In this document: piece after piece, positions 1-64,000 of the stretch
Position numbering within the stretch: position 1 is the stretch's first letter
Layout of the letters: each line of letters starts with the position of its first letter
Assembly: GCA_947448795.1 (NCBI GenBank)
Contig: CANFOZ010000002.1
Location: 29,642 to 93,641 of the forward strand
Direction of reading: 5' to 3'
Source of the DNA: Bacteroidota bacterium
GTDB taxonomy: Bacteria > Bacteroidota > Bacteroidia > AKYH767-A > JAHEYN01
Length of the DNA stretch: 64,000 bases
Notes under the pieces: generated by a model
What the model saw: the letters and a program-made list of their open reading frames with translations, nothing else
Told to the model about the DNA's origin: nothing
The model's database searches: none
Position numbers and translations under genes: made by a program

Positions 1-840
1 TCGGAGGAGTGTCTACTTATTTTGTTGTGTCGTTGGCTGAGGATTAAAACAGTATGCATACAAGAGTCGATTATTGATTTCAATCCTGCGGAACATAGAA
101 TGGCTGCCGCCGATTTTGTTTGTATCCAAGGCGCAGTAACTTCATTTGAGCTCAAAAGACGTCTCTTCTTTATTACTGGAAATCCGCGTTATGAACAGCT
201 TACCTTTTTACCACTGCCGGCTGTTCCGAAGCTCATGATCAATTGCAATTTCACGTATGGAATTTTTGAAGACTATCGTAATGAATGGCTAGATCAGATT
301 ATTGCCGTGGCTGAAGCATTGCCAGTCGATTATTTTATTTCCCAGCATCCTCGCGATACCGGCGATCTACAGGGATATAAAAACTGCATACGCTCAAATG
401 CTGCTGAAGTTCATGCACAGATCGCCAGTGCGTCAATTGTCATCACCCGCTTCAGTTCGCTTGTTCATGAAGCGCTATTAATGGGGCGTAAGGTTATTTA
501 TTTCAACCCGCATGGCGAGAAGATGCACTATGATTTTACTTTTGATAAGGATCATGTTATACTGGCCACCAATTCGACTAAATTAACCTTGGCCTTGAAT
601 AGCTTGTTGAAAGATAAAAGTCTTTCAACGGAAGATCGGTTTATTGCGACTGAAACCTTTGTGGATTGTCATTGTCTTCAGATGTGCAGAAACAGCACTT
701 ACAATATTCAGCTTGTTATTGATAATATTAATAAACTGACGATTAGGTCTAACGGTATTAGAAGCAAATCTGATTTACTCTTTTTTGTAGTAAAATTCAT
801 TGCCAGAAACATTCGAAATTTCATATGGAGTCTGAAATGA
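1..840 (+). CDS. 5'-truncated CDS; the C-terminal part of a glycan/capsule-biosynthesis protein (Capsule_synth/GT-B-like). The frame is open from window position 1.
   Basis: Frame 1 has no stop from nt 1 to 840, so the gene starts upstream of the window. The C-terminal region (VITRFSSLVHEALLMGRKVIYFNP) resembles the nucleotide-sugar-binding half of KpsC/KpsS-type capsule enzymes. It sits at the head of a glycosyltransferase cluster. Confidence 0.4.
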   Translation, partial: SEECLLILLCRWLRIKTVCIQESIIDFNPAEHRMAAADFVCIQGAVTSFELKRRLFFITGNPRYEQLTFLPLPAVPKLMINCNFTYGIFEDYRNEWLDQIIAVAEALPVDYFISQHPRDTGDLQGYKNCIRSNAAEVHAQIASASIVITRFSSLVHEALLMGRKVIYFNPHGEKMHYDFTFDKDHVILATNSTKLTLALNSLLKDKSLSTEDRFIATETFVDCHCLQMCRNSTYNIQLVIDNINKLTIRSNGIRSKSDLLFFVVKFIARNIRNFIWSLK

Positions 841-1967
841 AAATCCCGAAAAATTTGATTGAATTAGAGATATGGGATTTTATTTTTCTATTGCTCTTTT
901 ACCCAATATTAAGTCTCGGGACATATATTGTTAATCTTATCATTGGCTATAAAGCTTTTGAAACCCCGGTTATTTTAGAGTTAATAGTATTGCTATTTCT
1001 GCTTATTAAATCCAGGTATGATTGGACATTAATTCTTATATTCATTTACGCACTGACCAATGCTTATTATTTTGGTCATCCGTTTGGGATGATTCCCATC
1101 ACTCTTGCATTCTACTCGCTTTATTTGTTTTCTAATGTTCGTATTAAAGGCGATGTCTCTGCTTATGATAATTTTATAATTCCTTTTGCATATGTTTTTG
1201 TATTCCTTTACCTTATAACAGCGTTTATAAATGGGAAAACTGTTGATGATTCTTCAGCTGTTGAAGTTCGTACCTACTATCATGGATTCATAGTAGCACA
1301 TGCTTTTTCTTATTATACTGCAATATTGGGTTATTACATTACCAAGAGGAAGTCTATTTGGCAGGCAATTCCGATTTTTATAGCAGGCATACTTGTTGGT
1401 GCCAGGTCTGGTTGGTTGTTGAATTTTTTTTCCATTCTGGCTTGCTTTAATCTAAGTCATTTATTTTTTATTTTCAGAAGAATCGTTCGAATATTATTCT
1501 ATGCTACCTTGGTTTTAATACTAGTTGAATATGAGGATATTTCGATGTTTCTTGTCAACTATTTTAATGCGTTCAATGCAGCTGATCTAATTCAATATAG
1601 TAACGGCAGAACGGGATTTTGGTTTTTGGGAATAAATGAAATATTCTCCCAAAATTTTTTCTCTTCTGAGATGCTGGTAGGACGAGGCGCAACATCATCA
1701 TTCGATTTTTTAGAACATTTTGTTGGCCTAAGAGTATGGTTTCACAATGATTGGATTGAAATTCTTTTTAGTTTTGGTATTCTTGGACTGCTTATCTATG
1801 TTTTTTTTCTATATAACTTCGTAAAAAAGACTCATAGTATGTTTCTGCTTTGTTTTGTCATCATAGCTGCATCGGTCAATGGGTTTATATTTTATGATAC
1901 ATTATTCATTTTGCTTTTATCTGCAGCTATCGTTTCATTTCAAAAAAAGAGTGTTGTCAATGAATAG
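825..1967 (+). CDS. Polytopic membrane protein, Wzy-like O-antigen/repeat-unit polymerase or ligase.
   Basis: 380 aa and very hydrophobic, with roughly ten predicted TM segments. It is AT-rich and embedded between glycosyltransferases. It overlaps the upstream gene by 16 nt. Confidence 0.5.
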   Translation: MESEMKIPKNLIELEIWDFIFLLLFYPILSLGTYIVNLIIGYKAFETPVILELIVLLFLLIKSRYDWTLILIFIYALTNAYYFGHPFGMIPITLAFYSLYLFSNVRIKGDVSAYDNFIIPFAYVFVFLYLITAFINGKTVDDSSAVEVRTYYHGFIVAHAFSYYTAILGYYITKRKSIWQAIPIFIAGILVGARSGWLLNFFSILACFNLSHLFFIFRRIVRILFYATLVLILVEYEDISMFLVNYFNAFNAADLIQYSNGRTGFWFLGINEIFSQNFFSSEMLVGRGATSSFDFLEHFVGLRVWFHNDWIEILFSFGILGLLIYVFFLYNFVKKTHSMFLLCFVIIAASVNGFIFYDTLFILLLSAAIVSFQKKSVVNE

Positions 1968-2033
1968 ATTTTATAAACCAAGTTTGCCGAATATGAAGCA
2001 TTATTTTTATCATTTTTAAAAATTGATTTTCAT

Positions 2034-2954
2034 TTGTACATGCAAACTTCGCCTGCTGGGTTAGTCTCAGTTTTGTTATCTGTTTATAACGGAGAGTTAG
2101 CTCTTAACCAAACTATTGAAAGTATTTTAGGGCAGTCATACCATAACATTGAGTTTGTGATCGTAAACGATGGCTCCACCGACAGCACACTTTCTGTCTT
2201 GGAACACTACCAAAAAGCAGACAAGCGCATAAAAATACTGAACAAGCCTAACACGGGTTTGATTGACAGTTTAAACCAAGGCTTGCAAATGTGCACCGGG
2301 GAATTTGTTTTTCGGCAGGATGCCGAGGATATATCCCACAAGCATCGAATTGAATACATGTTAGACTACCTTGCAAAGCACAAGCATATTGACTGTTTAG
2401 TATCGCTCTCCTTTGTAGTGGATACTTCGTACCGCATCATCGGCATCTCCAATCTGCTGCCTTTCAAATCCTTGGATGATGCCTTGCGTCAAAATCAGAA
2501 CCCCTTTGCACACGGCGCAGTCGCTTACCGACGCGCACAGGTCCTTGCCTTGGGTGGATATCCTGCGGTGCTGCATGCCGAGGATCATGCACTCTGGCAG
2601 CGCATGTACAAAAGTGGTTTAAAGTTTCACCTGATCCGCAAACCACTGTTTGCGTACATGAAAAGTGATCACGGTATCACCTACGCCAACAGAGGTGTGC
2701 AGCTTAGAACCGTGTTGCTCAGTAAAGGGGTGAGCGATGAAACTGTTTTTAAAAAGCAGTTGCTGAAGGAGCAAGTAGGTCAGCTGATACTAGATGGGAT
2801 ACCTATAGAAATAACAGTGCCAAGCGGATTGACGCTCTACTATTACTATCTTTATATGCGTTTTTCACTGGTATCTTTCGTTCAGATAAAAATATTGATT
2901 CCGTTGGTATTTCGTAAGTATATGGTGGGTTTTAACGCAATTCGTTCAAATTAA
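2034..2954 (+). CDS. Glycosyltransferase family 2 (first copy of a tandem pair).
   Basis: N-terminal GT-A signature VSVLLSVYNGE...FVIVNDGSTD, an AED acidic motif, and the HAED motif shared with GT2 paralogs. Confidence 0.8.
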   Translation: MYMQTSPAGLVSVLLSVYNGELALNQTIESILGQSYHNIEFVIVNDGSTDSTLSVLEHYQKADKRIKILNKPNTGLIDSLNQGLQMCTGEFVFRQDAEDISHKHRIEYMLDYLAKHKHIDCLVSLSFVVDTSYRIIGISNLLPFKSLDDALRQNQNPFAHGAVAYRRAQVLALGGYPAVLHAEDHALWQRMYKSGLKFHLIRKPLFAYMKSDHGITYANRGVQLRTVLLSKGVSDETVFKKQLLKEQVGQLILDGIPIEITVPSGLTLYYYYLYMRFSLVSFVQIKILIPLVFRKYMVGFNAIRSN

Positions 2955-2956
2955 CA

Positions 2957-3907
2957 ATGACCGAGATGAACATGGATGCAAAGCCCGCTGTCTCTGTGCT
3001 GCTGTGTGTGTATAACGGCGGCCCTTGCTTGGCTTATACGTTGGATAGCATCCTCAACCAATCCTATACTCACTTTGAGTTTGTCATTGTCAATGATGGA
3101 TCCACCGATGGCTCACAACAGCTGCTCGAGTCCTATGCAGCTGAAGATAAGCGTATCAAACTAATCAACAAACCCAACACAGGATTGATTGACAGTTTGA
3201 ATATCGGTCTGCAGGCGTGTTCAAACGACATCGTTTTCAGGCACGATGCAGAAGATGTATCACATCCCGATCGGCTGCGACTGCAGCTTGATTTCTTGTT
3301 GACGAACCCCCATGTATCGTGTGTCGCCTCTCGCACCTTTTTTGTTGACGAAAAGTATGGAATTATCGGTTTCTCGCCATTGTTGCCCATCAAAAACCTA
3401 GATGAAACAGTAGATGCAAACCAGACTAAAATCATCCACGGAAGTGTTGCTTTTCGGAAATCCGCCGTTTTACAAGTCGGAGGATATCCTCGTGTTTTAC
3501 ATGCCGAAGACTATGCACTTTGGCGGCTGATGCGCGCATCGGGTATGCATTTGCACATGTTACCAATGCCTCTTTACGGTTATATGAAGGTGCCACGAGG
3601 CATCACTTTCTCAAACAGCTTTACACAACTCAAAGCGGTGTATGAAGTAGCTAAGGAAAAATATACGGATGCGGATATTCACAAAAGCATTTGTCGCATC
3701 AACCTGCGCAATCGAATGCTTTATCAATTCGACCGCGCTTGGGAGACGCCGGTTGACGTATCCTTTCTCTACAAATTGAGCTGGACTTTCTATTTTCGAC
3801 TGCTTTCGCTTTATCAATCCCTATTGGTTATGCGCTATGCGCGTTTCGCCAAAGCACTTCAGCCGGGTCACCAACAGCATACAGAAGTTAAGCTTAGTAC
3901 GTTCTAA
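2957..3907 (+). CDS. Glycosyltransferase family 2 (second copy of the tandem pair).
   Basis: VSVLLCVYNGG...FVIVNDGSTD. It is roughly half identical to the upstream GT2 over the catalytic domain (NKPNTGLIDSLN, RHDAEDVSH, GGYPRVLHAEDYALW). It starts 2 nt after the previous stop. Confidence 0.8.
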   Translation: MTEMNMDAKPAVSVLLCVYNGGPCLAYTLDSILNQSYTHFEFVIVNDGSTDGSQQLLESYAAEDKRIKLINKPNTGLIDSLNIGLQACSNDIVFRHDAEDVSHPDRLRLQLDFLLTNPHVSCVASRTFFVDEKYGIIGFSPLLPIKNLDETVDANQTKIIHGSVAFRKSAVLQVGGYPRVLHAEDYALWRLMRASGMHLHMLPMPLYGYMKVPRGITFSNSFTQLKAVYEVAKEKYTDADIHKSICRINLRNRMLYQFDRAWETPVDVSFLYKLSWTFYFRLLSLYQSLLVMRYARFAKALQPGHQQHTEVKLSTF

Positions 3908-3963
3908 GAATACTGCTTTCTGATTTTACTGTACTTTGTTTATCTTGCATTCGCTTAAAGGTA

Positions 3964-5070
3964 TTGAATTCAATGAATAAAATTTTAGTAGTTGGGCAAA
4001 CCCCACCTCCATATCATGGACAGGCTTTGGCGATCGAGCGTATATTGAAAGGAGAGTACCGTCATGCCAAACTTTTTCATGCGCGCATGGGTTTCGCCAA
4101 AGACAACGATGATCTGGGTACGGTGCGTGTTGGTAAAATCACGCATTTGTTAGGCCTCCTTCTTCAAATCGCGTGGATGCGCATCACAAAAAACATCAAG
4201 GTCCTTTATTATCCTCCTTCCGGTCCTAAGAAAATAGCCGTTTATAGAGATATCGTGATACTTTGCCTGACACGTTGGATGTTTGCAAAAACGATTTTTC
4301 ATTTTCATGCAGGTGGTATTTCAGAATTGTATCCGCGCCTAAATCCCATAGCTAGGTTCTTCTTCCGGCGCGCCTTTTACCGCTGTGACTTGGCACTTGT
4401 ACTCTCGAACAACCTGCCACCAGACCACCTTTGTGTAAAGGCGAAAAAAACGTTAGTGCTGCCTTTAGGAGTGCAAGATATGTTCAATGAGCACTTGCAC
4501 AAGCCTTCAGTGAATGTTCTGCCGCACATCTTGTTCGTCGCGGTATTACATCGTTCTAAAGGAGTATTCGATTTATTGCAGGCCTGCCATATTCTTAAAA
4601 TGAAAGGATTCGAATTTGCGGTTGATATTGTCGGCATGTTTCCGGATAAAGAAATTGAGGCTGCTTGCAAAACGTTCATCCAGCAGCAAGACATGATGTC
4701 TAATGTGGTGTTTCATGGGGTATTAAAAGGGACAGAGATTGCAAAGGTTTATGCTAATGCTGATCTTTTTTGTTTTCCAACGTATTACGAATCAGAGGCC
4801 CTACCTCAGGTAGTCATCGAGGCCATGCAATTCAGTTTGCCTGTAGTTGCGACGGCCTGGCGTGGTGTGGTCGACCAAGTTGAAGATGGCCACAGTGGTT
4901 TTCTAACACCGAGCCATGATATAAACGCCTTGGCTGAACGATTGGGCCAACTACTTGCAGATCCTGCTTTGAGAGCGCAAATGGGGCGAGTCGGTCGCAC
5001 TTTGTATTTAAAAAAATACACGCTCGATGTCTTCTATCAAAAATTCGATGAGTGCTTATCTCAGGCATAA
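3964..5070 (+). CDS. Glycosyltransferase family 4 (GT-B, retaining).
   Basis: C-terminal EX7E-type motif (FPTYYESEALPQVVIEAMQFSLPVVAT) and an HSGF element. Confidence 0.75.
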   Translation: MNSMNKILVVGQTPPPYHGQALAIERILKGEYRHAKLFHARMGFAKDNDDLGTVRVGKITHLLGLLLQIAWMRITKNIKVLYYPPSGPKKIAVYRDIVILCLTRWMFAKTIFHFHAGGISELYPRLNPIARFFFRRAFYRCDLALVLSNNLPPDHLCVKAKKTLVLPLGVQDMFNEHLHKPSVNVLPHILFVAVLHRSKGVFDLLQACHILKMKGFEFAVDIVGMFPDKEIEAACKTFIQQQDMMSNVVFHGVLKGTEIAKVYANADLFCFPTYYESEALPQVVIEAMQFSLPVVATAWRGVVDQVEDGHSGFLTPSHDINALAERLGQLLADPALRAQMGRVGRTLYLKKYTLDVFYQKFDECLSQA

Positions 5071-5140
5071 TACTTAACGATATAAAAATTAATAAAGATA
5101 ACATCTTTTCAATGTTACGCTTGTTATAATTTCTTCATTC

Positions 5141-5803
5141 ATGCTTAAAGAAATTTTCAATCCCTACCGCAAGGACTCCTTGATTTACAATTTGCGCAGA
5201 AAGAGATTTGCTTTCTTTTTACGATTATTAAAAAACCAAAAACGACCATTAAAGTTGTTGGATGTTGGTGGTTTTGAAGCGTATTGGAAAGCCATGGGCA
5301 TGGAGAACTTGTCGAATATTCACTTTACTATGCTTAATCTTCAGGTATCGAAAACTGAGCAACCAACTTTTGTTAGTCTTGCAGGAGATGCCAGAAGCAT
5401 GCCTCAGTTTGCGAATGAATCGTTTGATGTGGTTTATTCCAATTCAGTGATTGAACACGTTGGAAATGCGCATGATCAGCAAGCAATGGCTGATGAAGTA
5501 CGCCGTTTGGGCAAATCTTATTTTGTTCAAACACCCAATTACTTTTTTCCTATTGAACCTCATTTTCTTTTTCCTTTTTTTCAATTTTTACCTGAAGCAA
5601 TTCGAGTGTATTTACATTTGAATTTTGATTTAGGACATATGAAGAAGGCGAAAAACAGAGAGGAAGCGATCAGTACTATTTATCACACCCGCTTGCTCAC
5701 CGAATCGGAAATGGTGAAGATGTTTCCGGGTTGCAAGGTATATAAAGAGATGTTTTTAGGATTCACAAAGTCAATAATCGTTTACAATGGATTTGATTCG
5801 TAA
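5141..5803 (+). CDS. Class I SAM-dependent methyltransferase (Methyltransf_11-like).
   Basis: LLDVGGFEAYW (motif I) and FDVVYSNSVIEHV (motif post-II). AT-rich gene inside the glycan locus. Confidence 0.65.
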   Translation: MLKEIFNPYRKDSLIYNLRRKRFAFFLRLLKNQKRPLKLLDVGGFEAYWKAMGMENLSNIHFTMLNLQVSKTEQPTFVSLAGDARSMPQFANESFDVVYSNSVIEHVGNAHDQQAMADEVRRLGKSYFVQTPNYFFPIEPHFLFPFFQFLPEAIRVYLHLNFDLGHMKKAKNREEAISTIYHTRLLTESEMVKMFPGCKVYKEMFLGFTKSIIVYNGFDS

Positions 5804-5947
5804 TGTTAGTTGACACGGATATCAATTGCATCTATATTAGGAGTCAACTTTTCTTTTTCTTTTAATCCCAAATACCTACGTTTAAGACGAATATCAGGAC
5901 CACATCAGCTCGCTCTTTTTATCTTCAATATTTCGATTTTTTAGCCA

Positions 5948-6721
5948 ATGAATAGTGTCCATGTTTTAGGAATTCCATTATACAATAAAACACTAGTAGA
6001 CGCTGTGCAGGAATTACGCCAGGATGTGCTGGCCGGTAATCCGCCATTAAATCGATGCATGAGCGCTACCGGTGGACATGGTTTGGTGTATGCCCAACGC
6101 AACCCGGATTTCGCTCTTTTGCTGAATCGCTTTTACAGAAACCTGCCAGATGGTATGCCTGGGGTGTGGATTGGTAGATTGAAGGGGGCTAAAAACATGA
6201 GACGCTGTCCTGGGCCGGATTTTTTTGAAGCTGTAATGAAGGCTACAGCAAGCGATAACATCAATCATTTTTTTTGTGGGGGGCGCGAAGGGGTAGCGCA
6301 GGAACTAAAGGAAGCTTGTAGAGTCAAGTTTGCGAATCAGCATGTTGTCGGGGTTTATACGCCTCCTTTTCGGCCAATGACGACGACTGAATTGCAAGCA
6401 TTAGCCGCTGCCATTGAGCACTCAGGCGCTGATGTGGTATGGTTGGGGATTAGCACGCCCAAGCAAGAAATGCTTGCTGAAGAGCTTTGCAAGTATTTGA
6501 AAACATCCTATGTGATCGCTGTAGGTGCGGCTTTTGATTTTCATACGGATAGAGCAAAAAAGGCGCCCAAATGGATTGGGTCAATAGGTCTAGAGTGGTT
6601 ATACCGATTACTTATGGAGCCGCGTCGCCTCTATAAACGATACGCAGTTGTGGTTCCTCTTTTTTTATGGTACAATCTCTGCGAATTTTATTATTTTTGC
6701 ACTTCAGAAAAAACTAAATAA
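5948..6721 (+). CDS. WecB/TagA/CpsF-family glycosyltransferase (GT26).
   Basis: 257 aa. The N-terminus (VHVLGIPLYNKTLVDAV) and the central region (GPDFFEAVM...FFCGGREGVA...VWLGISTPKQE) are typical of GT26 N-acetylmannosaminyl/glucosyl transferases. Confidence 0.7.
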   Translation: MNSVHVLGIPLYNKTLVDAVQELRQDVLAGNPPLNRCMSATGGHGLVYAQRNPDFALLLNRFYRNLPDGMPGVWIGRLKGAKNMRRCPGPDFFEAVMKATASDNINHFFCGGREGVAQELKEACRVKFANQHVVGVYTPPFRPMTTTELQALAAAIEHSGADVVWLGISTPKQEMLAEELCKYLKTSYVIAVGAAFDFHTDRAKKAPKWIGSIGLEWLYRLLMEPRRLYKRYAVVVPLFLWYNLCEFYYFCTSEKTK

Positions 6722-6723
6722 AC

Positions 6724-7692
6724 ATGAAAAAAGCATTGGTTTGTGGTGGTGGTGGGTTCATTGGAGGTCATCTGATTGCTCGTTTAAAATCAGAGGGCTA
6801 TTGGGTGCGTGCGGTGGATATCAAAACCAATGAATATGGCAACGGCTTGGCCGATGAATTTGTTTTAGGTGATTTGACCGATATGACGATTGTCAATCAG
6901 GTGCTTGATCAACCCTTTGACGAGGTTTATCAGTTGGCTGCAGATATGGGTGGAGCGGGCTATATTTTTACTGGCGAGAACGATGCAAATGTGATGCACA
7001 ATTCAGCAACTATCAATCTGAATATTGCTAATCGTGCAGTGCAAGAAAAGGTAAAGAAGCTCTTTTACTCTTCGTCAGCATGTATGTATCCGGCTTATAA
7101 TCAAGAAGACCCAAACAATCCAAAATGTTCAGAGGATTCGGCTTACCCTGCTGCACCCGATAGCGAATATGGCTGGGAAAAGTTATTCAGTGAGCGTCTC
7201 TATCTTGCGTATCAGCGCAACTATGGACTCGATGTTCGAATCGCCCGATTCCACAACATCTTTGGTCCGAAAGGCACTTGGACAGGAGGGAAAGAGAAAT
7301 CACCTGCTGCCATCTGTCGAAAAGTAATCATGGCTAAGGAGGGTGAGTCAATTGAGATTTGGGGCGATGGTCAACAAACCCGTTCCTTTTTATTCATCGA
7401 TGAATGCATCGAAGCTGTCCGCCGACTCATGAATAGTGACTTTATTTTTCCTGTCAATATTGGATCTGAAGAGATGGTGACTATCAATCAATTAGCTGAG
7501 ATGGTTATGGAAATTGGTGGTAAAAAAAGGACCCTTAAACACATTCCGGGTCCAACAGGCGTGCGCGGAAGGAATTCGGACAATGCGCTTATCCAAGAAA
7601 AACTGAGTTGGGCTCCATCGCGTCCTTTGAAAGAAGGCCTGGAAAAAACGTATGTATGGATTGCTCAGCAAGTTGCAGAGGCTACCAAGTAG
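6724..7692 (+). CDS. NAD-dependent epimerase of the GDP-mannose 3,5-epimerase (GME) subfamily.
   Basis: Rossmann N-terminus (GGGGFIGGHL), SSACMYP (catalytic Cys region) and RFHNIFGPKGTWTGGKEKSPAAICRK. These closely match the plant and bacterial GME signature (SSACIYP, RFHNIYGPFGTWKGGREKAPAAFCRK). Confidence 0.6.
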   Translation: MKKALVCGGGGFIGGHLIARLKSEGYWVRAVDIKTNEYGNGLADEFVLGDLTDMTIVNQVLDQPFDEVYQLAADMGGAGYIFTGENDANVMHNSATINLNIANRAVQEKVKKLFYSSSACMYPAYNQEDPNNPKCSEDSAYPAAPDSEYGWEKLFSERLYLAYQRNYGLDVRIARFHNIFGPKGTWTGGKEKSPAAICRKVIMAKEGESIEIWGDGQQTRSFLFIDECIEAVRRLMNSDFIFPVNIGSEEMVTINQLAEMVMEIGGKKRTLKHIPGPTGVRGRNSDNALIQEKLSWAPSRPLKEGLEKTYVWIAQQVAEATK

Positions 7693-7761
7693 TCCTTATA
7701 ATAGATTTTTCAGGTCGCAATTGCAAAGTCATCGCATCCGGATATTCCTTTGTAATTTATT

Positions 7762-8388
7762 TTGAACTTGCGAAGTATGCTCTTTGATTTTCTACAGCAG
7801 GTTTCCAATGTTATTGCTCCTTCGCTTCTTTGGCATATGCCACGCAGCGAGCAAGCGGTGTATCTAACTTTTGATGATGGGCCGACCAAAGAAGCAACCG
7901 AATTTGTATTGGATCTTTTAAAATCAAATAATGCCAAAGCAAGTTTTTTTTGCATTGGCGCCAATGTCAATCGATATCCTGAGCTTTACAAAAGAATCTT
8001 GTCAGAAGGTCATCGCGTCGGAAATCATACGATGAATCATCGAAACGGATGGAAGAGTGGTTACGCAGATTACCTTCATGAAGTTAACAAGTGTCGTACT
8101 TGTGTCGACTCTAATCTTTTTCGTCCACCATATGGCAAACTTGGTTTGCGGCAATACTGGGAATTACGCAAAACGTACCGCATTGTTATGTGGGATGTTT
8201 TAAGTCGTGATTTTGAATCAAGCATAACGCCAATGCAGTGTATGCAACGTGTTGAAAAGCGCATTGAGCCAGGTTCCTTGTTGGTTTTTCATGATAGTGA
8301 GCGTTGCTTCCCATTACTTCAAGAAGTGCTGCCGTCAATAATCGAACTTATAAAGCGCCAAGGCTTAGCCATGAAGCCAATTCTTTGA
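7762..8388 (+). CDS. Polysaccharide deacetylase (CE4 / NodB-homology domain).
   Basis: YLTFDDGP motif, an HRVGNHTMNH His motif and RPPYG. Confidence 0.75.
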   Translation: MNLRSMLFDFLQQVSNVIAPSLLWHMPRSEQAVYLTFDDGPTKEATEFVLDLLKSNNAKASFFCIGANVNRYPELYKRILSEGHRVGNHTMNHRNGWKSGYADYLHEVNKCRTCVDSNLFRPPYGKLGLRQYWELRKTYRIVMWDVLSRDFESSITPMQCMQRVEKRIEPGSLLVFHDSERCFPLLQEVLPSIIELIKRQGLAMKPIL

Positions 8389-8527
8389 TACGATAAGATA
8401 GAAGCTATAGCAGATTGAATGCTTTTGTTTACGGCTTCTTAGGCGCGTTTCCGTTTTCTTGTTGATTCCAAAATGTTAACTTTGCAGAACAAATAAAGAG
8501 AAAGTAAAAGCATTCTCTTCGCATATC

Positions 8528-9922
8528 ATGGCACCACGTTATTCTCGTTTTTTCCGGACCGCCAATATCGTTGGAGATTTGTTTCTCCTCAATTTCGCTT
8601 TCTATTTGGTGAACAGTATCTGGTACAACGATTTAACGGTATCGTTCTCTTCGCATTACCTGAAACAGTTTGTTTACATCAATCTTTTTTGGGGTGTAGC
8701 GGCCTCCATCAATAGCACCTACGACATGTTTCGGGTGATGCGTATTGAAAAGGCCCTCGTGATGCTCATTCGCACCCAGTTGTTGCACCTGCTGCTCTGT
8801 TTCGCTTTCATCGTGATTTTTAAAGAGAAGATCTTGTCCTATCGTTTGTATTCCATCAAATACGCGGCATTCGTAGTGCTTGTGTTTTCCTGGCGTATTG
8901 GGTTTATCTACTCCTTGAAGTTTATTCGTAAAATGGGTTTGAACTTCCGCAACATAATCATTATAGGTACTGGTCCCGTGGCCTTGGAAGGTTTCGATTT
9001 CTTTAGCAGACACCCTGAGCACGGGTACCGATTCTTGGGCTTTTTTCGTGAACATGGTGAACAGAATGTGCTGAATAAAAAAACAGCAGAAGCATTATCT
9101 ATTAAAGAAGCAGAGCAGTTCTGTTTGGAAAATGATATTGATGAAATATACTGTTCCATGTCCGATGTCAAGCCAGAAAGCATCAAGCGCTTGATGCAAT
9201 TTTGTGATGATAACCTTATTCGCTTCAAGTTACTGCCAGATTTTAGAGGTTTCATGGGGAAGCGATTAGAAATAAATTTCTACGACTATATACCTGTGTT
9301 AACTCCGCGAAAGGAGCCCCTCGAGAATCCGTTAAATCGGTTTCTTAAGCGCATTTTTGATATCTTTTTTTCCTTGCTGATCATCGTGCTTTTTTTTCCA
9401 TGGCTGTTCCCATTGGTTGCCTTGCTTATTAAGCTATCCTCAAAGGGGCCTGTGTTTTTTGTTCAATGGCGTACCGGTATTAATAAAAAACCTTTTCGCT
9501 GTTTCAAGTTTCGCTCCATGCGTGCCGATTTTGTTTCGAATGCTCAGGCCTCTATTAATGATCCTCGTGTAACCCCAATTGGTCGGTTTTTGCGTGCTAG
9601 CTCGATAGATGAGATGCCCCAGTTTTTGAATGTATTATTAGGCAATATGTCTGTCGTTGGACCTCGTCCGCACATGATCCAGCACACCGATAAATACGCT
9701 CAAATTATAAGTGGATTTATGGTTCGTCATTTTGTTAAACCAGGCATCACCGGACTTGCTCAGGTGAGCGGTTTTCGTGGACAAACAGCCGATCCAGAAC
9801 TGATGCGCGGTCGTATCGAGCGGGATATCTGGTACATCGAGAATTGGTCTATCTTGTTTGATGTTAAAATCATACTGTTAACGCTTATTAAAATTTTCAA
9901 AGGCGATGAAAATGCGCATTAA
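8528..9922 (+). CDS. Polyprenyl-phosphate sugar-1-phosphate transferase (WbaP/WcaJ-type bacterial sugar transferase).
   Basis: 464 aa with N-terminal TM helices. C-terminal Bac_transf domain (FFSLLIIVL...KGPVFFVQWRTG...FKFRSM...EMPQFLNVLLGNMSVVGPRP). Confidence 0.8.
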   Translation: MAPRYSRFFRTANIVGDLFLLNFAFYLVNSIWYNDLTVSFSSHYLKQFVYINLFWGVAASINSTYDMFRVMRIEKALVMLIRTQLLHLLLCFAFIVIFKEKILSYRLYSIKYAAFVVLVFSWRIGFIYSLKFIRKMGLNFRNIIIIGTGPVALEGFDFFSRHPEHGYRFLGFFREHGEQNVLNKKTAEALSIKEAEQFCLENDIDEIYCSMSDVKPESIKRLMQFCDDNLIRFKLLPDFRGFMGKRLEINFYDYIPVLTPRKEPLENPLNRFLKRIFDIFFSLLIIVLFFPWLFPLVALLIKLSSKGPVFFVQWRTGINKKPFRCFKFRSMRADFVSNAQASINDPRVTPIGRFLRASSIDEMPQFLNVLLGNMSVVGPRPHMIQHTDKYAQIISGFMVRHFVKPGITGLAQVSGFRGQTADPELMRGRIERDIWYIENWSILFDVKIILLTLIKIFKGDENAH

Positions 9923-11552
9923 TAAACGAATAATTCTATCGCTTTGCTTTTTGCTTATTGGATTTTCTTTATCGGCTCAAGAACTTTTTTATCCGCTTGG
10001 TCGTGATTTAAATACCAAGATAGATGCTGCGATTAACGATCCGGCATTTGATTTTCATACGGATATTCGACCGTATCGAATGGCCGAGTTCGCACAGAAA
10101 ATTAAGCTGGATTCAATTACCTCGACTTTTTATTTCAAGCCACAGAGCAAGCATTTGTGGCGCAATAGTATATGGCGTAGAGACAACTTAATTTATATTC
10201 GGCAAGACATTCTAACCTTAGCAATAGATCCTCAACTGGATCTTGAGTTCAACCAAGATGCTGCTGAACGAGGCATTGTTAATGGGCGTGGTCTTAAACT
10301 AGATGCAACGATTGGTAAGAAGGTGGCTATTACCTCTGCCTTTTATGAAAATCAATCCACCTTCATTAATTATATCGATGCGTATGTGAAGTCTAATGGA
10401 ATTGTTCCAGGTCAAGGGTATTGGAAAAAATTTAAAACATCGGGCTATGATTATGGATACGCTACCGGATCAATTTCCTATTCCCCTTCCAAGTATTTCA
10501 ATTTCAATTTTGGAAACGGAAAGAATTTTATCGGCGATGGGTACAGATCAGTGCTCTTATCCGACAATGCATTCGTCTATCCGTATTTGAAAATTACCAC
10601 CAGTATTGGGAAGATCAAATACATGAACTTGTATACTACAGGTTTGGATATCAATCATCCTAAAGACGCTTTCAATAACGATGATTTTTATCGAAAGAAC
10701 ATGGCGATGCACTACCTCAGCATGAAGTTCGGTAAGCACTATACCTTGGGATTATTTGAAGCGGTAGTGTTTCGCGCCAAGGATTCGACCTCATCGCGGG
10801 GTTATGATTGGAATTACTTAAACCCAGTAATCTTTCTGCGCCCTGTCGAATTTTCTTTGGGTTCTTCTGATAATGCCTTGATGGGCTTGAACCAAAAACT
10901 TTCGATTTCAAAAAGTTTTTTGCTCTACAATCAAATCATGTTGGATGAGTTCAAACTGTCTGAAGTACGAGCGGGAAAGGGTTGGCATGGAAACAAGCAG
11001 GCCTTTCAATTGGGCTTGAAATATTTTAATGTTGCCACACTCAAGAACTTAAACTTGCAGATGGAATTCAATTATGTGCGTCCATACATGTATTCGCATT
11101 ATAACACCTTAGAGAATTACGGACACTACAATCAGCCACTTGCGCATCCGATGGGGGCTAATTTCTGGGAAGCTATTTCTTTTCTGAATTATCGATATAA
11201 ATCCTTTTTCTTTGAAGGAAGAGGTTCGTTTGCCATGAAGGGATATGATATTTATGACAAGACCTCAAAAACATATTTGAATTACGGTAGCGACATATAT
11301 CGCTCGTATTACGACCGGCCCGACTTGGATGGCACCAACAACTATGGTTATTTCATGGCAACGGGACTAACAACAAAAATAATTTATGCGGATTTTCGCG
11401 TTCAATATGTGATTAATCCAAAAACAAATTTGAACTTTGAAGCTGGTGTGACGGAAAGGATCACTAGCGACAATATAAATGGAATGGCTCAACATACCAT
11501 TCTGCACTTCGGCTTGAGGACATCCTTGACCAACGCATACTTTGATTTTTAA
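9906..11552 (+). CDS. Secreted outer-membrane beta-barrel protein, possibly Wzi-like (capsule assembly).
   Basis: Signal peptide MKMRINKRIILSLCFLLIGFSLSAQ. Tyr/Gly-rich amphipathic beta-strand composition and a C-terminal aromatic end (NAYFDF). It overlaps the sugar-transferase gene by 17 nt. The Wzi assignment is an inference. Confidence 0.4.
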   Translation: MKMRINKRIILSLCFLLIGFSLSAQELFYPLGRDLNTKIDAAINDPAFDFHTDIRPYRMAEFAQKIKLDSITSTFYFKPQSKHLWRNSIWRRDNLIYIRQDILTLAIDPQLDLEFNQDAAERGIVNGRGLKLDATIGKKVAITSAFYENQSTFINYIDAYVKSNGIVPGQGYWKKFKTSGYDYGYATGSISYSPSKYFNFNFGNGKNFIGDGYRSVLLSDNAFVYPYLKITTSIGKIKYMNLYTTGLDINHPKDAFNNDDFYRKNMAMHYLSMKFGKHYTLGLFEAVVFRAKDSTSSRGYDWNYLNPVIFLRPVEFSLGSSDNALMGLNQKLSISKSFLLYNQIMLDEFKLSEVRAGKGWHGNKQAFQLGLKYFNVATLKNLNLQMEFNYVRPYMYSHYNTLENYGHYNQPLAHPMGANFWEAISFLNYRYKSFFFEGRGSFAMKGYDIYDKTSKTYLNYGSDIYRSYYDRPDLDGTNNYGYFMATGLTTKIIYADFRVQYVINPKTNLNFEAGVTERITSDNINGMAQHTILHFGLRTSLTNAYFDF

Positions 11553-11558
11553 TAAGCG

Positions 11559-12821
11559 ATGAGGGAGGAAAAAACGATATTTCAAAATGTAGACTGGTTT
11601 ACAATCTGTCTTTACCTCTTCATGGTCACCGCTGGCTGGATAAGCATCTATGCTGCGGTATATAACGATGAGCACAAAAGCATTTTCGACTTCAGCCAGA
11701 ATTACGGTAAGCAAGTTATGTGGATTGGTACATCCTTTCTTCTAGCTATTATTCTGCTCGCTATCGATGGTAAGTTTTATGCTGCGTTTGCCTATCCCAC
11801 CTACATAGCGTTAATTTTTGTATTGATTGCCGTGCTCTTGTTTGGTGTTGATATCAAGGATACGCGAGCTTGGTTTCAAATTGGAAGCTTTCGTATTCAA
11901 CCGTCGGAGTTTGCCAAGTTTGCCACCAATATGGCGCTTGCGAAATACCTCAGTACGCTGGATATCAAAATGGAGCGACTGAAAACAAAGATTTATTCTT
12001 TTGCTCTGTTAGCTATTCCGGGTGGGTTGATCCTGTTGCAAAACGATACTGGATCGGCAATGGTTTTCGCTGCTTTCATCTTCGTTCTCTACCGCGAAGG
12101 CTTATCTGGTAATTATTTACTTATCGGGTTCTTTACTGCTTTGCTTTTTATCCTCGCCCTGTTAATAAGCAAACTAATTTTAGTAAGCGTGATATTGGGC
12201 GTTGCTATTTTGTTCATCATCTTAGTGCGTACCAACCGAAAAAACATGCTGGTCATTGCCGTCGGTGTAATGCTGTCGATAGGCTTTGTATATAGTGTAG
12301 ATTATGCTTTTGAGAACATTCTGGAACCCCATCAGAAAACACGTATCAATGTGCTTTTAGGCAAACAAACAGATTTGAAAGGGGCTGGCTACAACGTCAA
12401 TCAAAGTATGATTGCAATTGGTTCTGGTGGTTTTTTTGGCAAAGGCTTTTTAAATGGCACACAAACGAAGTTTGATTTTGTGCCGGAGCAAAGCACCGAC
12501 TTCATCTTTTGTACAGTAGGCGAGGAGTGGGGTTTTGTAGGCACATTCACCATTATAATTTTATTCTTGGTGCTCTTTATCCGAATCATCATGCTTGCCG
12601 AACGACAGCGATCAACCTTCAGTCGGATCTATGGATATGGTGTAGCATCAATCCTGTTCTTTCACTTGATGGTGAATATCGGAATGACGATAGGTTTGGC
12701 CCCTGTAATTGGAATCCCGCTGCCATTTTTTAGCTACGGAGGTTCGTCGCTATGGTCCTTCACGATTTTACTCTTTATCTTTCTTCGATTGGATGCCTAC
12801 CGCTTCCAAATTATGCGCTAA
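11559..12821 (+). CDS. rodA: SEDS-family peptidoglycan glycosyltransferase RodA/FtsW.
   Basis: Ten TM helices and a PFFSYGGSS motif. IAIGSGGFFGKGFLNGTQTKFDFVPEQSTDFIF is the classic SEDS periplasmic loop. Confidence 0.8.
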   Translation: MREEKTIFQNVDWFTICLYLFMVTAGWISIYAAVYNDEHKSIFDFSQNYGKQVMWIGTSFLLAIILLAIDGKFYAAFAYPTYIALIFVLIAVLLFGVDIKDTRAWFQIGSFRIQPSEFAKFATNMALAKYLSTLDIKMERLKTKIYSFALLAIPGGLILLQNDTGSAMVFAAFIFVLYREGLSGNYLLIGFFTALLFILALLISKLILVSVILGVAILFIILVRTNRKNMLVIAVGVMLSIGFVYSVDYAFENILEPHQKTRINVLLGKQTDLKGAGYNVNQSMIAIGSGGFFGKGFLNGTQTKFDFVPEQSTDFIFCTVGEEWGFVGTFTIIILFLVLFIRIIMLAERQRSTFSRIYGYGVASILFFHLMVNIGMTIGLAPVIGIPLPFFSYGGSSLWSFTILLFIFLRLDAYRFQIMR

Positions 12822-12851
12822 GAAGTTGAAGAATTGATTGCTTCGGTTTTT

Positions 12852-13718
12852 CTAAACACCGATAGGATGCCACGTGGTTTTTATTTCTTGTGTGTTCATG
12901 ATGTGATATGGACTTTGCGACTTTGCCTGGCTCCAGTCGTCCATCAAATGAATACAACGCTTCACATTGGCTGCAGCCTCGCTTTGAATCGTTTTTAAAG
13001 ACTCGCCGCTGGCATCGAATACCAAGGCGTTTACGTCCATGTGGCTGGCGTAGGTCTTTATTAATTCGGCGCGCGAACCAGTGAGGATATTCACCACACC
13101 CGCAGGAACATCACTAGCATGCAGTACTTCGCCGAAGGTGCTTGCGCACAAGGGCTTGCTTTCGGAACTTAAAACAACACAGGTGTTGCCACCCACAATC
13201 GCTGGCGCAATCAAAGACACCAAGCCAATCAACGCGCTCTTCTCTTCGCAAAGAATACCAACAACGCCCATGGCTTCGGGTACTGAAAAATTGAAATGCG
13301 ACGAATCAACCGGATTCACTGCGCTGAAAATGGCTTGATATTTATCGCTCCAGCCAGCGTAATGCACCAGTCGGTCAATGCTGCTTTGTAGCTCATTTGT
13401 TGCTTGGCCTACGGTGTATCCTTGTGCAATCATCTCTTCCATAAATTGCGCCTTCCTGCCTTCTAGCATCTCCGCAATGCGATACAAAATCTGGCCCCGG
13501 TTATACGCGCTGCGAGCCGCCCAAGCATCCTGCGCTTTGCGAGCGGCTACGATAGCGTCTCGAAGGTCCTTTCGCGATGCAAGGCACGCATTGGCGATGC
13601 CATTACCATTCTTGCTTTTTACAAGATAGTGCCTTCCCGATTCGCTGCGGGGGAATTTACCATCGATGTAAAGTTTATAGGTTTTGAGAATCTCGAGTCG
13701 GTTTGCTTTTGTAGCCAT
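12852..13718 (-). CDS. ALDH-superfamily protein, N-terminal and NAD-binding half only (288 aa). It lacks the catalytic Cys/Glu domain.
   Basis: It aligns with the first ~270 residues of the adjacent full-length ALDH (LYIDGKF..., GVVNILTGS). The ORF stops before the ELGGK / Cys catalytic region. Confidence 0.5.
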   Translation of the reverse strand: MATKANRLEILKTYKLYIDGKFPRSESGRHYLVKSKNGNGIANACLASRKDLRDAIVAARKAQDAWAARSAYNRGQILYRIAEMLEGRKAQFMEEMIAQGYTVGQATNELQSSIDRLVHYAGWSDKYQAIFSAVNPVDSSHFNFSVPEAMGVVGILCEEKSALIGLVSLIAPAIVGGNTCVVLSSESKPLCASTFGEVLHASDVPAGVVNILTGSRAELIKTYASHMDVNALVFDASGESLKTIQSEAAANVKRCIHLMDDWSQAKSQSPYHIMNTQEIKTTWHPIGV

Positions 13719-13747
13719 GTCTTTTTTTGAATTGGTAAGGCGCGATG

Positions 13748-15223
13748 TTAAACTAAATGCACATACGGGGCTAGTCCATGCAAGCCACCTTCACGGCCTA
13801 AACCGCTCTCTTTATAACCTCCAAAAGGAGAGGTTGGATCGAACTTATTATAGGTGTTTGCCCAAACGACACCGGCTTTCAACTGCTTGCTAACCTTGAA
13901 GATCTTCGATCCTTTGTCGGTCCACACACCACCTGATAAACCATACGGTGTGTTGTTTGCTTTTTCGATTACCTCGTCGGCCGTTCGAAAGGTTTGAATG
14001 CTTAGCACAGGGCCGAAAATTTCTTCTTTAACAATCGTACTAGAGGCCGAAACGCCCGTAAACAAAGTAGGTTTAAACCAGAATCCTTTTTTGGGAATGC
14101 TGCAGTCAGCTTGATACATGTCGCCACCTTCAGCGATGCCTTTCTTTACTAAACCCTGAATTTTTTGCAATTGTTCTTTCGAGTTAATTGCTCCGATGTC
14201 GGTGTTTTTATCCAAAGGATCGCCGATGCGTAAGGTGCTCATGCGGTCACGCAGTTTGCGCATCACTTGATCAGCAACGCTTTCCTGCACGAACAGCCGC
14301 GATCCTGCACAACAAACATGGCCTTGATTGAAGAAAATCGCATTGATGATTCCTTCAACGGCTTGGTCAAGGGCAGCATCTTCAAAGATGATGTTAGCCG
14401 CTTTACCACCGAGCTCTAAGGTATAGCGCTTGTCGGTGCCTGCTAAGCTGCGTTGGATAAGCTTGCCTACTTCGGTTGATCCTGTGAAAGCAATCTTATT
14501 CACTAAGGGATGGCGTACTATTGCTGCGCCGGTTTCTCCAGCTCCTGTGATGATGTTCACCACGCCTGGCGGCAAATCAGCTTCTTGAATAAGCTCAGCC
14601 AAAAGCAAAGCGGTGAGTGGTGTTGTTTCGGCAGGTTTGAGAACAACCGTATTTCCTGTTGCTAAAGCAGGTGCTATTTTCCAAGCAGCCATTAGCAAAG
14701 GAAAGTTCCAAGGAATAATTTGCCCTGCAACGCCTAAAGCTTGCGCCTTGCGGCCCGGAAAGGCATAATCCAGCTTGTCGGCCCAGCCAGCATAGTAGAA
14801 AAAGTGTGCCGCTGCTAAAGGAATATCGATGTCTCTTGATTCGCGTATCGGTTTGCCGCCGTTCATGGTTTCTAAGATGGCGAATTCGCGGGCTCGCTCT
14901 TGCAAAATGCGTGCGATACGGTAGATGTATTTTGCCCGCTCTTTACCGGGCAATTTACCCCAAACACCTTTGTATGCGTTGGCTGCAGCTTTTACTGCCT
15001 TGTTTACATCCGACTCGTCAGCCACCGCAACAAGCGCTAATGTTTCCTCCGTCGCCGGATTAATACTAGGCAGATAAATGCCTTTGCTTGGTGCTTGAAA
15101 CTTGCCATCGATGAAAAGCGCATAGCGTTCTTTCAGCTTTACGGGTGCTGTGCTTTCAGGCGCAGGTGCGTACTGGAAGGGCGTTTCGAAATTCAACGCG
15201 TGTTCTTTTTTATCTTTTTTCAT
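13748..15223 (-). CDS. NAD(P)-dependent aldehyde dehydrogenase.
   Basis: 491 aa. Motifs PWNFP, VLKPAE, GSTEVG, ELGGK and FFNQGHVCCAGSR (catalytic Cys). Confidence 0.85.
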   Translation of the reverse strand: MKKDKKEHALNFETPFQYAPAPESTAPVKLKERYALFIDGKFQAPSKGIYLPSINPATEETLALVAVADESDVNKAVKAAANAYKGVWGKLPGKERAKYIYRIARILQERAREFAILETMNGGKPIRESRDIDIPLAAAHFFYYAGWADKLDYAFPGRKAQALGVAGQIIPWNFPLLMAAWKIAPALATGNTVVLKPAETTPLTALLLAELIQEADLPPGVVNIITGAGETGAAIVRHPLVNKIAFTGSTEVGKLIQRSLAGTDKRYTLELGGKAANIIFEDAALDQAVEGIINAIFFNQGHVCCAGSRLFVQESVADQVMRKLRDRMSTLRIGDPLDKNTDIGAINSKEQLQKIQGLVKKGIAEGGDMYQADCSIPKKGFWFKPTLFTGVSASSTIVKEEIFGPVLSIQTFRTADEVIEKANNTPYGLSGGVWTDKGSKIFKVSKQLKAGVVWANTYNKFDPTSPFGGYKESGLGREGGLHGLAPYVHLV

Positions 15224-15239
15224 GCCTTTGATTAGGGAT

Positions 15240-16151
15240 CTAATCTTTTGAGAAATAGTCTATGCTCTGGTATCGTCCAGTTTTTTCTTTGATAAGTTGC
15301 ATCAATAAATCGTTTGCCAAGGAACTCGCACCAAAACGGAAAAGCGATGGAGAAAGCCAATCACTACCTAGTGTTTCGTTCACCATAACTAAGTATTGCA
15401 GTGCGTTCTTTGCAGTACTGATGCCTCCCGCCGGCTTCATGCCGATGCGTTTGCCTGTTGCGTAAAAATGGTCGCGAATAGTTTCTAGCATAACCAAGGT
15501 TACCGGCAGGGTGGCAGCTGGTTGTACTTTGCCTGTCGAGGTTTTAATAAAGTCAGCTCCAGCGCGGATAGCCAATTCGCTCGCTTTGCGAACTTGATCA
15601 AGGGACGATAATTCGCCGGTCTCCAAAATAACTTTTAAGTGGGCCTTGCCGCATGCTTCTTTGACAGCTGCAATTTCGTCGTGCACATAGGCGTATTCAC
15701 CCGCTAGAAAATGTCCGCGCGAAATAACCATGTCGATTTCATCGGCACCTTCTTCCACTGCCCAGTGTGTTTCGGCAAGCTTGATGGCTCGATTCGATTG
15801 TCCGCTAGGAAATGCCGTTGCAACCGAAGCCACTTGGATTTTGGTGCCTTTTAAATGCGATTTGGTAAGTCGCACAAGACTCGGGTAAACACATACTGCA
15901 GCAACTGAAGGGATGTCAAGATCTTCGTGCGGACGAATGGCTTTGTTGCACAATTGTCTGATCTTACCTGGACTGTCTTTGCCTTCTAAAGTGGTAAGGT
16001 CGCACATGCTGAGCGCCATTTTCAATGCCCAAACTTTGCTCTCTTTCTTGATGCTTCGTTTTGTGAGTCGCGATACCCGCTCCTCAACACCAACCTGATC
16101 TACGGTTACGCAGGTCAGGTCTTCGTAAGGCGTTTTTGTATGCTTGTCCAT
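15240..16151 (-). CDS. deoC: Deoxyribose-phosphate aldolase (long form).
   Basis: CDLTTLEG, a Schiff-base Lys region (ADFIKTSTGK) and GMKPAGGIS. Confidence 0.8.
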   Translation of the reverse strand: MDKHTKTPYEDLTCVTVDQVGVEERVSRLTKRSIKKESKVWALKMALSMCDLTTLEGKDSPGKIRQLCNKAIRPHEDLDIPSVAAVCVYPSLVRLTKSHLKGTKIQVASVATAFPSGQSNRAIKLAETHWAVEEGADEIDMVISRGHFLAGEYAYVHDEIAAVKEACGKAHLKVILETGELSSLDQVRKASELAIRAGADFIKTSTGKVQPAATLPVTLVMLETIRDHFYATGKRIGMKPAGGISTAKNALQYLVMVNETLGSDWLSPSLFRFGASSLANDLLMQLIKEKTGRYQSIDYFSKD

Positions 16152-16271
16152 TGTTTTTTTAGTTAAACAAACTTACATAAAAAATCAGTGCTTAAATAGG
16201 ACAACGGTAAATTACACGTCCTCTGTTGAGCATCGATTTACTGGCTCTGCTAAGAAAATTAGAAAAGAAAA

Positions 16272-16667
16272 TTAGTTTTTATTGGCGATGATATTCCTGC
16301 CGTAAATGGCATAAAAAACAAGCATACCAATGAGGCAGCCGATGGTATCGGCAATCCAATCCATTACATCGCCTTGTCGCCCAGTGAATACGGTAGCTTG
16401 AAGGAATTCGATGACGCCACCATAAAATATACCAAACACCATGGAAACAGTGACAGCGCTAAAGCGCAATCGTCTAAATGTATATTGTTTGATGAAACCA
16501 ACAATCATCAATTCAACAAGCACGGCATAAAAGAACGCATGTACAACTTTGTCGAAACTAAGCAGACTCCAAAAGCTCATGTCCGGAAATTCTTGGCCGG
16601 GCAAAGCGCTCAGCAGCAGAATCAGCAAGCCCCAAACGATAGCAAGAAAGGTGTGCCTGAAAAACAT
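16272..16667 (-). CDS. VanZ-like family membrane protein.
   Basis: 131 aa with 4 TM segments. DKVVHAFFYAVL...GRQGDVMDWIADTIG is typical of the VanZ family. Confidence 0.6.
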   Translation of the reverse strand: MFFRHTFLAIVWGLLILLLSALPGQEFPDMSFWSLLSFDKVVHAFFYAVLVELMIVGFIKQYTFRRLRFSAVTVSMVFGIFYGGVIEFLQATVFTGRQGDVMDWIADTIGCLIGMLVFYAIYGRNIIANKN

Positions 16668-16697
16668 ACTTCGTGGTGTGTTGAAAAAGCTGACTGG

Positions 16698-17078
16698 TTA
16701 AACACCAATCAGCTGCTTGTATTCGGCGGCACTAATAAGTCCGGTATGGTTTGATGGGTCGGTGAGTTTTACTTTCACCATCCAACCTGCTCCATACGGA
16801 TCTTTGTTTACTGACTCAGGGCTTTTTTCTAGGCCTGCATTAACTTCCAGTACGGTGCCTGCAACAGGTAGAAAGAGGTCGGACACGGTTTTTACCGCTT
16901 CAACGGTGCCGAAAATGGCTTCAGCGCTCAGTGTTTTGCCTTTAGTAGGGATATCCACAAAAACGATATCGCCCAATTCGCCTTGTGCGAAATCAGTGAT
17001 TCCGATAGTTCCTGTATCGCCTTCGATGCTTATCCATTCGTGATCCTTGGTGTAGAGTAAATTGTCTGGGAAATTCAT
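16698..17078 (-). CDS. gcvH: Glycine cleavage system H protein.
   Basis: 126 aa with lipoyl-Lys motif VEAVKTVSD; HEWI and GITDFAQ motifs. Confidence 0.9.
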
Positions 17079-17139
17079 GATGTTGTATTTTTTACAAATT
17101 TAGGTTTAATTTCTCAATCAGGAGGCAGTAACTACATTA

Positions 17140-20100
17140 TCACGACAAGGTGAAGCGGATACTGAAGCCAGCGTTCCAGTTGGTGGTTTTAAAGCTGGTG
17201 GAAATCTCTGGTATGTTGCGCGACCATTCGTGAAAGAGTTTCAGATTAAAGCGTTCATTCACCATGTATTCGATGGAGGTGCTAATTTTCTTTGTGCGCA
17301 TGCCACCAGTGGGTTGTACGGTCTCCTGCACCAATGCTCTAGAGATTGTCAAGCTGCGCCGATACGAGAAGTCGGTCTTGAAAATCAGGTCGTTTTTTAG
17401 GCGTACCGTCTGGGCATTGATCTTGAATGGGATTTTGTAATTCTTCAATTTATAGCCCATTCCCAACACATATTCAGCGCCTCTGGTTTCATTGACATTG
17501 GTGTTGGCGAGGTTCAGCGAAATGTTGCGGTCGCGTTTGTATTCTAATTTATTCGTAAAACCACTCTTCCAATTCATATCGATGCCTAACAAAGGACTAA
17601 ATTGCTCGGCAATACTAATTTGGCCGATTTCAAAACGGGAGCGAAAGTCACCGGTATCGTTAACCGCAAGTGAATGGCCGTTTATATCCTCGATGAAGAG
17701 GGTAGAGGTTGTAAAGTTATTGATGTTGTAGGTCGATCGATAGCCGTGGCTGATGGTGACGGTGTTAAAGTATTTTTTAGTGGCTTCCAATTTCGATAAA
17801 CCATCGTAGCTGATACGCCAGTTGGGAATTGGAATCGCCGCGAAAAGGCTATGTTTGGCATGTTTGCTACTGCCATTGGCCAAGGACTCGTTCTCTGGGC
17901 TGTGGTTGCTGCCATACGCGGCTAAGAAAGCAGGAATAAGAACCTCTTGGGAGGTGCTTCCATAGCCTTTGTAATAACCAGCTGTGTCGCGCATTTGACT
18001 AGCATTTGGATTTTCGCTTGACAAGCGTTCGGAGATGATGGTTCGATAGGCTTTGAAATTTTCAAATGCGGCAGAGGTGTAATCGGGCTTCGACTGCTTT
18101 TCAAACGCGGTATTCAACGAGAAGTATGACATACTGAAATTACCGGTCTCTGTAGGACTGAAACCTTTGTATCCACTCGTCCCAGTGGAGTCGGAATAGT
18201 AATGAAAATACTCGCTGTGGTTTAAGGTGTAGTTACGCGTAACATTCAAATCAATTTTAAATCCAGGCAGTGGTTCGATATTCACCTTGCCCATGATATT
18301 ATCCATATGGGTTTTTGTGTAAGGCAAATTAAGCAAGGTGTCGTGTGTGATCCAGTTTTTATCACCGGCCTTCATGCGAATATCTTTTTGGCTCCCAAAT
18401 ATGAATCCTGTTGTTGGTCCTTCGAAACGATCATCCATACCCATGAATTGCGTTCGCTGAAGATAACCGGGTAAGATGGTGCCATCCGTTGATGTGAAAC
18501 TTAAGCTGCCTGTTTTTACAGCCAATAAAAATTTGGTTCCAACATGTAAAACTTGTCCTATTGCCGAAGCATGGAAAAGGGAGTCTTGTTTGGCGCGTAA
18601 TGAATCTTCGTGCGTTTTTATTGGCTTCAAGCGTTTTGGGAAAACTTGTCCGGGCTTCATCTGGTTTACGCGCTTGAAATAATTCACCTTGTTATAAAAA
18701 TTTGTGAAGTTTAAATTTGCCGAAAGCTGAATATTCTTGGAATTTGTAATGGTATTTCCAAGCGCTGTGTCTGGCCGCATCTTGTAGGTCAACGAGTCTC
18801 TCTTATAGGGAGCGGTAACCCAATGATAATCGTATCCATAGCGCGAGGTTGGCGTTATCCAATCGAGTATCGGAATCTTGTTTATTGGGATGGTGTAATT
18901 TACATTGCCAGTATGGTGATAATCCGTTGTTCTGCCTCCAAGTGGTGCATCTATACCGAACAGATTGTTTTTTATCGTATCCATAGCCTGCTGATAATCT
19001 TGATCCTTCCGATTGATTCGACCGGCACCCTCATCCACGCGTGAAGAGTTATTGGCTTGAAAATCAAACTTCAGCGATTTGGTCATATCGTACTTCACAT
19101 CGTAGTTTCTCGACATCGAAAACGATTTGTTAAAGTTCGTGTCCATGCCAAAAGGAGAACCCGTTGTGTTGCGAAGCAACATCTCGTTGTATTGTCGGTC
19201 GAGGTCGGTGCGGAAGGCTACGCTTGATGGACTATACTGAAAGTTGAAATCTTTAATCAGCTTGAACCAATTCGACTTTAAGGCCTTCGATTTAGCAAAG
19301 GGCGCCACATTTTTTGGGGTGTTGCCAAAAACATAGGCGATGCCTCCTCGATGCGTCTTTTGGTATTTGTATTGTATGCTTTCACTTCGGTTATACAAAT
19401 CGGTGTAAGCATAGTTCAAAGACACATTCTCTACATCGTAAAAATGGGATTTCTTACCAGCGCCTTTCTCTTTCTTGACATTCGTGAAGTTCAAACTGCG
19501 TCGAACAGTATAATCTTCCGACTGGTGAATAATCTCTTTTCTCCTGGCATCTTGATTTGTTGTCTTGTAGTGGTCAAGCTCATTTTGCAAAGGAACATCT
19601 GGATCGTAGGGGTCAAACTTCGGCCTTTTCCAAACTTCGGCGTACCCCATATATACCGGGATTTTAAGCTTGGATTTTTCAGGCAGAAACTTGCCTAACT
19701 CGGTTGTTCCAGAAGCATCGTAGGAGGTTTCGGTATTCTTACTTCGCTCATTCAGTTTTTGTTCGAGTGAACCCCAATTGGCACTTTTATGAATGCCAGA
19801 CACATTGACATTTCCTAAGTCGGCAAGCTTTGCGCTGAGTCTAGCATTAGCTGCCCAACCCCCCTTATCATCGAAATCTGTAACGCGCAACTCATCAAAC
19901 CATACCTCAGCGCACTTCGGTAATCCGTCGTCTGAATCGCTTGTATAGCGATACGGGTTGCGAATACCCAACATGATGGTGTGAAGCTCATTCAATCGCG
20001 GTGACCCAACAACGGTGATGCGGTTTTCGCCATCCATCACTGAATAGGGTTTGTTGATTGCCCAATTCAATGCATTGCGATCAAGTTTTGCATTGTACAA

Positions 20101-23100
20101 CTTTTCCAAGTCGATAAGCATGGTGTTGGCGTCTGGCCAAATTTCCACATCAGACGAAGCACCCCAGTTTGTTGGGGTGAGATTGATCTCATATTCGTAA
20201 TAGTTATTTTCAAAATCGTTTCCTAAACGAATAAAAGCTTTTAAATCACCTTTCTTCAAAGCGTCTGTACCACTGCCGGCTTCAGCATGGACATACATTC
20301 TTATTTTTTTGTAATTGCGAATATCAAAGCTGATGTTTTTATAGGCTGCACGACCGCTGCCATCGGCTAAACCACATGCTTGTAAAACCAGCGACTGCTC
20401 ATTTAACTGATTGTTGTTTGTCGAATAGGCGTTGCGCTGCCGCAAAATGCCTGGTGGCAATACATATTTGATTGGTTCTCTGTTGCCATTTTCCTCAATA
20501 CTTACAGTTGTTACATCGAAAACTGTCTTGTCGTTATCGATTGGCACATAGGCTCCTTTTTCACCCACATCGTTTGGAAAGCGACGCCAATCGCTGCGAA
20601 CCAGTTGCAGCTTACCAAAACGACAAACTAACGAGTCGCTAAAGCCGCGCATGAACATCCTAATAAAATTAACCGAATGGAAATCTTCGATACTTCCCAC
20701 TTTTTCAGATTTCGGAGTGTTAATTGGAATCTTGAATTGATACCAGGTAACACTTTCTTTTTTACCATTCGGCAAGCTAATCGGTGGCGTAACTAATTTA
20801 TCTGTGATGAAGTTCTCGCCAACATTTTGCATGGCTCCTGGCTTGATAGATACCTTGTATTGGTAGTAGCCCTCGTTTTCGCTAAACATGCCATCCTTAT
20901 TGATGTCTTCCATGTCGGGAAGGGTGGTGGATGAGGTAGGATAGGCTTCTGGTGAGCGCTCCGTTGTAACCGAGTTGCCCTCTAAGCCATTGTATCGTTT
21001 ATACCGTTGCAGAATGCTTAAGCCCTCGTTATCATAATCAGTGCCTCTGAAATGGTGGTAGTCATCGGCTGCTGGATCGTTCGCTGCTCCTGGGTCGTAG
21101 CCAATATAGTCATTGAAAAAAACTTGTTCGTGTGCATTGTCTATTCCATCCAAACCCACATCTTGAAAGGGGCGGCTTGCTGGGTTGTTGTCGAATGCAT
21201 TCACAACCGATTGCTGCAATGGAATTCGACCCCATACACTGATGGAATCACTGAATGCAGCTGTGGTTGTTGGTATAGGATTTTCAGCAATCGGGAGCCC
21301 ATTCTCGAAATTCTTGATGCCGTCTTTTAAAATATCTTCAGAGATGTTTCCAAGGTTGAAATACAGGTCGCCTCCCGATGAGGTTGGGTTGTATATAAAC
21401 GGATCCATCATCCAAAATTCGATGAACTCCACATTCGTGGCCTCAAAGTCGGTGGTCTCCAATTTACGCATCATGCCGCCCCATCTTGTTTCGGGATTGT
21501 TTAAAATGCCATTTAACGAGCCCATCGAAACATCACTCGCTGCTTTATCGAAGTTGTAAGGGCCTCGCTCAGAAGGATAATACGCTAAGTTGAGCACCGA
21601 GAGATTAACCGATTGCTGATTGTTTGCATTCTCTTTGTTTGGAAATATTTCAGTCTCTAAAACTTGTCTTGAGTAATGATAAGACAACTCGTCGGGGTTG
21701 TTTTTGATGTTGTCTGGTGCCTTTGATTCAAAGAAGAAAGGATCAATCACGAACCAACCCAAGCGCGCTCTATTGAATCCAGTGCGTAGGTCATTCGTGT
21801 ATTGCGCTTCTCTGAAAAGAGTGGGTTGAAATTGCGGAACGCTAGCCAAGGTCCACAGGCTCGGCGACTTGATATCAATGGTTGATTTGGTGCCTTCAAA
21901 GTCATCAATGTAAGCTGTTCCTCCAGTCTTGTTATCTATCTGACGAGAGTGGCCCGGTTGCAAGCGCGCATATTCACCTGCAAGGGTAATGGTTGATACC
22001 TCTTTTGTATCATACAGAGGTAGCTTGTCAATAATTCGAGTGAGCAAGCGAGAGTCTGTTTTATAGGTTCCATCGACACCCCAGATGGTGTTCGAAATAG
22101 ATTCATCACCGATGCTCACCTTTTGTGTAATCGGTCGCTCACTTAAGTGCAACAAGGTTCCTCCAAGCGAAAAATCTTTGTTTATATAATAGTCTAAGCG
22201 GGTGCCAAAAAGAGTTTTTGTTTGAAAGCTGAAAGCCGAATTGCTCTCCAGTTCGCACTTGATTGGTGTATTCGAATTGAGGTAAGCAGCATTGATGATC
22301 TTTACCTTTCCTAAGTTATAATCCACGGTGTAGTCGGCATTCTCAACCAGCTTTACACCTCCCGCAGTTACCGTAACTGATCCTTGTGGAATGTTGAATG
22401 CATTGAGGTTGATCTCTGAACCACTGGTCGATTTATAGCTTCCTTTCAACGAATAGCGGTTGTGCTCAAGGTCTTGCTGCGCTCTTGTTTTTGTGGAGTC
22501 GTAAAGAAAATCAAAGGCATACTGGTTGGCTGTTGCTTGATCTAGAAATTTCGAACGGAGAAAAGAACCAAAAGGTTCACGAACAGGGAAGATAATACGG
22601 CCTTTGTCTGCATTGATCGTCAGCCCTTCCATGAAGTCAAACTCACCGTTTGGCTGCGGATCGTTTTGCGCATTCGTTTTGTCTAAGTTTAATACTTTTA
22701 AAAGATTCACTCCGTTAACCTTTGGCTCATTGCCTCCAGCAGGCAAATAATTTACAGGGATGCCTGATGCTGCATTGTCATACATAATATTCAGCTTGAA
22801 GTCTTCGCGGTTTATTTGAAAAGCCCCAATGCTGTATATGTTTTTCATCATTAAATCCCAAGTCGGTAGCTTGGTGGTAAAAACGGTCCCTTTTAAAAGT
22901 TTTACCAACAAAGCACTTGGTGCCGCAATGCCGCCGTTTGAGAACTCACCAACGCGGTAGGTATTACCTCCAATGGTGTATTCAAAAGAAACAGCAAGCA
23001 CCTCATTCGGGTTCAATGTTTGGTTGAGGGAGATGTATCCAAGTCTTGAATTAACTGTGTACTCTGAACTTGCTAGCAAGCGTGCCTCAAGTTTTTCATA

Positions 23101-24486
23101 ATCCTGCGTGCCCACAAAGCCATAGGCATCTAAAATAGGCTTTACACTATTGATGTCCCTTATTCCTGCGCTTTGCGATACATTGCGGTAGATGTTGTTC
23201 GAATAGTTCGATGGGTAGGGTACATTCAATGTGTCAGGTCCAACCGAAACAGAGCCGAAAGTAACACCGGTATTGTAAACCGTGCGCTCGCCTAAATCTA
23301 AGATCGCTGCAATGTTTCGGATGTTATCTACATTGCCTTGCTTCCGTGTTACCCAAACCTCCACTCGGCTAATGTTAACCGGTGATTTTACTTCCGGTAG
23401 CTCGGAGAGAAATTTATCGTAATTATCCTTGAAATACTGTGCGAGAAAAAAGTGTTTGTTGGCCTCATACTGATCCGCTTTTACTTCATAGAATGAAGTT
23501 TGCGCACCGCCTTGTGATTCCACCGTCTGTTTCTTGCCCTTTTGCTGCGAGTAAATACTCGTCATCTTCAGTCGCCCAAATTGAAGCGCTGTTTTAATAC
23601 CAAATAAACTCTGGCTGCCGGTAATCAAACTACTAGTAAGCGGCAGACTGACATTGCCCATTTCAATCTTTTTGATGATCTCGTCCTCGTAACCGGTGTA
23701 CTCAATCTTCATCTGATTCTCGAAGTCGAACTGCGACTCTGTATTGTACGATGTTGTGATCTTCATCTTATCGCCGATGTTTCCAATCACATTCATCTGA
23801 ATCTTCTGATTAAAATCGAATTGCGGCGGTGGCTTCTGCGAACGAACCGGAAGCGATGGGTTTTCATTGGTGCTGCGACGCAGGCCGAACAAAAGCTCGG
23901 CTGAACCGTTGGGCTTAATATCTACGGTGTTTCCTCCAAAAATGAGGTCGAACACTTCATTGTTTACATGCAACACCGGAATGAGCGCATTCTTTTTTAC
24001 CACATTCTCTTCCTCTGATCGCTGCTTGAAATAATTAATCTGCGATTTTCTGAACTCGCCATCCACAAACTCATCAAATGTTAAATAGCTTGGGTTACGG
24101 TAAAACATGCGCCCGATGCCTTCGTTGATGTCGTATTGATTCTCATCCGGATTGTATTCCACCGTCTTGATTACATTCGAAGGGTCATGCAAAAAGAGCG
24201 GACTGCTGCTTGTCCCATTCTCGTCTTCGAGGATATGGTCTTCAAATGGATAGCGCAAGTGAATTACGCTATCGCTGTCTGCTTTTAGCATAGGGCTAAG
24301 CAGCGCGTTTTTAAAGGGCGAGATAAGCGCAGGACTCGACATCCAAGCCATGGTAAAACCCATAGCCAGTAAGCAGAACAGCAGTGTATTCTTTGCTTTA
24401 AAGGATGTATTGAAAACCTTTTTCGTCACAGCGCGGAGCCTTCTAAGGGTATTGTTTCGTGCAGGTATTAAATAAGGAAAAGGCAC
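17140..24486 (-). CDS. sprA: SprA, the giant outer-membrane T9SS translocon / gliding-motility protein.
   Basis: 2448 aa single ORF. It has a signal/TM start and an Asn/Tyr/Gly-rich beta-barrel composition ending in an aromatic residue. Size and composition match Bacteroidota SprA (~2400 aa). Confidence 0.85.
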   Translation of the reverse strand: MPFPYLIPARNNTLRRLRAVTKKVFNTSFKAKNTLLFCLLAMGFTMAWMSSPALISPFKNALLSPMLKADSDSVIHLRYPFEDHILEDENGTSSSPLFLHDPSNVIKTVEYNPDENQYDINEGIGRMFYRNPSYLTFDEFVDGEFRKSQINYFKQRSEEENVVKKNALIPVLHVNNEVFDLIFGGNTVDIKPNGSAELLFGLRRSTNENPSLPVRSQKPPPQFDFNQKIQMNVIGNIGDKMKITTSYNTESQFDFENQMKIEYTGYEDEIIKKIEMGNVSLPLTSSLITGSQSLFGIKTALQFGRLKMTSIYSQQKGKKQTVESQGGAQTSFYEVKADQYEANKHFFLAQYFKDNYDKFLSELPEVKSPVNISRVEVWVTRKQGNVDNIRNIAAILDLGERTVYNTGVTFGSVSVGPDTLNVPYPSNYSNNIYRNVSQSAGIRDINSVKPILDAYGFVGTQDYEKLEARLLASSEYTVNSRLGYISLNQTLNPNEVLAVSFEYTIGGNTYRVGEFSNGGIAAPSALLVKLLKGTVFTTKLPTWDLMMKNIYSIGAFQINREDFKLNIMYDNAASGIPVNYLPAGGNEPKVNGVNLLKVLNLDKTNAQNDPQPNGEFDFMEGLTINADKGRIIFPVREPFGSFLRSKFLDQATANQYAFDFLYDSTKTRAQQDLEHNRYSLKGSYKSTSGSEINLNAFNIPQGSVTVTAGGVKLVENADYTVDYNLGKVKIINAAYLNSNTPIKCELESNSAFSFQTKTLFGTRLDYYINKDFSLGGTLLHLSERPITQKVSIGDESISNTIWGVDGTYKTDSRLLTRIIDKLPLYDTKEVSTITLAGEYARLQPGHSRQIDNKTGGTAYIDDFEGTKSTIDIKSPSLWTLASVPQFQPTLFREAQYTNDLRTGFNRARLGWFVIDPFFFESKAPDNIKNNPDELSYHYSRQVLETEIFPNKENANNQQSVNLSVLNLAYYPSERGPYNFDKAASDVSMGSLNGILNNPETRWGGMMRKLETTDFEATNVEFIEFWMMDPFIYNPTSSGGDLYFNLGNISEDILKDGIKNFENGLPIAENPIPTTTAAFSDSISVWGRIPLQQSVVNAFDNNPASRPFQDVGLDGIDNAHEQVFFNDYIGYDPGAANDPAADDYHHFRGTDYDNEGLSILQRYKRYNGLEGNSVTTERSPEAYPTSSTTLPDMEDINKDGMFSENEGYYQYKVSIKPGAMQNVGENFITDKLVTPPISLPNGKKESVTWYQFKIPINTPKSEKVGSIEDFHSVNFIRMFMRGFSDSLVCRFGKLQLVRSDWRRFPNDVGEKGAYVPIDNDKTVFDVTTVSIEENGNREPIKYVLPPGILRQRNAYSTNNNQLNEQSLVLQACGLADGSGRAAYKNISFDIRNYKKIRMYVHAEAGSGTDALKKGDLKAFIRLGNDFENNYYEYEINLTPTNWGASSDVEIWPDANTMLIDLEKLYNAKLDRNALNWAINKPYSVMDGENRITVVGSPRLNELHTIMLGIRNPYRYTSDSDDGLPKCAEVWFDELRVTDFDDKGGWAANARLSAKLADLGNVNVSGIHKSANWGSLEQKLNERSKNTETSYDASGTTELGKFLPEKSKLKIPVYMGYAEVWKRPKFDPYDPDVPLQNELDHYKTTNQDARRKEIIHQSEDYTVRRSLNFTNVKKEKGAGKKSHFYDVENVSLNYAYTDLYNRSESIQYKYQKTHRGGIAYVFGNTPKNVAPFAKSKALKSNWFKLIKDFNFQYSPSSVAFRTDLDRQYNEMLLRNTTGSPFGMDTNFNKSFSMSRNYDVKYDMTKSLKFDFQANNSSRVDEGAGRINRKDQDYQQAMDTIKNNLFGIDAPLGGRTTDYHHTGNVNYTIPINKIPILDWITPTSRYGYDYHWVTAPYKRDSLTYKMRPDTALGNTITNSKNIQLSANLNFTNFYNKVNYFKRVNQMKPGQVFPKRLKPIKTHEDSLRAKQDSLFHASAIGQVLHVGTKFLLAVKTGSLSFTSTDGTILPGYLQRTQFMGMDDRFEGPTTGFIFGSQKDIRMKAGDKNWITHDTLLNLPYTKTHMDNIMGKVNIEPLPGFKIDLNVTRNYTLNHSEYFHYYSDSTGTSGYKGFSPTETGNFSMSYFSLNTAFEKQSKPDYTSAAFENFKAYRTIISERLSSENPNASQMRDTAGYYKGYGSTSQEVLIPAFLAAYGSNHSPENESLANGSSKHAKHSLFAAIPIPNWRISYDGLSKLEATKKYFNTVTISHGYRSTYNINNFTTSTLFIEDINGHSLAVNDTGDFRSRFEIGQISIAEQFSPLLGIDMNWKSGFTNKLEYKRDRNISLNLANTNVNETRGAEYVLGMGYKLKNYKIPFKINAQTVRLKNDLIFKTDFSYRRSLTISRALVQETVQPTGGMRTKKISTSIEYMVNERFNLKLFHEWSRNIPEISTSFKTTNWNAGFSIRFTLS

Positions 24487-24607
24487 TCAAGGAGGCCTTT
24501 CCCACAGATTCTTGTGTCGTTCTTATTCAACAAGAGTATTAAAACGAAATTTCTTTCCAAATCGTATAAAACTCCATAAAGACTTGATAATCAGTTTTGT
24601 GTGTAAA

Positions 24608-25204
24608 TTAAAGTTGATTTAGCGCCATCTTTATTAATACCTCGAGGGTTGGCATCTCTTTGCTTGCTCTTAGAATGCTGTTTAACACTTTCTCAACGGC
24701 AGGCTTCCCAAAACCTAAAGTGAGCAGTGCTGCCATCGCTTGGTCTTTCAGTTGATGATCAACCATCGTAAAGCCATCTAACATCGGTGTGATGATGGAA
24801 TCGCTTTTGCTTATTTTGTCTTTTAGATCAAGTACGAGGCGTTGTGCAGTCTTGTTACCAATGCCTTTGATGCTTTGTAAAACAGGAATATTACTGCTTA
24901 AGATGGCTTGTTGTATCTCGGCTGGCGACAAGGAGGAGAGCATCATTCTTGCTGTATTTTCCCCGATACCAGAAACGGATATTAACTGACGAAAAAGGCG
25001 TCGCTCGTCTTCGTCAGCAAAGCCGAAGAGGGATAATGAATCCTCTTTTACCGACAGGTGAACAAGCAGCTTACATTGTTCGTTCGAACCTAATTTTGCA
25101 AAGGTATGAAGAGAGATGTTGACCTGATAACCAACGCCACCACAGTCAATCACCGCATAGGTCGGTGTTTTTTCTACGAGGCGTCCTTGTAAATGATGGT
25201 ACAT
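24608..25204 (-). CDS. ruvA: Holliday junction branch migration protein RuvA.
   Basis: MYHHLQGRLVEKTPTYAVIDCGGVGYQVNISLHT. It has two HhH motifs (VSGIGENTARMMLSSL, IKGIGNKTAQRLVLDL). Confidence 0.9.
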   Translation of the reverse strand: MYHHLQGRLVEKTPTYAVIDCGGVGYQVNISLHTFAKLGSNEQCKLLVHLSVKEDSLSLFGFADEDERRLFRQLISVSGIGENTARMMLSSLSPAEIQQAILSSNIPVLQSIKGIGNKTAQRLVLDLKDKISKSDSIITPMLDGFTMVDHQLKDQAMAALLTLGFGKPAVEKVLNSILRASKEMPTLEVLIKMALNQL

Positions 25205-25218
25205 GCTATCTTGTAATT

Positions 25219-27510
25219 TTAGGAGTTTGTTCTAGATTGCGCATCTACCACCGCGATGGTAATCATGTTCACGATTTCTCGAACCGAGCTGCCCAATTGG
25301 AGAATATGTACTGGCTTTTTCATGCCCAATAAAACCGGTCCGATTGCTTCAGCTCCGCCAATCTCTTGGAGGAGTTTGTAGGCAATATTTCCGGCTTCCA
25401 AATTTGGAAAGATGAGCGTATTAGCGCCTTCGGTTGCTAATGGGGAGAATGGAAAATTGTCTCGTAGCATCTGTGGATTCAATGCAAAGTTGGCTTGCAT
25501 CTCTCCGTCAACAATGATTTCTGGATGCTTCTCATTGAGAATACGCACTGCTTCGCGCACAGCGATAGTTGATGGTTGATCGACCGAGCCATAGTTAGAG
25601 TAGGAGAGCATGGCGATCCTCGGCTTGAAGTTCATTTGCGTGAGCGCAGTGGATACAAGCAATGCAATGTCAACTAAATCGTTGGCAGTTGGGTTTGCAT
25701 TGATGGTTGTGTCGGCAAAGAATATAGGCCCTTTTTTCGTGATCATGATATACATGCCAGCTACCTTCCGCACACCTTCCTGAACGCCAATGATCTGCAA
25801 GGCAGGTCGAATCGTGTCTGGATATTTGCGCGTCAAGCCCGAAATTAAAGCATCGGCTTCGCCTGTCTCTACCATCATAGCGCCAAAATGGTTGCGCTCC
25901 ATCATCACCTTGCGTGCTTCATAAATATTGAAACCTCTGCGTTTTCTTTTTTCAAAAAACAAGTCGCCAAAGGCCATGCGTTTCTGCTCTTCTTTGCGCG
26001 GATCAATGATCGGGGTGTCGCCAAGATCGAGCTTGTTTTCTGCCATCAAGGCCCGGATCTTTTCGGCATTGCCAAGCAATATAGGAAAGGCAATACCTTC
26101 GTCACGAACCAACTGTGCTGCTTTTAGAATCTTGTAGTTGTCGGCTTCAGCAAACACCACACGCTTTGGATGCTGCTTGGCTTTGGACGTGATGGAACGA
26201 ATTAACTTGTCATCCAAGCCTAAGCGCCCCATCAGGTCGTTGTTGTATTTATCCCAATCAGTAATTGGCACGCGTGCCACTCCGGATTCCATTGCAGCCT
26301 TTGCAACGGCTGGAGCCACGGTGTATATCAAGCGTGGATCTAATGGTTTAGGAATGATATAGTCTTTGCCGAATACAATGTTCTTCTTGTTGTAGGCAAG
26401 GTTAACCATCTCCGGAACGGTTTCTTTGGCTAAGTTGGCCAAGGCATAAACCGCCGCTAGCTTCATCTCCTCATTGATCTGACGCGCCCTAACATCGAGG
26501 GCTCCACGGAAGATGAACGGAAAGCCTAAAACATTGTTCACTTGGTTAGGATAGTCGCTTCGGCCTGTTGCTAAGATAACATCTGGTCGACAGGAGATAG
26601 CGTCTTCATAACGAATCTCGGGGTCGGGATTAGCTAACGCGAAAACGACCGGATTCTTTGCCATGCTCCGCACCATGTCCTGCGATACCACATTGCCTTT
26701 AGAAAGGCCTAAGAATACATCCGCACCAGCCATGGCTTCTGCAAGTGTTGTGACTTTGGTATTCGATGCAAACATCTGTTTGTTATCGTCCAAACCCGTT
26801 CGGTCTTTTGTAATAGGACCTTTGCTGTCAAGCATAATCAGGTTGTCGAGCTTTGCGCCCAACTTCACATACAACTTTGCACAGGAAATCGCCGATGCGC
26901 CAGCGCCATTGATAACAATCTTTACTTTGTCGATTTTCTTGCCCGCTACTTCCAATGCATTGATCAGCGCGGCGCTCGAGATAATAGCCGTTCCGTGTTG
27001 ATCATCGTGCATGACAGGAATGTCCAAGCTGGCTTTCAAGCGTTTCTCAATTTCGAAACACTCCGGTGCCTTGATGTCTTCAAGGTTGATACCGCCAAAA
27101 GTAGGGGAGATGGCTTGCACCGTCTTCACAAAATCGTCGATGTCCGTTTGGTTAATCTCTATATCCATGGAGTCGATGTCGGCGAAGATTTTGAACAAAA
27201 GGCCTTTGCCTTCCATAACCGGCTTAGAGGCCTCTGGCCCAATGTTACCCAAGCCCAACACCGCTGTGCCATTGGAAATAACAGCCACGAGGTTGCCCTT
27301 CGCAGTGTATTTGTATACATCGTCCACATTTTCCGCAATCTTAAGGCAAGGTTCTGCCACACCGGGCGAATAGGCTAAAGAGAGGTCGCGTTGCGAACTG
27401 TATGGTTTAGTAGGTATAATTTCAATTTTGCCAGGTCTGCCCTGTGAATGGTAGTCTAGTGCGTCTTGTTTCAGGTTGTCTTTTTTCATAAGTATAGTGG
27501 CCTTAAGCAT
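25219..27510 (-). CDS. maeB: NADP-dependent malic enzyme (malic enzyme domain fused to a PTA-like domain).
   Basis: 763 aa. The N-terminal malic-enzyme domain contains NGAGASAI, and the C-terminal half is phosphate-acetyltransferase-like. Confidence 0.9.
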   Translation of the reverse strand: MLKATILMKKDNLKQDALDYHSQGRPGKIEIIPTKPYSSQRDLSLAYSPGVAEPCLKIAENVDDVYKYTAKGNLVAVISNGTAVLGLGNIGPEASKPVMEGKGLLFKIFADIDSMDIEINQTDIDDFVKTVQAISPTFGGINLEDIKAPECFEIEKRLKASLDIPVMHDDQHGTAIISSAALINALEVAGKKIDKVKIVINGAGASAISCAKLYVKLGAKLDNLIMLDSKGPITKDRTGLDDNKQMFASNTKVTTLAEAMAGADVFLGLSKGNVVSQDMVRSMAKNPVVFALANPDPEIRYEDAISCRPDVILATGRSDYPNQVNNVLGFPFIFRGALDVRARQINEEMKLAAVYALANLAKETVPEMVNLAYNKKNIVFGKDYIIPKPLDPRLIYTVAPAVAKAAMESGVARVPITDWDKYNNDLMGRLGLDDKLIRSITSKAKQHPKRVVFAEADNYKILKAAQLVRDEGIAFPILLGNAEKIRALMAENKLDLGDTPIIDPRKEEQKRMAFGDLFFEKRKRRGFNIYEARKVMMERNHFGAMMVETGEADALISGLTRKYPDTIRPALQIIGVQEGVRKVAGMYIMITKKGPIFFADTTINANPTANDLVDIALLVSTALTQMNFKPRIAMLSYSNYGSVDQPSTIAVREAVRILNEKHPEIIVDGEMQANFALNPQMLRDNFPFSPLATEGANTLIFPNLEAGNIAYKLLQEIGGAEAIGPVLLGMKKPVHILQLGSSVREIVNMITIAVVDAQSRTNS

Positions 27511-27684
27511 GTTTTTTCAAAGGGATGTAAAGCTACAAAAAAAGCCGTTACGGATCGTGAAAAAACGACCAACATACTTATATAATGATAAAAAACAGGA
27601 ATGTTGCCGCTTAACAAGCCTTGCAAAGACTTCTCAATATGCAAAAACGGTCTTGTTTGCAGATTAAAAAAAGAAGCTTCGCTA

Positions 27685-28137
27685 TTACCCGCGAATCTCG
27701 TCAAGCCAGGCATTCATTTGCTTGGCTTTTTTTTCGTCCAGATTGCGGATCAGATCCTTGGTGTAGAAATCTTCTTTTTCGATTTCTTCTATCAGTTCTA
27801 GTCCGGCCTTTGTGATACTGATTTTTACGGAACGCCGATCGGACTTGTCTTCAACTCTAGCTGCTAGTTTTTTGCTTATCAGTTTATCAACGATGCGTGT
27901 TGCGTTCGACGATCGATCAAGCATGCGCTTGGTGATTGCTTGGTTGTTGTGACTTTCTGGAAAGTGCCCCTTGAGAATTTTTAACACATTGAATTGCTGA
28001 GGCGTAAGTCCATACGACTTTAGTCCATTTGCTAAAACGGTATTCAGCCAACTGCTTGTAAAGGCAATGTTTACAAAGAGTTTTAGAAATTCATTATTAA
28101 ATGGCCTAATCTGCTTTATCTCATCCTCCAATCGCAT
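27685..28137 (-). CDS. MarR-family transcriptional regulator.
   Basis: 150 aa with a winged HTH (LTPQQFNVLKIL...DRRSVKISITKAG). Confidence 0.8.
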   Translation of the reverse strand: MRLEDEIKQIRPFNNEFLKLFVNIAFTSSWLNTVLANGLKSYGLTPQQFNVLKILKGHFPESHNNQAITKRMLDRSSNATRIVDKLISKKLAARVEDKSDRRSVKISITKAGLELIEEIEKEDFYTKDLIRNLDEKKAKQMNAWLDEIRG

Positions 28138-28195
28138 GGGCTTGTATTTTTTTTGTTCTTGAATGGTGCAATTTTTAGGCGTTAAAGGAAAAAAA

Positions 28196-28804
28196 TTAGA
28201 TATTTTCCTTGGCGTTTTTAACGAAGTCGAAGAGGAACTCGCGTGCCCGCCAAAGCTGTGCTTTAACTGTGCCTAAGGGTAGTTTTAATGTCACCGATAT
28301 CTCCTCGTAAGAATATTCCTTGAAATAGCGAAGTTCCACCAATTGCTTGTAGCGAGGGGGTAATTTTTCGACTAGGTTTCGCATGATCTCATTCTTCTGC
28401 TCCCGAATCATCTTCTCCTCCGGATCAAGCACATCGGCCTTGATATTCATCGCCATTTCTTCCCCTTCGTCATTCTCAAAACCTTTGTCAATCGAGAAGG
28501 TCATCTTCTTCTTCTTGCGAATGAAGTCGATGCAATTGTTTGTTGCAATACGAAACAACCAAGTACTGAACGCATAATCGGGTGTGTATTGGGAAAGATT
28601 CCGAAAGGCCTTACCAAAGGCTTCCATGGTTAAATCCTCCGCGTCGTCGCGGTTGTTAACCATCTTTAAAAGCATGAAATAAATCGAGTCGCGATAGCGA
28701 TGCATCAATTCAGCAAAGGCCTTCTCATCGCGCTCTTCCACCGCCGCTTTAACAAGATTAAAATCAATCTTGCCTTTTGCTGAGAGGTTGTCGTTTATTT
28801 CCAT
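28196..28804 (-). CDS. Sigma-70 family (ECF-type) RNA polymerase sigma factor.
   Basis: Region 2 (DAEDLTMEAFGKAFRNLSQY...FSTWLFRIATNNCIDFIRK) and region 4 (YKQLVELRYFKEYSYEEISVTLKLPLGTVKAQLWRAR). A ~40-aa acidic insert separates the two regions. Confidence 0.8.
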   Translation of the reverse strand: MEINDNLSAKGKIDFNLVKAAVEERDEKAFAELMHRYRDSIYFMLLKMVNNRDDAEDLTMEAFGKAFRNLSQYTPDYAFSTWLFRIATNNCIDFIRKKKKMTFSIDKGFENDEGEEMAMNIKADVLDPEEKMIREQKNEIMRNLVEKLPPRYKQLVELRYFKEYSYEEISVTLKLPLGTVKAQLWRAREFLFDFVKNAKENI

Positions 28805-29928
28805 TTGTGGTCTTTATAAAGTAAGCCTTGTATAGCAAATATCGGAGAAATAGCCATCATTGTCAAATCCAAAAAAGGCAGCATCCAAATCAGATCTTGC
28901 TCCTTTAGTTTCTGCATGGCCTTGCCATAAATAAGGTATTGAGCACCAATCTTTATAGCAAAGATGCCAAGCACAACGCGCCAATCAAATTGCAAAACAA
29001 GCAAACCAATCAAACTCAGGATAAAGAGAACCTGTGCAGCCCAAAACAAACCTAGCGTGAATTGGTGTTTGGTGGGATAATGCTTGGATGTCGACATGTG
29101 TCGTGTCTTCTGTGTAGACCACTCTCCAAAAGTTTCTTTGGGCTTAGAGATGGTAAAGGCATCCGGATGCACCTCAACACTAGTATTCGATCGTGTCGTT
29201 GTTTCGTTAACGAAAAGATCGTCGTCGCCAGAAAGAATATGCTGGTGGTTAGCAAAACCTTTGTTGTTAAAAAAGAGCGAACGGTGATAGCCAAGGTTGC
29301 GGCCAACTCCCATATACGCATTGCCGTTCATGGCGTATGACAGATATTGCAAGGCCGACTGAAAAGTGTCGAAACGAATCAGCTTATTAAGGATGCCCTG
29401 CCTCTTCTCATAAGCACCGTAACCCAAAATCAAGTGTTTGCTTTCGGTGAAGTTTCCAACCATGCTACGCAGCCAGTTTTTGCTGTTTGGCACACAGTCT
29501 GCATCAGTAAAAAGTAACGTGTCGTGTGCTGCTGCTTTTATTCCTAAAGTTAATGCGAACTTCTTGCCGTGAATGTATTTTTCTTGAAATTGAATGGTCA
29601 CTACCTTCAAGTGTTTGTACTTCTGCTCAAGTGCGTCTAACACTTGCTCCGATTCGTCCCACGAGCAGTCGTTAACTACAACGACTTGAAAATCTGGATA
29701 GTCTTGCTCCAGCACATGTTGTAAGTTTTTCGACAGATTGAGTGCCTCATTGCGTGCACTGATAATTACTGAAACGGACGGCGTACCACCCTCGCTTGCT
29801 TTGAGTTTTGCAAAGGCCAACTTGCTGAAGCTTTTAAAATAATAAGCAAGCAGGATGATAAAGGCAAGAAGATAAAGGCAAAGCAGCGGAAGTTGAAAGA
29901 TGTTGTTGAATTCGAGTAATTGGGTCAC
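28795..29928 (-). CDS. Membrane-anchored glycosyltransferase family 2.
   Basis: N-terminal TM helix, a GT-A core (VSVIISARNE...VVVVNDCSWDES...FTDADC) and C-terminal TM helices. Its stop overlaps the sigma-factor start by 10 nt. Confidence 0.75.
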   Translation of the reverse strand: MTQLLEFNNIFQLPLLCLYLLAFIILLAYYFKSFSKLAFAKLKASEGGTPSVSVIISARNEALNLSKNLQHVLEQDYPDFQVVVVNDCSWDESEQVLDALEQKYKHLKVVTIQFQEKYIHGKKFALTLGIKAAAHDTLLFTDADCVPNSKNWLRSMVGNFTESKHLILGYGAYEKRQGILNKLIRFDTFQSALQYLSYAMNGNAYMGVGRNLGYHRSLFFNNKGFANHQHILSGDDDLFVNETTTRSNTSVEVHPDAFTISKPKETFGEWSTQKTRHMSTSKHYPTKHQFTLGLFWAAQVLFILSLIGLLVLQFDWRVVLGIFAIKIGAQYLIYGKAMQKLKEQDLIWMLPFLDLTMMAISPIFAIQGLLYKDHKWK

Positions 29929-30067
29929 GTGGTGCTGGGGCGTTGATTTGTTACAAATGCGCTATTCCTCCGCGGGTTTTCGGGAGTCATAACAAAAGTA
30001 GAGGATGTAATCCCACGCAATCCCTTACCTTTGACAAGTTTTTCACACCACTGCGTTAATATAAACC

Positions 30068-31198
30068 ATGCATTTTTCGCTTCAAGCAACCGACCCTCAA
30101 AGCAAAGCCCGTGCCGGCGAACTGCAAACCGATCACGGCACTATTCAAACGCCGATCTTTATGCCTGTGGGTACCGCCGGCACAGTAAAAAGCGTGCATC
30201 AAAGAGAGCTCCGCGAAGACATCAAAGCGCAGATAATCCTCGGTAATACCTACCATCTGTTTTTGCGGCCGGGTATGGATATCCTGCAAAATGCCGGTGG
30301 TCTCCATCGTTTCATCAGCTGGGATGGCCCTATACTAACCGACAGCGGAGGCTACCAGGTTTACTCCCTATCCGACAATCGTAAAATCAACGAGGAAGGT
30401 GTTGCCTTTCGATCCCATATCGATGGATCCAAGCAGTTCTTCACCCCCGAGTCAATCATGGATATACAGCGCAAAATAGGTGCCGATATAATCATGGCCT
30501 TCGACGAATGTACTCCTTATCCTTGCGAATACAACTATGCGCGCCGATCCATGGACCTCACGCATCGTTGGCTCAAACGATGCATCGAACGCTTTGATGC
30601 TACGGAAGGAATGTACAGTCATACACAGGCGCTTTTTCCAATCATTCAGGGTAGCGTTTATAAAGATCTGCGTCAGCGCTCGGCTGAATTTGTCGCTTCG
30701 CAAAATCGCTTCGGAAACGCCATCGGTGGCCTTTCCGTTGGTGAACCCGCCGATATGATGTATGGCATGACCGAAGAGGTGTGTGCTTTCTTACCTTGGG
30801 AAAAACCGCGCTACCTTATGGGTGTCGGTACGCCTGTAAATATCCTTGAATCAATCGCACTCGGTATCGATATGTTCGACTGTGTGATGCCTACCCGCAA
30901 TGCTCGAAACGGTATGCTTTTTACCCGAAACGGCATCCTCAATATGCGCAACGAGAAGTGGAAAGACGATCACTCGCCAATGGATGCTGGTGGACCTTCT
31001 TTCGTTGATGAACAATACTCAAAAGCGTATCTTCGTCACCTCTTTATCTCCAAAGAAATGCTCGCCTGCCAGATTGCTACGCATCACAACTTGACCTTCT
31101 ATCTATGGCTTGTTGGCGAAGCGCGAAAACACATCATCGAAGGCACCTTTAAACCCTGGAAAGACAAGATGGTAGTTCAGTTAGCGCAGCGCCTCTAA
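30068..31198 (+). CDS. tgt: Queuine tRNA-ribosyltransferase (tRNA-guanine transglycosylase).
   Basis: HGTIQTPIFMPVGTAGTVK and LTDSGGYQV. A Zn site is implied by FDCVMPTRNARNG. Confidence 0.9.
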   Translation: MHFSLQATDPQSKARAGELQTDHGTIQTPIFMPVGTAGTVKSVHQRELREDIKAQIILGNTYHLFLRPGMDILQNAGGLHRFISWDGPILTDSGGYQVYSLSDNRKINEEGVAFRSHIDGSKQFFTPESIMDIQRKIGADIIMAFDECTPYPCEYNYARRSMDLTHRWLKRCIERFDATEGMYSHTQALFPIIQGSVYKDLRQRSAEFVASQNRFGNAIGGLSVGEPADMMYGMTEEVCAFLPWEKPRYLMGVGTPVNILESIALGIDMFDCVMPTRNARNGMLFTRNGILNMRNEKWKDDHSPMDAGGPSFVDEQYSKAYLRHLFISKEMLACQIATHHNLTFYLWLVGEARKHIIEGTFKPWKDKMVVQLAQRL

Positions 31199-32275
31199 AT
31201 GAAAATCCTTGATAAATACATCATTAAAAAGTTCTTGGGGACATTCTTTTTTTCCCTTGCACTGATATTGTCTGTGGTGGTCGTTTGGGACATCACCGAA
31301 AAGCTCGAGGATTTTATCCAAAAACAAGCGCCAATAAAAGCTATCGTTTTTGATTATTATTTCAATTTCGTCCCTTATTTTGCGAGCCTGCTCGCCCCCC
31401 TTTTTATTTTTATTGCGGTCATCTACTTCACAGCTCGACTTGCTAATGATACCGAAATCGTCGCCATACTCTGTAGCGGTGTAAGCTTCCGTCGATTTCT
31501 GATGCCATACCTCGTTTCAGCAACCTTGCTGGCCTCGCTGTCTTTCTACTTTCAAGGATGGGTTATTCCGCACTCCAACAAGGTGCGCCTCGAATTCGAA
31601 AACATCTATATCCGAAATAAATTCGTTTTCTCCGGCCGCAATATCCATCGTCAAATTAGTCCTGGTGAGTTCTTTTACATGGAGAGCTACAACAACCTGC
31701 AGAACATGGGCTATCGCTTTTCGTATGAAAAGTTTACTGAAGGTCGACTTGTTTTTAAGCTCGCTTCTGAGCGTATCGGCTGGGATAGCATTGCGCATCA
31801 ATGGGTCTTGGATAACTATAGCATCCGTACCTTTCACGACAGCACAGAGACGTTCGTAAAAGGAGTGAAGATGGATTCCACCTTTGCCTTCAGCCCGGAG
31901 GATTTTTCTAAAAGGATAGAAAATATCGAGACGATGGATAGCGGCGAACTGGATGCCTTCATCGATCGCGAAGCTGCGCGTGGGTCGGAAAATATCGATT
32001 TCTATAAGGTAGAGAAATACGGCCGATACGCCAATCCGTTCGCAACCTTCATCTTAACCATCATTGGCGTTTCGCTCGCAAGCCGTAAAGTTCGCGGTGG
32101 CATAGGCATGCAAATCGTGCTCGGACTCGTACTTAGTTTCACCTACATTTTTATGATGCAGATATCCAACACATTCGCACTCTATGGCGGTTTGCCAGTG
32201 AGTATAGCCGTATGGATTCCGAACTTGGTTTATGCAGTTATCGCACTGGTCTTGCTAGGAAAAGCGCCGAAATAA
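31199..32275 (+). CDS. LptF/LptG-family LPS export permease (YjgP/YjgQ).
   Basis: 358 aa with an N-terminal MKILDKYIIKKF start typical of LptF/G. It has 3 TM helices, a periplasmic domain and 3 more TM helices. It starts immediately after the tgt stop. Confidence 0.8.
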   Translation: MKILDKYIIKKFLGTFFFSLALILSVVVVWDITEKLEDFIQKQAPIKAIVFDYYFNFVPYFASLLAPLFIFIAVIYFTARLANDTEIVAILCSGVSFRRFLMPYLVSATLLASLSFYFQGWVIPHSNKVRLEFENIYIRNKFVFSGRNIHRQISPGEFFYMESYNNLQNMGYRFSYEKFTEGRLVFKLASERIGWDSIAHQWVLDNYSIRTFHDSTETFVKGVKMDSTFAFSPEDFSKRIENIETMDSGELDAFIDREAARGSENIDFYKVEKYGRYANPFATFILTIIGVSLASRKVRGGIGMQIVLGLVLSFTYIFMMQISNTFALYGGLPVSIAVWIPNLVYAVIALVLLGKAPK

Positions 32276-32276
32276 A

Positions 32277-33308
32277 CTAAGCCGATTCTCCGCGACTGCG
32301 GTGTATCAGAAAAATAGAACTGCCAAACAACAGAAAGGCAAAGGCCTGATGCAGAACGCCCAACCAAACCGGTACGGCCAATAACAAGGTTGTGATGCCG
32401 AAAATAATTTGAAGCGTCAGCACGCCAAGCACTAGGTGGCTTGCCTGAAGAACAGGTGCGTTTTTTGTCTTGCGGGCCTGTATGTAAAGATAGACAGCAA
32501 GCCCACTTAAAACATAAGCAAGGCATCTGTGTATGAACTGCACGCCAGCTAAGTTTTCTGCGAAGTTTTTCCAAAAAGGATCCATCGCTGTAACCGCTTC
32601 TGCCATGAAGGATCCTTCCATCAAAGGCCAGGTGTTATAGATGCGTCCAGCATGCAAGCCAGCAACAAATGCGCCGTATAAGATTTGCAAAACAACACCT
32701 ACAAAGAAAAACAAGGCCAATTGTGCTATGCGTGCTTCGCCCTTGCTTTTGGTAGTCTTAATCGTGCTTTTCTGATAATGGTCGAGCGCCACCCAGAACG
32801 TGAATCCGAACGTGAAGAAGGCGGTCAGGAGATGTGCTGCCAAACGATAATGACTTACCCGCGGATTATCTACTAAGCCGCTCTTTACCATAAGCCATCC
32901 CAATAATCCTTGTAGTCCGCCAAGACCTAAAATTAAAACGGAACGAATAAGCAGTTGCCTATCGAACCATTTTTTAAATAAAAAATAACCGAAAGGAAGT
33001 ATGAATACCAGGCCAATCATCCGGCCAATCAAGCGGTGTAGGTATTCCCAAAAAAATATGGCTTTGAATCCGCTTAGGTCCATGTCGAAATTCACTTTCT
33101 GAAACTGAGGCGAGGATTGGTACTTGACAAAAGTGTCTTGCCATTGCACATCATTCATAGGAGGCAAGGTGCCCATAATAACATTCCACTCCGTTATGGA
33201 TAGCCCCGATCCCGTCAGCCGCGTGATGCCTCCGATGATAACCATTGAAAAGATCAACACACATCCGGCAATCAACCAGGCGAAAATGAGCTTGTTCTTA
33301 CTTTCCAT
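32277..33308 (-). CDS. ctaA: Heme A synthase (COX15/CtaA).
   Basis: Eight TM helices with conserved His residues in the TM helices (HRLIGRMIG, HLLTAF, HRCLAY). Confidence 0.8.
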   Translation of the reverse strand: MESKNKLIFAWLIAGCVLIFSMVIIGGITRLTGSGLSITEWNVIMGTLPPMNDVQWQDTFVKYQSSPQFQKVNFDMDLSGFKAIFFWEYLHRLIGRMIGLVFILPFGYFLFKKWFDRQLLIRSVLILGLGGLQGLLGWLMVKSGLVDNPRVSHYRLAAHLLTAFFTFGFTFWVALDHYQKSTIKTTKSKGEARIAQLALFFFVGVVLQILYGAFVAGLHAGRIYNTWPLMEGSFMAEAVTAMDPFWKNFAENLAGVQFIHRCLAYVLSGLAVYLYIQARKTKNAPVLQASHLVLGVLTLQIIFGITTLLLAVPVWLGVLHQAFAFLLFGSSIFLIHRSRGESA

Positions 33309-33422
33309 TCGGCAAAGTTAGGAAGCGTTTTAACGCTATGCAATTCCAATGCGATTACCTGAATAAGTCTTTGTTCGATGATGTTGGGATTGCTTACTTT
33401 TGTATGGTAAAAAAGGCCCATC

Positions 33423-35867
33423 ATGAAGATATCCTACAATTGGTTGTTGAATTACCTAGATGCTGCTATAGCTCCAGAAAAAATAGCGGAAGTGCTTACT
33501 GCTTGTGGACTTGAAGTGGAAGGAACCACCGTAGTTGAAGCGGTTCAAGGCGGTTTAAAAGGCATCGTGGTAGGTGAGGTAATGACCTGCGAGCGTCATC
33601 CGAATGCCGATAAACTTTCGCTAACAACCGTTAATGTTGGTGGTGCGGAGCTGCTTAAAATTGTCTGCGGTGCTCCCAATGTGGCTGCTGGACAGAAAGT
33701 GCTCGTTGCTACTGTCGGTGCTACCATGTATCCAGCAAATGGGGAATCTTTTGAAATAAAAAAATCAAAAATACGCGGCGAGGCCTCCGAAGGCATGCTC
33801 TGCGCTGAAGATGAATTAGGCCTCGGCGAATCGCATGCCGGTATCATGGTCCTTGATGCTGCTGCTGCTGTAGGCACTCCCGCTGCTGAATATTTGAAGC
33901 TAAAATCGGATGTGGTGTTTGAGGTTGGACTGACGCCTAACCGCGTCGATGCGGCCTCCCATATTGGTGTGGCCCGCGACTTAGTAGCTGCCATGAATGC
34001 TCGCAATACCGCCCGCATCGCTTTGAAAATGCCTGACCTCATGGCTTTCAAAACAGCTGATATGGCTTCTCCAATTGCCGTTCATGTTGTCAATGCCGAT
34101 GCCTGCCCACGTTATAGTGGAATTCTGGTAAGCGGCGTGACCGTTAAAGATTCTCCCGATTGGCTGCAACAGTCTTTACGGGCGATCGGCGTAAAGCCGA
34201 TCAATAACATTGTAGACATTACCAATTTCGTGCTGCACGAATGCGGTCAACCGCTGCATGCCTTCGATGCATCAGCCATCCGAGAGCATAAAATAGCCGT
34301 CAGCCGTCTTGCTGATGGTACAAAATTTACGACCCTCGATGGTGTGGAAAGAACACTCACGGCGCAGGATCTTATGATTTGCAGTGATGAAAAAGGCAGC
34401 CTCCGTCCACTCTGCCTTGCCGGTGTTTTCGGTGGTCAAGCTTCGGGCGTGAGTGCTAATACAACCAGTGTGTTCATTGAAAGTGCTTATTTCGCGCCAT
34501 CGGGTATACGCCGTTCTTCCAAATACCATGCTCTTAAAACCGATGCGGCTTTCCGCTACGAGCGTGGTGCCGATCCCGAAATAACGCTCTTTGCTTTGAA
34601 ACGCGCCGCGATGCTCATGCAAGAGCTAGCGGGTGGTCGTTTAGAATCGAATCTCTCCGATCATTATCCAGTGCAGGTGATGCCTGCTCAGGTGAATTTT
34701 TCCTTGGCTCGCTTTAACGCGCTATGTGGCACGCAAATAGACGAACATAAAGCCAAAACAATACTCGCCGATCTTGCTATTAAGGTAGATGAAAAGGCCG
34801 TCGATCAATGGCTACTTGAGGTTCCTGCTTTTAAACCCGATGTGTGTCGCGAAGCCGATGTGGCCGAAGAAATCCTGCGCATCGTTGGATACGATCAAAT
34901 ACCATTAAGTGATCGCCTCCGCGCTCCCGTGCTCGTTGCGCCTCGCCCTGATCGTGAAAAATGGATGCACACCCTTGCCGATCAATTAGCCTCTTCCGGA
35001 TTCCTCGAAATAATGACCAACTCGCTGCGTAAAGAACAGCATGAGCATGCGGTTAGATTGCTAAATCCCCTTAGCGAAGAATTGGCTTACATGCGCACCT
35101 CTTTGCTTTTCGGTGGATTGGATGCCATCGCCTACAACCAAAATCGCCGCAATGCCGATCTCCGTTTCTTTGAATTTGGTCGTGTCTATGCTAAAAATGA
35201 CGAGAGTCAAGGCAATAAAGGTCCTGCCGGCTTTCTTGAACAGCAGCGCCTTTCAATCTTTATGACAGGCAGAAAAGAGTCCGAGGGTTGGAACGCTTCT
35301 TCGGATAAAGTTGACTTTTTTCTGCTTAAAGGATATGTCGAAAATCTCTTTGTCCGCTTAGGTTGTCAAAACGAAGTGCAAGCTAAAACCATCGACAGCG
35401 AGCACTTCGCAGAAGCCATCGGATATTTTGTAGGTAAAAAAGAGATAGCTACCATCGGACGCCTCAAACTCGCTGTGCTTAAACAACACGACATTCAATC
35501 GGAAGTGTTCTTCGCCGATATCCGCGTCGATAACCTGTTGTCGATGGCCGGTCGCAAGGATGTGATCTATACCGAAATAACTAAGTTTCCAGAGGTGCGT
35601 CGCGATTTATCGCTCGAGCTGGATCGCGCTGTAAGCTATGCCGATTTGGAGAAACTGTCTTTTGAAACAGAACGAAAGCTACTTAAGAAAGTAAATCTTT
35701 TCGATGTATATCAAGGGGAGAAAATCGCCCAAGACAAGAAATCCTATGCCCTCAGCTTTACTTTGTTAGACGATACACGAACGCTCACCGATAAGGATGT
35801 CGAAAAAGTCATGGCTAAGCTCATGGCGGCTTTCGAATCGCGCCTTGGTGCCTCTTTGCGTAAATAA
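33423..35867 (+). CDS. pheT: Phenylalanine--tRNA ligase beta subunit.
   Basis: 814 aa. Contains tRNA-binding, B3/B4, B5 and C-terminal FDX-ACB domains. MKISYNWLLNYLD is the canonical PheT N-terminus. Confidence 0.9.
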   Translation: MKISYNWLLNYLDAAIAPEKIAEVLTACGLEVEGTTVVEAVQGGLKGIVVGEVMTCERHPNADKLSLTTVNVGGAELLKIVCGAPNVAAGQKVLVATVGATMYPANGESFEIKKSKIRGEASEGMLCAEDELGLGESHAGIMVLDAAAAVGTPAAEYLKLKSDVVFEVGLTPNRVDAASHIGVARDLVAAMNARNTARIALKMPDLMAFKTADMASPIAVHVVNADACPRYSGILVSGVTVKDSPDWLQQSLRAIGVKPINNIVDITNFVLHECGQPLHAFDASAIREHKIAVSRLADGTKFTTLDGVERTLTAQDLMICSDEKGSLRPLCLAGVFGGQASGVSANTTSVFIESAYFAPSGIRRSSKYHALKTDAAFRYERGADPEITLFALKRAAMLMQELAGGRLESNLSDHYPVQVMPAQVNFSLARFNALCGTQIDEHKAKTILADLAIKVDEKAVDQWLLEVPAFKPDVCREADVAEEILRIVGYDQIPLSDRLRAPVLVAPRPDREKWMHTLADQLASSGFLEIMTNSLRKEQHEHAVRLLNPLSEELAYMRTSLLFGGLDAIAYNQNRRNADLRFFEFGRVYAKNDESQGNKGPAGFLEQQRLSIFMTGRKESEGWNASSDKVDFFLLKGYVENLFVRLGCQNEVQAKTIDSEHFAEAIGYFVGKKEIATIGRLKLAVLKQHDIQSEVFFADIRVDNLLSMAGRKDVIYTEITKFPEVRRDLSLELDRAVSYADLEKLSFETERKLLKKVNLFDVYQGEKIAQDKKSYALSFTLLDDTRTLTDKDVEKVMAKLMAAFESRLGASLRK

Positions 35868-35895
35868 ATTCGTATCTTTAATTCGATTGATTGCC

Positions 35896-36270
35896 ATGAA
35901 AAGAGCGCTGCTGATTTTACTCGCTGCACTGTTTCTCTCCACTAGTTCGGGAGTCAGCTTCTATTTGCATTACTGTGGAAAGTCGCTTGATGGAATCAGC
36001 TTAGTAGGAAAGTCGTCTTGCTCTTGCGAGAATGGTAATCAAACTTCCGATTGCTGCCGCGACAAGGTGCATCACATTAAAATAAAGGACCGCTTCGTGG
36101 CAGGTCATCGCCTAGGGCCTAAGTTTTTTCAACAGCGTGTTCTTGTCGCCATGTGTGCTTCTTCAACGCAGGCTCCTATATCGTTTCAGGACTTTCGTCG
36201 AGGATGCTTTGTCTACCGTTTCTGCAATCCACCTAACCGTATAAAAGCGCCTGTTGTGCTGCGTACCTAA
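35896..36270 (+). CDS. Small secreted Cys-rich protein with ordered HYC / CC / PP motifs (HYC_CC_PP-like family).
   Basis: The internal ATG at 35896 gives a 124-aa product with signal peptide MKRALLILLAALFLSTSSGVSF. It is followed by HYCGK, SCSC, DCC and NPPN. The listed 157-aa ORF starts inside pheT, so the shorter start is preferred. Confidence 0.5.
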   Translation: MKRALLILLAALFLSTSSGVSFYLHYCGKSLDGISLVGKSSCSCENGNQTSDCCRDKVHHIKIKDRFVAGHRLGPKFFQQRVLVAMCASSTQAPISFQDFRRGCFVYRFCNPPNRIKAPVVLRT

Positions 36271-36329
36271 TCGGATATTTTTCCATTAGGTCTTATTTTT
36301 TTACGAACAGGTTTCTTTTAGGTTTATTA

Positions 36330-38516
36330 ATGAAAGCACTTTTCTTGGCTTTGATGTTTTGTGCAGCGCAGCAACTGTTTGCGCAGCAAATTTCAGGTTC
36401 GGTTTTTGAAAAAAACCAATCCGAAAAAGAGATTCCCTTGCCCGGTGCAAATGTGTATTGGATCAATACAATCATAGCCACTGTCACGAATGCAGAAGGG
36501 CATTTTGTGTTAAATGGCAAGGATATCCAGGATCCGCGCATCGTTATTAGCTTCACCGGGTATCGCAGCGATACGCTACTTGTAAAGGAAGGGAAAGAAG
36601 TGCGTGTCTTGTTGCAAAATGCGGTATCTCTGAAGGAGGTACAGGTCGTGCAGGATATCTCGCATGCCGCCGACCCATTAAAAATGGAGCAGCTATCATC
36701 ACTTGATCTGAAAAAAGCGGCATGCTGTAATCTTGGTGAAAGCTTTGAATCCAATGCCACGGTTGATGTTACTTACAAGGACGCCGTATCCGGCAGCAAG
36801 GAAATTCAAGTGCTCGGTCTTTCTGGCTCATACACGCAACTGCTAACCGAAAATGCGCCGCTCCTGCAAGGCATCGGTTTAACCTACGGACTCAATAGCA
36901 TTCCGGGTACCCTCATCGATGCCATCAGTGTGGTGAAGGGCCCTGGATCTGTGATTCTAGGTCATCAAAGCATGAGCGGAATGGTGAATGTCGATCTGAA
37001 AGATCCTTTGCGCTCCGATCGGTTTTTCGTTAATCTCTTCCGTGATCAAAATCAACGCAGCGAAGCCAATATTGATCTCGCACACCCCTTTAGCCCGCAC
37101 CTTGGCGCGCTGTTGGCAATTCATGCCGATATGTCACCAATGAAAATGGACCAGAATCGCGACGGTGTCCTGGATATGCCCTTGACCAGCAACATAAGCC
37201 TGCTCAATAAATGGAAATACATAAACAAAGGGTGGATCTCGCAAAACTCCTTTCGCTACATGTCGGAAGAGCGCGCTGGTGGCTCGATTTATGCAATCGA
37301 TGGACGTGCAGATTCTGTCACCTATTTTCAGCAATTGTCAACACATAGAATGGAATTCTACGGTCGAACCGGATATGTAATCCCAGGTGAAAAATACAAC
37401 AGCATCGGTTTTCAATACGGACTTGTTTCACACCTCCAGCAAGGCTTTTATGGATTGACAAACTATACCGGCGAACAGCGCGTAGCTGATTTTCGATTAA
37501 TACACGATATCGCTTGGAGTGCTTCAAATACCTTAAACTCAGGAATAAGTTTTCGACATCTGCTATCAAACGAAAATTTTGGAAAACTAAGCGTCGATAA
37601 AGAAGAAAATGTACCCGGCGCATTTCTTGAAAACACCTACCTCATCGACAAACGTTTTTCGCTCGTTACCGGCCTTCGTGCTGACCTCTTTCAAGAAAGG
37701 ATTTTTATTACGCCTCGGGCCAATGCCAAATGGGCTTTGAATACTACAACAGAGCTGCGTGTAAATGCGGGCACCGGCTGGCGTACTACCGATATCCTCG
37801 CCGAGAATCCGTCCCTATTAGCGAGCCGCAGAACAATAGTATTGCGGTCGAATCTGCGTCCCGAACAAGCCTTGAATCTTGGTGTGAATTTTACCAAACG
37901 CTTTGTGCTTGATTACCGAAAGGGTTCCTTTGAAATAGACGCTTACCGAACCCTTTTCTCCAACAAAATCATTCCGAATTTTGAAAGTGATTCCACCTCC
38001 CGTTTGGTGATTTTTGATAACCTAAAAGAAAAAGCTTTCTCCGACAATATTCAGGTGGAGCTAGCGTATGAAGTTTTTAAAAATTTCCATGTTAAAACGG
38101 CTTATAAATTCCTGCATGTTTACCAGCTTATCAATAGTAAACCGCAAGAACTCTGCTTCATCGCAAAGAATCGTTTTTTCTTGAATTTGTTTTATGAAAG
38201 TTTTAATAGAAAATGGACCTGCAATGCAACGCTGCAGGGCTATGGACGCAAGCGATTGCCTTCTACACTCAATAATCCAATAGCATACCGCATGGATTTG
38301 TATTCGCCTGCATACTCAACCGTCAATGCCCAAATTAATCGTGTCTATAAGAAAATAGAGCTTTACCTTGGTTGCGAAAATATCTTCGACTACCGCCAAA
38401 GCAAAGCACTAATCGATCCTGAACATCCCTACGGCGCTTGGTTTGACACCTCTTTTATCTGGGGGCCACTCGAAGGGCGTAAAGTATATCTTGGTCTTCG
38501 TTATAAAATTAAATAA
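36330..38516 (+). CDS. TonB-dependent outer-membrane receptor with an N-terminal carboxypeptidase-regulatory-like domain.
   Basis: Signal peptide, a CarbopepD_reg-like beta-sandwich (ISGSVFE...GANVYW...TNAEGHFVL), a plug region, and a long Asn/Tyr/Gly-rich barrel. Confidence 0.8.
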   Translation: MKALFLALMFCAAQQLFAQQISGSVFEKNQSEKEIPLPGANVYWINTIIATVTNAEGHFVLNGKDIQDPRIVISFTGYRSDTLLVKEGKEVRVLLQNAVSLKEVQVVQDISHAADPLKMEQLSSLDLKKAACCNLGESFESNATVDVTYKDAVSGSKEIQVLGLSGSYTQLLTENAPLLQGIGLTYGLNSIPGTLIDAISVVKGPGSVILGHQSMSGMVNVDLKDPLRSDRFFVNLFRDQNQRSEANIDLAHPFSPHLGALLAIHADMSPMKMDQNRDGVLDMPLTSNISLLNKWKYINKGWISQNSFRYMSEERAGGSIYAIDGRADSVTYFQQLSTHRMEFYGRTGYVIPGEKYNSIGFQYGLVSHLQQGFYGLTNYTGEQRVADFRLIHDIAWSASNTLNSGISFRHLLSNENFGKLSVDKEENVPGAFLENTYLIDKRFSLVTGLRADLFQERIFITPRANAKWALNTTTELRVNAGTGWRTTDILAENPSLLASRRTIVLRSNLRPEQALNLGVNFTKRFVLDYRKGSFEIDAYRTLFSNKIIPNFESDSTSRLVIFDNLKEKAFSDNIQVELAYEVFKNFHVKTAYKFLHVYQLINSKPQELCFIAKNRFFLNLFYESFNRKWTCNATLQGYGRKRLPSTLNNPIAYRMDLYSPAYSTVNAQINRVYKKIELYLGCENIFDYRQSKALIDPEHPYGAWFDTSFIWGPLEGRKVYLGLRYKIK

Positions 38517-38523
38517 GTACACT

Positions 38524-39111
38524 ATGAAAAACATACTCTTCGTGCTAATCCTTTTATGCGCAAAACTTGCATCGGCGCAAACAGCGTCTAACAAAGTTGA
38601 ATCCTTCGCTGTGGCCGGTAATTGTGGGCAATGCAAGGAGCGCATTGAAAAGACCACCCTCAAAGTTCATGGTGTTAGTGCAGCTACTTGGGAAGAAGCC
38701 ACACAAGTATTGACTGTGAATTTTGATACCCTTATCACAAGTATTGATAAGATTGAACTAGCTATCGCTAAGGTGGGGCACGACACCCCGAAGTACAGGG
38801 CGCAAGACACTAAATACAACACATTGCCTACCTGCTGCTTGTACCCGCGCGAGGCATCATCCACAGGTATTCAAACTGCTCGGTTTACGATCACGGGCAT
38901 GACCTGCGCTGAAGGTTGTGCAAAAGGAATCGAAGGAGCGCTTTACAAACAGAAAGGTGTAAAGTCAAGCGAGGTGAATTTTAATTCACAGATAGCTACC
39001 GTTGTTTTTGATTCCGAAAAAATAAGTAAAGCCGACTTGATTCGTGTAATAGAATCCTTTAACCCAGGAGAAAATGGGGATAGGCACTATCGCGCAGAAG
39101 AGCTAAAATAA
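38524..39111 (+). CDS. Secreted protein with two heavy-metal-associated (HMA)-like domains.
   Basis: Start at the internal ATG 38524 (MKNILFVLILLCAKLASAQ, a signal peptide). Domain 1 has GNCGQC (CxxC). Domain 2 has ITGMTCAEGCAKGIEGAL (a GMTC motif with an atypical CxxxC). Confidence 0.65.
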   Translation: MKNILFVLILLCAKLASAQTASNKVESFAVAGNCGQCKERIEKTTLKVHGVSAATWEEATQVLTVNFDTLITSIDKIELAIAKVGHDTPKYRAQDTKYNTLPTCCLYPREASSTGIQTARFTITGMTCAEGCAKGIEGALYKQKGVKSSEVNFNSQIATVVFDSEKISKADLIRVIESFNPGENGDRHYRAEELK

Positions 39112-39113
39112 AA

Positions 39114-40667
39114 TCAAATCTTGATTTCTTCGTCGCTGGAATTGAAAAAACGATGTTCCAAAAAGTGATAGGAGGAAACCGATTTTATCTTTATGCGCTT
39201 CTTGTATTTGAGCCACCACTTGTTTTGAATAGATGACACAAGTCCTTTGGTTAGATATGCTTCCAAGTAAGGATGTACATGCAAAGTAAGGCTTGGCTCG
39301 TTTTGTTCTTTTAGGAAATAACGAATTGTGTTCTCAAGTTCGTCAATCAGCAAAATACTGGCCTTAACCTCGCCTGTACCTTCACAGGATGGACATTTTT
39401 CGGCCGTCGTTATATTCATCTCAGGACGAACACGCTCGCGGGTGATTTGAACCAATCCGAATTTACTTGGTGGCAGAATAGTATGCTGCGCACGATCACG
39501 CTTCATCTCTTCTTTAAGCTTGATGTAAAGCGCTTTGCGATTCAATGGACTGTGCATGTCTATGAAATCGACAACGATGATGCCGCCCATATCGCGCAGA
39601 CGAAGCTGTCTTGCAATCTCTTTTGCAGCATCCAAATTTACGGCAAGTGCATTGGCTTCTTGGTTGTCACCCGATTTGCTGCGAACACCGCTGTTCACAT
39701 CAATCACATGGAGGGCTTCGGTATGCTCGATAACAAGGTAAGATCCGTTCGGAACAGTAACTGTTTTGCCGAACAAGCTCTTAATCAATTTATCTACTCC
39801 GTATTGCTCAAAAATAGGGAGCTTGCCCTTGTGTAATTTTGCGATGCCCTCTTTCTCTGGCGCAATCGCTTTCAAGTATTTTTTAATCTCTTCGTAAACT
39901 GTAGCATCGTTTACCGTCACCCCTTGAAAATCTTCGCTGAGAAGATCACGCAGGATAGTGGTGGTACGATTCATCTCGCCAAGCACACGCTCCGGCGGTT
40001 TCGCAGTCTTTAAGTTTGTATAAAGTGTCGACCACTTCTCACGAAGGTCAATAATGTCTTTCTCTATTTCAGCCACCTGCTTTCCTTCGGCAGCCGTGCG
40101 CACAATCACCCCAAAATTCTTGGGCTTGATGCTCTGCACCAAACGCTTTAGTCGCGTGCGCTCTTCTGAGCTTTTTATTTTTTGAGAAATTGAAACCTGA
40201 TCGGAAAAGGGGATAAGAACCAAATCACGACCTGCTATGGATAAGTCAGAACTGATGCGAGGACCTTTCGTTGAGATAGGCTCTTTCGCAACCTGAACAA
40301 GCACCCATTGGTTGACAGTAAGGGCTTGTGATATTTTACCTCCCTTGTCTATGTCGGTGTCTAATTGAAAATTGTCCAAAAAGGCATTGTCGCTTTTTTC
40401 ACCCAATACATATTTGGTGTATTTGTGCAACGACTTGACCTGAGGCCCGAGGTCGAGATAATGCAAAAAAGCATCCCGCTCATGCCCTACATCAACAAAT
40501 GCAGCATTAAGGCTTGGGATGAGTTTTTTAACTCTACCCAGGTATATGTCTCCTACGGCAAACTGATTATCCTTGCGTTCCCGGTGCAACTCAGCGAGCT
40601 GCTTGTCTTCCAATAATGCAATGTTAACCTCGGTCGTAGAAGCATCAACAATTAGTTCTTTAACCAC
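39114..40667 (-). CDS. rng: Ribonuclease G/E family endoribonuclease.
   Basis: 517 aa. S1 domain (GDIYLGRVKKLIPSLNAAFVDVG), a DNase-I-like catalytic core and a Zn-link CPSCEGTG. Confidence 0.85.
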   Translation of the reverse strand: MVKELIVDASTTEVNIALLEDKQLAELHRERKDNQFAVGDIYLGRVKKLIPSLNAAFVDVGHERDAFLHYLDLGPQVKSLHKYTKYVLGEKSDNAFLDNFQLDTDIDKGGKISQALTVNQWVLVQVAKEPISTKGPRISSDLSIAGRDLVLIPFSDQVSISQKIKSSEERTRLKRLVQSIKPKNFGVIVRTAAEGKQVAEIEKDIIDLREKWSTLYTNLKTAKPPERVLGEMNRTTTILRDLLSEDFQGVTVNDATVYEEIKKYLKAIAPEKEGIAKLHKGKLPIFEQYGVDKLIKSLFGKTVTVPNGSYLVIEHTEALHVIDVNSGVRSKSGDNQEANALAVNLDAAKEIARQLRLRDMGGIIVVDFIDMHSPLNRKALYIKLKEEMKRDRAQHTILPPSKFGLVQITRERVRPEMNITTAEKCPSCEGTGEVKASILLIDELENTIRYFLKEQNEPSLTLHVHPYLEAYLTKGLVSSIQNKWWLKYKKRIKIKSVSSYHFLEHRFFNSSDEEIKI

Positions 40668-40807
40668 TAGATTTCATAATTAATAGGAATTCGCATTTCC
40701 GGATCTGGAAAAAACAGGTACTCCACAATAAAACACGATGACAGGATCCGAGTAAACGGCAATATCCTAAACCGATAATGGATAATAGATCCGAAAACGG
40801 AATTACA

Positions 40808-40897
40808 AAAAGAAACTATTTCTTCTTATGACGATTCTTCCTTAAGCGTTTTTTACGCTTGTGGGTAGCCATTTTATGTCTTTTTCTCTTCTTTCCG
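40808..40897 (-). CDS. 29-aa highly basic protein resembling ribosomal protein bS22 (AURKAIP1/COX24-like). It is not in the supplied ORF track.
   Basis: The reverse strand encodes MPSGKKRKRHKMATHKRKKRLRKNRHKKK followed by a stop. It is ~70% Lys/Arg/His and resembles mycobacterial bS22 (…[20 protein letters not shown]…). It sits in a 290-nt gap between the TPR gene and rng on the same strand. Confidence 0.5.
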
Positions 40898-40956
40898 CTA
40901 GGCATGGTAAATGTATTTTATAAATTATAAATCGATTATTTCAATTCTATCTCGGA

Positions 40957-41598
40957 TTAACTCGCCGACTGTAGCTTGGCAATCCATGATTCAGCCTCTT
41001 GCTTTATCGAGGGTTCCGTGCTTTTCTCCTTCAATCGCATGAAGATTTCAAGCGCTTTTTTTCGGTTCCCTGTTTCGGCATAAGTTCGTCCGAGGAGCAA
41101 AAGTACATTATTATTTTCAGAATCTAACACAATTACCTTTTCAAAGCGATCTATGGCTTTGTCAAGCTGGCCACTTTGTAGGGATAAAAGACCTAAAAAT
41201 AGTTGCCCGTTCTCGTGATTCGGGTCCGTTTTCACCACTTCTCGAAGCATCATAATGCCGCTCATCGGTTGCGGTGATGCCTCCGCCAAACAAAATCCCA
41301 TCCCTGCTTTGGCATCCAAGTTGCTCGGATCTTGCTGCAACACCTGCTTGTAAACAGCAATGGCCGTTTTGCCCATCGATTCACGTGCCGCGGCATCCTG
41401 TTGCCCCGACAAAAGATCGCGCAAACTATCAGCGGTGTTTAAAAGAAAGGCAACAGAACCGCTTGTCGTTGGAGCTGATTCAGCTGCCGTTTGCTCAGTT
41501 TTTTTAGTATTCGGCTCCTGTGTGGGCAAAAAATACAGCGCTAATGTCAAAAGCAAAGCAGCTCCAAAAGCGCTAAGTAGTAATTTGGTGGAATTCAT
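40957..41598 (-). CDS. Tetratricopeptide-repeat protein with an N-terminal signal/anchor.
   Basis: N-terminal hydrophobic segment, then three or four TPR-like helix pairs (AKAGMGFCLAEA..., GQLFLGLLSLQSGQLDKAIDRFEKV, LLLLGRTYAETGNRKKALEIF). Confidence 0.6.
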   Translation of the reverse strand: MNSTKLLLSAFGAALLLTLALYFLPTQEPNTKKTEQTAAESAPTTSGSVAFLLNTADSLRDLLSGQQDAAARESMGKTAIAVYKQVLQQDPSNLDAKAGMGFCLAEASPQPMSGIMMLREVVKTDPNHENGQLFLGLLSLQSGQLDKAIDRFEKVIVLDSENNNVLLLLGRTYAETGNRKKALEIFMRLKEKSTEPSIKQEAESWIAKLQSAS

Positions 41599-41641
41599 GA
41601 GCTATGCTAATACGTATGAAAAAGCTGTCTTTACGAAAGAA

Positions 41642-41932
41642 CTATTTGGTCGTTTTGACCGATTTTACCTTATCCGAGAAGTTCTTGGCCGGCTTAAAGC
41701 TGGGAATAAAATGCTCAGGAATGATAAGGGTCGTGTTTTTTGAAATGTTGCGCGCCAACTTCCTAGCGCGTTTCTTTACTAAGAAAGTACCAAAGCCGCG
41801 TAAATAAATATTCTCGCCAACCGCCATGCGGTTTTTAACGCTTTTCATGAAACTTTCTAAGATGCTCGAAACCTGCGTCTTCTCGATGCCTGTTTTTAAA
41901 GCAATTTCATTGATGATTTCTGCCTTCGTCAT
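41642..41932 (-). CDS. hup: HU-family DNA-binding protein.
   Basis: MTKAEIINEIA...GENIYLRGFGTF with a Lys-rich C-terminal tail. Confidence 0.85.
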   Translation of the reverse strand: MTKAEIINEIALKTGIEKTQVSSILESFMKSVKNRMAVGENIYLRGFGTFLVKKRARKLARNISKNTTLIIPEHFIPSFKPAKNFSDKVKSVKTTK

Positions 41933-42023
41933 AGGCTTAAGTGTTGATTTGACTGCAAGTTACTTAAAACCCATTGCTCAAAAAAATTAATTAAAAACTA
42001 ATTTTGTCCCTAACTCAACAATT

Positions 42024-43115
42024 ATGAACGTCGCAAGGGAACTTTTCAATTGGTATCAAGACAACAAAAGGGACCTGCCTTGGCGCAGAACCCGAGATCC
42101 ATATCGGATATGGCTCTCTGAAATAATTCTCCAACAAACACGGGTAGAGCAGGGGCGTCCTTACTACGAACGCTTCTTGCAATCGTTTCCAACCCTTGCT
42201 GATTTGGCCGCAGCTGACGAACAAGAAGTACTTAAGCTTTGGCAGGGACTCGGTTATTACAGCCGCGCTCGCAATTTGCACGCTGCAGCAAAGCAGGTGA
42301 TGAACGAATTTCAAGGACAGTTTCCAAGCACGCCCGATACCATTAAATCGCTCAAAGGTGTTGGTGATTATACCAGCGCTGCAATCGCTTCTTTTGCCTT
42401 TGATCTGCCGCAGCCGGTCCTCGATGGCAATGTGTTCCGTTTCTTGTCGCGTTACTTTGGCGTGCATACACCCATCGACTCGCTTGCTGGTCGCAGAGCA
42501 TTCCAATCGATTGCTCAGGGAATCATCGACCACCGCGATCCAGCCACTTTCAATCAGGCAATAATGGAATTTGGTGCCTTGCAATGCAAGCCCGTAAATC
42601 CTGCATGTGAGCAATGTCCGCTTGCTAAAGAATGCATCGCTTTCCGGAATGCGAAAGTGAGCGAATTGCCCGTAAAAAAAACAAAGACCAAGGTCCGCGA
42701 CCGCTTTTTTAATTACCTCTGGATTCGAAGCGATGAGCATTGTTGGGTGAATCAACGAGTTGCAAACGACATCTGGCAAAACCTATACGAACTTCCCTTG
42801 ATCGAAACGGATGCTCCGTGTTCACTAAAAAAGCTTCCCGAAACAACAGCTTGGAACCGTATTTTTGGCGAGGCTACCTTCCGCTTGAAAAAAGCTGGAC
42901 CAGATCTTCGTCACTTGCTATCTCATCAAAAAATCCATGCGCGCTTTTTTGAGTTAACGATAAATACCGAGCTTGACGCTAGCGTTTATCGCAAAGTAAA
43001 TCAAGCAGAACTGCTCGCATTGCCAGTATCACGATTGATGGAACTTTTTATGCAAGGCCAAATGAAAAAAACACTATTTTTGCTCACACCCCCAAGCTCA
43101 AGTAAAATCAAGTAA
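42024..43115 (+). CDS. mutY: A/G-specific adenine DNA glycosylase.
   Basis: HhH-GPD (LKGVGDYTSAAIASFAF), a 4Fe-4S cluster loop (CKPVNPACEQCPLAKEC) and a C-terminal NUDIX-like domain. Confidence 0.9.
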   Translation: MNVARELFNWYQDNKRDLPWRRTRDPYRIWLSEIILQQTRVEQGRPYYERFLQSFPTLADLAAADEQEVLKLWQGLGYYSRARNLHAAAKQVMNEFQGQFPSTPDTIKSLKGVGDYTSAAIASFAFDLPQPVLDGNVFRFLSRYFGVHTPIDSLAGRRAFQSIAQGIIDHRDPATFNQAIMEFGALQCKPVNPACEQCPLAKECIAFRNAKVSELPVKKTKTKVRDRFFNYLWIRSDEHCWVNQRVANDIWQNLYELPLIETDAPCSLKKLPETTAWNRIFGEATFRLKKAGPDLRHLLSHQKIHARFFELTINTELDASVYRKVNQAELLALPVSRLMELFMQGQMKKTLFLLTPPSSSKIK

Positions 43116-43126
43116 AATAGAATCGT

Positions 43127-43564
43127 ATGTCTGGAGTCAACAAAGTAATTCTCGTCGGGAATGTGGGTAAAGATCCCGAGATCCGTTATTTAGAAAGTAA
43201 TGTGCCCGTTGCAAAATTCACCCTTGCTACTAACGAAGTTTACCGCAATAAAGACGGTCAAAAAATCGAGCAAACAGAGTGGCATCAAATTGTGCTGTGG
43301 CGTCATCTCGCAGAGGTAGCCGAAAAGTTCGTTCGTAAAGGAACACTCCTTTATGTTGAAGGACGTATCAAAAGCCGCAGCTGGGTAGATAAAGACGGTG
43401 TAAAAAAATACACCACAGAAATTGAGGGTGAGAACATTACCATTCTTAGCAAACGCAACGAGGATGCTCAGCCTGTTTTGCAAGCTAACTCAGCTCCAGA
43501 ACAGGCTCGTGAACAAGATTCGAACTCAATCTCGAATGTGTCCTCTGATGGATTGCCTTTTTAA
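43127..43564 (+). CDS. ssb: Single-stranded DNA-binding protein.
   Basis: OB fold (VNKVILVGNVGKDPEIRY...TEWHQIVLWRHLAE) and an acidic C-terminal tip DGLPF. Confidence 0.9.
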   Translation: MSGVNKVILVGNVGKDPEIRYLESNVPVAKFTLATNEVYRNKDGQKIEQTEWHQIVLWRHLAEVAEKFVRKGTLLYVEGRIKSRSWVDKDGVKKYTTEIEGENITILSKRNEDAQPVLQANSAPEQAREQDSNSISNVSSDGLPF

Positions 43565-43608
43565 TTCGCTGCTGAAAAAAGGTTTTATTCACTCGTTTAT
43601 TCCCTCCA

Positions 43609-44985
43609 TTGATACCCCTCCTTGTTCATACGCAATTTTTAGTGTTCGTCATCTTGGACGGACTTCTTCGTGAGTTTCAGTTGCTTCCTGTTTGGCAAAG
43701 CTTGCTGCTTCTGCTGCTTGTTTTTTCGGTAGCCCTAATCTCGGGCTCAGAAGTGGCCTTTTTCTCTTTATCGCCAAAGCAATTGGCTGAACTAAAAAGA
43801 AGTCGCTCTTCGTCGAGTCACGCAATCTTGCGCTTGCTCGCCGATCCTCGAAAGCTGCTAGCCACGCTGCTCATCGCAAATAATTTTTTGACGATCACCA
43901 TCGTCATTCTCGCTTCCATAATCATTGGCGAGATTTTTAATTTCATTCAATACCCAGGTCTGCAATTTGTCTTTGAAGTAGTAATTGTATCTGTGATCAT
44001 CGTGCTCTTCGGTGAAGTGATGCCGAAGATTTATGCTACACGTAAATCCATTAGCCTTGCTCGTTTCATGGCTTTCCCGATTCTCATGCTTGATCGTGTC
44101 TTTGCGCCGCTGAGCTTTCTTTTGGTGTCAACCACAAAGCTTGTTGACAAACGCATGCAGAAGCGAGGATACGAGATATCTGTCGACGAACTCACCCACG
44201 CCATCGATATTACAAGCGACATTAGCACCGCCGGTGATGAGAAAAAAATTCTGAAAGGCATCGTTAAATTTGGAAATATTGATGTGCGTCAAATCATGCG
44301 CGCGCGCATCGATGTTATCTCTTTCGACTACAAAACTAGCTTTACCCAACTCGTTGAAAAGATTCGCGAATCGGGATATTCGAGAGTACCAGTTTACGAA
44401 AACAACTTCGATAAAGTACTAGGTATAATCTATATCAAAGATGTGCTTCCACACTTGGGTTCCGACGATCAGTTTAAGTGGCAGTCGCTTTTGAGGCAGC
44501 CTTACTTTGTTCCGGAAAGCAAAAAAATAAGTGATCTGCTGAGGGAGTTTCAAAAACGCAAAAACCACATGGCTGTTGTTGTTGATGAATATGGCGGCAC
44601 TTCCGGAATCGTAACACTAGAGGATATCCTCGAAGAAATCGTTGGTGAAATAAACGACGAGTTCGATGACGATGAGATGGTCTACTCAAAGTTGGATGAG
44701 CATACCTATGTCTTTGAAGGCAAAGCCTTGCTGAATGATGTTTGTCGGATCATGGAGCTCGATCGATCGATACTGGAGGCATCTGGATTAGAGGCCGACA
44801 CCTTGGCTGGCTTGATCTTGGAGATAGCAGGCAAAATCCCGCGCAAAAACGAGCTCGTTGAATTTATTCCGGTTACCGGCGAAAAAGATTTTACGTTCAA
44901 AATGGAGTCGGTAGACAAAAGACGTATTCATCGGGTGAAAATTTCTTTTGTCGATAAGCCTGTTTCTGAAAGTGAGTCAAACTAA
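43609..44985 (+). CDS. gldE: Gliding-motility-associated CNNM/CorC-family membrane protein GldE. The start codon is uncertain (TTG).
   Basis: DUF21 TM domain, a CBS pair and a CorC_HlyC C-terminus. The mutY–ssb–gldE–gldD synteny is known from Flavobacterium johnsoniae. Confidence 0.7.
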
Positions 44986-44995
44986 GTACATCCCT

Positions 44996-45562
44996 ATGCG
45001 CCAATCCTCGTTTCTGCTGCTCTTTGTTGTCCTTGTTGGAATGGCATGTAAGCATGAATACACACCTAAACCACCGGGGTATTTTAGAATCGATTTTCCA
45101 AAAAAGGAATACCGCACACTTGTTTCAGACTGTCCCTTCACCTTCGATTATCCTATCTATTGTGCGATTGAAAAGGACACCTATCCTGGCGCAATGCCGT
45201 GTTGGCTTAACATCGAGTTTCCTACCTATAAAGCAACGATCCACCTCAGCTATAAAGAGCTGCATGATGATTTGCGCAAAATGACAGAAGACAGTCGCAC
45301 GCTTGCTATGAAACATGCCGTGAAAGCAGAAGAGATCGATGAGAATCCGTTCATAACCCCCTTTAAATGTTATGGTTTACTCTATGATATCAAGGGCAAT
45401 GCTGCTTCGCCTATTCAGTTTTACCTAACCGATTCAAGCAAGCACTTTCTTCGTGCATCCTTGTACTTCAATGTGCCTCCCAAAGCGGATTCATTGAAAC
45501 CCGTACTTGTTTTTATTCAACAAGACATTACTCGAATGCTTGATTCATTTCACTGGAAGTGA
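44996..45562 (+). CDS. gldD: Gliding motility lipoprotein GldD.
   Basis: Start at the ATG at 44996 (MRQSSFLLLFVVLVGMAC, lipoprotein-like). ~188 aa, immediately downstream of gldE. Confidence 0.6.
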   Translation: MRQSSFLLLFVVLVGMACKHEYTPKPPGYFRIDFPKKEYRTLVSDCPFTFDYPIYCAIEKDTYPGAMPCWLNIEFPTYKATIHLSYKELHDDLRKMTEDSRTLAMKHAVKAEEIDENPFITPFKCYGLLYDIKGNAASPIQFYLTDSSKHFLRASLYFNVPPKADSLKPVLVFIQQDITRMLDSFHWK

Positions 45563-45576
45563 TCAGTATAATCCTT

Positions 45577-45610
45577 AAAAAAAAAGAGGCCTTTATGGCC
45601 TCTTTTTTGT
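45577..45610. terminator. Bidirectional rho-independent terminator between convergent gldD and an OmpA-family gene.
   Basis: AAAAAAAAGAGGCC-TTTAT-GGCCTCTTTTTTG. A perfect 8-bp GC-containing stem flanked by an A-run on one side and a T-run on the other. Confidence 0.75.
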
Positions 45611-45621
45611 TGTCGCTTTTC

Positions 45622-46632
45622 TTAATTGGTTTCCAAAACCTTTAACAACTCATCCAGTTTTGGACTGAGTATAATTTCGGTGCGGCGATTCTTTTTGCGT
45701 GCCTCCGGTGTCTTTGCTGCTTCTATTGGGAAATGTTCACCGCGGCCTGCCGATGACAAACGCTTTGGATCAATCGTCGTCCCTGCTAGCAATATTTTTA
45801 CTACCGCAGTGGCTCGCAATACGCTCAGGTCCCAGTTGTCTTTAATCTCGCCTGTGCCCTTCATCGGAACGTCATCTGTGTGCCCTTCAACCATTATATT
45901 GATGTCTGGTTTCTGTTCCAGAACTTTGGCTAGCTGCTTTATTGCTTCTTGCCCCTTAGGGTCAACCTGCGTGCTTCCAGAGGCGAAGAGCAGACGCTCC
46001 TCCAAAGAAACATACACCTTTCCGTTTTTCTGCTCAACGGTAAGACCCTGGTCTTTGAAGCCCAACAATGCTGCAGCAACTGTGTTTTTCAAAGCGTTAA
46101 CTACGGAGTCTTTTCTGTTTAAAATGGATTGCAATTCGTTGACCTTGACCTCGCGTTGTTGAAGTTGTAAGCGTTGCTCTTCCAATTCCTTAGTCGATTG
46201 TTTTAAAGCGTCTTCTTTTTTTACCAACTCTTCTTGCGTAGCGTTTAATTGGGTCATTAATTTTTTGGCTTCAGCACTGCTTCCAGACATTAGCTTTTCA
46301 TTATTTGCGATGAGTTTTTCATACGCACTTGTGAGTTGGTCATGAACCTCTGTCAGATGGTCGAGGTCTTTAGCAAAACGAGCTGTGTCCTCCTCAAGAT
46401 GACCGACTCGTTTCTTAATGTCCATGATCACGGTCGACAGTTCGGTGTTGTTGGCCGACAGGTCCTGATTCTGTTGCTTTAACTGGGTATTGTTGTCCGA
46501 TGCCTCTTGATACTTCGCCTTCAGGTCGTTGAATTGCCTGGAGGGAACACATGAGGCAAAAACGAGCAAACCACTAATGGCGATGTAAACAAGCTTGAAT
46601 CGAATTGTTTTTCCGGAGTTTGATAGGCGCAT
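45622..46632 (-). CDS. OmpA/MotB-domain protein with a long coiled-coil region.
   Basis: N-terminal signal/anchor, ~200 aa of heptad-rich Gln/Glu/Leu/Lys sequence, and a C-terminal OmpA_C domain (NIMVEGHTDD...LSVLRATAV...GRGE...NRRTEI). Confidence 0.75.
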   Translation of the reverse strand: MRLSNSGKTIRFKLVYIAISGLLVFASCVPSRQFNDLKAKYQEASDNNTQLKQQNQDLSANNTELSTVIMDIKKRVGHLEEDTARFAKDLDHLTEVHDQLTSAYEKLIANNEKLMSGSSAEAKKLMTQLNATQEELVKKEDALKQSTKELEEQRLQLQQREVKVNELQSILNRKDSVVNALKNTVAAALLGFKDQGLTVEQKNGKVYVSLEERLLFASGSTQVDPKGQEAIKQLAKVLEQKPDINIMVEGHTDDVPMKGTGEIKDNWDLSVLRATAVVKILLAGTTIDPKRLSSAGRGEHFPIEAAKTPEARKKNRRTEIILSPKLDELLKVLETN

Positions 46633-46788
46633 TTGGATGGGGTTATATTGACTGTAAAGATAACGGCTCGAGAACGGTTAGATATTCGTGTGTAGCGTTC
46701 GTTTATTAACCTGTTTATTAACACTCAACGAAAAAAGTACAGTAACATTTCATCCAACTCTTTCGTTTACAAAATAAATTCGCCGACC

Positions 46789-47511
46789 ATGAAACAGCTC
46801 GCCTCTAATTGGCTTACCGAAAGCCACATCGATTTTGAATATAAAAAGTATATGCTTTTAGCGTATTTGCAGGATGTTAGCAAGCATTTCGACCAGGCAT
46901 TTTTGTATCCAGGCATGACCGATTTAGTCATGCATTATCGTAATCTAATTCATTTACGAGATAGCAGACAACATTTGCTAGAGCAGTTTCCGGAGCGCAT
47001 TGCGTCAACCGATATGGAAAATTTTAAAATTATTTTTAAGAAAATTGTAGAAGATGATCAACTCATGCAGGAGCTGGTCAATATCATCGATTTTTCGATT
47101 CCTGAATTCGAAAAACACTTGCAAGAAGGCAAGCGAATTTATGAGTTTGTCGAAGCTCACTTAAACATTCAGCCCGTGGGTGTGATGCCTTTGAATGCTG
47201 GCGAAGGTTACATTCTCTTGAGAAATGGCCCCAAAACGGAGACACGCGTATTTGAATACCAAATTTCCTTTTTCGAGAATCCACGAGATCGATATAGGAG
47301 CATCGTGACGCAGCACCTTGCAGACTTCAAATACAACATCAGTAATTCGTACGAAAATATTAAAACTGAACTCTTGCGTACCTATCGGAAATTACCCAAT
47401 CCGGCAACCTATTTGATTGAGTCTGATATGTGCTTCCCTTTGACCGAATCGTTGATTCCTGTTGCCAAGCGTTCTTTCGTAAAGTACCTTGCATCAAACA
47501 AGGCCTGCTGA
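46789..47511 (+). CDS. Conserved hypothetical protein.
   Basis: 240-aa ORF with ordinary codon usage and no recognisable motif. Confidence 0.45.
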   Translation: MKQLASNWLTESHIDFEYKKYMLLAYLQDVSKHFDQAFLYPGMTDLVMHYRNLIHLRDSRQHLLEQFPERIASTDMENFKIIFKKIVEDDQLMQELVNIIDFSIPEFEKHLQEGKRIYEFVEAHLNIQPVGVMPLNAGEGYILLRNGPKTETRVFEYQISFFENPRDRYRSIVTQHLADFKYNISNSYENIKTELLRTYRKLPNPATYLIESDMCFPLTESLIPVAKRSFVKYLASNKAC

Positions 47512-48222
47512 TTATTCTTCGGTGCTTGTCGCTTCTTCTAAATCGTCTTCGTCACCTTGACCTGCAACAACGATTACAAGCTCTCCCTTCACCGTTTTAG
47601 CCCGAAAATAATCGGCTAGCTCAACAAGGGTTCCGCGCTTCGTTTCTTCATACATTTTAGTAAGCTCTCTGCTTACAGATGCCTGTCTATTTTTGCCAAA
47701 ATACTCGGCAAATTGGTCAAGTGTTTTAACTAGACGGAATGGCGATTCGTAGAAAATCAAGGTGCGCTCTTCCGTTGCCAATTTCAGCAAACGGGTGTGT
47801 CGACCCTTCTTCTGAGGAAGAAAACCTTCGAAACAAAATTTGTCACAAGGCAAGCCCGATTGGACCAAGGCGGGAATCAGTGCCGTGGCGCCAGGTAAGC
47901 ATTCTACCTCAATGCCTTTTCGGATACAGGCTCGCACTAAAAGAAATCCTGGGTCGGAAATGCCAGGGGTGCCAGCATCGCTTAGTAATGCAATCGTTTC
48001 GCCAAGGGCAATTCGTTCGCTGATGTGCTCAACCGTCTGATGCTCGTTGTGCTGATGATGGGAGTATATTTTTTTATCAATACCAAAATGGTTCAATAAA
48101 AATTTAGAGGTGCGTGTATCTTCGGCTAGCACCAAATCGCATGCCTTTAAAATCGTTAATGCACGAAGCGTGATGTCCTCGAGATTACCTATAGGTGTGG
48201 GGATGAGGAATAGCTTGGACAA
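47512..48222 (-). CDS. rsmI: 16S rRNA (cytidine1402-2'-O)-methyltransferase.
   Basis: Tetrapyrrole-methylase fold (LFLIPTPIGNLEDITLRAL...LVLAEDTRTS...ISDPG). Confidence 0.85.
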   Translation of the reverse strand: MSKLFLIPTPIGNLEDITLRALTILKACDLVLAEDTRTSKFLLNHFGIDKKIYSHHQHNEHQTVEHISERIALGETIALLSDAGTPGISDPGFLLVRACIRKGIEVECLPGATALIPALVQSGLPCDKFCFEGFLPQKKGRHTRLLKLATEERTLIFYESPFRLVKTLDQFAEYFGKNRQASVSRELTKMYEETKRGTLVELADYFRAKTVKGELVIVVAGQGDEDDLEEATSTEE

Positions 48223-48232
48223 GATGTTGGGA

Positions 48233-49009
48233 TCAAAGGAAACGGCGCTGAACGAGTTCCATGAAATCGGCTCGCACGAATTTGTTTTGGCTTTTCCAGT
48301 TATACTTGGAAGAGGGCCCGCTGCTAATGTAACTTTCAGCGGTAGTCAAATCGGCCGCTTGATTGATGCTGTCTATAGCACTATCAAAGGCCTCCGAACT
48401 TCCGTTGAAGAGGTCGCGTACAAAGATGAATTTTTCGTTTATACCAATTGCCGTTCTTAAATTAGAGATGGGCTTGACCTTCATTTCATTGGCCACAATC
48501 TTCTTGCTTTTGGTCAATGTAAGCTGATCGTTCAAAGTTGGGGTATCTCCAAATTTCTCGCGTAAAGAAGCTGCTGATCGAGTTGCTTCCGTTGGCACGG
48601 AGTCCATGTCGAAGGTTATAGCGCTTGCTTCAGGTGCACTAGCAGCCGCAGCAATTGGCTCCGGGCTTGCCGTAATTTCTTCTTGTTCTGCTTCTATTAC
48701 TGGCTCAGGAACTGGTTCTGATGCAAGAACAGCGCTTTTAGATGCGGTCGTCTTTTGATTTTCCGGTGTTGTTGCTGGCTCAGCCGGAGGGGCTGCTTCG
48801 ATTGCTTTTTCAACAGGTGGCGTTGGTAGAATTTCGTCGGGGAGATGCGATAACTCGTTGCAGAACTCATACATCGTACGCAGATCAGCTAGCATCATAT
48901 CCACCTCCATTCGTGGAGGTCGACCATCGATTTTCTTAAGCAGGTTGTGCCTTTGGCGAATTTTCTCCAGCAGCAAATCAATCTCGTTATGAAAAATATT
49001 TTTTGGCAT
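48233..49009 (-). CDS. Hypothetical protein with a Pro/Glu/Ala-rich low-complexity linker.
   Basis: 258 aa. Structured N-terminal (~60 aa) and C-terminal (~90 aa) regions flank a PEPVIEAEQEEITASPEPIAAAASAPEA-type spacer. Confidence 0.45.
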   Translation of the reverse strand: MPKNIFHNEIDLLLEKIRQRHNLLKKIDGRPPRMEVDMMLADLRTMYEFCNELSHLPDEILPTPPVEKAIEAAPPAEPATTPENQKTTASKSAVLASEPVPEPVIEAEQEEITASPEPIAAAASAPEASAITFDMDSVPTEATRSAASLREKFGDTPTLNDQLTLTKSKKIVANEMKVKPISNLRTAIGINEKFIFVRDLFNGSSEAFDSAIDSINQAADLTTAESYISSGPSSKYNWKSQNKFVRADFMELVQRRFL

Positions 49010-49043
49010 CGCGATAAAATAAAGTATTCAATCCCAATTATTA

Positions 49044-49051
49044 TACTTTTG
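49044..49051 (+). promoter_or_regulatory. Candidate Bacteroidota -7 promoter element (TAnnTTTG) upstream of tdk.
   Basis: TACTTTTG sits ~85 nt upstream of the tdk ATG in an AT-rich divergent intergenic region. I did not find a cleanly spaced -33 TTTG. Confidence 0.2.
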
Positions 49052-49136
49052 TAACATCAAATTTATAGATTAATATTCGTTTCCAACGGAGCTTTTTTCG
49101 ATTTTATTTGAAAGTTTTAACATAAGTTTCAACAGG

Positions 49137-49715
49137 ATGTTTCTCGAACAATCAACCAATCGGAATAGGACCTCTGGATCCATTGAAGTAATCTGCGGAT
49201 CCATGTTCTCGGGCAAGACCGAGGAACTCATTCGGCGTTTAAAGCGTGCACGCATTGCTAAGCAGCGTGTCGAAATCTTCAAACCGCTTGTGGATCAGCG
49301 TTATCATGCTACGGATGTGGTCTCGCACGATGCTAATTCGATCGCATCAACTCCTGTTGATTGTGCTGGCAACATGTTGTTAATGGTAGGCGATATCGAA
49401 GTGGTTGGAATAGATGAGGCTCAATTCTTTGATTCCTTGCTGCCTGAGGTTTGTCAGAAGCTGGCTGCTGCTGGGGTTCGCGTTATCGTTGCTGGCTTGG
49501 ATATGGATTACCTTGGTAATCCGTTCGGCCCAATGCCTCAATTAATGGCAGTTGCTGACCATGTTACAAAGGTTCATGCTATATGTATGAACTGCGGTAG
49601 CCTTGCTCAGCATTCTTTTCGCAAGGCAAATAACGATGCTCAGATTCTATTGGGTGAACAGGAAAGCTACGCAGCCCTCTGTCGATCTTGCTTCCACGAA
49701 CAAGTTTCTAAATAA
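49137..49715 (+). CDS. tdk: Thymidine kinase.
   Basis: P-loop GSMFSGKTEEL and a C-terminal Zn ribbon (CMNCG...CRSC). Confidence 0.9.
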   Translation: MFLEQSTNRNRTSGSIEVICGSMFSGKTEELIRRLKRARIAKQRVEIFKPLVDQRYHATDVVSHDANSIASTPVDCAGNMLLMVGDIEVVGIDEAQFFDSLLPEVCQKLAAAGVRVIVAGLDMDYLGNPFGPMPQLMAVADHVTKVHAICMNCGSLAQHSFRKANNDAQILLGEQESYAALCRSCFHEQVSK

Positions 49716-52234
49716 TGGACCTGCACAGATATACGTTCGAAGATATTGCCAACATCGTTGGTGGATTGATGCAAGGTGCATCACCTTCGGCCGATTGGAG
49801 GCTGAATAAAATCCTCGTGGATAGTCGTAAGGTAAGTGATCCCGACGGTTCGCTTTTCGTTGCTATAGTGGGCGAAAGAAACGATGGACATGCCTACATA
49901 AAAGATTTGATTAATCAAGGCGTGCGTCATTTTCTGATCATGCATTGGGACGACAAATGGGCTTCTTTGCCAGCCTCTTTCATACTCGTGAAAGACACCA
50001 TGGTTGCCCTGCAGATGCTCGCTGCAGCCCATCGTATGAGGTTTGATATTCCTGTCATAGGCATCACGGGAAGCAACGGAAAAACAGTTGTTAAGGAGTG
50101 GCTTTTCCAATTGTTGGGGAGCGATAAAAACATAGTTCGAAGCCCAAAAAGTTATAACTCACAGGTGGGCGTTCCTCTTTCTATATGGCAGATGCAGGTG
50201 GAGCATGAGTTAGGCATCTTCGAAGCAGGGATATCACTTCCTGGGGAAATGAAGAAGCTCCAGAAGATGATACAGCCTACCATCGGTATCTTCACCAATG
50301 CAGGCCAAGCGCATGCTGAAAATTTCCCCGATCAACAGCAGAAGATTAGTGAGAAGATGCTGCTTTTTGAATCCGTAAACAAGTTGATATGGTGCAAGGA
50401 TTACGCCGCCATCACAGCAGCGATTAAAGACGCTAATATCGATGACGAAAAACTTTTTTCATGGTCGCGTAAAAGCAATGCAACGCTTGTTATCTCTAAA
50501 GTTTCTAAACCCGCTCGTCATCAGGATGGTGATACTTCGGAAGGCATTACACGCATTCAAGGAATCTACAAGCACGATTTTATTGACATCGCAATTCCCT
50601 TCTCCGACGAGGCCTCCATTGAAAATGCTATTCATTGCTGGGCCCTTATGTTGCTGCTCGGCTACGACCAAGAACACATTGCCCAGCGGATGCTTTTGCT
50701 CAACCCTGTGGCGATGCGTTTGGAATTAAAAGAGGGAATCAACAACTGCTCTGTCATCAACGATAGTTACAATTCGGATCTGGGATCGTTGGCTATCGCG
50801 CTGGATTTTATGAGCCAACAAAAACAAAACGCCCGCAAGACGGTGATCTTGTCAGATATCTTGCAAAGCGGAAAGAACGACGAGGCGCTCTATCGCGAAG
50901 TAGCGGCTATGCTAGAAGGCAAAGGGGTAGGGAAGTTGATTGGTATCGGCAAGGCAATTTCTGCTAATCAACATCTTTTTGTTGGCGAAAAATCATTTTT
51001 CGAAACAACAGAAGACTTTATTCGAAACTATCCGTCATTCTCTTTTAAAGATGAAACCATCTTGCTGAAAGGGGCGCGGATGTTTGGCTTCGAGGCAATC
51101 TCCAAAACATTACAACAGAAGGCACATCAGACCATTCTTGAAATTAATTTGAATGCACTGATTCATAATCTCAACTTCTATCGTTCCCGGCTAAAGCCTG
51201 AAACGAAGATCATGGGTATGGTGAAGGCCTACTCGTATGGAAGCGGTAGTTTTGAAATCGCCAATGTCCTGCAGTTTCATCGCGTTGATTATTTGGTGGT
51301 TGCATATGCCGACGAAGGCATGGAGCTCCGTCGTCGAGGCATAACCTTGCCGATTATGGTGATGAATCCAGAGGAGCAAAGTTTTGATACCATTATCAAC
51401 CACAATCTCGAACCAGAGATTTATAGTTTTCGAATTCTTAGCCAATTTACAGAGGCCGTGAAGCGTTCTTTGCGTGTTCGGCCTAACCTAGTTGTGCCAA
51501 TTCATCTGAAGCTGGATACGGGCATGCATCGTCTCGGTTTTGAAGAGCAAGAGATTTCAGAGCTCGTTGCTCGCATCAAAAACAATCGCTCGCTGCGCGT
51601 AGCTTCCGTATTCTCTCATCTTGCTGCCAGCGACGAGTCTGCCCAAGACGAGTTTACCCGAAACCAAGCCGATATGTTCAATCGGATTGCCGACGAAATT
51701 TGCTCGCAGTTCTTATATCCTGTGCTTCGCCACATGCTAAATTCGGCGGGCATCATCCGCTTCCCTGAGTATCAGATGGATATGGTTCGATTGGGTATAG
51801 GTCTCTATGGTATTGCGCCTTCTTCGCACGAGCAAAAGCAACTTCAAAATGTGGGGACATTGCGTACCACCATCTCGCAGATACGTTCAGTTACAGCAGG
51901 AGAAACGGTGGGCTATTCTCGCACGGGTAAAGCCATTCGAAACACAACGGTGGCAACTATCGCCATCGGCTATGCAGATGGAATTCCGAGGTCTTTGGGT
52001 AATGGTAAAGGAAAGGTGCTTGTAAATGGTATGTTTGCAGCAACCATCGGCAATGTTTGCATGGATATGATGATGATTAACATCACCGATATTCCTGCAC
52101 GCGAAGGAGATGAAGTTATTTTATTTGGTAGTGAATACCCGGTCTATCAGTTCGCCTCGGATGCAGACATGATACCATACGAGGTTCTAACCGGGATCTC
52201 CCAGCGCGTTAAGCGAATCTATTTTTTTGAGTAA
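49715..52234 (+). CDS. murF: Bifunctional UDP-MurNAc-tripeptide--D-Ala-D-Ala ligase (MurF) / alanine racemase (Alr) fusion.
   Basis: 839 aa. The N-terminal ~440 aa is Mur-ligase (GITGSNGKTVVKEW). The C-terminal ~390 aa is alanine racemase (the PLP Lys in VKAYSYGSG, and MDMMMI). Confidence 0.85.
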   Translation: MDLHRYTFEDIANIVGGLMQGASPSADWRLNKILVDSRKVSDPDGSLFVAIVGERNDGHAYIKDLINQGVRHFLIMHWDDKWASLPASFILVKDTMVALQMLAAAHRMRFDIPVIGITGSNGKTVVKEWLFQLLGSDKNIVRSPKSYNSQVGVPLSIWQMQVEHELGIFEAGISLPGEMKKLQKMIQPTIGIFTNAGQAHAENFPDQQQKISEKMLLFESVNKLIWCKDYAAITAAIKDANIDDEKLFSWSRKSNATLVISKVSKPARHQDGDTSEGITRIQGIYKHDFIDIAIPFSDEASIENAIHCWALMLLLGYDQEHIAQRMLLLNPVAMRLELKEGINNCSVINDSYNSDLGSLAIALDFMSQQKQNARKTVILSDILQSGKNDEALYREVAAMLEGKGVGKLIGIGKAISANQHLFVGEKSFFETTEDFIRNYPSFSFKDETILLKGARMFGFEAISKTLQQKAHQTILEINLNALIHNLNFYRSRLKPETKIMGMVKAYSYGSGSFEIANVLQFHRVDYLVVAYADEGMELRRRGITLPIMVMNPEEQSFDTIINHNLEPEIYSFRILSQFTEAVKRSLRVRPNLVVPIHLKLDTGMHRLGFEEQEISELVARIKNNRSLRVASVFSHLAASDESAQDEFTRNQADMFNRIADEICSQFLYPVLRHMLNSAGIIRFPEYQMDMVRLGIGLYGIAPSSHEQKQLQNVGTLRTTISQIRSVTAGETVGYSRTGKAIRNTTVATIAIGYADGIPRSLGNGKGKVLVNGMFAATIGNVCMDMMMINITDIPAREGDEVILFGSEYPVYQFASDADMIPYEVLTGISQRVKRIYFFE

Positions 52235-52240
52235 CAGTCC

Positions 52241-53368
52241 TTAGTTGCGAAAAATCCAGGCTGTACTGTCTTCCTTGCTTTTCACTTCGTGTAAAAGAAC
52301 CACCGCTTCTCTACGACGCGCAAAGTCTTTGTAAATAACCATGGTCAAGCCTTTGTTGGTGATTCCTGCAATGCTTGCTTGATAGCCTTTTTTTCGAAGC
52401 ATCTCGAGCATTTTCTCGGCATTGGATTGCACCGAGAAACAGCCGGCTACAACCAGGTATTGTTTTAATGTCGGTTCGGCCGAACTAAGAGCCGATGCGG
52501 GCGCCTGAGCTGGGGTTTCAATGGATGCTGCAGCTGGCTCCGGTGTGGCCGGTGTACTTGTAACTATGGCTGTTTCCTGCACTTCAGATTCTGCAACTTG
52601 CTGCAACGTATCTAAAGCTACTTCGTTTGTAGTGCTTTGCGCTGTTTGACTTTCGATCGGTTGTGTTGACTCTGCTTCGTGCTTGACAACCGGCACGGTA
52701 TCCATTTTCTTTGGATGCATCCATGAGCTATCCGAAAATGGATTCAGCATGGCCAATTGCTGCTGACTTGTTGGAAGATATCCGGAGCGGTAGGAGAGCC
52801 AACCGATTTCTCCCAAGCAAGCTAAAGCCATGATAGCAGCCGCTACTTTCCATTGTGTGGGGGAAAGGAAGCGAAGCTTTGGTTTTTTAACCGTGTTCTT
52901 TTTAGCGGTAGACTCGGCAGCGATTTTTTCAAACGCACCTTCTCTTTTCACGGCAGGCGATTGAACTTCGATGAGTCCAAAAGAATCCAAGAGATAATTG
53001 ACCTTGGTTTCTGCTTCGAAGCGAAGATTTTTTTCAATATCGTAATGCAATACCCCAATCTGTTCGAGGTCTAAACGTCTAGTTGATTCAAGCTCTTTAT
53101 TCCATCCTTCAATTTCGCGCGCGATGCTGAGATTGGCTTCTGGGTAGGAAATGTTCTCCGCTTCAGCGATTCGGTTTGCAAGCAGACCGTCGTTATTTTG
53201 GAGGCTGCGGTTGAAGGCGATATGCTTTGATGGAGGACTGAAGGTGTGTTGCGTTGGATGAATACGTGCACCTTGATAATTGGCCACAAATCCCCCAAAA
53301 CCTGGAACAATCACACAATCGTGACGATACAACAGATAGCTTATATGAGGGGTGATTTTCGGATCCAT
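52241..53368 (-). CDS. SPOR-domain protein with an N-terminal HU-like/CCDC81-like domain.
   Basis: C-terminal SPOR domain (YLVVAGCFSVQSNAEKMLEMLRKKGYQA...VIYKDF), a central TM helix and a Pro/Thr/Ala-rich linker. Confidence 0.65.
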   Translation of the reverse strand: MDPKITPHISYLLYRHDCVIVPGFGGFVANYQGARIHPTQHTFSPPSKHIAFNRSLQNNDGLLANRIAEAENISYPEANLSIAREIEGWNKELESTRRLDLEQIGVLHYDIEKNLRFEAETKVNYLLDSFGLIEVQSPAVKREGAFEKIAAESTAKKNTVKKPKLRFLSPTQWKVAAAIMALACLGEIGWLSYRSGYLPTSQQQLAMLNPFSDSSWMHPKKMDTVPVVKHEAESTQPIESQTAQSTTNEVALDTLQQVAESEVQETAIVTSTPATPEPAAASIETPAQAPASALSSAEPTLKQYLVVAGCFSVQSNAEKMLEMLRKKGYQASIAGITNKGLTMVIYKDFARRREAVVLLHEVKSKEDSTAWIFRN

Positions 53369-53398
53369 AGTTAGGTATTGAATGCGAATTTAAGAAAA

Positions 53399-54160
53399 TT
53401 ATTGCGATTCGTCGAGCATTGCTGCTGTAATCTTCTTTAGATCGTCTGGCACATCGATAGAGACACTCTCGTGTTGGGTAATGCATATACCGATGCGAAT
53501 GCCGTTTTCAAGCCAGCGCAGCTGTTCCAGAGATTCGGCTAGTTCAAGGGGCGAGGGTGCTAAAAGCGCGATCTTCTCGAGCACCGAAGCACGATAAGCA
53601 TAAATTCCAATGTGTTTGTAATAAGCGTGTTTTTCGGTCCATTGGCTTTGTTCTTCGCCGCGCAAAAAAGGAATAGGTGAGCGGCTAAAATAGATGGCCT
53701 GCAAGGATTGGTTGAAAATTACTTTTGGAACATTTGGATTGAACAGACTTGCGCTGTCAGTCAGCTTTTTTGCTAAGGTGGCGATCGCTGTTTCGGGCTT
53801 GCTAAAACTGGCTACAAGGAGGTTGAGTTGTGTAGCATCAACAAAGGGTTCGTCGCCTTGAATATTAACAACAACAGCTGGTTTTGTAGGCATTTTGTCA
53901 AGCACTTCTGCGCATCGGTCTGTCCCGCTGCGATGCGTACTTAGCGTCATCACCGCCTTTCCTCCGAATGCCAATACATGATCGAATATCCGAGCATCGT
54001 CAGTGGCCACTACAATTTCTTGGAAGCACGTAGCTTTTTGAACTTGTCGATAGACCCTTTGAATCATCGATAGTCCGCCAATTTCAACCAATGGTTTGCC
54101 AGGGAATCGGGTTGATGCAAAGCGTGCCGGGATAATAGCTACTGCGTGAATGGATGTCAT
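53399..54160 (-). CDS. kdsB: 3-deoxy-manno-octulosonate cytidylyltransferase (CMP-KDO synthetase).
   Basis: Start taken at MTSIHAVAIIPARFASTRFPGKPL, which avoids overlap with the upstream gene. VNIQGDEPF and SPLE motifs. Confidence 0.85.
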   Translation of the reverse strand: MTSIHAVAIIPARFASTRFPGKPLVEIGGLSMIQRVYRQVQKATCFQEIVVATDDARIFDHVLAFGGKAVMTLSTHRSGTDRCAEVLDKMPTKPAVVVNIQGDEPFVDATQLNLLVASFSKPETAIATLAKKLTDSASLFNPNVPKVIFNQSLQAIYFSRSPIPFLRGEEQSQWTEKHAYYKHIGIYAYRASVLEKIALLAPSPLELAESLEQLRWLENGIRIGICITQHESVSIDVPDDLKKITAAMLDESQ

Positions 54161-54177
54161 GTTGCTTCCTAATGTAT

Positions 54178-55176
54178 TTAGAAACGGCCCCAATTTTCAA
54201 GTTCTTCGGCAGTCCATAAAGCAGGGTAGAAAATGCGTTTTTGAAAGCGCGGAGGCAGGTACTTCTGCCAGTTTGTACCACCTGTCGCAGGAGCGTCACC
54301 CGATTTGCTTTGAAGGTAACGTGCCGCTGATTTATAATGCACCAAAGGCCAGCGTACGTTCACATTTAAATCGAGCTCGCGTAAGGCCGCAATTAAATCC
54401 TTGTTCTCTTGGTCCGCTTTTGGAAGAGCGGTGTATTTAGCCCAAAGATTTCGGCTTGCATATTCTTTAGCCAAGGTTACAAACTCTTCGGAGTATTTTT
54501 CTTCGAACTGCTTCAGGGTAAGTGTTTTCTTGCCTGTTTCTGCTTCGGTAGCGCCTTGTTTCCAGTAGATGTATTGATACATCTCTTCGATGCTATGGGA
54601 GCCGCCTTTGGGGAATTTATCGCGATGGTCTTTATCCACCAAGTTGATCATGTCTGCGCAGCTAATCTCAATCATGCGGTATTGCGCACTTTGAAAACCG
54701 CTTGCAGGCAGCAAAGCCATCCGGAAACGAGAGAACTGCTCAGGATCCATGCCGTCGACCATTATGTCAAAAGACTTTGTTAGGCTTTCGAAGTATCTGT
54801 TTACTCTGTTGATGCGGTCAATAAAATAGGGCACTTCCAAGGTGTTCTTCCAACCTTCGTCTTTGCCATTCGGGGCGATGTTTTTTCCGTTGTAGGCTAT
54901 TTGTTGTAGCTCGTGTAAACAGAGTTTAAAATTGAGCTCAGTGATTTGATGGTAGACGATGAAAATCAACTCGTCTGGGAAGTCGGTACGCGGGTTTTGT
55001 AGATTAAGCAGCTTATCTGTGTGCACATAATCCCAATAGGTAAGATAGTTAGATAGCAGCAGGCCATCCAAATAGGCAGCCATATCTTGTCCCATGGCGG
55101 CGTATTTTTGCTCGAGCTTTTGAATGCGTTCAACGATCTCCGGTTTCAGTTCCATAATGTTGTTTTGTGTCTGCAA
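54178..55176 (-). CDS. kynA: Tryptophan 2,3-dioxygenase family protein.
   Basis: LIFIVYHQITELNFKL and SGFQSAQYRMIE match the bacterial TDO heme-pocket motifs (FIIQHQTSELW, SGFQSLQYR). Confidence 0.7.
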   Translation of the reverse strand: MQTQNNIMELKPEIVERIQKLEQKYAAMGQDMAAYLDGLLLSNYLTYWDYVHTDKLLNLQNPRTDFPDELIFIVYHQITELNFKLCLHELQQIAYNGKNIAPNGKDEGWKNTLEVPYFIDRINRVNRYFESLTKSFDIMVDGMDPEQFSRFRMALLPASGFQSAQYRMIEISCADMINLVDKDHRDKFPKGGSHSIEEMYQYIYWKQGATEAETGKKTLTLKQFEEKYSEEFVTLAKEYASRNLWAKYTALPKADQENKDLIAALRELDLNVNVRWPLVHYKSAARYLQSKSGDAPATGGTNWQKYLPPRFQKRIFYPALWTAEELENWGRF

Positions 55177-55241
55177 TGTATGAAAAAAAGCGCCAACAAG
55201 AGGTTAATCCTGTTGGCGCTTAAGTTTGAAGAAAGGCATTT

Positions 55242-56039
55242 TTAAGGGCTGACCTTTGAAATCGGATTTAGCAAGCCAGAATAATCAATGAGGTCCATTT
55301 TAATGGATCCGACTAAAATTTTTGCTTCGGCACGGATAGGGATTTTGTTTTCATCATCCGTTATCCAAACATTCATGTCTTCTTCGTGTTTGAAGATGCG
55401 GCCCGTTTGTATAACCGGACGAAAGATCATGCACTTAAAGGTGCCAAGATCTGTGGTGATGGTTTCACGACCAATAAATCTGATTTTTGCTGAGAAAAGG
55501 GTATCGTCAACAAAACACGGGACTGTAATTAATTCGCCTGGTTTGGCGTGTCGCATGTCTTGTGTTCTTGCAAAATAGTAGGCCGAAAGAAGATCCTGAA
55601 CATAAGCCGGTGTATTCACAAGTTTCTTGCCCGTAAAAACGGTTTCTTTGTTCGGATTGAAGATATAGTCTTGTTTTATGGAGTACCCCCCTTCATCAAC
55701 TCTGCGGATAAAGGCCAAAGGCGCGATCATGTCTTTGTCGATATAGGTTTCGTAGCGATCACGCACCTTGAAAAACCAATCGAAGGTTCGGCTTGATTCG
55801 CCCACACCAACTACTCGAAACGTGCTGCGTCCACACATTTCAGAAGGTTGGTCTTGGATTTTTATTGAGGCATATCCGGCATCAATCCATCCGTAATATA
55901 CTTTGTATTTAATGAATTCGCCGTGGGTGAAAGAGTGGTTGTTAACTTTGCGTGTATCGTCTTGGCAAAAGCCAAGGATAGGGAGAATAAGACCAAGAAA
56001 AAGGGGAAGTGCTATTTTTTTCATAGGACAGATTTTCAA
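55242..56039 (-). CDS. Secreted DUF3108-like protein.
   Basis: Signal peptide, ~240-aa beta-rich body (YKVYYGWIDAGYASIKI...). The family assignment is from memory. Confidence 0.4.
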   Translation of the reverse strand: MKICPMKKIALPLFLGLILPILGFCQDDTRKVNNHSFTHGEFIKYKVYYGWIDAGYASIKIQDQPSEMCGRSTFRVVGVGESSRTFDWFFKVRDRYETYIDKDMIAPLAFIRRVDEGGYSIKQDYIFNPNKETVFTGKKLVNTPAYVQDLLSAYYFARTQDMRHAKPGELITVPCFVDDTLFSAKIRFIGRETITTDLGTFKCMIFRPVIQTGRIFKHEEDMNVWITDDENKIPIRAEAKILVGSIKMDLIDYSGLLNPISKVSP

Positions 56040-56104
56040 GGTGCATACAAATGTAGTGCCATTCTTTTCGACAAGGTAAAATCTTTATCTAATTTCGTAT
56101 TTCT

Positions 56105-56557
56105 ATGAGGGCATTAATACAACGCGTTTCGTCAGCATCGGTTACGGTGGACGGTGAAGTTATTTCCAACATCGGCCTCGGAGCATTGGTATTATTAGGG
56201 ATCGAAGATCGCGATGGTGCTGAGGATATTGAATGGTTGGTAGGCAAAATCACCAAGCTCCGAATTTTTGACGACCCGCAAGGCGTCATGAATTATTCTG
56301 TGAAAGATGTTGCTGGTGAGCTTTTGGTGGTTAGTCAATTTACCTTGATGGCAAGCACCCAAAAAGGCAATAGGCCATCGTATATTCGGGCTTCTCGACC
56401 TGAACAGGCACGATTAATTTATCACTCCTTCATCACATCCTTGGAACTAAATATGGAGAGGTCTGTAAAAACAGGGGAGTTTGGTGCGATGATGCAGGTT
56501 GCATTAGTAAACGCAGGTCCAGTGACTATTTTTATAGATAGTCACAACAGGGAATAG
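56105..56557 (+). CDS. dtd: D-aminoacyl-tRNA deacylase.
   Basis: MRALIQRV..., SQFTL motif and NAGPVT C-terminal motif; 150 aa. Confidence 0.9.
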   Translation: MRALIQRVSSASVTVDGEVISNIGLGALVLLGIEDRDGAEDIEWLVGKITKLRIFDDPQGVMNYSVKDVAGELLVVSQFTLMASTQKGNRPSYIRASRPEQARLIYHSFITSLELNMERSVKTGEFGAMMQVALVNAGPVTIFIDSHNRE

Positions 56558-56560
56558 GAT

Positions 56561-57319
56561 TTAAATTTCCTTCTTTGCCACGCGCAGAAATTTCTGCATT
56601 TGCACCCAAATATAAACACTATCAACGCTGGCCGGCCAAAGGGCTCGTGAGCCATGAACGCCGCGCGGCTCAGGCACATAGAAGTATTTGACTGCTGAAT
56701 GAACCCCTTCAATCAAGAATTGCACATCGGCTTTTTCTTCGGGGGTGCATACAATGAATACGGGCTTGGTGAGGCCTTCTATGGTATCGTGCACATTCAA
56801 TTTTCCGTCGAAATATTCGCCAGGCGAGAAGGCGAGTGCAGCAGCAACATGTTCATTTTCTTTGGCGATTTTTAAAACCAATGAAGCGGAGTAGGAGCTA
56901 CCCAATAGGATTACCTTTTGGCCAGTTAATGCATAGCAATATTCGACGGCAGCGAGAATGTCTTTTTCTGATTCTAGATAAGTGCTTTTCTTTTGAGCGC
57001 TATCTGCGGCAGCGGCAGTCTCGTTTTTGATGCCGTTCACTTCTCCGCCTGAACGCTGGTCGATGGCGATGCAGTTGAAGCCAAGATCATTGAATTTTTT
57101 TGCGGTAAAAAGGTATTCACCCCTGCTGAATTTACCCTGATGACAGAGAACAATCATGGGCGAGGTGTCGTCCAGCTTGTAGAAATCGGCTGTTATAGGC
57201 AGACTGTCAAGCGAAGGAAAGTGTATTTTTTCCTGTGCCATTAATTGGTTGATACCGAGCATCAGTAAAACCAGAAACGGGAGTTTTCTTTTCATCATTG
57301 TAGATCGTGCTATCAACAA
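56561..57319 (-). CDS. Secreted alpha/beta hydrolase (dienelactone-hydrolase-like).
   Basis: Signal peptide. The nucleophile elbow is GSSYS, and Asp/His residues lie downstream. Confidence 0.6.
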   Translation of the reverse strand: MLIARSTMMKRKLPFLVLLMLGINQLMAQEKIHFPSLDSLPITADFYKLDDTSPMIVLCHQGKFSRGEYLFTAKKFNDLGFNCIAIDQRSGGEVNGIKNETAAAADSAQKKSTYLESEKDILAAVEYCYALTGQKVILLGSSYSASLVLKIAKENEHVAAALAFSPGEYFDGKLNVHDTIEGLTKPVFIVCTPEEKADVQFLIEGVHSAVKYFYVPEPRGVHGSRALWPASVDSVYIWVQMQKFLRVAKKEI

Positions 57320-57367
57320 GAAAGCCCCGAAATAATCAGGGCTTAACTTGTTTCAATTGGTATTTTT

Positions 57368-57607
57368 CTAGACGACTTCAGCCAGCAGAATAACTTTGTT
57401 TTTCAGTACCTCGATAACCCCACCGCCGATCGTAAAGGTTTTTAACCCTTCAGCAGATTTGACCTTCACCGTGCCTTTTTGCAAGGTAGAGATGATCGGT
57501 GCGTGATTTTTCAGTACTTGGAATTCGCCATCGGTGCCAGGCACCTTAACCGAATTCACTTCGCCACTGAACAATTTTTTCTCGGGAGTGATAATATCTA
57601 AATACAT
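57368..57607 (-). CDS. atpC: F0F1 ATP synthase epsilon subunit.
   Basis: 79 aa, beta-sandwich only (MYLDIITPEKKLFSGEV...VLKNHAP). Confidence 0.85.
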   Translation of the reverse strand: MYLDIITPEKKLFSGEVNSVKVPGTDGEFQVLKNHAPIISTLQKGTVKVKSAEGLKTFTIGGGVIEVLKNKVILLAEVV

Positions 57608-57620
57608 CCTTTGCTATTGA

Positions 57621-59138
<1,518 letters not shown>

Positions 59139-59329
59139 TTAAATTGAATTTCAGGGCGCGAAGTTATTCATTATTATTGAAAGCATGAAGTGTGTTGATA
59201 AATAATCAGGAATTTTTAATAAGATTTATACTAAAAACATGCTTAAAAGAACGATTTGTAGTTTTTTTAGCAACGGTTCGATTTTTTAATTCCTGAAAAT
59301 AAAACATTCTCTTTTCCTATTTTTGTCGG

Positions 59330-61438
59330 GTGTCGAGTCCGTTTTTTGAAACAAAAATCGAATTCCTGAAGGGGGTAGGTCCTCAACGGGCGGAATTGCT
59401 GCGCAGTGAGTTGGGCATTTATCGGGTGGAGGATCTTTTGCAGCATTACCCTTTTCGTTATGTCGACCGAACCCGGTTTTACAAAGTAAATGAGATTAAC
59501 GCAGACCTGCCTTACATTCAAATTCGCGGGAAATTAATTGAACTAAAAGAGCTCGGTGAGGCCCGCAGCAGGCGTTTAGTAGGACGTTTTCGCGATGAGA
59601 CTGGCGAACTTGAGTTGGTTTGGTTTGCCGGGCTTCGTTGGGTAAAAACAGCAATTCGAACAAATGTTGATTATGTCTTGTTCGGTCGTCCTAACTTGTT
59701 TAACAAGCGGTATAACATTGTCCATCCTGAGTTAGAGCCGGTATCAGACGAAAACACCTTGCGCACGTCAGCGCTGCAAGCGGTTTATCCGAGCAGCGAG
59801 AAGTTGAATGCAAGATCTTTAGACAGCAAAGGTTTAGGGCGCCTTATCAAAACGGCTATTGCACAGATGCCAGATCAAGTGTCTGAGACTTTGTCTGTTG
59901 AGCTGGTGCATGCGATGAAGTTGCTGCCGCGCAGAGAGGCCATTGTGCAGATTCACGCACCGTCTGACCCCGAGCTGTTGCGCAGGGCTGAATTTAGACT
60001 CAAGTTTGAGGAACTTTTTTATATTCAATTGCGCATGCAGCGTTTGAAGAAGGATCGCAACGCCCGCTACCAAGGGCCACCTTTTTCGACCATCGGATCG
60101 AACTTCAATAGTTTTTACAAGGAGCATATTCCTTTCGAGTTAACGGGCGCTCAGAAGCGTGTTATTCGAGAGATTCGGCAAGATGTTGCCAAAGGTTCGC
60201 AAATGAACCGTCTTTTGCAAGGCGATGTTGGCAGCGGCAAAACCCTCGTGGCGCTTATGTCTATGCTCATGGCAATCGATAATGGGTATCAGGCTGCGCT
60301 GATGGCTCCGACGGAGATTTTGGCTACCCAGCATTATCAAAACATTAGTCGCATGCTCGCTAAAATGCCTTTGAAGGTGGCCTTGCTTACCGGTTCCACG
60401 CGTACGGTGGCAAGGCGCGAGATTGCTGAGCAGCTGCAATCTGGAGAGCTACATATTCTCATCGGTACCCATGCCCTGATTGAGAAAGGAGTGCAGTTTA
60501 GTAAATTGGGATTGGTTGTAATAGACGAGCAGCACCGCTTTGGCGTGGAGCAGCGTTCTAAGTTATGGGCGAAAGGGGATGTTTTTTTGCCTCATATTTT
60601 AATTATGACAGCCACTCCGATACCAAGGACCTTGGCCATGACCTTATATGGTGATTTAGAGACCTCCATCATCGACGAGTTACCGCCAGGACGAACGCCC
60701 ATTAAAACCTTTCATTATTTCGATTCGGCGAAGCCGCGCATTTATCAGTTTATGCGTGAAGAAATAGCGTTGGGCCGGCAGGTGTATCTCGTTTATCCGC
60801 TCATCGAAGAATCGGAGACTTTGGATCTTAAAAATTTGCAAGAAGGCTATGAGCAGATCGTTCGCGAGTTTCCAGACCCAAAATACAAGGTGAGTATGGT
60901 TCATGGCCGCATGAAGGCGAAGGAAAAGGAGCATGAGATGCGGCGTTTTAAGGATCACGAGACCCATATCATGGTGGCGACTACGGTTATTGAAGTGGGT
61001 GTTGATGTACCTAATGCAAGCGTGATGATTATCGAGAGTGCCGAGCGTTTCGGTCTGTCTCAATTGCATCAGTTGCGCGGTCGTGTAGGTCGTGGAGCAG
61101 AGAAATCATATTGCATTTTGGTAAGCGGAGATAAGTTGTCGACCGATTCTCGTTTGCGTTTGGATACGATGGTTCGGAGCACCGATGGTTTCGAAATAGC
61201 CGATGTGGATCTGCGCTTGCGAGGGCATGGTGATTTGGAGGGCAAGCAACAGAGTGGACAAGTGAATCTTCGACTGGCCAACCTAGCCAAAGACGGTCAG
61301 CTTGTTCAGCTGGCGCGACAAGCGGTTCTTGCGCTCTTGGAACAAGATCCGAAGCTGGAGGCACACAACCATCACATGTATGTTGATCGCTTGCGAGACC
61401 TGAATGCACAGTCGGGTAATTGGAGCCGTATTAGTTAA
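59330..61438 (+). CDS. recG: ATP-dependent DNA helicase RecG.
   Basis: Wedge domain, helicase motifs (GDVGSGKT, DEQHRFG, TATPIPRT), and the TRG motif region. Confidence 0.9.
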   Translation: MSSPFFETKIEFLKGVGPQRAELLRSELGIYRVEDLLQHYPFRYVDRTRFYKVNEINADLPYIQIRGKLIELKELGEARSRRLVGRFRDETGELELVWFAGLRWVKTAIRTNVDYVLFGRPNLFNKRYNIVHPELEPVSDENTLRTSALQAVYPSSEKLNARSLDSKGLGRLIKTAIAQMPDQVSETLSVELVHAMKLLPRREAIVQIHAPSDPELLRRAEFRLKFEELFYIQLRMQRLKKDRNARYQGPPFSTIGSNFNSFYKEHIPFELTGAQKRVIREIRQDVAKGSQMNRLLQGDVGSGKTLVALMSMLMAIDNGYQAALMAPTEILATQHYQNISRMLAKMPLKVALLTGSTRTVARREIAEQLQSGELHILIGTHALIEKGVQFSKLGLVVIDEQHRFGVEQRSKLWAKGDVFLPHILIMTATPIPRTLAMTLYGDLETSIIDELPPGRTPIKTFHYFDSAKPRIYQFMREEIALGRQVYLVYPLIEESETLDLKNLQEGYEQIVREFPDPKYKVSMVHGRMKAKEKEHEMRRFKDHETHIMVATTVIEVGVDVPNASVMIIESAERFGLSQLHQLRGRVGRGAEKSYCILVSGDKLSTDSRLRLDTMVRSTDGFEIADVDLRLRGHGDLEGKQQSGQVNLRLANLAKDGQLVQLARQAVLALLEQDPKLEAHNHHMYVDRLRDLNAQSGNWSRIS

Positions 61439-61450
61439 TGCATCAATTGT

Positions 61451-62026
61451 ATGAAGAAACTTGTTTTTGCAACCAATAACAATCATAAATTAGTGGAGGC
61501 GCGCGCACTGCTTCCGCAATACCAAATTCTTAGTCTGGCCGATATCGGTTGTTTTGAGGAATTGCCCGAAGATCAGGATACATTAGCCGGCAATGCCCAG
61601 CAGAAGGCGGAGTATGTTTTTCGGAAATTTGGAGTCGACTGTTTTGCCGACGATACTGGGCTGGAGGTAGACGCGCTTGGCGGTAGGCCAGGCGTTTACT
61701 CGGCGCGATACGCTGGTCCCCTGCGCAGTGCATCCGACAACATGAATAAGCTGCTTGAAGAGCTTCGTGGGCATACTGACCGAAAAGCAGCGTTCAAGAC
61801 GGTGATCGCACTTTATCTTGGTGGTGCATTAACCTGTTTTGAAGGTGCTGTTCAAGGCCAGATAACAGATAGTTTGAAAGGCGCTTCAGGGTTTGGTTAC
61901 GATCCCGTTTTTCAGCCCTTGGGTTATCAACACACCTTCGGGCAAATGACGGAGGTGGAGAAGAATCGTCTAAGCCATAGGGGGCGTGCTCTTGAGAAGA
62001 TGGCGTTCTTCTTTTCAGAGGCTTAA
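61451..62026 (+). CDS. rdgB: RdgB/HAM1-family non-canonical purine NTP pyrophosphatase.
   Basis: ATNNNHKLVE, FADDTGLEV and GFGYDPVF motifs. Confidence 0.9.
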   Translation: MKKLVFATNNNHKLVEARALLPQYQILSLADIGCFEELPEDQDTLAGNAQQKAEYVFRKFGVDCFADDTGLEVDALGGRPGVYSARYAGPLRSASDNMNKLLEELRGHTDRKAAFKTVIALYLGGALTCFEGAVQGQITDSLKGASGFGYDPVFQPLGYQHTFGQMTEVEKNRLSHRGRALEKMAFFFSEA

Positions 62027-62106
62027 AATGCATGGTTAAAAAGGGTGTATAAATCCTTTTTCCTTGTTTCTTTTTCAGGGCTTATTATTGATTAACTTTG
62101 CCTGTG

Positions 62107-64000
62107 ATGAAGCTACGAATTGGAATATTTTTTGGAGGAACTTCCCGCGAGCGGGAGATCTCCTTTGCAGGCGGCCGGACAGTTTATGACAATCTCAATA
62201 AATCGCTCTTTGAGCCCGTACCTGTTTTTGTTGATAGTTTTGGAAATTTCTGCCTTTTGCGTTGGGAATATATCTACAAAGGAAGTATTCGTGATTTTTA
62301 TCCTCCCGTAGATGCTATACCTCCTTCACCAAACGGTTTTCAGGTTTATGCCGAGGCCCTTGGAGACCTGCCTTCGGATCAACAGCAAGATTTGCTGTGC
62401 AAGATCGGAGAACCTTTGACCATCGAGCAATTGAAGCACAAAATCGACTTCGCTTTTTTGTGTTTGCATGGACCAGGTGGTGAAGATGGAAAGATACAAG
62501 GCCTTCTAGAATACCATCATATTCCATATTCCGGTTCGGGCATTCTGCCTTCTGCAATAGGCATCGACAAGGTGGTGCAGAAGGGTTTTATAAAGGCAGC
62601 TGGTTTTAGTAGCCCCGAGTACTTAGTTGTCAACCGCGACGAGTGGTTTGGAAGAAAAGACGCAGTTGCGCTGTTCGAACAAGCTAAGCAAACGGTAGGT
62701 TTTCCGATGGTTATTAAATCGGCCACACAAGGTTCTTCAATAGGCATACACATCTTGCGAGAAGCAGCCATAGATACCTTTGTGAATGCTATTGATGCTA
62801 GTTTTTTTACGCGTTCCTTGAAGGCACAGGATTGGAATCCCTTAACCAAAAATCAAAAAGTTGAGTTTCTACAGGGACTGTGCGACATACGCCACGGCCT
62901 TGGTATGCCTATGTTGGTGAACAAGCAATGCGTTTATCACCCAGAAGACCTTCTTAAACTACTTGATCAACAATTGAGCAAGGATGCAGAGGTCGTGTTG
63001 CAATCATTGGATACCGAAAGTCGAATTCTGATTGAGGGTTTTATCAAAGGAAAGGAGTTCTCTTGTATCGTTGTAGAAGACGAGCACCGACAGGTTATTG
63101 CCTTGCCTCCTACCGAAATCGTTAAGGGTGACGAGCTTTTCGACTATCGATCGAAGTATTTGCCAGGCCTTGCCCGTAAAGTAACACCTATTGAGATCGC
63201 CCCTGAAAATATTCGGGCCATTGCTCGCGTTTGTGAGCGTTTGTTTAAGGCGCTTGGATTTGATGTGTATGCACGTATCGATGGTTTTATTAGCGCCGAA
63301 GGGCAGATTTTTCTGAATGACCCCAACACTACCTCGGGGATGATGCCTTCGTCTTTTTTCTTTCATCAAGCCGCAGAAATAGGATTGAATCCTTCGCAGT
63401 TTTTAAGTTTCATAATACGGGCCTCGCTGATTAGTCGCATTCAAGATGCGAAGCACGATGGCCGGGTAGAGCCTTTGCTGGTTAAGTTAGATGCGCAGAT
63501 GTTAGAAGCGGGAAAGCACGGGGATAGCAAGAAAAAAGTGGCTGTTATTTTAGGTGGATATTCTTCGGAGCGACACATATCTGTGGAAAGTGGTCGCAAT
63601 GTGTATGAGAAACTAAGCTCTACTGAGAAATATGCTGCCACGCCCTATTTCCTTGCCCGTGAAGGCAAAGAATTAATTCTTTATACAATACCAATCAACA
63701 TATTGTTGAAGGACAATGCGGATGATATTCGCGAGAAATTGGTACATTTTCATACCCACGAAGTCATACGCGAGATTGTACAGCAGTGCGCTTCCATTAC
63801 GCAGCGTTTTTCTGGCCTTGATGAGCTTCCTGTTCCAAGAAAACTTTCTTTTGAAGATTTAGCCAAGGAGTCGGAAGTGGTGTTTATTGGTTTACACGGC
63901 CGTCCTGGTGAGGATGGTGAGGTGCAGCAGCATTTGGAGCGCGTGGGCTTGCCTTACAACGGTTCAGGTCCTGCATCCTCACAAATCACAATCGACAAGT
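62107..64000 (+). CDS. ddl: D-alanine--D-alanine ligase-family protein. A single ORF carries two tandem Ddl-like modules. The ORF is 3'-truncated by the window edge and is not in the supplied track.
   Basis: My manual translation from the ATG at 62107 gives an open frame to nt 64000 (>630 aa). Module 1 (~residues 1–440) contains IGIFFGGTSREREIS, LHGPGGEDG, EGFIKGKEF and RIDGFI. Module 2 starts near residue 480 with KKKVAVILGGYSSERHISVESG and LHGRPGEDGEVQQHLERVGLPYNGSG. Confidence 0.7.
   Translation, partial: MKLRIGIFFGGTSREREISFAGGRTVYDNLNKSLFEPVPVFVDSFGNFCLLRWEYIYKGSIRDFYPPVDAIPPSPNGFQVYAEALGDLPSDQQQDLLCKIGEPLTIEQLKHKIDFAFLCLHGPGGEDGKIQGLLEYHHIPYSGSGILPSAIGIDKVVQKGFIKAAGFSSPEYLVVNRDEWFGRKDAVALFEQAKQTVGFPMVIKSATQGSSIGIHILREAAIDTFVNAIDASFFTRSLKAQDWNPLTKNQKVEFLQGLCDIRHGLGMPMLVNKQCVYHPEDLLKLLDQQLSKDAEVVLQSLDTESRILIEGFIKGKEFSCIVVEDEHRQVIALPPTEIVKGDELFDYRSKYLPGLARKVTPIEIAPENIRAIARVCERLFKALGFDVYARIDGFISAEGQIFLNDPNTTSGMMPSSFFFHQAAEIGLNPSQFLSFIIRASLISRIQDAKHDGRVEPLLVKLDAQMLEAGKHGDSKKKVAVILGGYSSERHISVESGRNVYEKLSSTEKYAATPYFLAREGKELILYTIPINILLKDNADDIREKLVHFHTHEVIREIVQQCASITQRFSGLDELPVPRKLSFEDLAKESEVVFIGLHGRPGEDGEVQQHLERVGLPYNGSGPASSQITIDK

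Follow-up and report, generated by a model that had tools for sequence, protein, structure and literature searches.

We proposed that the three-gene locus described here is an operon for copper import and chaperoning whose first gene encodes a cis-acting, copper-sensing leader peptide of the CutF/CruR kind. This reading, in which the regulatory role of the first gene would follow by analogy with those systems, is one to which we give roughly even confidence. It draws on the copper-related neighbours of the family to which the first gene belongs, on a promoter-like box and a terminator-like hairpin that flank this gene, and on Cys pairs and gene fusions that link the receptor with its partner.

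The three-gene locus and its conservation

The ORF check of the window, that is, the whole 64,000-nucleotide stretch of Bacteroidota DNA that was analyzed, confirmed three co-oriented genes (table 1), which encode a mini-protein, a TonB-dependent receptor, and an HMA protein. The intergenic gaps, given in the earlier note as 60 and 8 nt, are 59 and 7 nt, which reflects coordinate differences. A vicinal Cys-Cys pair is conserved in all three proteins. The pairs of the HMA protein (C104-C105) and of the receptor plug (C132-C133), as well as the hairpin over the stop codon of gene (i), had been missed in the earlier note.

Table 1. Positions of the genes and sequence features of the locus in the window.
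Feature	Position	Strand	Remarks
HYC_CC_PP/DUF8199 gene (i)	35896-36270	+	124 aa
TonB-dependent receptor gene (ii)	36330-38516	+	728 aa
HMA protein gene (iii)	38524-39111	+	195 aa
Promoter-like Bacteroidota -7 box, TATCTTTA	35873..35880	+	consensus TAnnTTTG
Putative export signal	mini-protein residues 1-19	+	N-terminal hydrophobic segment
Cys/His mini-domain of mini-protein	H25-Y-C27, C42, C44, C53-C54	+	H25, C27, C53, C54 invariant in family alignment
HYC codons (H25-Y26-C27)	35968..35976	+	H at residue 25 in nearly all family members
Vicinal Cys pair C53-C54 (DCC)	36052..36057	+	invariant in 142- and 66-sequence alignments
PP motif (P112-P113)	36229..36234	+	57 residues past CC, 11 before C-terminus
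Terminator-like hairpin, ACCUAAU.GGA/UCC.AUUAGGU	36265..36291	+	5' arm holds HYC stop codon (36268-36270)
U-rich tract, UCUUAUUUUUUUA	36292..36304	+	directly 3' of hairpin; 75% U in 12 nt past stem
Invariant plug Cys pair C132-C133 (K-A-A-C-C-N-L-G-E-S)	36723..36728	+	36-sequence alignment A1
Signal peptide and N-terminal HMA-CC domain	38524..38862	+	C34-x-x-C37, L-P-T-C104-C105 (LPTCCLY)
Extra C-terminal classical HMA domain (G-M-T-C128-A-E-G-C132)	38863..39111	+	lineage-specific

The receptor is made up of a signal peptide, a CarbopepD_reg-like periplasmic N-domain, a divergent plug, and a 22-strand barrel. Its matches to the Pfam models CarbopepD_reg_2 (residues 21-106), Plug (120-217; PF07715, 31.8 bits), and the TonB_dep_Rec barrel (PF00593, 66.5 bits) were all above the cut-offs, which bore out the domain assignment of the earlier note. 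A sequence search returned 1341 homologues, and Foldseek matched the structure to TonB-dependent transporters (TBDTs) in general, including OprC, ZnuD, BtuB, and Cir, with E about 1e-20. In the AF2 model (pLDDT 76.7), the barrel was confident and the plug (residues 99-194) was below 50. The alignment of 36 receptors showed that, besides C132-C133, H265 and a D-x-N-x-D-G-x-x-D motif are invariant in the family. Given the low-confidence model of the plug, its Cys pair is only a putative metal site, which is a weak point of the import step proposed below.

The HMA protein, with a signal-peptide-like N-terminus, scored 72.9 bits against PF00403 over two stretches, the best of which covers residues 121-178; the two HMA-like folds described earlier were thus recovered, with C34-G-Q-C37 in the N-domain and a variant CxxxC motif (C128-A-E-G-C132) in the C-domain. 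Across an alignment of 52 receptor-linked HMA proteins, the CxxC motif and LPxCC are conserved, and the C-terminal HMA domain occurs only in the window protein and at one other locus (L001). By sequence, then, it is the HMA-CC domain that is conserved as the receptor's partner. In 17 of the 80 fetched loci this domain is joined to the N-terminus of the receptor, and because this receptor N-terminus is periplasmic, the HMA partner is periplasmic as well.

The motif K[AS]ACCNL[GSA]E of the receptor clade was matched at least 600 times in species-representative genomes. The module is conserved in hundreds of Bacteroidota species and in Ignavibacteria-like relatives. An HYC homologue was located upstream on the same strand at 69 of the 80 receptor loci, the remainder being mostly truncated contigs or divergent look-alikes, and an HMA partner (upstream, downstream, or fused) was present in 58 of the 69 complete loci (about 84%). 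Since the triad is found again and again throughout the phylum, chance can hardly account for its arrangement, and the conservation of gene neighbourhood, which the earlier note had suggested testing, is strong.

The HYC family and its flanking signals

The mini-protein scored 41.8 bits against the NCBIfam model NF047658, "HYC_CC_PP family protein" (cut-off 28, E = 1.4e-10), and a relative with 99% identity (P0001) carries Pfam PF26622, DUF8199; the family named after these motifs in the earlier note was therefore the right one. A sequence search yielded 475 cluster representatives at E <= 1e-3, and the literature search found no papers naming HYC_CC_PP or DUF8199. The 124-aa protein contains, in order, H25-Y-C27, C42-S-C44, D52-C53-C54, and P112-P113, of which H25, C27, C53, C54, P112, and P113 are the invariant residues of the HYC_CC_PP alignment. 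Signal peptides were judged from sequence and, for the mini-protein, from an AF2 helix at residues 2-17; its N-terminus runs from MKR through an 11-residue hydrophobic stretch to S-S-G19, with small residues at -3 and -1, consistent with the export signal claimed previously, either cleaved or kept as a signal anchor.

Among 210 non-redundant members, the spacer between CC and PP has a median of 55 aa (IQR 53-57), and it is about 57 aa long in the window protein; its length is tightly kept and its sequence is not conserved. The PP motif lies about 16 residues from the C-terminus (14-17 in most members) and is followed across the family by a conserved tail, PLYxLHxxFRI or ...FYG, which is shortened in the window protein (…PPNRIKAPVVLRT). 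Approximately 14% of members lack PP, and one RND-linked subfamily has VP, PS, or VS in its place with the tail behind it still conserved. AF2 predicted a small, moderately confident sheet (residues 21-27/30-35/54-60, pLDDT 60-76), and residues 64-124, with pLDDT below 50, are predicted to be disordered.

The genomic contexts of HYC genes were drawn from a context-blind motif scan and contig look-ups. HYC genes head Cus-type efflux operons with CusB and RND pumps, which are assigned to CusA/CzcA at subfamily level only, as well as operons of a copper-type P-type ATPase (CopA; the P1B ATPase matched TIGR01511 at 612 bits, cut-off 397), a CueO-like multicopper oxidase, or MbnP/MbnH; further members of such operons are DUF3347, HMBD, and HMA proteins. 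An HMA or HMBD protein is very often found beside HYC genes, in import and efflux operons alike, and throughout the contexts examined, the HYC gene is the first of the operon and on the same strand as the downstream genes. The mini-protein family is not specific to the receptor triad. A thiophilic metal, as the earlier note supposed, is indicated for the triad, and the wider HYC contexts point to copper; the assignment to copper derives from the neighbours of paralogous HYC members and not from the window receptor itself.

Two signals flank the HYC gene. The -7 box is located 16-23 nt 5' of the start codon, inside the 28-nt gap after pheT, and has A at the final G of the consensus. A TAnnTTTG box within 50 nt upstream was found for 63% of HYC genes; for other genes the share was 13-15%, and for those following HYC it was 1%. 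The hairpin in the window has an MFE of -10.7 kcal/mol (z = -4.2), and none of 200 shuffles was as stable. Terminator-like hairpins followed 59 of 122 HYC genes (48%) compared with 76 of 405 control junctions (19%), a four-fold enrichment (p = 3e-10).

Proposed mechanism and alternative explanations

Comparative sequence analysis showed that transcription starts at the -7 box just 5' of the HYC gene and that the downstream genes, without promoter boxes of their own, depend on read-through of the hairpin and U-tract past the HYC stop codon. By analogy with CruR and CutF, the HYC product may be a nascent-chain copper sensor that is exported co-translationally, whose His/Cys cluster (HYC, CxC, and CC) would emerge on the periplasmic side while the C-terminal segment about 55 residues behind, comprising PP and the hydrophobic tail, would still be held in the ribosome. 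Copper binding would alter how the ribosome pauses at the end of the HYC ORF or is released from it, which would decide whether the hairpin forms, and the structural genes would thereby be expressed in cis according to copper status; with an uptake receptor, copper would be expected to act as a repressing signal, as with CruR. As its domains, invariant residues, and fusions suggest, the receptor may import copper or a copper chelate via the vicinal Cys pair of the plug, and the metal may be passed to the periplasmic HMA-CC chaperone (CxxC and CC) by thiol ligand exchange. An inner-membrane importer would be unneeded if the copper is destined for cuproenzymes of the periplasm or the membrane.

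The operon promoter on the HYC gene, the hairpin after it, and the disordered C-terminal half of the protein fit a cis-acting leader, and the fixed positions of H25 and CC, together with a spacer of fixed length and unconserved sequence, are those of a sensor-like protein. Several observations count against a leader. Homology to DUF2946, the family of CruR, was not detectable by sequence, and some members lack PP; in addition, a ribosome stalled at a PP about 16 residues from the end (3 in CruR) would not touch the hairpin, and the tail of the window protein is shortened. Some of the same data would be explained if HYC_CC_PP were instead a trans-acting small Cu(I)-binding chaperone or thiol-redox partner, signal-anchored or secreted, that cooperates with periplasmic HMA proteins in any copper system (import, efflux, or oxidation), the hairpin being a partial terminator that raises the small protein above the downstream products. 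We consider this possible but clearly less probable than a leader. The invariant His/Cys residues and the moderately confident three-stranded mini-domain would be expected of a stable functional small protein, as would the conserved tail, which arrest at PP alone does not need. The members without PP and the frequent co-occurrence with HMA/HMBD in import and efflux operons point the same way, and the promoter and hairpin arrangement equally fits differential expression, since the hairpin may do no more than fix how far the output of an abundant small protein exceeds that of the genes behind it. However, disorder is predicted for half of the protein, which is unconserved yet length-fixed, as one would typically see in a spacer and not in a folded domain, and the gene is always first irrespective of operon function. 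Moreover, chaperones were the initial guess for the analogous proteins of Proteobacteria, which turned out to be cis-acting regulators with a short lifetime (PMC9426467).

The earlier note had read the locus as a dedicated outer-membrane capture relay, with the mini-protein as a metallophore-like ligand or an obligatory, receptor-specific third station. Export signals and conserved vicinal Cys pairs in all three proteins, and tight linkage of the genes in most genomes, agree with such a relay, and the hand-off from the receptor to the HMA protein, in keeping with the recurrent fusions, was retained in our proposal. The part assigned to the mini-protein was not, because its family heads RND efflux, multicopper oxidase, MbnPH, and P-type ATPase operons without a TonB receptor, which also makes a metallophore-like receptor ligand unlikely. 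Maturation and export genes for a peptide metallophore are absent, and the receptor fusions place the HMA partner in the periplasm. Bacteroidota secrete proteins beyond the outer membrane by means of T9SS or lipoprotein export signals, and a sequence reading found neither in the mini-protein. Taken together, we regard the dedicated relay as highly improbable. The substrate has a somewhat better, though still small, chance of being another soft metal (Zn, Cd, Ag, Hg, Co, or Ni) or a non-metal that reacts with thiols, the copper-linked paralogues having diverged in function. Neither HMA domains nor CusA/CzcA-type pumps are specific to copper, vicinal Cys pairs are a hallmark of Hg(II) relays (MerT and MerA), CutF-like clusters of other metal specificity exist, and a CDF-type transporter adjoins the receptor at one locus (L070). 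On the other hand, the multicopper oxidase, MbnP/MbnH, and copper-type P1B ATPase are copper-specific neighbours of the HYC family, active TonB-driven uptake of purely toxic metals is implausible, and all-Cys/His soft ligands with a CxxC HMA domain represent classical Cu(I) chemistry.

Returning to the leader peptide, we tentatively extended the proposal to the family as a whole, in which case HYC_CC_PP/DUF8199 proteins would be Bacteroidota-wide nascent-peptide copper sensors, independent of DUF2946, that gate an intrinsic-terminator attenuator and here control an undescribed copper import route; we think this extension has well under an even chance. The hairpin that overlaps or abuts the stop codon would be masked while a ribosome finishes, or pauses within, the conserved C-terminal segment. 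Cu(I) would travel from the receptor plug to an HMA-CC chaperone, tethered or free, by passing from one vicinal Cys pair to another. If true, metal-sensing attenuation by a leader peptide would be seen here for the first time in a phylum that is largely without Shine-Dalgarno-based translational control.

Comparison with known systems

The earlier statement that no role had been proposed for such a gene combination was too strong, since CruR (PMC9426467) and CutF-like proteins (PMC9973294) are small exported Cys/PP proteins encoded upstream of TonB-dependent transporters. For the structural genes, the copper TBDTs OprC and NosA (PDB 6FOK and 6Z8S) share the 22-strand fold and, presumably, copper import and soft-ligand metal binding with the window receptor. 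The identity to OprC in the structural alignment is about 14%, however, and the OprC-type NCBIfam model was not among the 14 weak NCBIfam hits of the receptor; OprC has a CxxxM-HxM site, whereas the receptor clade has an invariant CC in a divergent plug, a CarbopepD_reg N-domain, and an HMA partner or fusion. The Mer Hg(II) relay (MerP CxxC to MerT vicinal CC to MerA C-terminal CC) likewise combines an HMA-fold CxxC with successive vicinal Cys pairs, and this arrangement on successive proteins suggests a hand-off by thiol ligand exchange. It differs in membrane, direction, and components; MerT and MerA are absent at the locus, and the HMA protein did not reach the cut-off of either the MerP or the MerTP model.

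For the leader, one point of comparison is the CutF-CutO system of Rhodobacter capsulatus, together with a census of CutF-like proteins in 29 clusters, with many Bacteroidota entries and TonB-like neighbours (Ozturk et al. 2023, PMC9973294; 10.1101/2022.11.11.516240), and CutF is rapidly degraded (10.1101/2022.11.11.516240). The census rule asks for a length under 150 aa, a signal peptide, PP no further than 15 residues from the C-terminal end, and a next gene that follows on the same strand within less than 1000 nt. The window protein falls within it (124 aa, a putative signal peptide, PP at the 13th/12th residues from the C-terminus, and the receptor 59 nt downstream), unlike most HYC members, whose PP at 14-17 residues from the end lies outside this filter. 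Both CutF and HYC genes have a stem-loop before the next gene, but that of CutF hides the Shine-Dalgarno sequence, whereas the HYC hairpin resembles a transcription terminator. Bacteroidota are generally without Shine-Dalgarno-led initiation. CzcI of Cupriavidus metallidurans pMOL30, a CutF-like protein that heads czcCBA, has R24-Y-C26 after the signal peptide, where the mini-protein has H25-Y-C27, then a second Cys motif and a C-terminal R-A-P, and is also encoded by the first gene of a metal RND operon. CzcI is nonetheless His-rich, lacks PP, and belongs to a Zn/Co/Cd system; hhalign gave a probability of 13.7%, with the match confined to the N-terminus.

A further parallel is the operon of CruR (DUF2946), bfrG, and bp2921 in Bordetella pertussis, in which bfrG encodes a copper-repressed TBDT (Roy et al. 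2022, PMC9426467). CruR contains a CXXC motif followed by a fixed spacer of 45 aa (45 +/- 2) and RAPP 3 residues from the C-terminus, and its family heads copper operons of many kinds, including those with MbnPH-like genes; the published homologue list includes no Bacteroidota (PMC9426467). DUF2946 (PF11162) had no match in the window protein, nor in any of 66 HYC family members even at E up to 10. The motifs (HYC/CxC/CC and PP, N-PP in the window, versus CXXC and RAPP), the spacer (55 aa, 57 in the window, versus 45), and the distance from PP to the C-terminus (about 16 with a conserved tail, 11 in the window, versus 3) all differ. The intergenic region after HYC is short (median 86 nt) and AU-rich with an intrinsic-terminator-like hairpin, whereas that of CruR is 162 nt, GC-rich, and subject to Rho-dependent termination; the operon partner is an HMA protein with HYC and a PepSY_TM protein with CruR. 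What the two have in common is a small first gene for an exported Cys-motif protein with a C-terminal Pro-Pro at a fixed distance and a TBDT encoded next, and both, predicted to be poorly structured, head varied copper operons.

Conservation of the triad and of its receptor clade

The three co-oriented genes claimed by the earlier note were borne out by the ORF listing and the sequence, with intergenic gaps of 59 nt between the small gene (HYC) and the TonB-dependent receptor gene and of 7 nt between the receptor gene and the HMA gene. The mini-protein matched the HYC_CC_PP family protein model (NCBIfam NF047658, 41.8 bits against a cut-off of 28), and its close relatives matched DUF8199 (Pfam PF26622); the receptor consisted of CarbopepD_reg_2, plug, and barrel domains, and the HMA protein contained two HMA stretches. 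Because the surrounding genes were housekeeping genes (tgt, LptF/G, COX15/CtaA, pheT, RNase E/G, a TPR protein, HU, mutY, ssb, and a CNNM/CorC protein), we regarded the triad as a self-contained unit. An Rfam scan (E <= 1) of 33000-41000 revealed no riboswitch or known RNA. The COX15/CtaA heme A synthase gene (361 bits) lies 2.6 kb upstream of the triad and implies a copper-dependent aa3-type oxidase, a plausible candidate consumer of imported copper.

Coordinates of features in the window and in relative loci (each relative locus in its own coordinates)
Sequence	Feature	Position	Strand	Basis or detail
Window	COX15/CtaA gene	32277-33308	-	
Window	pheT, upstream flank	33423-35867	+	ORF listing
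Window	-7 box, TATCTTTA	35873-35880		sequence read
Window	HYC gene, 124 aa	35896-36270	+	ORF listing and sequence
Window	Hairpin	36265-36291		HYC stop codon in 5' arm, UCUUAUUUUUUUA next
Window	Receptor gene, 728 aa	36330-38516	+	ORF listing and sequence
Window	Receptor Cys pair	36723-36728		
Window	Receptor H265 to D282	37122-37175		
Window	HMA gene, 195 aa	38524-39111	+	ORF listing and sequence
Window	RNase E/G gene, downstream flank	39114-40667	-	ORF listing
L009	HYC-like small protein	5461-5868		
L051	HYC-like small protein	5448-5903		
L070	His-rich protein	5009-5908		
L088	VTT/DedA-family protein	about 7475-8155		
L085	VTT/DedA-family protein	9455-10042		
L051	HMA with Cys-rich extension	8239-8709		
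L054	HMA with Cys-rich extension	5438-5980		
L055	HMA with Cys-rich extension	4342-4893		
L081	RND ORF pair	6984-8285 / 8278-10215		
L082	RND ORF pair	6816-8120 / 8083-10056		
L113	Tandem HYC-headed operons	3378-8592; 8678-11499		
L022	HYC_CC_PP genes, back to back	2222-2656; 2725-3117	-; +	
L175	czcI of pMOL30	15177-15524		

Homologues of the receptor numbered 1341 at E <= 1e-10, and an alignment of 36 receptor homologues showed that K-A-A-C132-C133-N-L-G-E-S is invariant at the start of the plug. When one genome per species was scanned with this alignment, at least 600 matches to this clade were obtained, 599 of those listed being confirmed, and the best 80 of these loci represented all major orders of Bacteroidota together with Ignavibacteria and Melioribacteraceae. 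Further invariants of the clade were H265 and D274-x-N-x-D-G-x-x-D282, the latter resembling a calcium-binding loop, and the canonical plug motifs PGV, IRG, and LIDG were all replaced. In the AF2 receptor model the plug (residues 99-194) had a pLDDT below 50, too low to place the Cys pair or read its geometry; Foldseek matches did not discriminate the substrate class of the receptor, and a sequence search of the PDB returned no close solved relative.

Upstream HYC genes were sought in the best 80 receptor loci with an HMM of the small-protein family, and a same-strand homologue was found in 69 of them. Among the 72 loci whose upstream sequence extended to 900 nt or more, HYC lay no more than three genes upstream in 63, and in four others it was located farther upstream or had been missed by gene calling; L009 and L051 carried HYC-like small Cys/PP proteins that the HMM did not match, and HYC was truly absent in only three of the 72. 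The L009 and L051 proteins matched the family in architecture, with a signal, Cys clusters, PP, and a hydrophobic C-terminus, and carried QLC or YFC in place of HYC; since they escaped the family HMM, the HYC signature does not cover the whole family. An HMA partner was present in 58 of the 69 loci having both flanks. In L070, the place of HYC directly upstream of the receptor was taken by a His-rich protein similar to cation diffusion facilitators. In one lineage (L088, L090, L097, L139, and L085), a VTT/DedA-family membrane protein of ~226 aa recurred after HYC-receptor-HMA, a possible inner-membrane component of the system.

HYC and the receptor flanked the HMA gene in 21 loci; it followed the receptor in 24, and it was fused in the others. 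Common to 52 aligned partners were a signal peptide, an HMA domain with CxxC, and an extension of the type 'A..AY..LPxCC' (together, HMA-CC); in the window, this conserved partner corresponds to the N-terminal domain of the HMA protein (C34xxC37, C104-C105), and the second, classical HMA domain (GMTCAEGC) occurred only in the window and L001 among the 52. In 17 loci HMA-CC was fused to the N-terminus of the receptor in the order signal peptide, HMA-CC, CarbopepD_reg, plug, and barrel. In TonB-dependent transporters, N-terminal extensions lie in the periplasm; the fusions therefore put HMA-CC there, beside the plug. As Rosetta-stone evidence, they argue for a direct functional link between HMA-CC and the receptor. 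A vicinal Cys pair is conserved in all three proteins. Some receptor-linked HMA proteins (L051, L054, and L055) bore long, Cys-rich, low-complexity extensions with repeated CC/CxxC together with K, S, and G, possibly serving metal storage or buffering.

The small-protein family and its operon contexts

A word-indexed search with the single mini-protein as query returned only two relatives, and an exhaustive search was then used, which yielded 475 cluster representatives, nearly all of 120-135 aa. The invariant or near-invariant positions were G19, H25, (Y26), C27, C42, C44, C53, C54, K62, and P112-P113, with His at residue 25 in almost all members and an H-to-CC distance of 30 residues (IQR 29-31). 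The tail of ~16 residues after PP was conserved as P-[LIV]-[YF]-x-L-[HN]-x-x-F-R-I or ...F-x-[FY]-Y-G, and its type was identical in receptor-linked and other operons; the tail of the window mini-protein is five residues short of this consensus. PP was absent in ~14% of members and changed to VP, PS, or VS in one RND-linked subfamily. Weak Pfam matches to DUF6769 in five of 66 members (best E = 0.012) and to DUF6660 in one were also observed; both could represent related small-protein families that are uncharacterised.

We addressed the operon contexts by a context-blind scan of metagenome contigs with the degenerate DNA pattern ATGAAR...CAYTAYTGYGGN...TGYTGYAARGAY, which samples only members with MK..HYCG..CCKD. 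In every one of the 76 HYC genes recovered, same-strand genes followed, and approximately one-third of the operons were HYC-receptor-HMA or HYC-HMA-receptor. HYC also headed operons encoding HMA with a CusA/CzcA-type RND, CusB, and OEP; HMBD and AraC with a copper-type P1B ATPase (TIGR01511, 612 bits); T9SS-tailed proteins with a CueO-like multicopper oxidase; DUF3347 with MbnP and MbnH; and YncE-like propellers. The multicopper oxidase, MbnPH, and CopA-type ATPase neighbours point to copper as the probable metal. Since HYC heads both import and export operons, it probably serves neither as a substrate nor as a relay component dedicated to a single receptor. Thus, the reading in the earlier note of a metal capture relay of three secreted proteins held in part: the thiophilic metal agreed with the copper-linked contexts of the family and the receptor-to-HMA hand-off with the 17 fusions, but the dedicated role given to the mini-protein was misassigned, as it heads varied copper operons. 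At the level of sequence, the comparative analysis showed a conserved operon, copper-linked contexts, HMA-receptor fusions, and Cys-pair invariants.

Several arrangements within these contexts were also recorded. In efflux operons that HYC heads in different genomes (L081, L082, L083, and L084), the CusA/CzcA-type RND was split into two overlapping ORFs (~434 and ~650 aa) that jointly span the full 1051-position model, which could reflect either a pump that is truly split or programmed frameshifting. Two HYC-headed operons stood in tandem on the single contig L113, the first with four T9SS-tailed proteins and a multicopper oxidase and the second with HMA, DUF3347, and an HMBD protein, and each of the two back-to-back HYC genes of L022 presumably heads its own operon.

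Promoter, hairpin, and the proposed leader function

A k-mer search upstream of the HYC genes revealed a single enriched motif, the Bacteroidota -7 box TAnnTTTG at 11-30 nt before the start codon, and no palindromic operator. The box preceded 63% of HYC genes, compared with 13-15% of other genes and 1% of the genes directly after HYC (n = 121); therefore, the genes behind HYC rely on its promoter. Immediately past the HYC stop codon, 59 of 122 loci had a terminator-like hairpin (dG <= -7, then a stretch with 50% U or more), as against 76 of 405 same-strand junctions taken as controls from these loci (odds ratio 4, p = 3e-10); the 5' end of the HYC hairpins lay at a median of 16 nt beyond the stop codon. 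These real control junctions were used in place of a whole-junction MFE z-score (median -2.6), which was dropped because shuffling mixes coding and intergenic composition. The hairpin of the window (dG -10.7, z = -4.2, none of 200 shuffles as stable) was significant only as the 44-nt hairpin, and the 78-nt window fold was not (z = -0.98); a generic sigma-70 and terminator scan missed both this hairpin and the -7 box. By comparison of sequences, the analysis showed a fixed spacer length and a grammar of promoter, leader ORF, hairpin, and structural genes.

We propose that the receptor would import copper or a copper chelate, that Cu(I) would pass from the Cys pair of the plug to the HMA-CC chaperone, and that the HYC protein would act in cis as a nascent-chain copper sensor. 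A ribosome positioned on the last HYC codons would block hairpin formation, which is the logic of a leader-peptide attenuator; the same promoter and hairpin layout could simply lower the expression of distal genes. That this is a conserved copper-related operon with the small gene as a generic header appears very probable to us, and we give the full model, leader function included, roughly even chances. A role of HYC in trans as a small chaperone seems rather doubtful. In the AF2 model of the mini-protein (49 sequences), a confident N-terminal helix (residues 2-17) is followed by a small three-stranded sheet that bears the His/Cys residues (pLDDT 60-76), and residues 64-124 have a pLDDT below 50; the stretch between CC and PP contains no conserved residue, but its length is tight (median 55, IQR 53-57, n = 210 non-redundant).

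Bacteroidota are major gut, soil, and marine bacteria, and to our knowledge their copper handling is poorly understood; we know of neither an outer-membrane copper importer nor a copper-sensing post-transcriptional mechanism demonstrated in this phylum. The locus provides a concrete, phylum-wide candidate for the former, in the invariant Cys-Cys plug clade with its fused or adjacent HMA-CC chaperone, and a candidate for the latter, in the named but uncharacterised DUF8199. The grammar of DUF8199 (promoter, fixed-spacer leader ORF, terminator-like hairpin, and varied copper genes) makes a leader-peptide attenuator directly testable, and the locus would supply a rule for annotating hundreds of genes now labelled 'hypothetical protein' or 'TonB-dependent receptor'.

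Relation to known copper leader peptides

Literature searches found no mention of HYC_CC_PP or DUF8199 and, with TonB, copper, HMA, and Bacteroidetes as terms, no description of the receptor/HMA-CC clade; a Bizionia copper paper was set aside, since it concerns an OprC-like receptor. CzcI of pMOL30 carries R-Y-C at residues 24-26 after the signal peptide, the position of H25-Y-C27 in the HYC family, followed by CxxC and a C-terminal RAP, so that both share a layout of signal, x-Y-C, Cys motif, and RAP. This hints at a very remote relationship or convergence; hhalign of the HYC family against CzcI was insignificant (13.7% probability, match confined to the N-terminus), and no SilD was identified in the part of pMOL30 examined.

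CruR of Bordetella pertussis, a DUF2946 protein with an export signal, CXXC, and a C-terminal RAPP arrest motif 45 +/- 2 residues away, is encoded at the head of the bfrG TonB-transporter operon, which copper represses, and acts in cis via Rho-dependent termination, and its family heads TBDT, PepSY, PCuAC, Sco, CopC, and MbnPH operons (PMC9426467). A Pfam scan of 66 HYC members gave no DUF2946 match, which places them outside that family. CutF of Rhodobacter capsulatus controls the multicopper oxidase CutO by co-translational export, with CxxxC, a Pro-rich C-terminus, and a stem-loop. A census counted 5334 CutF-like proteins, taking as criteria a length below 150 aa, a signal peptide, a PP among the final 15 residues, and a neighbouring gene on the same strand; 19% came from Bacteroidota, and the neighbours seen most often were RND components and TonB-like proteins (10.1101/2022.11.11.516240 = PMC9973294). 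The window mini-protein, with its predicted signal peptide, fits this rule-based definition and is a candidate CutF-like protein. Taken together, the closest known systems to the window operon are CruR-BfrG and the CutF-like leaders, from which the HYC family differs in its motifs, the position and context of PP, the terminator-like RNA element, the phylum, and the partner proteins; it would carry the CruR/CutF paradigm into a second phylum, where the RNA read-out differs.

What the first reader, a model, noticed from the sequence alone, without database searches (positions are those of the whole stretch)
62107..64000. Single ORF encoding two tandem D-Ala–D-Ala-ligase-like modules
My translation from 62107 runs without a stop to the window edge. 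It contains a complete Ddl-like unit (N-domain GGTSREREIS, central LHGPGGEDG, C-terminal ATP-grasp ending near NDPNTTSGM). A ~30-aa linker follows, then a second Ddl N-domain (VAVILGGYSSERHISVESG...LHGRPGEDG). Canonical Ddl is ~300–360 aa with one module. Both modules also carry long insertions relative to E. coli DdlB. A didomain Ddl could channel D-Ala–D-Ala or an alternative D-Ala–D-X dipeptide. One module could also be a degenerate regulatory copy.
Basis: seen in the sequence. Interest (0 to 1): 0.6.

Follow-up and report, generated by a model that had tools for sequence, protein, structure and literature searches.

The report
Two-module D-Ala–D-Ala ligase gene
The window ends inside a real, widely conserved ~900-codon gene that joins two anciently diverged and apparently active D-alanine–D-alanine ligase units in one protein; databases call it a plain Ddl, but its second active site lacks two hallmark residues and its product is unknown.

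Summary
An ORF runs from ATG 62107 to the window edge (631 codons). It holds a complete Ddl module, a ~30-aa helical linker and the start of a second Ddl module. A 99%-identical metagenome protein (P0001, 900 aa) gives the full length.

The fusion is neither an artefact nor a rarity. At least 576 GTDB species genomes carry it, mostly uncultured Bacteroidota plus Hymenobacter, Pontibacter and Rufibacter. An insert-free ~800-aa version occurs in Peregrinibacteria/CPR.

In every architecture class the N-terminal module (A) keeps the canonical Ddl site (Ser150/Tyr216, DdlB numbering). The C-terminal module (B) keeps all ATP, Mg and D-Ala1 residues but always has Cys150, Phe216 and Thr281. A and B are as far from each other (22–30% identity) as from E. 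coli DdlB, and they evolve at the same rate. So neither is degenerate, and this is not a recent duplication.

The gene sits with a membrane PASTA-domain gene, as ordinary Bacteroides ddl does. In some lineages it is fused to that gene (Ddl-A–Ddl-B–TM–PASTA).

Module B's product, and whether a third canonical ddl coexists, could not be tested. I found no paper describing the protein. I rate it a new variant of a known kind, of moderate interest.

The parts
62107..64000 (+). 5' 70% (631 of ~900 codons) of the two-module Ddl-family gene; the ORF runs off the window
   Evidence: Full length inferred from P0001 (900 aa, 99% identical).
62107..63447 (+). Module A (residues 1-447): a complete canonical-type D-Ala:D-Ala ligase unit. 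It has E15, H121, E126, K155, K204, S210, E310, E317, K350-Y351, R390, D392, D405 (Asp where DdlB has Glu270), N407, G411 and S416.
   Evidence: Pfam N+C domains. PDB alignments to DdlA/DdlB-type structures at E 1e-35. The residues are invariant or nearly so in 41-78 family members. AF2 pLDDT is mostly above 90.
62236..62421 (+). Module A N-domain insert (about residues 44-105) relative to E. coli DdlB
   Evidence: MAFFT against DdlB places the insertion after DdlB residue 42. Short helices are predicted there. Part of it is shared with the insert-free classes.
62803..63012 (+). Module A central-domain insert (about residues 233-302), a small alpha/beta subdomain specific to the ~900-aa and ~1200-aa classes
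   Evidence: Insertion after DdlB residue 172. DSSP elements E235-239, H248-258, H279-292 and E295-300, with pLDDT above 90. It is absent from module A of the ~800-aa and ~720-aa classes.
63154..63159 (+). Codons for Lys350-Tyr351 of module A (equivalent to DdlB Lys215-Tyr216, omega loop FDYRSKYLPG)
   Evidence: Read directly from the sequence. Invariant in all 78 A modules.
63448..63531 (+). Inter-module linker (about residues 448-475), predicted helical and poorly conserved
   Evidence: Family consensus is 'x' throughout this stretch. AF2 predicts helix 454-474.
63532..64000 (+). N-terminal 156 residues of module B (residues 476-631). They include E488 (DdlB E15), H597-G-R-P-G-E602-D-G (H63, E68) and K631 (K97). 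The rest lies beyond the window.
   Evidence: The B-type hallmarks C684, K786-F787, R832, D834, E851, N853 and T862 are seen in P0001 and are invariant in the family.
61451..62026 (+). Ham1/RdgB-type NTP pyrophosphatase gene immediately upstream; a frequent but not universal upstream neighbour of this gene
   Evidence: Pfam Ham1p_like at E 9e-63. It lies upstream in about 30 of 82 related loci.

Best explanation
[quoted passage not shown] Module A is a canonical-type D-Ala:D-Ala ligase. It has the full catalytic set, including the Glu15-Ser150-Tyr216 triad, and carries two lineage-specific inserts. Module B is a second, anciently diverged ligase that is also catalytically complete, but its second-substrate subsite is rebuilt: Ser150 to Cys, Tyr216 to Phe, Tyr210 to Leu, Ser281 to Thr, and Leu282 to Cys or Val. 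The two modules are inferred to pack against each other as a single-chain version of the usual Ddl dimer. Each is inferred to activate D-Ala as an acyl phosphate. A is inferred to make D-Ala-D-Ala for MurF, which in this genome is fused to alanine racemase. B is inferred to make either D-Ala-D-Ala with different kinetics or regulation, or a D-Ala-D-X product. The enzyme is evolutionarily coupled to a bitopic membrane protein with periplasmic PASTA domains. That protein is encoded just downstream in relatives and is fused to the ligase in some of them, which would place the ligase at the membrane. What is shown: the architecture, the residue conservation, the ancient A/B split, the co-inheritance of the modules, and the PASTA linkage. 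What is inferred: activity of both sites, the packing, a housekeeping role, and a distinct specificity for B.
For: The ORF is continuous and carries the Ddl domains. More than 4700 relatives were found, and the top 120 are all 891-917 aa. There are 613 representatives at 50% identity with E<1e-30, and at least 576 GTDB species genomes match B-specific motifs. In 78 A modules and 78 B modules from four architecture classes, E15, H63, E68, K97, K215, R255, D257, N272 and (in nearly all) G276 are kept. A is always S150/Y216/D270/S281; B is always C150/F216/E270/T281. A-A identity across classes is 30-45% and B-B 31-46%, against A-B 22-30% and 28-31% to DdlB. The two modules evolve at equal rates with r=0.91. 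AF2 gives mean pLDDT 90.2 and pTM 0.89 for the whole chain, and the only structural matches are Ddl/Van ligases. Ordinary Bacteroides ddl lies in an L34-PASTA-RluD-ddl cluster. The two-module gene has PASTA within 800 nt downstream, or fused, in 46 of 72 loci, and RluD about 2.7 kb downstream in 16. Triple fusions have the order DdlA-DdlB-linker-TM-PASTA. One organism at 21-25% GC carries A and B as separate, unlinked genes, and CPR genomes keep the pair. MurF-Alr (NF008897) lies 10 kb upstream in the window. The Tyr216/Phe switch changes dipeptide versus depsipeptide output in E. coli and L. reuteri Ddl (PMC3378904). The Ddl dimer is a recurrent feature (PMC6899670).
Against: No biochemical data exist for any member. 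I could not test whether genomes with this gene also hold a third, canonical ddl, so the housekeeping role rests on gene context and on the gene's retention in small genomes. By overall identity, canonical Bacteroides Ddl is no closer to A than to B (27.0-27.6% vs 26.2-26.8%), so A is not simply the ordinary Bacteroidota enzyme. Neither module alone reaches the NCBIfam Ddl cutoffs (216 and 146 bits against 243). Intramolecular dimer-like packing is inferred from pTM only, because the coordinates could not be inspected. One conserved dimer-interface glycine (DdlB Gly74) appears by eye to be Gln in module B of P0001. The hallmark B residues lie outside the window and are taken from a 99%-identical protein. 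About a third of the related loci have no PASTA gene next door.
Confidence: 0.6

Rival explanations
1. Plain covalent dimer. Both modules simply make D-Ala-D-Ala, the fusion only stabilises the normal Ddl dimer, and the Cys/Phe/Thr changes in module B are neutral or fine-tune kinetics.
For: All catalytic and D-Ala1-site residues are kept in both modules. Ddl normally dimerises (PMC6899670). The paper read here describes Y216F as gaining depsipeptide activity, and from my own recollection the mutant also keeps D-Ala-D-Ala synthesis. No vanH or vanX genes were seen among the window ORFs scanned. High pTM.
Against: A and B are as diverged from each other as from E. coli DdlB. The B-specific residues are invariant from Bacteroidota to CPR, which argues for selection on a distinct site. 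The pair also persists as two unlinked genes in one organism, so covalent stabilisation is not the point.
Confidence: 0.25
2. Module B is a D-Ala-D-lactate (depsipeptide) ligase like those of Leuconostoc and Lactobacillus, giving precursors with low glycopeptide affinity.
For: Phe replaces Tyr216 invariably. The same Tyr/Phe switch controls dipeptide versus depsipeptide synthesis in E. coli DdlB and L. reuteri Ddl (PMC3378904). A VanW-domain gene lies near the Peregrinibacteria version.
Against: Scores to all D-Ala-D-Lac models are far below their cutoffs (for example NF000206 at 77 bits against 550). No VanH- or VanX-like genes were seen in the window or noted in the loci examined. A co-translated module A making D-Ala-D-Ala would undermine resistance. 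Cys150 has no counterpart, to my knowledge, in known depsipeptide ligases.
Confidence: 0.1
3. One module is a degenerate, non-catalytic regulatory or scaffolding copy.
For: Module B matches the Ddl profiles more weakly (146 bits against 216 for A), and the DdlB hydrogen-bond triad is broken in it.
Against: K97, K144, E180, E187, K215, R255, D257, E270 and N272 are invariant, or nearly so, in B across four architecture classes, and G276 is mostly kept. B evolves no faster than A. B also exists as a stand-alone gene.
Confidence: 0.03
4. Assembly or sequencing artefact that joins two adjacent ddl genes.
For: None beyond the unusual length.
Against: The same continuous ORF is found in thousands of independent assemblies, including isolate genomes of Hymenobacter and Pontibacter. 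A protein held by two sources differs at only 5 of 631 residues.
Confidence: 0.01

Closest known systems
Canonical D-Ala:D-Ala ligase (E. coli DdlB, PDB 2DLN/1IOV; DdlA-type structures 3I12, 7U56)
   Same: Same three-domain ATP-grasp fold (Foldseek TM-score to target 0.8-0.9). The same catalytic residues are present in both modules. Module A keeps the Glu15-Ser150-Tyr216 triad and the FDY..KY omega loop.
   Different: Two non-identical modules in one chain, where the known enzyme is a homodimer of ~306-365-aa subunits. There are large inserts. Module A has Asp where DdlB has Glu270. Module B has Cys150, Phe216 and Thr281 and a rewritten omega loop (vLsleEKFlaGxGxN). Each module alone scores below the NCBIfam Ddl cutoffs.
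Ddl with Phe at the Tyr216 position: Leuconostoc LmDdl2 (PDB 1EHI), Lactobacillus reuteri Ddl, and the E. coli DdlB Y216F mutant (PDB 1IOW)
   Same: Module B has Phe at exactly this position, the switch tied to dipeptide versus depsipeptide output (PMC3378904).
   Different: Per, the L. reuteri enzyme keeps Ser at the position equivalent to DdlB Ser150 (triad F258-E17-S186), whereas module B has Cys there. All of those enzymes are single-module. Module B is not specifically similar to them (1EHI at E 1e-12, against DdlB at 1e-19).
Chlamydial bifunctional MurC-Ddl (NCBIfam NF011171)
   Same: A Ddl unit fused to another enzyme of the same pathway.
   Different: The partner there is a Mur ligase. 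This protein has no Mur ligase domain and scores 182 bits against a cutoff of 1015. JGI's automatic name for this family, 'UDP-N-acetylmuramate--alanine ligase', may derive from that fusion.
PknB/Stk1-type PASTA Ser/Thr kinases (NCBIfam NF033483)
   Same: In the ~1200-aa relatives the order is cytoplasmic catalytic part, linker, one TM helix, extracytoplasmic PASTA repeats. The partner protein aligns to the TM+PASTA part of the kinase model.
   Different: The cytoplasmic part is Ddl-A-Ddl-B rather than a kinase. In the window's lineage the PASTA protein is a separate downstream gene, and it lies outside the window.
Carbamoyl-phosphate synthetase large subunit (two tandem ATP-grasp halves with different steps; from general knowledge, not tested here)
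   Same: An ancient internal pairing of two ATP-grasp units in one chain, both active, with divided labour. This is a model for how the protein may work.
   Different: A different ATP-grasp subfamily and different chemistry. Division of labour is established for CPS and is only inferred here.
Bifunctional MurF-alanine racemase (NCBIfam NF008897)
   Same: Another fusion within the D-Ala branch, present in the same window (1163 bits against a cutoff of 804).
   Different: A known, curated family, and not linked to the two-module ddl in the other loci examined.

Membership tests
D-Ala-D-Ala ligase family (Pfam PF01820 + PF07478, ATP-grasp) | N-terminal and C-terminal Ddl domains above the Pfam gathering scores | tested here: met
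   PF01820 at 159 bits (cutoff 34.6, two stretches) and PF07478 at 118 bits (cutoff 24). Precomputed hits on full-length relatives show N-C-N-C.
D-Ala-D-Ala ligase family (Pfam PF01820 + PF07478, ATP-grasp) | ATP and Mg2+ site residues (DdlB K97, K144, E180, E187, K215, D257, E270, N272) | tested here: met
   invariant or nearly so in both modules across 78 proteins. Module A has Asp in place of Glu270 in all 78, and Arg for K144 in 8 of 78.
D-Ala-D-Ala ligase family (Pfam PF01820 + PF07478, ATP-grasp) | D-Ala1 and transition-state residues (E15, H63, R255, G276, Ser281 hydroxyl) | tested here: met
   E15, H63 and R255 are kept in both modules and G276 in nearly all. Position 281 is Ser in A and Thr in B, so the hydroxyl is retained.
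Canonical D-Ala:D-Ala-specific Ddl (EC 6.3.2.4) | Glu15-Ser150-Tyr216 hydrogen-bond triad and the FDY..KY omega loop | tested here: met
   Module A only: S210 and K350-Y351 with the fdyrxKYLpg loop, in all 78 A modules.
Canonical D-Ala:D-Ala-specific Ddl (EC 6.3.2.4) | The same triad in the second module | tested here: not met
   Module B has Cys at position 150 (76 of 78) and Phe at 216 (76 of 78, the other two being alignment gaps), with an omega loop of vLsleEKFlaGxGxN. These residues lie beyond the window and were read from P0001.
Canonical D-Ala:D-Ala-specific Ddl (EC 6.3.2.4) | Score above the NCBIfam subfamily or equivalog cutoff for a single unit | tested here: not met
   Module A reaches 216 bits and module B 146 bits against the 243 cutoff of NF002378. 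Only the whole protein passes (355 bits), by summation. No equivalog model is reached.
Canonical D-Ala:D-Ala-specific Ddl (EC 6.3.2.4) | Makes D-Ala-D-Ala and is the cell's source of it | not testable with these tools
   This needs enzymology, complementation and whole-genome inventories.
D-Ala-D-Lac / D-Ala-D-Ser (Van-type) ligases | Match to Van-type NCBIfam models at their cutoffs | tested here: not met
   The best scores are VanG at 99 bits (cutoff 495) and D_ala_D_lac at 77 bits (cutoff 550) for module B.
D-Ala-D-Lac / D-Ala-D-Ser (Van-type) ligases | Linked vanH/vanX (or vanT/vanXY) genes | tested here: not met
   None appeared among the 20 window ORFs scanned with Pfam or in the called genes of loci L001, L085, L086 and L091. 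L091 has only a VanW-domain gene. Not every window ORF was scanned.
PASTA-coupled cytoplasmic enzyme (PknB-like topology) | TM helix plus PASTA repeats encoded in the same protein or the adjacent gene | tested here: inconclusive
   The feature is met in relatives: adjacent or fused in 46 of 72 loci, with fusions carrying a TM helix. For this window the downstream gene lies beyond the edge. The 99%-identical contig has a PASTA gene 2 nt downstream.
Bifunctional MurC-Ddl (NF011171) | Mur ligase domains plus Ddl at the equivalog cutoff | tested here: not met
   There is no Mur ligase domain, and the score is 182 bits against 1015.

The most novel reading that the evidence does not exclude
Module B is a distinct enzyme with its own product: a D-Ala-D-X dipeptide or depsipeptide, or a D-Ala-D-Ala synthase with different control. 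The A-B pair works as a membrane-recruited unit whose output is tuned through the partner PASTA protein, which would sense peptidoglycan or lipid II outside the membrane. In the triple fusions, Ddl-Ddl would then take the place the kinase domain holds in PknB. That would be a previously undescribed control point for the D-Ala branch of cell-wall synthesis, shared by many Bacteroidota and, without the PASTA part, by CPR bacteria.
Probability: 0.25. Interest if true: 0.75.

Novelty: new variant of a known kind. Interest (0 to 1): 0.55.

Why it matters
Ddl is one of the best-studied antibiotic targets (D-cycloserine; the vancomycin-resistance ligases), and it is textbook as a single-module homodimer. 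Here a large group of environmental Bacteroidota and CPR bacteria use a fixed pair of two different Ddl-type active sites, usually in one chain. The second site lacks the Ser/Tyr pair that has been linked to dipeptide versus depsipeptide choice. If module B makes something other than D-Ala-D-Ala, the composition or regulation of peptidoglycan precursors in these phyla differs from the model organisms. The recurrent linkage and fusion with a PASTA membrane protein suggests a direct connection between wall sensing and precursor supply. On the practical side, current annotation hides the family behind 'D-alanine--D-alanine ligase' (awarded by summed score), 'hypothetical protein' or a wrong MurC name. 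If both sites simply make D-Ala-D-Ala, the finding is a tidy example of a dimer fixed as a single chain and is of modest interest.

Tried and rejected
- **Frameshift or misassembly artefact:** rejected, because thousands of independent assemblies show the same continuous ORF.
- **Recent tandem duplication:** rejected. A-B identity is 22-30%, no higher than either module's identity to E. coli DdlB, and the same A/B signatures occur in all four architecture classes.
- **Degenerate second module:** rejected.
- **Second ddl in the window or within ±10 kb in 82 related loci:** none found.
- **Co-occurrence of a canonical ddl elsewhere in the same genomes:** could not be tested.
- **AlphaFold-database fold search,** wanted for organism names and the architecture census: the library was unavailable.
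- **The listing of cluster members for taxon names:** returned none.
- **Literature:** searches for tandem or fused Ddl, ddl-PASTA linkage and Peregrinibacteria Ddl found nothing on this protein. One search failed on syntax.
- **P0195,** an apparent stand-alone B module: it sits on a 2.4-kb contig that starts 194 nt upstream, so it is uninformative.
- **Rfam:** no hits in the window.
- **Inter-module interface:** it could not be checked against the DdlB dimer because model coordinates are not returned; only pTM is available.
- **Bacteroides Ddl bait:** Only the real proteins it retrieved (up to 94% identical) were used as evidence.
Full report
**1. The observation**

Translation of 62107-64000 on the + strand gives 631 codons with no stop. 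The start is ATG 62107, preceded by an in-frame TGA at 62089, and homologues begin with the same MKLRIG. Pfam finds Dala_Dala_lig_N twice and Dala_Dala_lig_C once within the window piece. NCBIfam gives only generic Ddl models for the whole piece and for each part. The window ends at Lys631, the equivalent of E. coli DdlB Lys97, so only the first ~156 residues of the second module are visible.

The large protein database supplies the rest. P0001 (900 aa, held by ENA and JGI) differs from the window at 5 of 631 positions. The best 120 hits are all continuous 891-917-aa proteins with the same domain order.

**2. Anatomy**

Numbering follows P0001.

- **Module A** spans residues 1 to about 447.
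- **The linker** is a poorly conserved, predicted-helical stretch at about 448-475.
- **Module B** spans about 476-892.

The two modules align colinearly at 24% identity. Against E. coli DdlB (306 aa), module A has extra sequence after DdlB residue 42, plus a ~65-75-residue alpha/beta insert after residue 172. Module B has extra sequence after residue 42 and a shorter insert near residues 172-184.

An AlphaFold2 model built on a 41-sequence alignment has mean pLDDT 90.2 and pTM 0.89. Only the two omega loops have low confidence. A pTM this high for a two-module chain implies a defined packing of A against B. I could not inspect the coordinates, so the idea that this mimics the normal Ddl dimer (a recurrent feature of Ddl: PMC6899670) is an inference. 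Foldseek against the PDB returns only single-module Ddl, VanA, VanG and LmDdl2 chains (TM-score to target 0.76-0.91). No two-module structure has been solved.

**3. Both active sites are intact, but they are different**

I split 78 diverse two-module proteins into modules and aligned them with DdlB. I verified my DdlB sequence against the PDB alignments. Both modules keep E15, H63, E68, K97, E180, E187, K215, R255, D257 and N272, and nearly all keep K144 and G276.

| DdlB position | Module A | Module B |
|---|---|---|
| Ser150 | Ser | Cys |
| Tyr216 | Tyr | Phe |
| Glu270 | Asp | Glu |
| Ser281 | Ser | Thr |
| Leu282 | Phe | Cys or Val |
| Omega loop | fdyrxKYLpg | vLsleEKFlaGxGxN |

So module B has lost both hydroxyls of the Glu15-Ser150-Tyr216 triad. 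According to the work summarised in PMC3378904, that triad is tied to dipeptide versus depsipeptide output: E. coli Y216F gains depsipeptide synthesis, and the reverse F258Y change was predicted to switch L. reuteri Ddl to dipeptide synthesis and make it vancomycin-sensitive.

Across 3003 protein pairs, A and B have the same mean identity (36.8% and 37.6%), and their divergences correlate at r = 0.91. They have been inherited together under equal constraint. This rules out a degenerate copy.

**4. An ancient paralogue pair, not a duplication**

- A modules of different architecture classes are 30-45% identical to each other.
- B modules are 31-46% identical to each other.
- A versus B is only 22-30%.
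- Either type versus DdlB is 28-31%.

The search of 50%-identity representatives found 613 representatives with E<1e-30 and four architectures:

| Length | Layout |
|---|---|
| ~900 aa | The window's type, with inserts in both modules |
| ~800 aa | Canonical-sized A plus B |
| ~720 aa | Both modules canonical-sized |
| ~1200-1285 aa | A, B and PASTA domains |

All of them show the same A and B signatures.

The ~800-aa class belongs mainly to Candidatus Peregrinibacteria and other Patescibacteria, where NCBI calls it 'hypothetical protein'. One such locus sits near GlmM, a VanW-domain gene and a PBP2.

Stand-alone forms exist too. P0209 (A-type with inserts, 432 aa) and P0231 (B-type, 402 aa) lie on two long contigs of one metagenome. 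Both contigs have 21-25% GC, and their tetranucleotide profiles correlate at 0.99, so they are almost certainly one organism with the two genes unlinked. A second stand-alone A-type gene has no B neighbour. Covalent linkage is therefore common but not obligatory. The pair is also kept in CPR bacteria, which are known for very small genomes.

**5. Distribution**

The best 80 are mostly uncultured Bacteroidota from water and soil, plus isolates of Pontibacter, Hymenobacter, Rufibacter and Solirubrum.

The window itself is ordinary Bacteroidota chromosome. It encodes SprA of the type IX secretion system, PheT, Tgt, LptF/G, RecG and the ATP synthase beta subunit, at 44% GC.

**6. Gene context**

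In the window the gene follows a Ham1/RdgB gene.

- **Relatives.** The order is Ham1, two-module ddl, then a 264-267-aa PASTA-domain protein after a gap of only 2-6 nt.
- **Across the loci.** Of the 72 related loci with enough downstream sequence, 46 have the PASTA gene within 800 nt or fused. Sixteen also have an RluD-type pseudouridine synthase about 2.7 kb downstream.
- **Comparison with ordinary ddl.** Their gene lies in an L34-PASTA-RluD-ddl cluster. The two-module gene thus occupies the same neighbourhood as ordinary Bacteroidota ddl. This is the main argument that it serves peptidoglycan synthesis.
- **The PASTA partner.** It starts with a hydrophobic helix, and it aligns to the TM+PASTA part of the PknB/Stk1 kinase model.
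- **The triple fusions.** The order is Ddl-A, Ddl-B, a Pro/Ala/Thr-rich linker, a TM helix, then the 'YTHHG' PASTA ectodomain. This is the topology of a PASTA kinase with the kinase replaced by the ligase pair.
- **Extra ddl copies.** None lies in the window or within ±10 kb in any related locus.

**7. Limits**

- Canonical Bacteroides Ddl has the A-like substrate-site signature (S150, Y216, S281, F282, FFDY..KY). By overall identity, however, it is equally far from A and B (27.0-27.6% and 26.2-26.8%). So neither module can be called the original enzyme.
- I could not test whether genomes with the two-module gene also hold a canonical ddl elsewhere.
- The product of module B is unknown.
- Scores to Van-type models are far below their cutoffs. 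No vanH or vanX was seen among the 20 window ORFs scanned or in the loci listed. A pure D-Ala-D-Lac resistance role is therefore not favoured.
- Each module alone falls below the NCBIfam Ddl cutoffs; only the sum passes. This explains the generic database name.

**8. Comparison with what is known, and verdict**

The protein belongs to the Ddl/ATP-grasp family by fold, domains and catalytic residues. Module A meets the tests for a canonical D-Ala:D-Ala ligase site. Module B fails the triad test and reaches the cutoff of no curated subfamily.

Known relatives in kind are:

- single-module Ddl;
- the Phe-containing depsipeptide ligases of lactic acid bacteria;
- the chlamydial MurC-Ddl fusion;
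- the MurF-Alr fusion, which is present in this window at 49715-52234 (NF008897);
- as a functional analogy from general knowledge, the two ATP-grasp halves of carbamoyl-phosphate synthetase.

Seven successful literature searches found nothing describing a tandem Ddl or the ddl-PASTA linkage (and the papers read). That library is incomplete, so prior description elsewhere cannot be excluded.

I rate the finding a new variant of a known kind. The architecture is visible in databases but is unnamed and unstudied. The invariant Cys/Phe second site and the PASTA fusions are the parts a specialist would find unexpected. Interest: 0.55.

Noticed in passing
window 49715-52234 (+): An 839-aa MurF-alanine racemase fusion (Mur_ligase_M/C plus Ala_racemase_N/C; NCBIfam NF008897 at 1163 bits against a cutoff of 804). 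In this genome Alr and MurF are fused and Ddl is doubled, so all three steps of the D-Ala branch sit in unusual multi-domain proteins. It is not linked to the two-module ddl in the other loci examined.
   Followed up: partly
L083/L084 and L087/L088 (JGI metagenome 3300055001; SRR28520278, SRR28520274): An organism with only 21-25% GC carries a stand-alone A-type Ddl (432 aa, next to a Peptidase_S41 gene and MnmA, and 4 kb from a plain alr) and a stand-alone B-type Ddl (402 aa) on different contigs (tetranucleotide r = 0.99). The identity of this very AT-rich organism was not determined.
   Followed up: partly
L062 (Saprospiraceae MAG), and proteins P0122, P0124, P0126, P0162, P0170, P0174, P0193: Triple fusions of 1200-1285 aa: Ddl-A, Ddl-B, a Pro/Ala/Thr-rich linker, a TM helix and PASTA domains. 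This is a PknB-like topology with a ligase pair in place of the kinase.
   Followed up: partly
L091 (Peregrinibacteria-type contig, 461 kb), genes at 6706-7968, 8365-9744 and 19816-22143: The insert-free ~800-aa version lies near a VanW-domain gene, GlmM and a PBP2-type transpeptidase. NCBI annotates this class as 'hypothetical protein'.
   Followed up: no
L086 (JGI 1.1-Mb contig), 8001-10265 and the downstream genes: The ~720-aa version (both modules canonical-sized) is followed by two large WD40 beta-propeller genes and lies near an ankyrin-repeat gene. The lineage of this contig is unknown.
   Followed up: no
L089/L090 (Bacteroides reticulotermitis), 3861-6975: Ordinary 324-aa ddl lies in a tight L34-PASTA(215 aa)-RluD-ddl cluster (rluD and ddl overlap by 4 nt). 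I found no paper discussing this conserved ddl-PASTA linkage in Bacteroidota.
   Followed up: partly
Loci L022, L024, L041: Contigs carrying this Bacteroidota-type gene are labelled Candidatus Saccharibacteria, Synechococcus sp. and Akkermansia sp. in their MAG records. These are likely mis-binned contigs or wrong taxon labels.
   Followed up: no
Annotation of the family: JGI names many of these proteins 'UDP-N-acetylmuramate--alanine ligase' although they have no Mur ligase domain. NCBI names them 'D-alanine--D-alanine ligase' in Bacteroidota and 'hypothetical protein' in CPR.
   Followed up: no
window 17140-24486 (-): A 2448-aa SprA homologue (the type IX secretion translocon), which confirms a Bacteroidota origin for the window.
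   Followed up: no
window 52241-53368 (-) and 56105-56557 (+): A protein with two HU-CCDC81 domains and a C-terminal SPOR (septal peptidoglycan-binding) domain, and a D-Tyr-tRNA deacylase. Both lie between the MurF-Alr gene and the two-module ddl. The 252-aa ORF at 56561-57319 (-) has no Pfam match.
   Followed up: no
window 25219-27510 (-): A 763-aa malic enzyme fused to a phosphate acetyltransferase-like domain (MaeB-type architecture); ordinary.
   Followed up: no
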